Source: a virus (lineage: Duplodnaviria; Heunggongvirae; Uroviricota; Caudoviricetes). From it: a DNA stretch of 13,427 bases. Below, piece after piece: positions 1 through 13,427 of this stretch. The stretch is taken from IMG/VR virus record IMGVR_UViG_3300021142_000006; one strand, 5' to 3'. The notes below the pieces were generated by a model that searched no databases, was not told where the DNA came from, and was given only the letters and a program-made list of their open reading frames with translations. Numbering within the stretch: the first letter of the stretch is position 1; every line of letters begins with the position of its first letter. Both the position numbers and the translations under genes were made by a program.

Positions 1-56
1 GTTCTGTCGTATTTGTTAATATCTAAAAGGACTATTTTTACTTTTGGTTGTTCCAT
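1..56 (-). CDS. hypothetical protein, 5' part only (MEQPKVKIVLLDINKYDR...), runs off left edge
   Basis: ATG at 56 directly after the repeated promoter/leader at 57-110; open to the window edge. Confidence 0.75.
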   Translation of the reverse strand, partial: MEQPKVKIVLLDINKYDR

Positions 57-72
57 AATTGTTTTGTTTCAG

Positions 73-104
73 CAAAGGTAATTCATTATTTTTAAACCAC
101 CAAA
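73..104 (-). promoter_or_regulatory. Bacteroidota-type promoter P1
   Basis: minus strand TTTG-N20-TACCTTTG, then A-rich leader to ATG 56. Confidence 0.8.
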
Positions 105-120
105 TTTATTTTTATTATTG

Positions 121-202
121 TAGTCAGGACAGGATTCGAACCTGCATACCTTTGAGGGGTCTCGTTCCCAACACCAACCGTCACCAATTGCGCCACCTGA
201 CT
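121..202 (-). tRNA. tRNA-like gene: Leu-type (class II) body with UGG (Pro) anticodon, partly degenerate
   Basis: 7-bp acceptor AGTCAGG/CCTGACT + A73; T-arm GCAGG-TTCGAAT-CCTGT; D-loop AATTGG; 15-nt variable region; loop GTTGGGA (anticodon at 168-170); imperfect anticodon stem; no encoded CCA. Confidence 0.75.
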
Positions 203-209
203 ATTTTAA

Positions 210-255
210 TCAGCCACCGCCACATGATGTTTCCATTGCATGTATTGGTGACTGA
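210..255 (-). ncRNA. GAAA-tetraloop stem-loop between promoter P2 and the tRNA-like gene
   Basis: TCAGTCACC/GGTGGCTGA outer stem (one G-U, possible only on the minus strand), ACATG/CATGT and ATG-GAAA-CAT inner stems. Confidence 0.5.
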
Positions 256-267
256 AATTTCTTATTG

Positions 268-299
268 CAAATATACAACACTATTTTGAACTTTCCAAA
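268..299 (-). promoter_or_regulatory. Bacteroidota-type promoter P2 (tRNA unit)
   Basis: TTTG-N20-TATATTTG; 41 bp (266-306) identical to 620-660. Confidence 0.8.
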
Positions 300-305
300 T
301 TTATT

Positions 306-599
306 TTACCATCTTTGTAAGAATTTTACTTTTGTTTTAATCCAATCAAGTATTTGCCCTGCATAATAACTTGTGGTTAAGTCATTCAGATAATCGTCCA
401 ACTTGCGTTCAGCTGAACTATAATCAATTGGTACTTCAAGTCTATCCCATTCCTTTGCTTTGCTTTGGTTGGAGGACTTTGAGGTACCTTTGCTCATATC
501 CCAATTCTTTGCAATTACCTTTACTTGGGTTTTAGTGGTTTCAACGGTAATTACACCGCCCTTACATAGCTCTCCGAGCTTCCAGCTTTTTGTTGCCAT
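306..599 (-). CDS. hypothetical phage protein (97 aa, MATKSWKLGE...)
   Basis: ORF track 306..635 trimmed to the ATG after the promoter leader; stop abuts the next promoter repeat. Confidence 0.8.
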   Translation of the reverse strand: MATKSWKLGELCKGGVITVETTKTQVKVIAKNWDMSKGTSKSSNQSKAKEWDRLEVPIDYSSAERKLDDYLNDLTTSYYAGQILDWIKTKVKFLQRW

Positions 600-621
600 T
601 GTTATTGTTGTTTTGTTTCTG

Positions 622-653
622 CAAATATACAACACTATTTTGAACTTTCCAAA
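622..653 (-). promoter_or_regulatory. Bacteroidota-type promoter P3
   Basis: TTTG-N20-TATATTTG + AAACAAAACAAC leader. Confidence 0.85.
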
Positions 654-658
654 TTTAT

Positions 659-919
659 TTACAATTTATTATGTATGAAAATAGGTTTGCCGAATTTCAT
701 CATAATATCGCCATAGGTAACATTGGTTGTATTTAAATCCCCCAAACCTCTATAATCCAAACATTGTTGTAATAATGTTTCGTCAAGATTTTCCTTTGGT
801 GGATAACGTAAAATAACATTACGTTTTGGGCTATATGCTATTGCAATACTGTTAAAGCATTTAACTTTAAATGTTTCATCGCCAAAATCCTCTAATGTAA
901 TTTCTCTCTCAATAACCAT
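659..919 (-). CDS. hypothetical protein (86 aa)
   Basis: ORF track; stop abuts P3 repeat; overlaps the upstream gene end. Confidence 0.75.
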   Translation of the reverse strand: MVIEREITLEDFGDETFKVKCFNSIAIAYSPKRNVILRYPPKENLDETLLQQCLDYRGLGDLNTTNVTYGDIMMKFGKPIFIHNKL

Positions 920-1104
920 CTTTGTTTTGGTTGTCGGTAGGTAATATCACCAACGGTATTGGAATTTCCACCACAATAATCACAATGCAATGATACATAT
1001 ATTTCGGTATCTATTGGCATTTGGTCGTCATTAGTTGCCAACGGTTGGTGGTCAATAATTTTAACTTGGTCGGAGCTACATAGTGGGCAGTAAAGTACTT
1101 TCAT
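892..1104 (-). CDS. small Zn-ribbon protein (70 aa)
   Basis: CPLC and CDYC pairs; start trimmed to MKVLY after P4 leader. Confidence 0.75.
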   Translation of the reverse strand: MKVLYCPLCSSDQVKIIDHQPLATNDDQMPIDTEIYVSLHCDYCGGNSNTVGDITYRQPKQRWLLREKLH

Positions 1105-1125
1105 GTTATTGTTGTTTTGTTTCTG

Positions 1126-1157
1126 CAAAGATAAGTAAGTTTATTTAAACCACCAAA
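1126..1157 (-). promoter_or_regulatory. Bacteroidota-type promoter P4
   Basis: TTTG-N20-TATCTTTG; 1108-1166 matches 1636-1694 at 58/59 nt. Confidence 0.85.
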
Positions 1158-1163
1158 TTTATT

Positions 1164-1637
1164 TTAAAATCTTTTTCTGAACCCCTCTCGCTCCATAAGA
1201 TATATAATATCTTTTAATATGTTATTTAGGTTGGTATCGTTACGTTGAAATGGTATTCTAAAATCAACGTAACCATGTTTTTTATCAGTAAAACCGCTAT
1301 CGGCTGTTGTACCATTTTCTTTGTATTTTTCATACAGTTCACCCAAAAACCTATTACCAGTAAGTTTTTCATTTTTATAATAATAATAGCCATAACTTTT
1401 TGTACGAAAAGTAATGCCATTTTTATTGGCATTGAAATATTGTGAATAGATTTTATAAATCGGACTTACCTTCATGCTTATTAAGCTATAGTCTGTACCA
1501 TCCTCAATTATATGATTGGTATGAAAGACCTGGGATAAATCATTAATGAGTTTCATGGCAAATTCCTTATTTGCCTTTGTTTCGTTAATGGCTGAAAGTT
1601 TATCAGCATTCATTGCTTGTAAAAATAGATTTTCCAT
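1164..1637 (-). CDS. hypothetical protein (157 aa)
   Basis: ORF exactly fills the space between repeats P5 and P4. Confidence 0.85.
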   Translation of the reverse strand: MENLFLQAMNADKLSAINETKANKEFAMKLINDLSQVFHTNHIIEDGTDYSLISMKVSPIYKIYSQYFNANKNGITFRTKSYGYYYYKNEKLTGNRFLGELYEKYKENGTTADSGFTDKKHGYVDFRIPFQRNDTNLNNILKDIIYLMEREGFRKRF

Positions 1638-1653
1638 TGTTGTTTTGTTTCTG

Positions 1654-1685
1654 CAAAGATAAATAAGTTTATTTAAACCACCAAA
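1654..1685 (-). promoter_or_regulatory. Bacteroidota-type promoter P5
   Basis: TTTG-N20-TATCTTTG + leader. Confidence 0.85.
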
Positions 1686-1696
1686 TTTATTTTAGT

Positions 1697-1926
1697 CTAT
1701 TTATTATAATTTGGTACTTTGAATATAATGTTATTAACCATAATAACTTTACCAATCAAGTCATCAATAAAATAGCCTCTATTATATTTGTCATAAAATC
1801 TTTGGTCATCACTCCAATCTTCTGGTTTATTAAGCAGGTCATATGTTTCTTTGGAATTGTAGCGGTCTTCTCTACCCCAATTATCAATGGTTTCAATTCA
1901 ATCGGTAATTTCGATAATTTACTCAT
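1697..1926 (-). pseudogene. frameshifted small CDS (MSKLSKLPIELK / TIDNWGREDRY...VPNYNK)
   Basis: ATG 1926 overlaps the upstream stop; a protein-like startless frame 1897-1697 lies in the -1 frame and ends next to P5. Confidence 0.55.
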
Positions 1927-2506
1927 AATCAATTTTTCCGCAACGGATTGTATTTGTCGGCTGTTCAAACCAACCAAAGTAACATTCACCATAAGTTAAA
2001 CCAATCTCTTCTTGGAATAAAATTTTACCTTCATCTTCATCATCCACCCATGTTGTATTGTCATATCGATTAATATAAAAACCATTGTCATTTGCCATTT
2101 CAAGTTCATTATCAATAAGGTCATTATATTGTTCAATAGCTTGTTTTTCATTCCAAAATGATATTGTGCTTTCATCCACATACTCGCTGAAATCGGCAAC
2201 GTAATGGGTAACATCATCATTCACTTTGGCTGAACCAATTTGGTAACAATGATTAACCTCACCAATTAATTCATCCAAAGCAACATTCTCCCCACCATTG
2301 AACCGCCACATACTAACATTGCCCTTGGCATCTAATGTAGGAAAATAAACTTCACCCTCGACAAGTTGTTCATCCAAACAAACCTTTAACAATGGGTTTG
2401 TTACGGCAATGAAATAATCTCTTGCTTTGGCTGAACTATCAAAGAATAAAACCTCACTATCACCAGTAAGGTGCTTTGTTATCATAACGTAGTGCAATGT
2501 TTTCAT
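1919..2506 (-). CDS. hypothetical acidic protein (195 aa)
   Basis: ORF track; ATG follows P6 leader. Confidence 0.85.
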   Translation of the reverse strand: MKTLHYVMITKHLTGDSEVLFFDSSAKARDYFIAVTNPLLKVCLDEQLVEGEVYFPTLDAKGNVSMWRFNGGENVALDELIGEVNHCYQIGSAKVNDDVTHYVADFSEYVDESTISFWNEKQAIEQYNDLIDNELEMANDNGFYINRYDNTTWVDDEDEGKILFQEEIGLTYGECYFGWFEQPTNTIRCGKIDYE

Positions 2507-2522
2507 TGTCGTTTTGTTTTTG

Positions 2523-2554
2523 CAAAGATAAATAACAATATTTAAACCACCAAA
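2523..2554 (-). promoter_or_regulatory. Bacteroidota-type promoter P6
   Basis: TTTG-N20-TATCTTTG + leader. Confidence 0.85.
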
Positions 2555-2578
2555 TTTATTAAAATAAGTAGTTTTTAT

Positions 2579-2920
2579 TTATAATGAATTTCCTGTACCT
2601 TTATAAATTAAAGTAATTACATTTCTTGGTATATTATCGTATGTAACAACACACTTATTATCACACTCCTTATCCCTAAACCATTCATTATTAATCAATG
2701 AGCAGTCAATTAACCAAACATCATCATCAAATGTACTATCATACGAATTGTCAATGTTACCAAATATTGCAGGTGGTTCGGTATTTTCAGGTGAATGGCA
2801 ACTATAACTATCACCTTTCATCACCATCAACCCAAACCTCTCAATATCCATTCTAAAGATTGGATTAGATTTATGATACACTAATAATGGTGTAACTTTA
2901 TCACCTTTATGTTTTAACAT
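2579..2920 (-). CDS. putative ADP-ribosyltransferase-fold (Tpt1/KptA-like) protein (113 aa)
   Basis: VYHKS...I...GL N-terminal motif, VWLID strand, VVTYDNIP...I C-terminal motif, recalled from ART/KptA-like families. Confidence 0.55.
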   Translation of the reverse strand: MLKHKGDKVTPLLVYHKSNPIFRMDIERFGLMVMKGDSYSCHSPENTEPPAIFGNIDNSYDSTFDDDVWLIDCSLINNEWFRDKECDNKCVVTYDNIPRNVITLIYKGTGNSL

Positions 2921-2943
2921 ACTGCAAAGTTATTTTGTTGTTG

Positions 2944-2975
2944 CAAAGATAAGTAAGAATATTCAAACCACCAAA
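2944..2975 (-). promoter_or_regulatory. Bacteroidota-type promoter P7 with a second -7 box (TAACTTTG, 2925-2932) downstream
   Basis: TTTG-N20-TATCTTTG. Confidence 0.8.
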
Positions 2976-3068
2976 TTTATTAAAAAAATGGATAGGCTAT
3001 TAACCAAAAAGTATTTCTTTTGTATGACTTTTACTTAATATTAAACTATTTATATAAAACTAATAAAC

Positions 3069-3239
3069 ATGAGAAAGAAACTTAACGAAAACGAAAAGAA
3101 ACAACCCATTAGCATTAAAGTTGACCCTATCCTATTTGATGAACTGAACAAGATTAAAAACAAATCTAAATACATTGAATATCTAATATATCAAGATATG
3201 AAAAATAAAAATGTTATTAAACAAGATATAATATTATGA
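3069..3239 (+). CDS. small ribbon-helix-helix-like DNA-binding protein (56 aa; not in ORF track)
   Basis: MRKKLNENEKKQPISIKVDPILFDELNKIKNKSKYIEYLIYQDMKNKNVIKQDIIL; ISIKV strand + helix + NKSKYIE helix; ATGA overlap with the next gene. Confidence 0.7.
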   Translation: MRKKLNENEKKQPISIKVDPILFDELNKIKNKSKYIEYLIYQDMKNKNVIKQDIIL

Positions 3240-3868
3240 TATGTACTAAATGTGCTGTGGATCAACCAGCTAATTCTTTTTATAGAAAAAAATCTTCAAG
3301 TACTGGGTATTCAAAAATTTGTAAGTCCTGTGAATTGGCAGGTAAGAGAGAATATTATAAAGCAAATAAGATTGATATTCTTGAAAAGCAAAAAAAAGAT
3401 AATAACCGAAAAGAATACATGCGTAATTATATGCGTGAGAAACACCCACGTAAAACCGAACGAAGAGTAAGGTTTAGATTTGAATATGATGGTGCTCCGA
3501 ACTCATCAAAATATATTTCAGCCAGACGAAAAGTTGATCCTCTATTTAGGTTTAAATTAAATATAAAAGATAGTGTACGGAAAGCATTAAAAAAGAACGG
3601 ATATAAAAAGAATAGTAAAACTTTTGATATAATTGGTTGTACCTTTGAGGAATTCAAAACACATATTGAATCTCTTTGGGAATCATGGATGACCTGGGAG
3701 AATTACGGTTTATATAAAAAGGGGGAATATAATGTCGGTTGGGATATTGATCACATTGAACCTCTTTCCTCGGCTATAAATGAAGAAGGTGTAATAGCTT
3801 TAAACCATTACACCAATCTTCAACCCTTATGCTCTAAGGTAAATCGTGATGAAAAGAAAGCAAATTAA
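3236..3868 (+). CDS. HNH-type (homing-like) endonuclease with N-terminal Zn finger (210 aa)
   Basis: CTKC...CKSC, basic linker, WENYG...WDIDHIEPL...HYTNLQPL...N motif. Confidence 0.8.
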   Translation: MICTKCAVDQPANSFYRKKSSSTGYSKICKSCELAGKREYYKANKIDILEKQKKDNNRKEYMRNYMREKHPRKTERRVRFRFEYDGAPNSSKYISARRKVDPLFRFKLNIKDSVRKALKKNGYKKNSKTFDIIGCTFEEFKTHIESLWESWMTWENYGLYKKGEYNVGWDIDHIEPLSSAINEEGVIALNHYTNLQPLCSKVNRDEKKAN

Positions 3869-3876
3869 CATTCTTA

Positions 3877-4563
3877 TTAACTTTCGGCAACCAATAAGGT
3901 TCGGTACTCTTCCTCGGTCAAATGCCTCGGTTCGCAAAATCTATTTTCCTTTGGCTTAACCAATATGCAATCACCTTGTCGGATAATCTTTTCAATGTTG
4001 TCCTTCTCAATATTCACTTGCATTGTCCATGCAATGGCTTGTATGGCATTTACCATTTTTGGGGTGAAATAAGCAAAGTTTAAATAACCTTTGTTTACAT
4101 CATAATTTGTTCGGTACACATCTTGAATATCAACCCATATCATGTATTGTCTATCGGTAGATGTATCTTTGAACTTCACAAAATGACAAGGTTGCATTTT
4201 CTGCCAATCTTTTAACCCCTCACTAAGATATTCGCCTGAAACCTCAAACAATTCATAGGTATCATCAAAGGTAACAGTTTCCAATTCACCCTTTGAATTT
4301 ATCCATGTTGTTTTTTTCTTAATTGTTTGTCGGTCAATTAATTCTGGCTGAATTTGCTCAACCAACCTTTCCAAACCTAAACATAACATACCAACTCGTC
4401 TATGTTCAAGGTTTTCAAACTTTGCAATCTCGGCAAAGGTCATGGGCTTAATATCATTCCAAAATTCAGCCAAACTTGGAAAAGGACATTCAGTATGCTT
4501 TAGTTTAAGCAATCGGCAACCCTCATCATAAGGGAAAGTTATATTATCTATTACAATTTTCAT
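3877..4563 (-). CDS. DUF6745-like protein (228 aa) with C-terminal RQGD motif
   Basis: EN.EHRR..M..LG.ER, D.ST.RQY..WV, A.QAIAWT motifs recalled from DUF6745-type proteins. Confidence 0.6.
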   Translation of the reverse strand: MKIVIDNITFPYDEGCRLLKLKHTECPFPSLAEFWNDIKPMTFAEIAKFENLEHRRVGMLCLGLERLVEQIQPELIDRQTIKKKTTWINSKGELETVTFDDTYELFEVSGEYLSEGLKDWQKMQPCHFVKFKDTSTDRQYMIWVDIQDVYRTNYDVNKGYLNFAYFTPKMVNAIQAIAWTMQVNIEKDNIEKIIRQGDCILVKPKENRFCEPRHLTEEEYRTLLVAES

Positions 4564-4577
4564 ATATATTTGTTGTT

Positions 4578-5228
4578 TTAATCTTTTTTGAAAACAGTTA
4601 CATTATAGTCAATGGATATTGTTAATTCGTTACCTTGCAAAGTTAATTCAGCAGTATCGGCATGGTTATCAATTTGTGTGCTAAAGGTAAACCAATCCTC
4701 TAATTCACCATCTAATTCGTCTTTAGGTTCAAAGGTACGGACAAAATCCCATAACTTATCTTCAAGGTCTTTAAGCATGGCTTCTTCTTCATCGGTCATA
4801 ATGAAATCATGCTTAAAGTTAGTGGTTACAGAGCCATCACCGCCATTAATATTATTCACATGCTCGGCAAGGAATTTGGCTTCTTCTTCAGTCAAAGTAT
4901 ATATTGTTTCTTCTGTACCGCTTTCACTATACTCATATTCGGTATCTTTGGAAAAGGTGAAATCGTCTTCCTCGTCATTCAGTTGAACATTAACTGTGCC
5001 GCTTTCACCGTTATAGTGTCCATCGGAATTTACATAAAATTCCACATCATTATAAACTCGTTCATCAAGGTAATCCTTAATCACATCATCTTTTATCACT
5101 TCACCCTCTTTGTCAAGCAATTCCCATTCGGTATTGCCCATGCTATCACCGCCACAAGAAAAAATAAAGTTAGCTTGTTCTATGCCCTTTTCTTTCCATA
5201 GGGCTATTACTGTTTCTAAGTTTTTCAT
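4578..5228 (-). CDS. DUF6878-like very acidic protein (216 aa)
   Basis: FSCGGDSMG and NSDGHYNGESGTV motifs; GGDS/GGDG-like motif occurs twice. Confidence 0.55.
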   Translation of the reverse strand: MKNLETVIALWKEKGIEQANFIFSCGGDSMGNTEWELLDKEGEVIKDDVIKDYLDERVYNDVEFYVNSDGHYNGESGTVNVQLNDEEDDFTFSKDTEYEYSESGTEETIYTLTEEEAKFLAEHVNNINGGDGSVTTNFKHDFIMTDEEEAMLKDLEDKLWDFVRTFEPKDELDGELEDWFTFSTQIDNHADTAELTLQGNELTISIDYNVTVFKKD

Positions 5229-5235
5229 TATTTTG

Positions 5236-5631
5236 TTATTGTTTTATTGTTTCCAAAAATTGTTCCGCAATCTTAATACTCTCAGGATTATCAATTACCT
5301 TAACCCCATTGTGCATCCAAGGCTGTAATACCATGTGCTGTAAATAGTCCTGTGGTGTTGGGATAAACTTTCCTCTAAAATCCTCGGCAATGTGCAACAT
5401 GGCAATATCTACCGTATCAACACTTTTACCATCAGAATTGACAATATTGTAGCCAAATATCTTAGGTATGATAGTGTAGGCAAACCATGTGTTATGGGTT
5501 AGCATACGACTTGAATTGTTATTCATAGCCACCTTTGGGCTGTCAAGTAAAATATGAATATCCATGTAATCAGATATTTTACCACCAAATCTTTTAACGC
5601 TGGATTTTGCGTGAATTTCAGGATTTGCCAT
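5236..5631 (-). CDS. DUF6915-like His-rich protein (131 aa)
   Basis: MANP.IHA.SS.KRFGG...DY..IH...D, R..TH, H..ED....IPT..DYL pattern. Confidence 0.7.
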   Translation of the reverse strand: MANPEIHAKSSVKRFGGKISDYMDIHILLDSPKVAMNNNSSRMLTHNTWFAYTIIPKIFGYNIVNSDGKSVDTVDIAMLHIAEDFRGKFIPTPQDYLQHMVLQPWMHNGVKVIDNPESIKIAEQFLETIKQ

Positions 5632-5668
5632 TGTTGTTTTGTTTTGCTTTGGTTAAAGAAAGAATTTG

Positions 5669-5932
5669 TTAATCCCAAATAGTTGAAACAGTTTGTTTGA
5701 ATGGGTTATACTCAACTTGTCTGCCCATACTCCAATTACCTTTTTCAACCTTTAAGGTATTGTGTTCGGCAAATTTGCCATTGGGTTCTTCGTGTCTTAG
5801 CTGACTGTCCTCGTTAACAGTAACCTCGCTAAAATGTGTGTGGTCATCGGCAACATTAATGTTACCATACAATGTGTGCATGTTAGCACCTTCCCCTTTT
5901 AGGATAGTGTGTTGTTTTTTGTTTTTTTTCAT
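5669..5932 (-). CDS. small beta-rich His-containing partner of DUF6745-like genes (87 aa)
   Basis: GEG...H, L.HE, H..L...G.W...RQ.EY.P.....D pattern. Confidence 0.65.
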   Translation of the reverse strand: MKKNKKQHTILKGEGANMHTLYGNINVADDHTHFSEVTVNEDSQLRHEEPNGKFAEHNTLKVEKGNWSMGRQVEYNPFKQTVSTIWD

Positions 5933-5952
5933 TTTGAATGATTTAGTTTTAG

Positions 5953-5983
5953 CAAAGGTAATAATTAGTTTTGAAATAACAAA
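5953..5983 (-). promoter_or_regulatory. Bacteroidota-type promoter P8 (drives the four-gene module)
   Basis: TTTG-N19-TACCTTTG. Confidence 0.75.
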
Positions 5984-5989
5984 TAAAAA

Positions 5990-6015
5990 AACACATATTT
6001 CTAAAAATATGTGTT
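5990..6015. promoter_or_regulatory. 26-bp palindrome AACACATATTT-CTAA-AAATATGTGTT (candidate operator; AT-rich terminator is the alternative)
   Basis: perfect 11-bp inverted repeat; 23/26 identical to 12140-12165. Confidence 0.5.
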
Positions 6016-6247
6016 ATAGGTGTGTTGAATAACCACAATTAAGACATTCTATATAAGGTTTACCACCGTTCTGTTGCTGTTGTACTGAAAGAATAACCCA
6101 GGATCCACAATCACAATCAGGACAATTTGATTCAGGTAAACGTTCCTCCAATGTGGGCAATTGTTTTTGGTTTGGGTAAACGTGAGCAATAACTTTATCA
6201 GCTGGTATTTCTTTTAGTACGGATTGGAAAAATCTTGGCTTAGTCAT
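6014..6247 (-). CDS. Zn-ribbon protein (77 aa)
   Basis: CPDC and CLNC pairs. Confidence 0.75.
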   Translation of the reverse strand: MTKPRFFQSVLKEIPADKVIAHVYPNQKQLPTLEERLPESNCPDCDCGSWVILSVQQQQNGGKPYIECLNCGYSTHL

Positions 6248-7130
6248 GTTGTTTTGTTTTTACAAAGGTAAGGAATTTTTTCTCACCAACAACTTTTTTA
6301 ACACTAAATTTATCCCTGTTCTTCATTTTATTTAAAAAGTTTGTGGCTTCCTTTTCATTAATAAAGCTTTTGCCTCCAGTTAAATTATAGGAATAATGAA
6401 ATCCAGTCCTTGTATTTTTAATGAAACTAAAGTTTTCTCCATATGCCAGTACGTAATATTCGTTTACCGTCACCGTAACCTTATCATTATTCCTATTAAT
6501 CTTATTGATTTTGTTTAAGTTTACCTTTTTATCCATAAAACCCTGCATCCCACTTTGCTTTAGGAAAATGTTGAATTTCGAACCGTAGTACTCCCTGTAT
6601 TCTTTAATCGTATTAACCAATTGTTCAGTTGAACTGAACCAAACGTCAGGCTTAATTTCCAAACCTTTGTCGGTAATATCTGTATCTTTCCACCTGTATA
6701 CATATAAACAAATAGATACTCCGTTCGCCTTCAATTCCTCAATTGTCATTGCATTCTTAATAGCATTCTTATAGAAAGCTTTGTATTGAGAAAATGTTGT
6801 ATTCCTTGTACCTTTACCGTACATAGCTACAGCAACATGATACCCCCAGTGCTTATCGTTATACTCCCAACCTTCACCATATTTTTTGGTATCATCTTCA
6901 CATCTCTCAATTGTCTTCAACCTGTACTCATCGATATTTTGCAACAATTCATTATTGTTGGCAATGATATTCATACCGTTAGTGTGGGCATAGCTGTTAC
7001 ACCAATCCCTCGCTCTACGCCTGTCGTTACGACCCTCATAGACATTGTTATCTCCCTGTAATATGAAAGGTATAACATGATTGTCATCCACCTTTATGAA
7101 TTGTCGGTTATATAAAATTGTAAAAGACAT
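6240..7130 (-). CDS. hypothetical phage protein (296 aa)
   Basis: long ORF; C-terminus runs through promoter P9. Confidence 0.85.
   Translation of the reverse strand: MSFTILYNRQFIKVDDNHVIPFILQGDNNVYEGRNDRRRARDWCNSYAHTNGMNIIANNNELLQNIDEYRLKTIERCEDDTKKYGEGWEYNDKHWGYHVAVAMYGKGTRNTTFSQYKAFYKNAIKNAMTIEELKANGVSICLYVYRWKDTDITDKGLEIKPDVWFSSTEQLVNTIKEYREYYGSKFNIFLKQSGMQGFMDKKVNLNKINKINRNNDKVTVTVNEYYVLAYGENFSFIKNTRTGFHYSYNLTGGKSFINEKEATNFLNKMKNRDKFSVKKVVGEKKFLTFVKTKQHD
6263..6293 (-). promoter_or_regulatory. Bacteroidota-type promoter P9 inside the 3' end of the 296-aa CDS
   Basis: GTTG-N19-TACCTTTG + AAAAACAAAACAAC leader to ATG 6247. Confidence 0.65.
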
Positions 7131-7135
7131 GTTGA

Positions 7136-7345
7136 TTATATTTTAGTTAAGGTATCCAAATAAATTATTTCATAGTTTATACAAACATATTCACGTTCAT
7201 CCATTTCACTATCCAACCAAACTTTTGCCTTACCAAAAGGTACGTTATTAATATTAATAACCACATCTTGTCCACCATTGTCCGTGTATGACAATTCTTC
7301 GTAGGCTTTAAAAGGTACATTAGTATCTTCCGTTATTTTTTTCAT
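7136..7345 (-). CDS. hypothetical protein (69 aa)
   Basis: ATG follows P10 leader. Confidence 0.8.
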   Translation of the reverse strand: MKKITEDTNVPFKAYEELSYTDNGGQDVVININNVPFGKAKVWLDSEMDEREYVCINYEIIYLDTLTKI

Positions 7346-7361
7346 AGTTGTTTTGTTTCTG

Positions 7362-7393
7362 CAAAGATAAGTAATAGTATTTAAATCACCAAA
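7362..7393 (-). promoter_or_regulatory. Bacteroidota-type promoter P10
   Basis: TTTG-N20-TATCTTTG + leader. Confidence 0.85.
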
Positions 7394-7398
7394 TTTTT

Positions 7399-7568
7399 TT
7401 AAGAATTATTTAGATCCAAACCAGGAATAGTTTTTATTTCAACCAAACCAAAAAATAGATCGTCACCCTTCACCTTATCAATTAATTGTTTTCTACTATG
7501 TTTAAGAATTTCATAATCGGTCTTATTATCATCAACTGTTACAAGTACCTGTAAGTTTATCTTTCCAT
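7399..7568 (-). pseudogene. startless/frameshifted small CDS (..KINLQVLVTVDDNKTDYEILK...LDLNNS)
   Basis: 56-codon protein-like open frame 7569-7399 whose stop abuts P10; the nearest ATG (7568) is one base out of frame. Confidence 0.5.
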
Positions 7569-8042
7569 ATTAGGATCATACTCATGATTAATCTTTTTCC
7601 AAACTAATAAAAAATTAGGATTATATTTCTTATCACACTTGGTACATGAACCTTTACGAGTACTTAAACTCAATCGCAATCTTTTAAATTCATGTCCATT
7701 GGGGCAAGTACCGATATAGTTAGGTGTTGGTTTGGGTAAATCGCTACTGTAACAACGGTCACCGTTACAACCAATTTCCCTTGCTTTCATCCTCCAGTAA
7801 CTATCATGCCCATGTTTATGTCCAACCAGTGCATGGGCAATCTCATGCAATATTGTATCTTTTACCTGAAATTCATCGTTCAGTTGAACCAAATGTTTGG
7901 ATAAGGTAATCTTTTTCCATGTGTAATTACATCCTCCAAAACGTCTTTTAGCATTGTCAAACTCAAACTGCCAACCATTATCAATAAGGTTGTGTTTGTT
8001 CATTAATTCAATTGCCAGTTGTTCCGCTTTAACTAAATCCAT
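7557..8042 (-). CDS. SprT-like zinc metalloprotease (161 aa)
   Basis: TILHEIAH, HGHD..W...A.EIG, RRFGGC motif, C-terminal CPNGH/CTKC Zn ribbon; start trimmed from 8075. Confidence 0.9.
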   Translation of the reverse strand: MDLVKAEQLAIELMNKHNLIDNGWQFEFDNAKRRFGGCNYTWKKITLSKHLVQLNDEFQVKDTILHEIAHALVGHKHGHDSYWRMKAREIGCNGDRCYSSDLPKPTPNYIGTCPNGHEFKRLRLSLSTRKGSCTKCDKKYNPNFLLVWKKINHEYDPNMER

Positions 8043-8061
8043 TGTCGTTATTTTGTTTATG

Positions 8062-8092
8062 CAAAGAAACAACAACTTTTTTAATTTCCAAA
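8062..8092 (-). promoter_or_regulatory. variant promoter P11
   Basis: TTTG-N19-TTTCTTTG (TA->TT) + leader. Confidence 0.55.
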
Positions 8093-8116
8093 CAAATAAA
8101 CATATATTTGTTTTTG

Positions 8117-8386
8117 TTATTCGTTTACATTACTCCAAATTAAATAGTATTCAAGCCCAGAGTTATTTTCCCATGAGCCATTTTCGAGGGCGTTATCGAT
8201 TTCTTCATCAATATCCAAATCCGCATCGGTACTATTTCCCTTATGGGCATCCCTTATTAGTTTAATAAAATATTCTTCAGCTTTTTCAACCATTGGGTTT
8301 AGATGTTTTGTATCATTATGAATTACAAAGCTTTCAACGGTATTTAAAATACCACGGTCTATTTCAACCACATTTATTATTCTCAT
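8117..8386 (-). CDS. hypothetical acidic protein (89 aa)
   Basis: ATG follows P12 leader. Confidence 0.8.
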   Translation of the reverse strand: MRIINVVEIDRGILNTVESFVIHNDTKHLNPMVEKAEEYFIKLIRDAHKGNSTDADLDIDEEIDNALENGSWENNSGLEYYLIWSNVNE

Positions 8387-8402
8387 TTTTATTTTGTTTT
8401 TG

Positions 8403-8435
8403 CAAAGATAAGAAATAAAGTTGGATTACTCCAAC
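8403..8435 (-). promoter_or_regulatory. Bacteroidota-type promoter P12 overlapping the upstream stop codon
   Basis: TATCTTTG -7 box; GTTGG in place of TTTGG at -33. Confidence 0.65.
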
Positions 8436-9001
8436 TCTATTCCCAATTCTTTTAAATTTGTATTTAATATCCGATCCCCATTTTTAAGTATTGGCAATAT
8501 TTGTGTCTTAATTTGTGTGGTTAAACCATTGATACCAATATATTCAACCATATTTTTCAAATCACCTGCCTTAAATGTTATAAGCCTATACCCATTATCA
8601 TTACCAATACAAATACCTTTCAACATATCCTTTTCCAATTTCTTAAGAAATTTCTTTTTCTCTTTGGCTGAAAGAAAATCATCAATCAAACAGAAACATA
8701 TATGTTCTATTTGTGTATCTATTGTTATATTTTCCAATTTTATAAAATCCCAACCATTGTCAAACATAAGTTGTCTAACATTGTTTTGAACGCATAAGTC
8801 CTGTAGGATAACACCTGCGTCCGACTTCAAATGCAAGTCGACTTCACCACCCCAACCATCATCATTGTAATATCCAACATTCTTTTTGTCCAAATAGATA
8901 TTGGCAAATAAACCCTGTAGGTCATGTCCAAATCCTTCTTTAATGTTTTTTACAGATACCCTGTCGGTAATTGCCTTTGGTAATACTTTAATTCTTGTCA
9001 T
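8426..9001 (-). CDS. hypothetical phage protein (191 aa)
   Basis: ANIYLDKK.VG...DDGWGG motif; start trimmed from 9040 to MTRIKV. Confidence 0.85.
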   Translation of the reverse strand: MTRIKVLPKAITDRVSVKNIKEGFGHDLQGLFANIYLDKKNVGYYNDDGWGGEVDLHLKSDAGVILQDLCVQNNVRQLMFDNGWDFIKLENITIDTQIEHICFCLIDDFLSAKEKKKFLKKLEKDMLKGICIGNDNGYRLITFKAGDLKNMVEYIGINGLTTQIKTQILPILKNGDRILNTNLKELGIELE

Positions 9002-9017
9002 AGTTATTTTGTTTTTG

Positions 9018-9049
9018 CAAAGATATATTACAGCATTCAAACCACCAAA
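9018..9049 (-). promoter_or_regulatory. Bacteroidota-type promoter P13
   Basis: TTTG-N20-TATCTTTG + leader. Confidence 0.85.
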
Positions 9050-9072
9050 CTATTTAACATATATTTTTTTAA

Positions 9073-9109
9073 ATAATAAAATCCCCCAATCAATTAAGAC
9101 TGAGGGATT
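9073..9109 (-). terminator. intrinsic terminator
   Basis: AATCCCTCAGTC-TTAATT-GATTGGGGGATT (two G-U pairs, minus strand only) followed by TTTATTATTT. Confidence 0.75.
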
Positions 9110-9139
9110 CCAAACAAAACAAACAACAAATAACACTCT

Positions 9140-9346
9140 TTATGTTAAGCACCAACAGGTGGGCTTCAAAAAGATATCTCTACGTTCGAAGATATCTCCA
9201 ACTTTATAAGTATGCTTGGTCATCTTACCATTGGCATCTGGAAACTTAACTTCATGTTCCTTTATGCACTTAAGCCTAACCGTAGATTCTGGGTTGTATA
9301 CAACGTCCAGCTCATCATTCAATTTCTTACTCTTAACCATTACCAT
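9140..9346 (-). CDS. hypothetical protein (68 aa)
   Basis: start trimmed because the ORF-track start at 9361 lies in the -7 box. Confidence 0.65.
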   Translation of the reverse strand: MVMVKSKKLNDELDVVYNPESTVRLKCIKEHEVKFPDANGKMTKHTYKVGDIFERRDIFLKPTCWCLT

Positions 9347-9358
9347 GTTTTTTTTATA

Positions 9359-9390
9359 CAAAAGTAATCATTAATTTTGAACCAGTCAAA
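9359..9390 (-). promoter_or_regulatory. Bacteroidota-type promoter P14
   Basis: TTTG-N20-TACTTTTG. Confidence 0.7.
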
Positions 9391-9401
9391 TATTTGTTTT
9401 A

Positions 9402-9710
9402 TTAATCCTGTTGGTAAAGACGATAATAAACATGTTCATATATTGCGTTCATACTATCTGTATCCAAATCCATCATGTCATGGATTAAACCAGTTTCATC
9501 TTTCACACAAACACATTTATTGAAATAATCATAAAATATTGTCGATACATCAACATTGCCATTGTCATTTGTAATACCAATACCCATATTAATGCAATCC
9601 AATTCACCTATGGGTTCCATCATGGCTTCAACCTCTTTATTTATGGCTAAACGAATCTTGCCAATTTGGTCTTCCATGAAATCTATAAACTCCCTTTTCT
9701 GAGCTGCCAT
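9402..9710 (-). CDS. hypothetical protein (102 aa, MAAQKREF...)
   Basis: ATG 1 nt after the upstream stop (9712). Confidence 0.75.
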   Translation of the reverse strand: MAAQKREFIDFMEDQIGKIRLAINKEVEAMMEPIGELDCINMGIGITNDNGNVDVSTIFYDYFNKCVCVKDETGLIHDMMDLDTDSMNAIYEHVYYRLYQQD

Positions 9711-9711
9711 A

Positions 9712-9930
9712 TTATTGGATTTTAGAAATTGTATACAAATCGAACCAAATATGACCGTATTTTGCTTCATACAAATTATAGAACTCATCATCGGTCAAGT
9801 CATCAAAGTTATCCACAATGTCTTCATCTCTGATATCGGACATGGCGGAATTCCTTTCTTCTTCCATAAAGAATTTAACAACCCTATCTATGGCATCCTT
9901 TTGAGCTAAGGTAATATTTGTGTTGTTCAT
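9712..9930 (-). CDS. hypothetical acidic protein (72 aa, MNNTNITL...)
   Basis: start trimmed to remove the overlap with 9935..10150. Confidence 0.75.
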   Translation of the reverse strand: MNNTNITLAQKDAIDRVVKFFMEEERNSAMSDIRDEDIVDNFDDLTDDEFYNLYEAKYGHIWFDLYTISKIQ

Positions 9931-9934
9931 AATA

Positions 9935-10150
9935 TTATTTTGTTTTAAATAAAAAGAATGCAGGCATTGAGTATTGTGGCTCACTCTTATAATCATCGAT
10001 TATATCTTCGACATTTTCATGAAGTTCATCCCTAACTTTGTTGGCAAAGCTTCTTCTTGAAGCTTCAACAATTTCATGATCTGGCGCATTCTCATCCACA
10101 ATCACCCTTGTGACCATGGATATATAAACCAATTTTGCTACCTTTGACAT
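9935..10150 (-). CDS. hypothetical protein (71 aa)
   Basis: ORF track; operon packing. Confidence 0.7.
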   Translation of the reverse strand: MSKVAKLVYISMVTRVIVDENAPDHEIVEASRRSFANKVRDELHENVEDIIDDYKSEPQYSMPAFFLFKTK

Positions 10151-10156
10151 TTTATT

Positions 10157-10462
10157 TTATTTTGTGAAATCAGGTGAACAACTGATACGTCCTTTTGGAA
10201 CATATCTTTCTTTTTGTGATGCAGGCGGAACATACCCATTGTTGAATGCCACAGGCAATTCATCAAAAGGAACATTTGATTCAGCCAAACTTAAGTTAGC
10301 CTCAACCAACAAAACGGCAATATCCGTTTCTGTGAAGTTTGTTATATCTTTATCCAAACTGATATAGATTAATATGCTTTCCCTAACATCATCTATTGAT
10401 GTGGAATTGTAAGATAGCTTTAATTCACCACCTGTCTTGTTGTTTGTTATTTTGTAATACAT
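10157..10462 (-). CDS. hypothetical protein (101 aa)
   Basis: ATG follows P15 leader. Confidence 0.75.
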   Translation of the reverse strand: MYYKITNNKTGGELKLSYNSTSIDDVRESILIYISLDKDITNFTETDIAVLLVEANLSLAESNVPFDELPVAFNNGYVPPASQKERYVPKGRISCSPDFTK

Positions 10463-10485
10463 TGTATGGGTTAGTTTTGTATTGG

Positions 10486-10517
10486 CAAAGATAAAACAAT
10501 AAATTCAAACAACCAAA
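10486..10517 (-). promoter_or_regulatory. Bacteroidota-type promoter P15
   Basis: TTTG-N20-TATCTTTG. Confidence 0.8.
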
Positions 10518-10522
10518 TTATT

Positions 10523-10771
10523 TTAAACAATTATTTTAATATAATATGTTGGATACATCTTTAGTTTGGTTAAACCAGAATCAAATTCAAGATCATGTGT
10601 CTTCACACACCTGTAGGTATCTGCATAAAATTTATTACCTTTGCGATCCTCGAAGTCAACCCTCTTACCAGGAACAAAATTTGAACTGGTACTTATAACC
10701 TGGAACAAGTTTTCAGCTCGTTCAATCGAAGCAATCAAAATGCCTTCATTTCCTCTGATTTAAATATTCAT
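10523..10771 (-). pseudogene. small CDS with in-frame TAA at codon 4 (MNI*IRGNEGILIASIER...)
   Basis: ATG 10771 sits 3 nt after the upstream stop and is in frame with the 10523..10738 ORF; TAA at 10760-10762; a TTG start at 10738 is the alternative. Confidence 0.55.
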
Positions 10772-10774
10772 ATA

Positions 10775-10966
10775 TTAATTATTATTTAATATCTCAAAAT
10801 CGATACCTTCAATATTTTCCCAGGATTCATTTATAAAGATCTCAAATTGATTATCTTTACCTTCATTATACCTTGCCTGATATATTGAATCATTATCAAT
10901 TAATATCCCACTGTCAGTTGAAAAACTGTAGTCATCCTTAAGATCCTTTCTGATTGTTACTAACAT
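10775..10966 (-). CDS. hypothetical protein (63 aa)
   Basis: ORF track; operon packing. Confidence 0.75.
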   Translation of the reverse strand: MLVTIRKDLKDDYSFSTDSGILIDNDSIYQARYNEGKDNQFEIFINESWENIEGIDFEILNNN

Positions 10967-10978
10967 ATTTGATCCCTT

Positions 10979-11761
10979 TTAATAAACACAATTTGTATCA
11001 TTTTCGGCAATGATGAATTTATTTTTGGATAAATCAATTTTGTTTCTTACCTTCTTAAACTTAAGACCACATATAACAGTTTTTGGGTCAAGGTACCTTA
11101 AATCGGTTTCATCAGCATTCACGACAGGATATCCCTTGTAAGTTTTGGGCAGTCTCTTCTCGAATACAACCGCAACCCTAACACCTGAATTTAAAGCCCT
11201 CTCGCATTCATCCCAATTTTTACCTGAAAACGAATATGTTAAATCGTAATTTTTATATTCTTTGGTTAGGCTAAACCTTTTAGCCACCTTTGTGTAATCA
11301 TAAAATTGTACAGTAGGAAATAATTCAAAAAAGGTTTTACCATTGTATACAAATAAGGTAGGGTCAATATCGGACGTACCGTTAAACCTAACAGCAAATT
11401 CCATACCCTTGCTTTCAGCTTGCAATTTGTATGCAACTATTTCTGCATACAACCATGAGTTGAAAAAAGCCCTATTCTGAAAAAATAACTTAGTTTTATT
11501 TATTCTGGCAGTATTAATTACATTGTGTATATCGATACGATTATGCCCACTTTCAGATAAACAAGCTTTCTTACATTCAATAGTATGCTTTGGACAAACA
11601 TTATAACCTGAAAGATCAGCAGGAGCCAAATATATAATGTAGGTTAACACATTCTTTTTTGTGTTCTTTTTAATCTTTTGTGACAAAGATACTCCGCCAA
11701 GATAGGATAATTTTGTTTGCTTAACAGCTTGCGACCTGTTTGTAAATACTAAGTTAGTCAT
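10979..11761 (-). CDS. GP88-like Cys-cluster (radical-SAM-like) protein (260 aa)
   Basis: CPKHTIECKKAC (Cx6Cx3C), RFNGTSD, FYDYTK, YDLTYSFS, VAVVF, D..DLRYLDP, GLKFK; start trimmed from 11854. Confidence 0.75.
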   Translation of the reverse strand: MTNLVFTNRSQAVKQTKLSYLGGVSLSQKIKKNTKKNVLTYIIYLAPADLSGYNVCPKHTIECKKACLSESGHNRIDIHNVINTARINKTKLFFQNRAFFNSWLYAEIVAYKLQAESKGMEFAVRFNGTSDIDPTLFVYNGKTFFELFPTVQFYDYTKVAKRFSLTKEYKNYDLTYSFSGKNWDECERALNSGVRVAVVFEKRLPKTYKGYPVVNADETDLRYLDPKTVICGLKFKKVRNKIDLSKNKFIIAENDTNCVY

Positions 11762-11784
11762 ACGTTTATTTTGTTTTGTTGGCA

Positions 11785-11815
11785 CAAAGATAAAACATCC
11801 TTTCACAAAAACAAA
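11785..11815 (-). promoter_or_regulatory. Bacteroidota-type promoter P16
   Basis: TTTG-N19-TATCTTTG + leader. Confidence 0.75.
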
Positions 11816-11822
11816 AAAAAAC

Positions 11823-11856
11823 AAAAAAAAATGCCACATATTTTTATGTGACATTT
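11823..11856 (-). terminator. intrinsic terminator
   Basis: ATGTCACATA-AAAA-TATGTGGCAT (one G-U on minus) followed by a long T run. Confidence 0.65.
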
Positions 11857-11909
11857 ATTACCCTTTATACAATAAGCACCAATATTACTTAGTAGCTTTT
11901 GCATCAGCC

Positions 11910-11929
11910 TGCTTAGCATTGCTTAGCAT
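11910..11929. repeat. perfect 10-bp tandem duplication TGCTTAGCAT x2
   Basis: 11910-11919 = 11920-11929. Confidence 0.95.
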
Positions 11930-12095
11930 GAGCTTCATGCTTCACTGGTGTTGTTGGTTTTACAGCTGGCTTAACAACTGGCTTAACTGTCTTATCAGTC
12001 TTTACTTTAGCTGAATCAACTTTGTGAGCTGACTGAGCTGTAGCGGTTACGCTTAGCATCCCTGCTAACATAACAAATACAATCATTTTTTTCAT
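11913..12095 (-). CDS. secreted Lys/Pro/Ala-rich peptide (60 aa; 66 aa ending 11885 if the duplication is removed)
   Basis: MKK + hydrophobic core + ATA|Q signal-peptide pattern; repeated VKP motifs. Confidence 0.8.
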   Translation of the reverse strand: MKKMIVFVMLAGMLSVTATAQSAHKVDSAKVKTDKTVKPVVKPAVKPTTPVKHEAHAKQC

Positions 12096-12100
12096 ACATA

Positions 12101-12132
12101 CAAAAGTACTAACAATTTTTAACTAAAACAAG
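12101..12132 (-). promoter_or_regulatory. promoter P17, probably leaderless
   Basis: CTTG-N20-TACTTTTG, ATG only 5 nt downstream. Confidence 0.6.
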
Positions 12133-12139
12133 TTATATC

Positions 12140-12165
12140 AACATATATTTTTAAAAATATGTATT
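12140..12165. promoter_or_regulatory. 26-bp quasi-palindrome AACATATATTT-TTAA-AAATATGTATT between divergent promoters
   Basis: 23/26 identical to 5990-6015; perfect 16-bp core at 12145-12160. Confidence 0.5.
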
Positions 12166-12172
12166 AAATAAA

Positions 12173-12203
12173 TTTGGAGGTATCAATATTGTGATTATCT
12201 TTG
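12173..12203 (+). promoter_or_regulatory. Bacteroidota-type promoter P18 (plus strand)
   Basis: AATAAA-TTTG-N19-TATCTTTG + AAAACAAAACGAA leader to ATG 12223. Confidence 0.85.
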
Positions 12204-12222
12204 TATCCTAAAACAAAACGAA

Positions 12223-12567
12223 ATGGCAAAAATCTATTCTGCTCCCAAGGATCCAAAGCTTCCTGATTTAAATTTTGGTAATATTAAAGGTTATCATGTG
12301 GCCTGCGACAAATACCTGTCAGACCTCAAAGATCTTTTACGCAATAGGAATCCCACCGAACATGTTGGTGAGACAATTAAATTCCCAGTGGCAGATGGCT
12401 ACGCAATGTATATGGTTGCTTCAATCAAACCACTGGAACTGGTTCATATACAATTATGGGACGCATGGCATTTCGATTATGCTAATAGACTAACGGCAAA
12501 AGATGTAAAAGAAAAAATTGCCCAAGAACAATCCCTAAGGAAATTATTCGAATCCAAATCAAAATAG
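12223..12567 (+). CDS. hypothetical phage protein (114 aa)
   Basis: VGE.I.F.VADG.A.YMV motif; follows P18. Confidence 0.85.
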   Translation: MAKIYSAPKDPKLPDLNFGNIKGYHVACDKYLSDLKDLLRNRNPTEHVGETIKFPVADGYAMYMVASIKPLELVHIQLWDAWHFDYANRLTAKDVKEKIAQEQSLRKLFESKSK

Positions 12568-12596
12568 TATATTTAACATTTAAAATCAAAACAAAA

Positions 12597-13070
12597 ATGG
12601 GAACAAGATCTCTAACTAACATTATCCGAAAGTATACGGATAAAGATTCCAAAGTACGTACAAACAAAATTGCAACAATGTACCGTCAATTCGATGGGTA
12701 CCCTAAAGGCCACGGAACTGAGCTTGCTCGGTTCCTTGCCTCTGGCAAACTTGTTAACGGAATCGGTTTATCCAAAGATAACCTACAATTATTTAACGGC
12801 ATTGGATGCCTCGCCGCACAAATTGTCTCACACTTCAAAGGTGACACCCCTGGTGATATTTACCTCTACAAACCTGGTACCACAAATGTGTGGGAGGATT
12901 ACGCCTACGATGTTATTGTCGATGAAGGTACAAACTTCAACTATAACGAGCGATCATTAATCCTCAAATGTAAAAGTATTGGGTCTAAACGAAATAAAGT
13001 ACTATTCGAAGGTACCCCAAAAGAATTCCTTGAATGGGTTAAAAAACCTGAAATAGTAGAATCCCACTAA
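12597..13070 (+). CDS. conserved hypothetical phage protein (157 aa)
   Basis: MGTRSLT...YRQFDGYP..HG..L...FNG.GCLAAQ pattern typical of a widespread uncharacterised phage family. Confidence 0.85.
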   Translation: MGTRSLTNIIRKYTDKDSKVRTNKIATMYRQFDGYPKGHGTELARFLASGKLVNGIGLSKDNLQLFNGIGCLAAQIVSHFKGDTPGDIYLYKPGTTNVWEDYAYDVIVDEGTNFNYNERSLILKCKSIGSKRNKVLFEGTPKEFLEWVKKPEIVESH

Positions 13071-13109
13071 CATTACCCAGCCCCTATAAACATATTACTA
13101 TAAAACATA

Positions 13110-13141
13110 TTTGTATCATAATTTATTAACCTTTAAATTTG
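13110..13141 (+). promoter_or_regulatory. Bacteroidota-type promoter P19 (plus strand)
   Basis: TTTG-N20-TAAATTTG, 10 nt before ATG 13152. Confidence 0.6.
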
Positions 13142-13151
13142 TAAAATTAGA

Positions 13152-13259
13152 ATGGCAAAAAGAGTAGTTAAAATTAGTAAAAATTCCTATAAGGTAGTTA
13201 AGACAGGTAGCAAACAAAAAGCGCAACCAATAATAAAATCCCCCAAAAAAAGGAGATAA
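13152..13259 (+). CDS. 35-aa highly basic peptide (not in ORF track)
   Basis: MAKRVVKISKNSYKVVKTGSKQKAQPIIKSPKKRR; follows P19; 6 nt before the next ATG. Confidence 0.5.
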   Translation: MAKRVVKISKNSYKVVKTGSKQKAQPIIKSPKKRR

Positions 13260-13265
13260 ATTCAT

Positions 13266-13427
13266 ATGATGCAAAAAACCTTTAAAATCGATTCAGGTGC
13301 CATGGTGGTAAGTGACCCATGTTATACAATAGATCCACCAACCTGGTGCCAAGGGATAATCCCAAATGTAAAACCTGGTCTTTGGACAGCAGGGGTGGAC
13401 ATGAATGATAATGGACGTATAAAATCC
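13266..13427 (+). CDS. DUF4241-like protein, 5' part only (not in ORF track)
   Basis: MMQKTFKIDSGAMVVSDPCY...WCQGIIPNVKPG.W; the F...SG..VVSDPCY motif. Confidence 0.7.
   Translation, partial: MMQKTFKIDSGAMVVSDPCYTIDPPTWCQGIIPNVKPGLWTAGVDMNDNGRIKS

Follow-up and report, generated by a model that had tools for sequence, protein, structure and literature searches.

In a large uncultured phage from fresh water (at least 190 kb), copies of a short promoter-and-leader module are reiterated along a variable region, and we consider it likely that these modules are expression units that double as recombination sites and so shuffle the genes of the region. The stretch analysed, 13,427 nucleotides of viral DNA, is referred to below as the window; the host of the phage is probably a Bacteroidota bacterium. 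What is seen in the sequences themselves is that the repeats exceed chance expectation and cluster, that several cassette junctions between relatives lie inside modules, and that the copies have evolved in concert.

Exact matches to TTTG-N19-21-TAnnTTTG number 15 in the window (13 on the minus strand and 2 on the plus strand), where 0.80 are expected, and none of 200 shuffles reached 15. A relaxed search that also accepts TTG as the −33 box and a single variant −7 box of the form T[AT]nnTTTG finds 17 minus-strand and 2 plus-strand modules, all just upstream of a gene, the same count as that given in a first-pass annotation of this DNA. The modules are listed here, where "drives" denotes the position of a gene downstream of a predicted promoter.

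73..104, minus strand: module 1 (−33 to −7 box); drives a 74-aa gene running off the left end
268..299, minus strand: module 2; drives a tRNA-Pro(UGG)-like gene via a 65-nt leader; identical to module 3
622..653, minus strand: module 3; drives a 97-aa gene (306-599)
1126..1157, minus strand: module 4; drives 70-aa (892-1104) and 86-aa (659-919) genes; a chimera of L022 modules A and B
1654..1685, minus strand: module 5; drives a 157-aa gene (1164-1637)
2523..2554, minus strand: module 6; drives a 195-aa gene (1919-2506) and an overlapping 56-aa ORF
2944..2975, minus strand: module 7; drives a 113-aa gene (2579-2920)
5953..5983, minus strand: module 8; drives four genes (87, 131 [DUF6915], 216 and 228 aa; 3877-5932)
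6263..6292, minus strand: module 9, with TTG at −33; drives a 77-aa gene (6014-6247)
7362..7393, minus strand: module 10; drives 69-aa and 296-aa genes (6240-7345)
8062..8091, minus strand: module 11; drives a SprT-like gene (7557-8042)
8403..8434, minus strand: module 12; drives an 89-aa gene (8117-8386)
9018..9049, minus strand: module 13; drives a 191-aa gene (8426-9001); preceded by a terminator-like hairpin (9077-9112)
9359..9390, minus strand: module 14; drives a 68-aa gene (9140-9346)
10486..10517, minus strand: module 15; drives 101-, 71-, 72- and 102-aa genes (9402-10462)
11785..11815, minus strand: module 16; drives a GP88-family gene (10979-11761) and a 63-aa gene
12101..12131, minus strand: module 17; drives a 60-aa gene (11913-12095); leftward half of a divergent promoter pair
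12173..12203, plus strand: module 18; drives 114-aa and 157-aa genes (12223-13070)
13110..13141, plus strand: module 19, a weaker match; 124-nt leader before the next plus-strand gene

Module 9 sits within the 3′ end of the 296-aa gene. The leaders between module and gene measure 5–65 nt apart from that of module 19. The array extends beyond the left end of the window: over 17.5 kb of L013 it counts about 24 modules close to genes, and its flanks are poor in modules (2 chance-like matches in 11 kb on one side; on the other, 10 kb with about 3 plausible matches).

Conservation beyond the −33 and −7 boxes, which had been noticed earlier, is real: it comprises an AATAAA head, TTTGG and TTnAA in the spacer, TATCTTTGCA, and the AAACAAAACAAC leader. 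Two module subfamilies are 97–100% identical over 32–59 bp, as seen in the pairs 1108-1166 versus 1636-1694 and 268-299 versus 622-653. The boxes match the Bacteroidota sigma-A consensus (TTTG/TANNTTTG; PMC6847099), to which the motif had already been assigned, and the free −7 positions are TC, CC, TA, CT or AA and never G. AT-rich spacer motifs are likewise shared with published Bacteroidota signals, and the leaders carry A at −3, −6, −12 and −13, which fits an A-rich initiation region lacking a Shine-Dalgarno sequence (PMC6847099). By sequence, the modules are predicted promoters of the Bacteroidota sigma-A (sigma-ABfr) type, and a role in transcription and translation is enough to account for some of the conservation outside the boxes. 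Terminator-like hairpins number 13 in the window versus 6.5 expected, only about three of them adjoining modules (9077-9112, 11829-11856 and 8411-8444), and the main module families of the window form no stable hairpin. A hairpin with a T-run is present on some modules of the L027 lineage, and an upstream palindrome found on a subset of modules travels with the module.

The array had been described as a row of single-gene cassettes in which the stop codon of one gene abuts the head of the next module. Only about 10 of the 17 minus-strand units contain a single gene; the others drive two to four genes or, in one case, a tRNA-like RNA. Stops at 306, 659 and 1164 lie within 6–7 nt of the next head, but those supposed at 7399 and 10523 come from a 24-aa ORF and a TTG-start ORF absent from every set of gene calls. 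The cargo consists almost entirely of ORFans among the window proteins, and a cluster look-up returned no NCBI homologue with a telling name; these small genes are likely to be host-interaction or anti-defence cargo.

The window DNA has no match among the 50,697 sequenced phage records of INPHARED in either near or distant mode, nor does the 296-aa protein among the same records, and distant phage homologues were found only for the DUF932 protein. Membership in the T4-like myoviruses is not indicated, there being no phage-record match and no hallmark gene in the stretches read. An exact module pattern has zero matches in IMG/VR, the GP88 protein finds only loci at 44% identity there, which were left out of the comparisons, and a scan of metagenomes with a 23-nt module core yielded a single locus, L030. 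A 284-aa anchor protein has only two relatives; the 296-aa protein has many, none closer than 57% except a deletion variant, and because these are so distant the right two-thirds of the window was compared with population-level variants only. The leading region of an ICE or plasmid, suggested by the DUF932, SprT-like and DUF1281_C genes, is less likely because the 150–190 kb contigs are almost all ORFans with PHROG hits.

Related lineages compared with the window/L013 were L022 and L030, together with population variants in lake metagenomes drawn from Logan contigs of four sequencing runs; all are metagenome assemblies, and such assemblies can pass from one strain to another at a repeat that both contain. 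Within L025/L026 and within L027/L028/L029 the sequences are identical and so uninformative for breakpoints. The comparisons support the view that gain, loss and exchange of genes in related phages took place at module copies, and they involve the following features.

120..202, minus strand: tRNA-Pro(UGG)-like gene, the RNA cargo of module 2, with no protein
1108..1694, minus strand: 157-aa cassette between 59-bp repeats 98% identical (1108-1166, 1636-1694)
2513..2928, minus strand: 113-aa gene and module 6; leader-to-leader deletion in a subpopulation (joint 2512/2929; 3 runs)
7139..8048, minus strand: 69-aa gene, module 10 and SprT-like gene; deleted in L019 and 4 runs
9991..9992, minus strand: 188-bp absence versus L020, which has an extra module and folded leader

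One junction lies at module 4, where L022 has a 120-aa gene between two modules, A and B, and L013 has one module whose left part is A and whose right part is B, joined through a shared 27-bp crossover core. Two further assemblies, made from other samples with different pipelines, span the A/B structure of L022, giving three in all. Two copies of module B flank the 107-, 154- and 120-aa genes in L022, and L030 has a single copy. The 157-aa cassette is present in L013 and L022, missing from L030, and at reduced depth in 4 of 4 runs. A 510-bp insert in L022 bears a 17-nt leader repeat at both flanks and carries a module of the SprT type; this module 11 type precedes a different gene in L022, and its −7 box, the variant TTTCTTTG in the window, is canonical in L019. 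The 97-aa gene is an allelic cassette bounded by two mutually identical modules, with 76% identity between L013 and L030 and flanks of 95–100%.

Both population deletions leave a module and leader directly before the next gene, with only 5–6 nt shared at the joint. The 2512/2929 deletion reaches a depth of 80 of about 270 in X19. At joint 7138/8049, where 6 nt are common, the SprT module now stands before the 296-aa gene, and the same joint recurs in a 317-aa protein cluster of 16 members. At 9991/9992 one breakpoint falls within the 3′ end of a coding sequence and the other within a leader, so this event is not module-to-module; Rfam holds no family for the folded leader of L020. At the 3′ end of the tRNA-like gene (119/120), L005/L015 diverge completely and L013/L030 switch to 100% identity. 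The modules of the 97-aa and tRNA-like genes share both lineage-specific substitutions within L013 and again within L030, a pattern of concerted evolution, and in L022 they have one of each type. No "goes back" joint, such as an excised mini-circle would leave, occurred at any cassette in the contigs of the 4 runs, contigs being unable to show rare forms. Two such joints at the window ends and several loose ends proved to be partial matches to other module copies, as did joints 1134/10143, 3996/5005 and 10787/12570 (sides of 21–29 nt).

Altogether 13 of 23 breakpoints fall in module windows, which make up 10.4% of the array (P = 7e-8 versus uniform placement); with gene order varying among relatives, the earlier description of the array as shuffled by recombination is supported at the level of comparison. 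The remainder, about 10 of 23 (about 40%), lie outside modules, in coding sequence, at microhomology, at a tRNA 3′ or 5′ end or at module-less gene ends, and include a 72-76 bp indel in coding sequence and the 188-bp deletion at 9991/9992. The claim that the promoter itself is the recombination handle is thereby limited, although the chimeric module, the duplicated flanking modules and the concerted evolution speak in its favour. Most crossovers fall either within the −7 box and leader or within the AT-rich head, and not across the whole promoter.

Modules occupy 44% of intergenic bases, and selection for intact genes alone would therefore put many viable breakpoints there. It is on this ground that the modules might be ordinary strong promoters and leaders in a region subject to random illegitimate recombination, an explanation that we regard as rather unlikely. 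Several events with only 5–6 nt of shared sequence or none would suit it, and conservation of spacer and leader fits known promoter and translation determinants (PMC6847099), but it does not account for the chimeric module with its 27-bp crossover core, for module B recurring exactly on either side of inserted genes, for leader repeats of 17 nt at the flanks of an insert or for the lineage-specific substitutions common to paralogous modules. Among intergenic breakpoints alone, moreover, those in modules remain over-represented (10 of 13 versus 43.5% expected, P = 0.016), a modest result in which some breakpoints are counted in two comparisons.

That the cassette differences are assembly jumps between repeated modules or strains is very improbable. 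The comparators are all assemblies, contigs often end inside the array and the Logan joints have short sides (34–48 nt); against this, the L022 structure appears in three assemblies from different samples and pipelines, the 7138/8049 joint is shared by 4 runs, contig L019 and the 317-aa cluster, depth profiles are consistent with variants, the reads are longer than the repeats, and the additional genes, being real sequence, have to sit somewhere. A phage-specific factor, such as a regulator, modified RNA polymerase, RNase or translation factor, could instead keep the modules alike, with recombination as a by-product. We judge this improbable: host consensus boxes are kept in all flavours, exchange itself is indicated by the chimeric junctions and by concerted evolution at positions that look neutral, and no candidate factor was identified, even though each lineage conserves its own module and leader flavour over 11 to about 40 copies (L025, L027) and the upstream palindrome moves together with a subset of modules. 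Such a factor is compatible with, and not exclusive of, the modules being recombination sites.

In the explanation we favour, of modules as both expression units and recombination sites, each module consists of an AT-rich head, often holding the stop codon of the preceding gene, a predicted promoter (−33 TTTG, −7 TAnnTTTG) and an A-rich leader of 15–25 nt with no Shine-Dalgarno sequence, and precedes one to four small genes without assigned function. Because 25–60 bp of each module are nearly identical between copies, homologous or short-homology recombination could take place at them, both within one genome and between co-occurring relatives. Recombination between two modules would delete, insert or replace the genes between them and move modules among genes, gene conversion would keep paralogous modules alike, and a captured gene would arrive with its promoter and translation start region already attached. 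We infer that the modules act as active promoters for the host RNA polymerase and fire early; a general or phage recombination system presumably makes the exchanges. Among RNA sequencing runs, none was found to contain this DNA.

A distant lineage (L027/L038/L040/L041) provides an independent replicate, with its own module sequence and the same pattern: blocks end at −33..−41 and +4..+25, and two genes stand between two modules in L040 where L038 has a single module. Tentatively, the window lineage, L025 and L027 may form a group of large freshwater Bacteroidota phages with promoter-borne gene capture, in which gene conversion homogenises the flavour of each lineage, crossovers in the leader and −7 box fit captured genes or RNAs, and flavour restricts exchange to co-infecting kin. 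If so, module flavour, besides signalling expression, would act as a barcode for recombination, and any captured gene or RNA, the tRNA-like one included, would receive an optimal promoter and a start region suited to initiation without a Shine-Dalgarno sequence.

The principle of promoter-cassette shuffling is not new. Among known systems the nearest is the PeSL (promoter-early stem-loop) cassette of the T4-type phages RB49/phi1, T4/PST and KVP40/nt-1 (Arbiol et al. 2010, PMC2839356; Comeau et al. 2014, PMC4122927). The likeness, known here from sequence alone, extends to a reiterated strong host-type promoter motif with an AT-rich upstream part containing the stop codon of the previous gene, to a motif end at the translation start of the next gene, to clustering in a variable region of small ORFans (here 24 modules in 17.5 kb), and to indels and replacements between close relatives that are bounded by motifs and leave a chimeric motif behind. 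Unlike PeSLs, the present modules have a promoter of the Bacteroidota −33/−7 type rather than a sigma-70 one, an A-rich leader lacking a Shine-Dalgarno sequence, crossovers mostly in the −7 box and leader, a tRNA-like RNA among their cargo and, for most copies in the window, no stem-loop or terminator, and they reside in a phage without similarity to sequenced ones.

The first-pass annotation had also called the array integron-like and in need of no integrase. Integrase and recombinase families are indeed absent among the window proteins and the called genes of the flanks, but every defining integron feature (IntI, attI/attC, a single Pc) fails, leaving an analogy: both are one-directional rows of small, exchangeable, mostly single-gene units separated by repeats. 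Here there are no attC-like imperfect palindromes, every unit carries its own promoter, and exchange appears homology-dependent rather than site-specific. In lambdoid phages, from the module theory of Susskind and Botstein to later comparisons, short conserved intergenic sequences are preferred crossover points at which modules are exchanged. The module copies between genes would be favoured crossover points in the same way, but they are one reiterated expression signal in about 24 tandem copies, so that deletion, duplication and gene conversion within a genome are also possible.

About 24 natural, compact promoter-plus-leader parts become candidate expression tools for Flavobacteria and their relatives. 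For phage biology, promoter-cassette shuffling, so far described for T4-like phages of Proteobacteria, would extend to an unrelated lineage of large phages whose Bacteroidota promoter and translation signals are very different from those of T4-like systems. The shuffling is visible among co-occurring strains in lake time-series metagenomes, and it would explain in simple terms the turnover, in such phages, of many small genes without assigned function.

The window holds 15 matches to TTTG-N19–21-TAnnTTTG against 0.80 expected, a number reached in none of 200 shuffles, and classical sigma-70 sites show no enrichment (72 observed, 68.8 expected). With TTG allowed at −33 and one variant of the −7 box admitted, we recover 17 minus-strand and 2 plus-strand sites, the same count as in the first-pass annotation, each lying 5–65 nt upstream of a gene start. 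When aligned on the −7 box, these putative promoter-leader modules share an AATAAA head, TTTGG, the spacer motif TTnAA, TATCTTTGCA and the leader AAACAAAACAAC, with near-identity over 32–59 bp in two module pairs and a hairpin at a few modules. The boxes fit the published consensus of the Bacteroidota primary sigma factor, TTTG/TANNTTTG, including its AT-rich spacer motifs and its bias against G where the −7 box leaves two positions free (PMC6847099). The leaders carry A at −3, −6, −12 and −13, where this base raises translation in Flavobacterium johnsoniae, an organism without Shine-Dalgarno sequences (PMC6847099). Because boxes, spacer and leader all match published promoter and translation determinants, function accounts for some of the additional conservation.

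The array extends leftward past the window, with 24 gene-proximal modules across 17.5 kb of L013, the array from the window's lineage; on one flank, the neighbouring 11 kb yields 2 chance-like matches, and ~10 kb of the other flank has ~3 plausible modules. The units had been described as single-gene cassettes, which holds for about 10 of 17, the remainder driving 2–4 genes. Two of the five stop codons cited as abutting module heads belong to doubtful ORFs, and the cargo of the module at 268–299 is a tRNA-like gene, not a protein gene.

The window matches a section of L004, a 29-kb contig from a lake metagenome, at 100% identity and recurs in ~20 almost identical contigs recovered from numerous freshwater samples. 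The same region is present on contigs of 150 and 190 kb, where ORFans likewise dominate the flanks and some genes match PHROGs, and the source genome is likely that of a large uncultured phage. Its host phylum is probably Bacteroidota, an assignment whose sole basis is the promoter and leader type. The window genes are small and mostly on the minus strand; only four match families (GP88, SprT-like, DUF6915 and HNH/endonuclease VII-like, the last on the strand opposite to most of the array), the others being ORFans. Several individual features of the window stand out:

120–202, minus strand: tRNA-Pro(UGG)-like gene
3050–3870, plus strand: 210-aa HNH/endonuclease VII-like gene and a 56-aa gene, inside the array
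8092–8120, minus strand: A/T-rich palindrome directly upstream of the SprT-type module
10523–10738, minus strand: 71-codon ORF with a TTG start, filling a 312-nt gap before module 15

The segment at 3050–3870 lies in the most AT-rich stretch of the array (GC 27%) and looks like an inserted homing-endonuclease-type gene. The ORF at 10523–10738, called by none of the gene callers, stops 6 nt short of the module head; it may represent either a genuine gene that starts unusually or the remains of a cassette in decay. Left of the array, L031 encodes a GAF-PAS histidine kinase, a YceI-like protein and a response regulator (3061–5866), an unusual cargo for a phage.

We compared L013 with two related lineages, L022, reached through homologues of the 157-aa protein (84% amino acid identity), and L030, on a 190-kb contig reached by scanning for a 23-nt module core. 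Shared segments are 79–100% identical in DNA, yet gene content differs. In L022, a 120-aa gene lies between modules A and B, a structure spanned by two more assemblies from other samples. L013 has one module at the same place, a chimera that joins the head and spacer of A to the leader end of B across 27 bp in which A and B agree. Module B occurs once in L030, between a 195-aa homologue and a 70-aa gene, and twice in L022, on either side of 107-, 154- and 120-aa genes, while 59-bp repeats of 98% identity enclose the 157-aa gene of L013; the module in front of one and the same orthologue thus varies with the lineage. Modules also pass from gene to gene, since a 510-bp insert of L022, with a 17-nt leader repeat on both sides, contains a module 88% identical to the one before the SprT-like gene of the window. 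The palindrome upstream of that module (half-site like AACAAATATAT; L022 4766–4796) moves with it to a different gene in L022, which makes it a possible operator of a module subfamily. Elsewhere in L022 (4829–4879), the leader after one module carries tandem 8-nt repeats, four CAACAAAT units followed by three CAACAAAA units, which suggests slippage or unequal exchange within leaders. An additional 72-codon gene of L030 is inserted after a stop codon and ahead of the next module head. L013 and L030 show zero mismatches over 6.2 kb, as far as the tRNA-like gene's 3′ end, and divergence beyond.

Copies of the module within a genome also resemble one another. Those preceding the 97-aa gene and the tRNA-like gene are mutually identical within L013 and likewise within L030, the two lineages differing at the same two positions, and L022 has one of each type. 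The 97-aa gene that two such identical modules bracket is 76% identical between L013 and L030. The module ahead of the 157-aa gene shares 97% identity with its L013 neighbour and only 75% with its L022 orthologue, the gene itself being 92% identical between L013 and L022. These patterns are what repeated exchange between copies would predict.

In the test that the first-pass annotation had proposed for related genomes, many breakpoints fall in the repeats: 13 of 23 lie within −50 to +25 of a −7 box, a zone covering 10.4% of the array (binomial P = 7e-8), and of the 13 intergenic breakpoints 10 lie in that zone, where 43.5% would be expected (P = 0.016). Breakpoints were curated by hand from the ends of BLAST blocks, some of them recur in several comparisons, and the comparators are all assemblies; for these reasons, the anatomy of the junctions is a stronger argument than the P values.

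In Logan contigs from four lake runs, we observe two population variants. Joint 2512/2929 (three runs; depth 80 of about 270 in run X19) is a leader-to-leader loss of a 113-aa gene and one module. Joint 7138/8049 (all four runs, and also a 317-aa protein cluster and contig L019) deletes two genes together with one module and puts the SprT module in front of a 296-aa gene. The sequence shared at each joint is 5–6 nt. The interior of the 157-aa cassette has 29–72% of flanking depth in four of four runs, which fits co-occurring L030-like genomes. In X19, a 2018 run, ~70% of the population is without the SprT-like gene segment (7139–8048) and most also without the 157-aa cassette, so cassette content differs strongly between co-occurring strains.

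Other events involve no module. An indel of 72–76 bp joins two genes into one, and 188 bp of L020 missing from the window are bounded by a coding 3′ end and a leader. At the corresponding site (L020 4440–4590; window 9991/9992), variant genomes have a module and then a ~130-nt leader whose predicted multi-branched fold (−49.9 kcal/mol, z = −4.3) has a closing stem of 17 bp and which lacks an Rfam match; its 5′ part is lost in the window, and a 79-bp duplication form occurs in L003, L005, L010 and L015. L005 and L015 diverge completely where the tRNA-like gene has its 3′ end, again without module involvement. This end, where L013 and L030 also part, is a recurrent mosaic breakpoint; across lineages the gene retains its acceptor, D and T parts, with the anticodon and variable region replaced in L030 (about 9600–9690).

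In more distant relatives the architecture recurs with a module sequence of their own: L025 has ~40 copies within 16 kb and L027 has 11. In the L027 group, whose marker protein is 91–95% identical, block ends among L027, L038, L040 and L041 cluster again at −33 to −41 and +4 to +25 of modules; at a place where L038 has a single module, two modules of L040 enclose two genes, and a hairpin and T-run precede some modules. A three-gene block of L038 (69, 64 and 114 aa; 6512–8265) is tandemly duplicated with borders devoid of modules, which indicates that module-independent rearrangements also happen.

The first-pass observation is thus confirmed and its interpretation partly supported: junctions inside modules and concerted evolution favour a recombination-shuffled array with the promoter as handle, although some events proceed without modules. 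Its comparison to integrons does not hold, as none of their defining features is found in the array. Among described systems, the PeSL of T4-type phages comes closest: a repeated early promoter whose AT-rich head contains the stop codon of the gene upstream, which clusters in front of ORFans in hyperplastic regions, delimits the indels there and is proposed to act via homologous recombination and mini-circles (PMC2839356; PMC4122927). In contrast to PeSLs, the array has a Bacteroidota-type promoter and leader, most of its modules are without the stem-loop half of the motif, and its phage is unrelated to the T4-likes. The array would work like a PeSL, yet it lies outside strict membership. We consider it probable that its reiterated Bacteroidota-type promoter-leader modules double as recombination sites, at which exchange would lead to cassette turnover.

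Follow-up and report, generated by a model that had tools for sequence, protein, structure and literature searches.

What a compact group of four genes in a large freshwater phage encodes, and whether its members act as a single system, is the question raised by this locus. The genes are located on the minus strand of the window, by which we mean the whole 13,427-nucleotide stretch of phage DNA that was analyzed, and encode proteins of 87, 131, 216, and 228 aa (Table 1). The initial annotation described four packed genes under one promoter with no promoter between them, and on this point the open reading frames and the motif search agree: the gaps between genes are 37, 7, and 14 nt (in the order 87/131/216/228), and a pattern search for TTTG-N17-23-TAnnTTTG found no match inside 3877-5932. 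The match preceding the 87-aa gene is the sole one on the minus strand between 2975 and 7362, and across the whole window the motif was observed 19 times compared to 1.66 expected. The Bacteroidota -33/-7 promoter consensus is well established and of the host sigma-A type, and, judged by its match to this consensus, the promoter of the four-gene unit is predicted to be of the same type. The hairpin upstream is probably the terminator of the preceding unit, and its U tract extends into the -33 box of the four-gene promoter, while a second hairpin is found 60 nt downstream of the four genes, within the 3' end of a convergent HNH gene. The description of this unit as an exception among single-gene cassettes did not hold, as the preceding unit (7345->6014; 69, 296, and 77 aa) has several genes and likewise lacks an internal promoter match. 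Metatranscriptome fragments at least 99% identical to the locus were present in four lake runs, a weak signal for which DNA carry-over is possible. Within the stretch compared (3000-8100), the contigs map only to 3526-5928. The absence of coverage elsewhere is uninformative, given that the runs were selected using 3000-8100 itself, that contigs allow no ranking of genes, and that DNA may have been carried over.

Table 1. Genes and predicted transcription signals of the four-gene unit.
Feature	Position	Strand	Basis and details
87-aa gene	5669..5932	-	exact ORF
131-aa DUF6915 gene	5236..5631	-	exact ORF
216-aa acidic-protein gene	4578..5228	-	exact ORF
228-aa DUF6745-like gene	3877..4563	-	exact ORF
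Bacteroidota-type promoter-like site, TTTG-N-TAccTTTG	5953..5983	-	pattern search; just 5' of 87-aa ATG
Hairpin and U7 tract	5990..6015	-	11-bp stem; dG -9.4 kcal/mol; z -3.97 (RNA fold)
Terminator-like hairpin	3788..3814	-	12-bp stem; z -4.69 for 102-nt stretch

The 131-aa protein is the most readily placed of the four. It belongs to DUF6915 (Pfam PF21866; E 2.7e-29, 101.8 bits against a cut-off of 27, covering profile positions 1-102 of 102), as originally proposed, and also matches phrog_8143. Its model is helical (pLDDT 83) and resembles the AFDB clusters of DUF6915 (TM 0.73-0.76, probability 1.0) and an Atlas cluster in which 92% of members are DUF6915 (TM 0.75). The spaced H/H/D/H/H/ED pattern previously noted in this protein is real and far from local: of 109 distinct relatives compared, plasmid and cultured-phage copies among them, 105-108 retain each of H7, H26, D30, H46, H80, E83, and D84. 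DUF6915 is most likely a metal-dependent hydrolase, with metal binding presumed. A fold search of the PDB with the model returned nothing usable, the best hits (Z 5.5; archaeal virus coat proteins and colicins) lying within helical noise.

The 216-aa protein fits the earlier description of extreme acidity, its family having a mean pI of 4.12 and 25% D+E, while its assignment to DUF6878 is the weakest of the family calls because Pfam found no match in any of 38 proteins: the DUF6878 profile (PF21798) gave none among 28 relatives at E<=0.1 or among 10 clade-2 equivalents at E<=0.01, nor did it match four related phage contigs, whereas it scores 76.9 and 183.1 bits on plasmid proteins. What stands in favor of the call, besides the acidity, is more indirect. 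The N-terminal part carries the DUF6878-like motifs F.CGGDSM and SDGHY.GE.G (alignment A3), and hhalign of A3 against two Pfam-confirmed DUF6878 proteins gave weak E values of 4.5e-3 (70 columns) and 1.5e-3 (25 columns), centered on the GGDS motif, compared to E >= 0.14 for eight unrelated neighbor proteins. The Atlas feature score for DUF6878 is 0.84, and the gene is located 7 nt from the DUF6915 gene, an adjacency of acidic-protein and DUF6915 genes that is repeated on plasmids. At best, then, this protein appears to be a remote DUF6878 relative. A profile of the family found no match in the PDB. The conserved Cys, Asp, Ser, His, and Glu motifs are more in keeping with a specific site than with simple charge mimicry.

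For the 228-aa protein, fold and sequence give different answers. Residues ~35-180 of its model (pLDDT 89.6) match the DUF6745 clusters of AFDB at Foldseek probability 0.98-1.0 (TM 0.25-0.33 by query), and Atlas rows 4 and 6, which match this protein, carry DUF6745. Against the Pfam profile (PF20530), however, the window protein reaches only 15 bits with a cut-off of 27 (E 0.016), and 8 of 26 relatives match, with a best E of 1.8e-5. The proposed DUF6745-like identity is thus upheld by fold and falls below the Pfam threshold, and the protein is, on its predicted structure, a distant relative of this family. Its small C-terminal beta domain bears an invariant RQGD turn. In the PDB, the model had no Foldseek match at E<=1e-3, and the best VIA-align hit had Z 5.0 on 59 residues. 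The 228-type family comprises 395 representative clusters; 46 distant members were aligned and proved too diverse for a locus scan. With tblastn, three 228-type proteins and one 87-type protein found no match in 50,697 GenBank phages, and the 228-aa protein of the window found none in 72,556 plasmids. Among 401 Bacteroidota genomes, DUF6745 itself was found in just 2. The 87-aa protein has 725 relatives at E<=1e-3 and belongs to no catalogued family, having no match in Pfam, PHROG, or the PDB (the last by sequence profile). It contains the His/Glu motifs GEG..QHTLYG, L.HE.P, EH, and QVEYNPF; the three spaced His motifs initially reported are present in the window protein, but E56-H57 alone is conserved in every clade. 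A cupin-type beta barrel with a His/Glu metal site is a candidate fold for this protein. The 87-type gene adjoins the 228-type gene in several clades, and a search for longer or fused 87-type forms produced a single doubtful protein of 174 aa.

Whether the four genes belong together was judged from their neighborhoods in other genomes. Well over a hundred further uncultured phages carry the module with the same partners. Of the 57 loci of the clade that includes the window (clade 1), 54 have the complete set, as do 58 of the 59 loci of a distant second phage clade (clade 2); many of these loci are near-duplicates that reduce to about 34 and 60 distinct sequences for the two clades. This is the point on which a purely historical reading, in which related phages have simply inherited the gene order without functional coupling, would rest, since most loci come from the two clades and are often near-identical. 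That reading is already disfavored, and we consider it very improbable. The set is kept while the order of its genes is permuted (87-131-216-228 in 46 loci, 228-87-131-216 in 4, and 131-216-228-87 in 4 plus 58), these orders being cyclic permutations of one another with different flanking genes. In one locus, a homing HNH gene has been inserted within the module and all members are retained. The module also spans clades whose 228-type proteins share just ~25-30% identity, and two separate assemblies contain a gene in which the 216- and 228-type proteins are naturally fused (P0213), the C-terminal part of the 216-aa protein being retained in the fused forms. Co-occurrence far past close relatives, together with the fusions, therefore bears out the suggestion of a conserved multi-component module. 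The natural fusions further point to a physical complex. Its frequency in freshwater phages, the presence of the core pair on more than 200 plasmids, the very different rates at which its members diverge (mean pairwise identity 74% for the 131-aa protein and 38% for the 216-aa protein; 57% for the 87-aa and 52% for the 228-aa protein), and the existence of fusions together indicate that the module is a functional system and not genomic filler.

The module is composed of two older gene pairs that have been joined. Pair A, DUF6915 and its acidic partner, is found alone in three loci (L049, L051, and L054), and pair B, the DUF6745-like protein and the small His/Glu protein, is found alone in three others (L073, L071, and L082). 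Pair A is also carried by 208 plasmids, 114 of them typed as conjugative. On the two plasmids that were examined, a Pfam-confirmed DUF6878 gene immediately precedes the DUF6915 gene, and the neighbors are genes for DUF736, SSB, and YspA-SLOG proteins, a setting that may belong to a plasmid leading region. Anti-defense genes are reported to be enriched in the leading regions of plasmids, and the supplement of that study includes DUF736 in its list of leading-region families (PMC11541004). DUF6915 also occurs in cultured phages (Tsamsa gp184, phiM12 gp145, and Streptomyces phage LukeCage gp136), where it is followed by a different acidic family. A Saccharibacteria chromosome has it as a solitary gene flanked by rpsP and khpA, and a distant copy in a Proteobacteria metagenome-assembled genome (L066) has neighbors unrelated to the 216- and 228-aa families.

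Based on these data, our tentative preference, held with a little less than even confidence, is for an early, metal-dependent module of four proteins, assembled from the two older pairs, that serves in establishment or counter-defense during host takeover. The four genes form one transcription unit, which would be expressed early. Pair A would contribute a DUF6915 metalloprotein with its His4/Asp/Glu-Asp set and a fast-evolving, very acidic DUF6878-like partner, and pair B a small beta protein with His/Glu motifs alongside a DUF6745-like protein that ends in an RQGD beta domain. Because it is naturally fused to the DUF6745-like protein, the acidic protein may be the physical link between the pairs. 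The conserved metalloprotein would supply the chemistry and the variable acidic protein the targeting or mimicry, and a candidate arrangement for pair B is that the RQGD strand of the 228-aa protein completes a barrel of the 87-aa protein. Acting soon after DNA entry, such a module would promote establishment or counter-defense; we infer this role, as well as metal binding and complex formation. A bolder version, which we regard as somewhat more doubtful, is an undescribed, metal-dependent counter-defense or establishment machine of four proteins, built on folds without a solved relative. Its core pair would be common to phages and to those regions of conjugative plasmids that enter the recipient first, and aquatic phages would have added a second pair via the acidic adaptor. 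In the sequence and fold searches that were run, no member of the module matched a known anti-defense, nuclease, mimic, or hydrolase family.

The phage neighborhoods fit equally well with an enzyme complex that has an accessory role in DNA or nucleotide metabolism, for instance performing metal-dependent base or nucleotide modification or controlling dNTP pools; such a complex would not be a counter-defense device proper. More than 45 clade 2 loci have genes for an SF2 helicase, a UDG-superfamily protein, and a MoxR ATPase after the module, while thymidylate synthase (ThyA) and ribonucleotide reductase (RNR) genes are near it in L070 and a NUDIX gene directly follows it in L072. DUF6915 is near a DNA ligase gene in Tsamsa and a phosphoesterase gene in phiM12, and the invariant His/Asp/Glu sets of two module proteins would suit such chemistry. 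These flanks are not conserved between clades, however, and pair A on plasmids lacks neighbors of this kind. Given also that a very acidic, fast-evolving partner is atypical of a metabolic enzyme subunit and that no nucleotide-binding family was detected in the module, we consider this role unlikely, if still a serious contender. It is less probable, and in our judgment improbable, that pair A is an enzyme and its inhibitor, or a toxin and its antidote, with the acidic protein neutralizing DUF6915, pair B acting separately, and the genes traveling together without constituting a single machine. The strict adjacency of two small genes, one conserved and the other acidic and variable, the existence of each pair alone at some loci, and the different acidic family that follows DUF6915 in cultured phages are all features expected of such an arrangement. 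Yet the acidic protein is fused to the DUF6745-like protein of pair B and not to DUF6915, DUF6915 also occurs without a recognizable partner, and the set of four is retained through permutations of gene order in two distant clades. A role for these proteins in the virion, its assembly, or another structural process has in its favor one weak Pfam hint: 3 of 28 relatives of the 216-aa protein show a match to PhiKZ_gp91, a vertex-binding protein (E 0.072). With a promoter of the host-type early class, no structural genes near the module in any clade examined, and pair A present on plasmids, we give this role hardly any credence.

Of the four families, that of the 87-aa protein is uncatalogued and the other three have entries solely as domains of unknown function; no paper naming them was found in a full-text search covering 8.4 million papers. 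The modeled folds of the 228- and 131-aa proteins appear to be without a match among solved structures. If the preferred reading of an establishment or counter-defense device is true, the module would represent a new mechanism common to phages and plasmids, with two or more new folds, and if the function is instead metabolic, it would still define a new family of metal enzymes. Either way, its four proteins are a well-defined subject for structural and genetic studies.

Comparison with known systems reveals parallels at several levels. Like the HD-domain metal-dependent phosphohydrolases (such as HD-GYP Bd1817, PDB 3tm8), the 131-aa protein is all-helical with His/Asp ligand candidates over successive helices, but it lacks the adjacent His-Asp doublet of the HD motif, H26 and D30 being four residues apart, and HD-type folds align only weakly with it, the best (Z 3.6, rmsd 3.0, 70 residues) and the next (Z 3.2) both being in the range of helical noise. 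The kinship is an analogy only, and membership is not supported. DUF6745 is often the C-terminal domain of LRR proteins in Cyanobacteriota and Bacteroidota, whereas the 228-aa protein stands alone without LRRs and has its own N-terminal hairpin and C-terminal RQGD beta domain. The acidic, DNA-mimicking anti-restriction proteins Ocr and ArdA share with the 216-aa protein a very low pI (~4.1) and an early expression context, and a family related to this protein occurs on conjugative plasmids, a further point of similarity, although there is no sequence match. The DUF6915 gene of the window is part of a four-gene unit, unlike those of the cultured phages examined, which have none of the other three families within 4 kb. 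Relative to the plasmid DUF6878-DUF6915 pair, the phage pair A is in reversed gene order and joined to two further genes, and its acidic protein fails the Pfam threshold that the plasmid DUF6878 passes and exceeds the latter by ~90 aa, having an additional C-terminal part. The likeness is nonetheless evident in pDSHI01 of Dinoroseobacter shibae (DSHI_RS18660/18655), where, as in the phage, an acidic protein with G.GDSG and N.(D/E)G.Y motifs is encoded beside DUF6915.

A window-wide search for the promoter pattern typical of Bacteroidota, TTTG-N17-23-TAnnTTTG, gave 19 hits where 1.66 are expected; one copy stands before the 87-aa gene, none falls within the four genes, and hairpins flank them. 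These features make a single transcription unit the best reading of the four genes. The intergenic gaps are 37, 7, and 14 nt. The upstream hairpin, whose U tract overlaps the four-gene promoter at its -33 box, looks like an intrinsic terminator serving the preceding unit; a 12-bp hairpin lies 60 nt beyond the stop of the 228-aa gene. The initial annotation was therefore right to place all four genes under one promoter with no internal one, but its view that the unit is unlike its surroundings stands only in part, as a second shared-promoter unit, of 69-, 296-, and 77-aa genes, is also multi-gene. Four lake metatranscriptome runs contain pieces of the four-gene unit (≥99% identity), which fits with, but does not prove, expression.

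Features of the module, its surroundings, and related loci
Feature	Position	Strand	Remarks
87-aa gene	5669-5932	-	ORF
131-aa gene	5236-5631	-	ORF
216-aa gene	4578-5228	-	ORF
228-aa gene	3877-4563	-	ORF
Promoter-pattern copy	5953-5983	-	Pattern search; immediately 5' of 87-aa gene
Hairpin, 11-bp, then U7	5990-6015		Palindrome just upstream of promoter; fold dG -9.4, z -3.97
69/296/77-aa unit	7345->6014		Promoter at 7362-7393
HNH / endonuclease VII-like gene	3236-3868	+	Convergent; phrog_1035, E 1.4e-16
SprT-like metalloprotease-family protein	7557-8075		Pfam E 4.3e-12; phrog_1006 E 9.6e-46
DUF6915 homologue	LR756502.1:342098-342463		45% identity; 642-kb uncultured phage
Split DUF6915 gene	L060:6001-6392 (G004:C1:172776-173170)		Two frames; 251-kb relative
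DUF6915 protein, 169 aa	L067:5986-6495		Saccharibacteria MAG; between ribosomal protein S16 and KhpA genes
W.QYTP.FNDGE.C.F-family gene	L164:4373-5005		phiM12 gp146
W.QYTP.FNDGE.C.F-family gene	L165:4442-4942		Streptomyces phage LukeCage gp137, pI 4.07
W.QYTP.FNDGE.C.F-family gene	L066:6392-6904		Proteobacteria MAG

Within the second unit, the 77-aa protein has zinc-ribbon-like CxxC...CxxC cysteines and weak IBR/GATA-like matches, and the 296-aa protein is without family, with a relative in one fetched locus (L061). Where other phages have a relative of the HNH gene, its position near the module varies, and in one case (L014) it separates the DUF6915 gene from the acidic one; such variation would be expected if this is a mobile homing endonuclease. 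Several relatives also have the SprT-like gene in the vicinity of the module, with neither its distance nor its orientation constant.

The source of the window is indicated to be a large freshwater Bacteroidota phage, given the promoter type, the presence of module relatives both in short contigs assigned to Bacteroidota MAGs and in IMG/VR contigs as long as 333 kb (of which two, 288-321 kb in size, are rated 92-100% complete), and the recovery of identical DNA from many freshwater metagenomes.

A DUF6915-protein scan provided 60 viral loci, nearly all of which contain all four genes when the partners are sought by tblastn. The 228-aa family profile, run against 1.84 billion representatives, recovered 395 clusters, and 80 further viral loci were fetched from a distant subgroup of this family. 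Iterated searches over all loci, with the count limited to those having at least 2.5 kb on either side, found the complete set in 54 of 57 loci of the window's phage clade and 58 of 59 of a second, distant clade, many of them near-duplicates (~34 and ~60 distinct sequences, respectively). The order is 87-131-216-228 (46 loci), 228-87-131-216 (4), or 131-216-228-87 (4) in the former and 131-acidic-228-87 throughout the latter, all cyclic permutations of each other. Flanking genes vary both between and within clades, and one locus has a homing HNH gene inserted in the module. The set proposed initially as conserved is thus shared well beyond close relatives. The 131-aa protein is the most conserved, averaging 74% pairwise identity, followed by the 87-aa (57%), 228-aa (52%), and 216-aa (38%) proteins.

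The 131-aa protein is a full-length DUF6915 member, as first suggested (Pfam, 101.8 bits; cut-off, 27), and its helical AlphaFold model (pLDDT 83) has structural matches exclusively to other DUF6915 models. The spaced His/Asp/Glu pattern pointed out earlier belongs to a set near-invariant in 109 distinct sequences (H7, S10, S11, G17, Y22, H26, D30, K33, R42, H46, G60, H80, E83, D84, and W105), which, judged from sequence, looks like a candidate metal site. This set contains no HD doublet, and the model matches the HD fold weakly. The uncultured phage LR756502.1, which encodes a homologue, also contains DNA that matches part of the HNH gene in the window at 73% identity. In L060, three intact partner genes accompany the split DUF6915 gene, which reflects either a frameshift or an assembly error.

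For the 228-aa protein (model pLDDT 89.6), the DUF6745-like assignment holds by fold, with residues ~35-180 matching DUF6745 clusters (Foldseek probability 1.0; Atlas also matches), but not by sequence, which at 15 bits is under the Pfam threshold; 8 of 26 relatives have DUF6745 Pfam matches (best E 1.8e-5). An additional small C-terminal beta domain carries an invariant RQGD turn. Near-invariant in 112 distinct proteins are N51, E53, R55, R56, K83, D101, Y103, T134, T136, R138, Y140, R195-D198, Y220, and E227. Fold searches found a convincing solved-structure match for neither this model nor the 131-aa one.

The DUF6878-like call for the 216-aa protein is less direct. Pfam matched neither the protein nor its 27 relatives, and the DUF6878 model matched nothing in four related contigs, yet hhalign aligned its profile to two Pfam-confirmed DUF6878 proteins (E 4.5e-3 and 1.5e-3; eight unrelated neighbor proteins as controls, E ≥ 0.14) over the 'G.GDSG' and 'N.(D/E)G.Y' motifs, and an Atlas feature search indicated a DUF6878 cluster (score 0.84). 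From these weak profile scores and context, we treat it as a putative remote relative of DUF6878 that carries an additional C-terminal portion. The acidic protein of the distant clade (pI 4.25; motifs 'WEGGGDSGW' and 'YGSWAGEF') takes the 216-type slot in the gene order; HMMER did not connect it to the 216-aa family, and hhalign aligned the two over 183 columns (E 0.013; controls 0.08-0.39). The 87-aa protein has 725 relatives but no family, PHROG, or PDB match; G13, E14, G15, E56, H57, Q72, E74, N76, P77, and D87 are near-invariant in 106 distinct sequences.

The module is two pairs, DUF6915 with the acidic protein and the 228-type with the 87-type protein, with the acidic protein as the joint, as is evident from fusions, loci with one pair, and solitary DUF6915 genes. 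Three representative clusters of ~445-453 aa end C-terminally in a 228-type domain: P0213, encoded identically in two assemblies immediately 3' of an 87-type gene, additionally matches the profile of the 216-aa family (E 1.4e-7), P0165 does so weakly (E 3e-4), and in P0157 the profile search did not detect a 216-type match. Of the four genes, three loci of the window's clade contain just DUF6915 and its acidic partner, several distant loci contain just the 228-type/87-type pair, and DUF6915 occurs without the other three families in the cultured phages Tsamsa, phiM12, and LukeCage and in a Saccharibacteria chromosome. The Saccharibacteria setting (L067) is chromosomal and housekeeping-like, with no partner gene detected. 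In three sources, the gene following DUF6915 belongs to another family, with the motif W.QYTP.FNDGE.C.F, and DUF6915 may have more than one kind of partner.

A full-text literature search found no paper naming these families. Our tentative reading, held with less than even confidence, is that the module is an early-acting establishment or counter-defence device around a metal-dependent protein, on the joint grounds of the host-type promoter, the plasmid context of the DUF6915-acidic pair, the conserved core beside a fast-evolving acidic partner, and the lack of housekeeping homology. The frequent presence of helicase, UDG-like, ThyA/RNR, NUDIX, and ligase genes nearby makes a function in nucleotide or DNA metabolism the main rival, which we consider rather unlikely. 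Three other explanations for the four genes rank lower still: an enzyme-inhibitor pair, a structural role, and plain synteny.

The plasmid context relevant to an establishment or counter-defence device comes from 208 plasmids carrying DUF6915, 114 of them typed as conjugative, mostly from the Roseobacter group. In two cases, pDSHI01 and a Sphingomonas plasmid, DUF6915 follows immediately on a DUF6878 gene confirmed by Pfam, and on both plasmids the two genes adjoin DUF736, SSB, and YspA-SLOG genes. Anti-defence genes are reported to be abundant in plasmid leading regions (PMC11541004), and the supplement to that work includes DUF736 as one of the leading-region families; it is plausible that the DUF6878-DUF6915 pair resides in a plasmid leading region.
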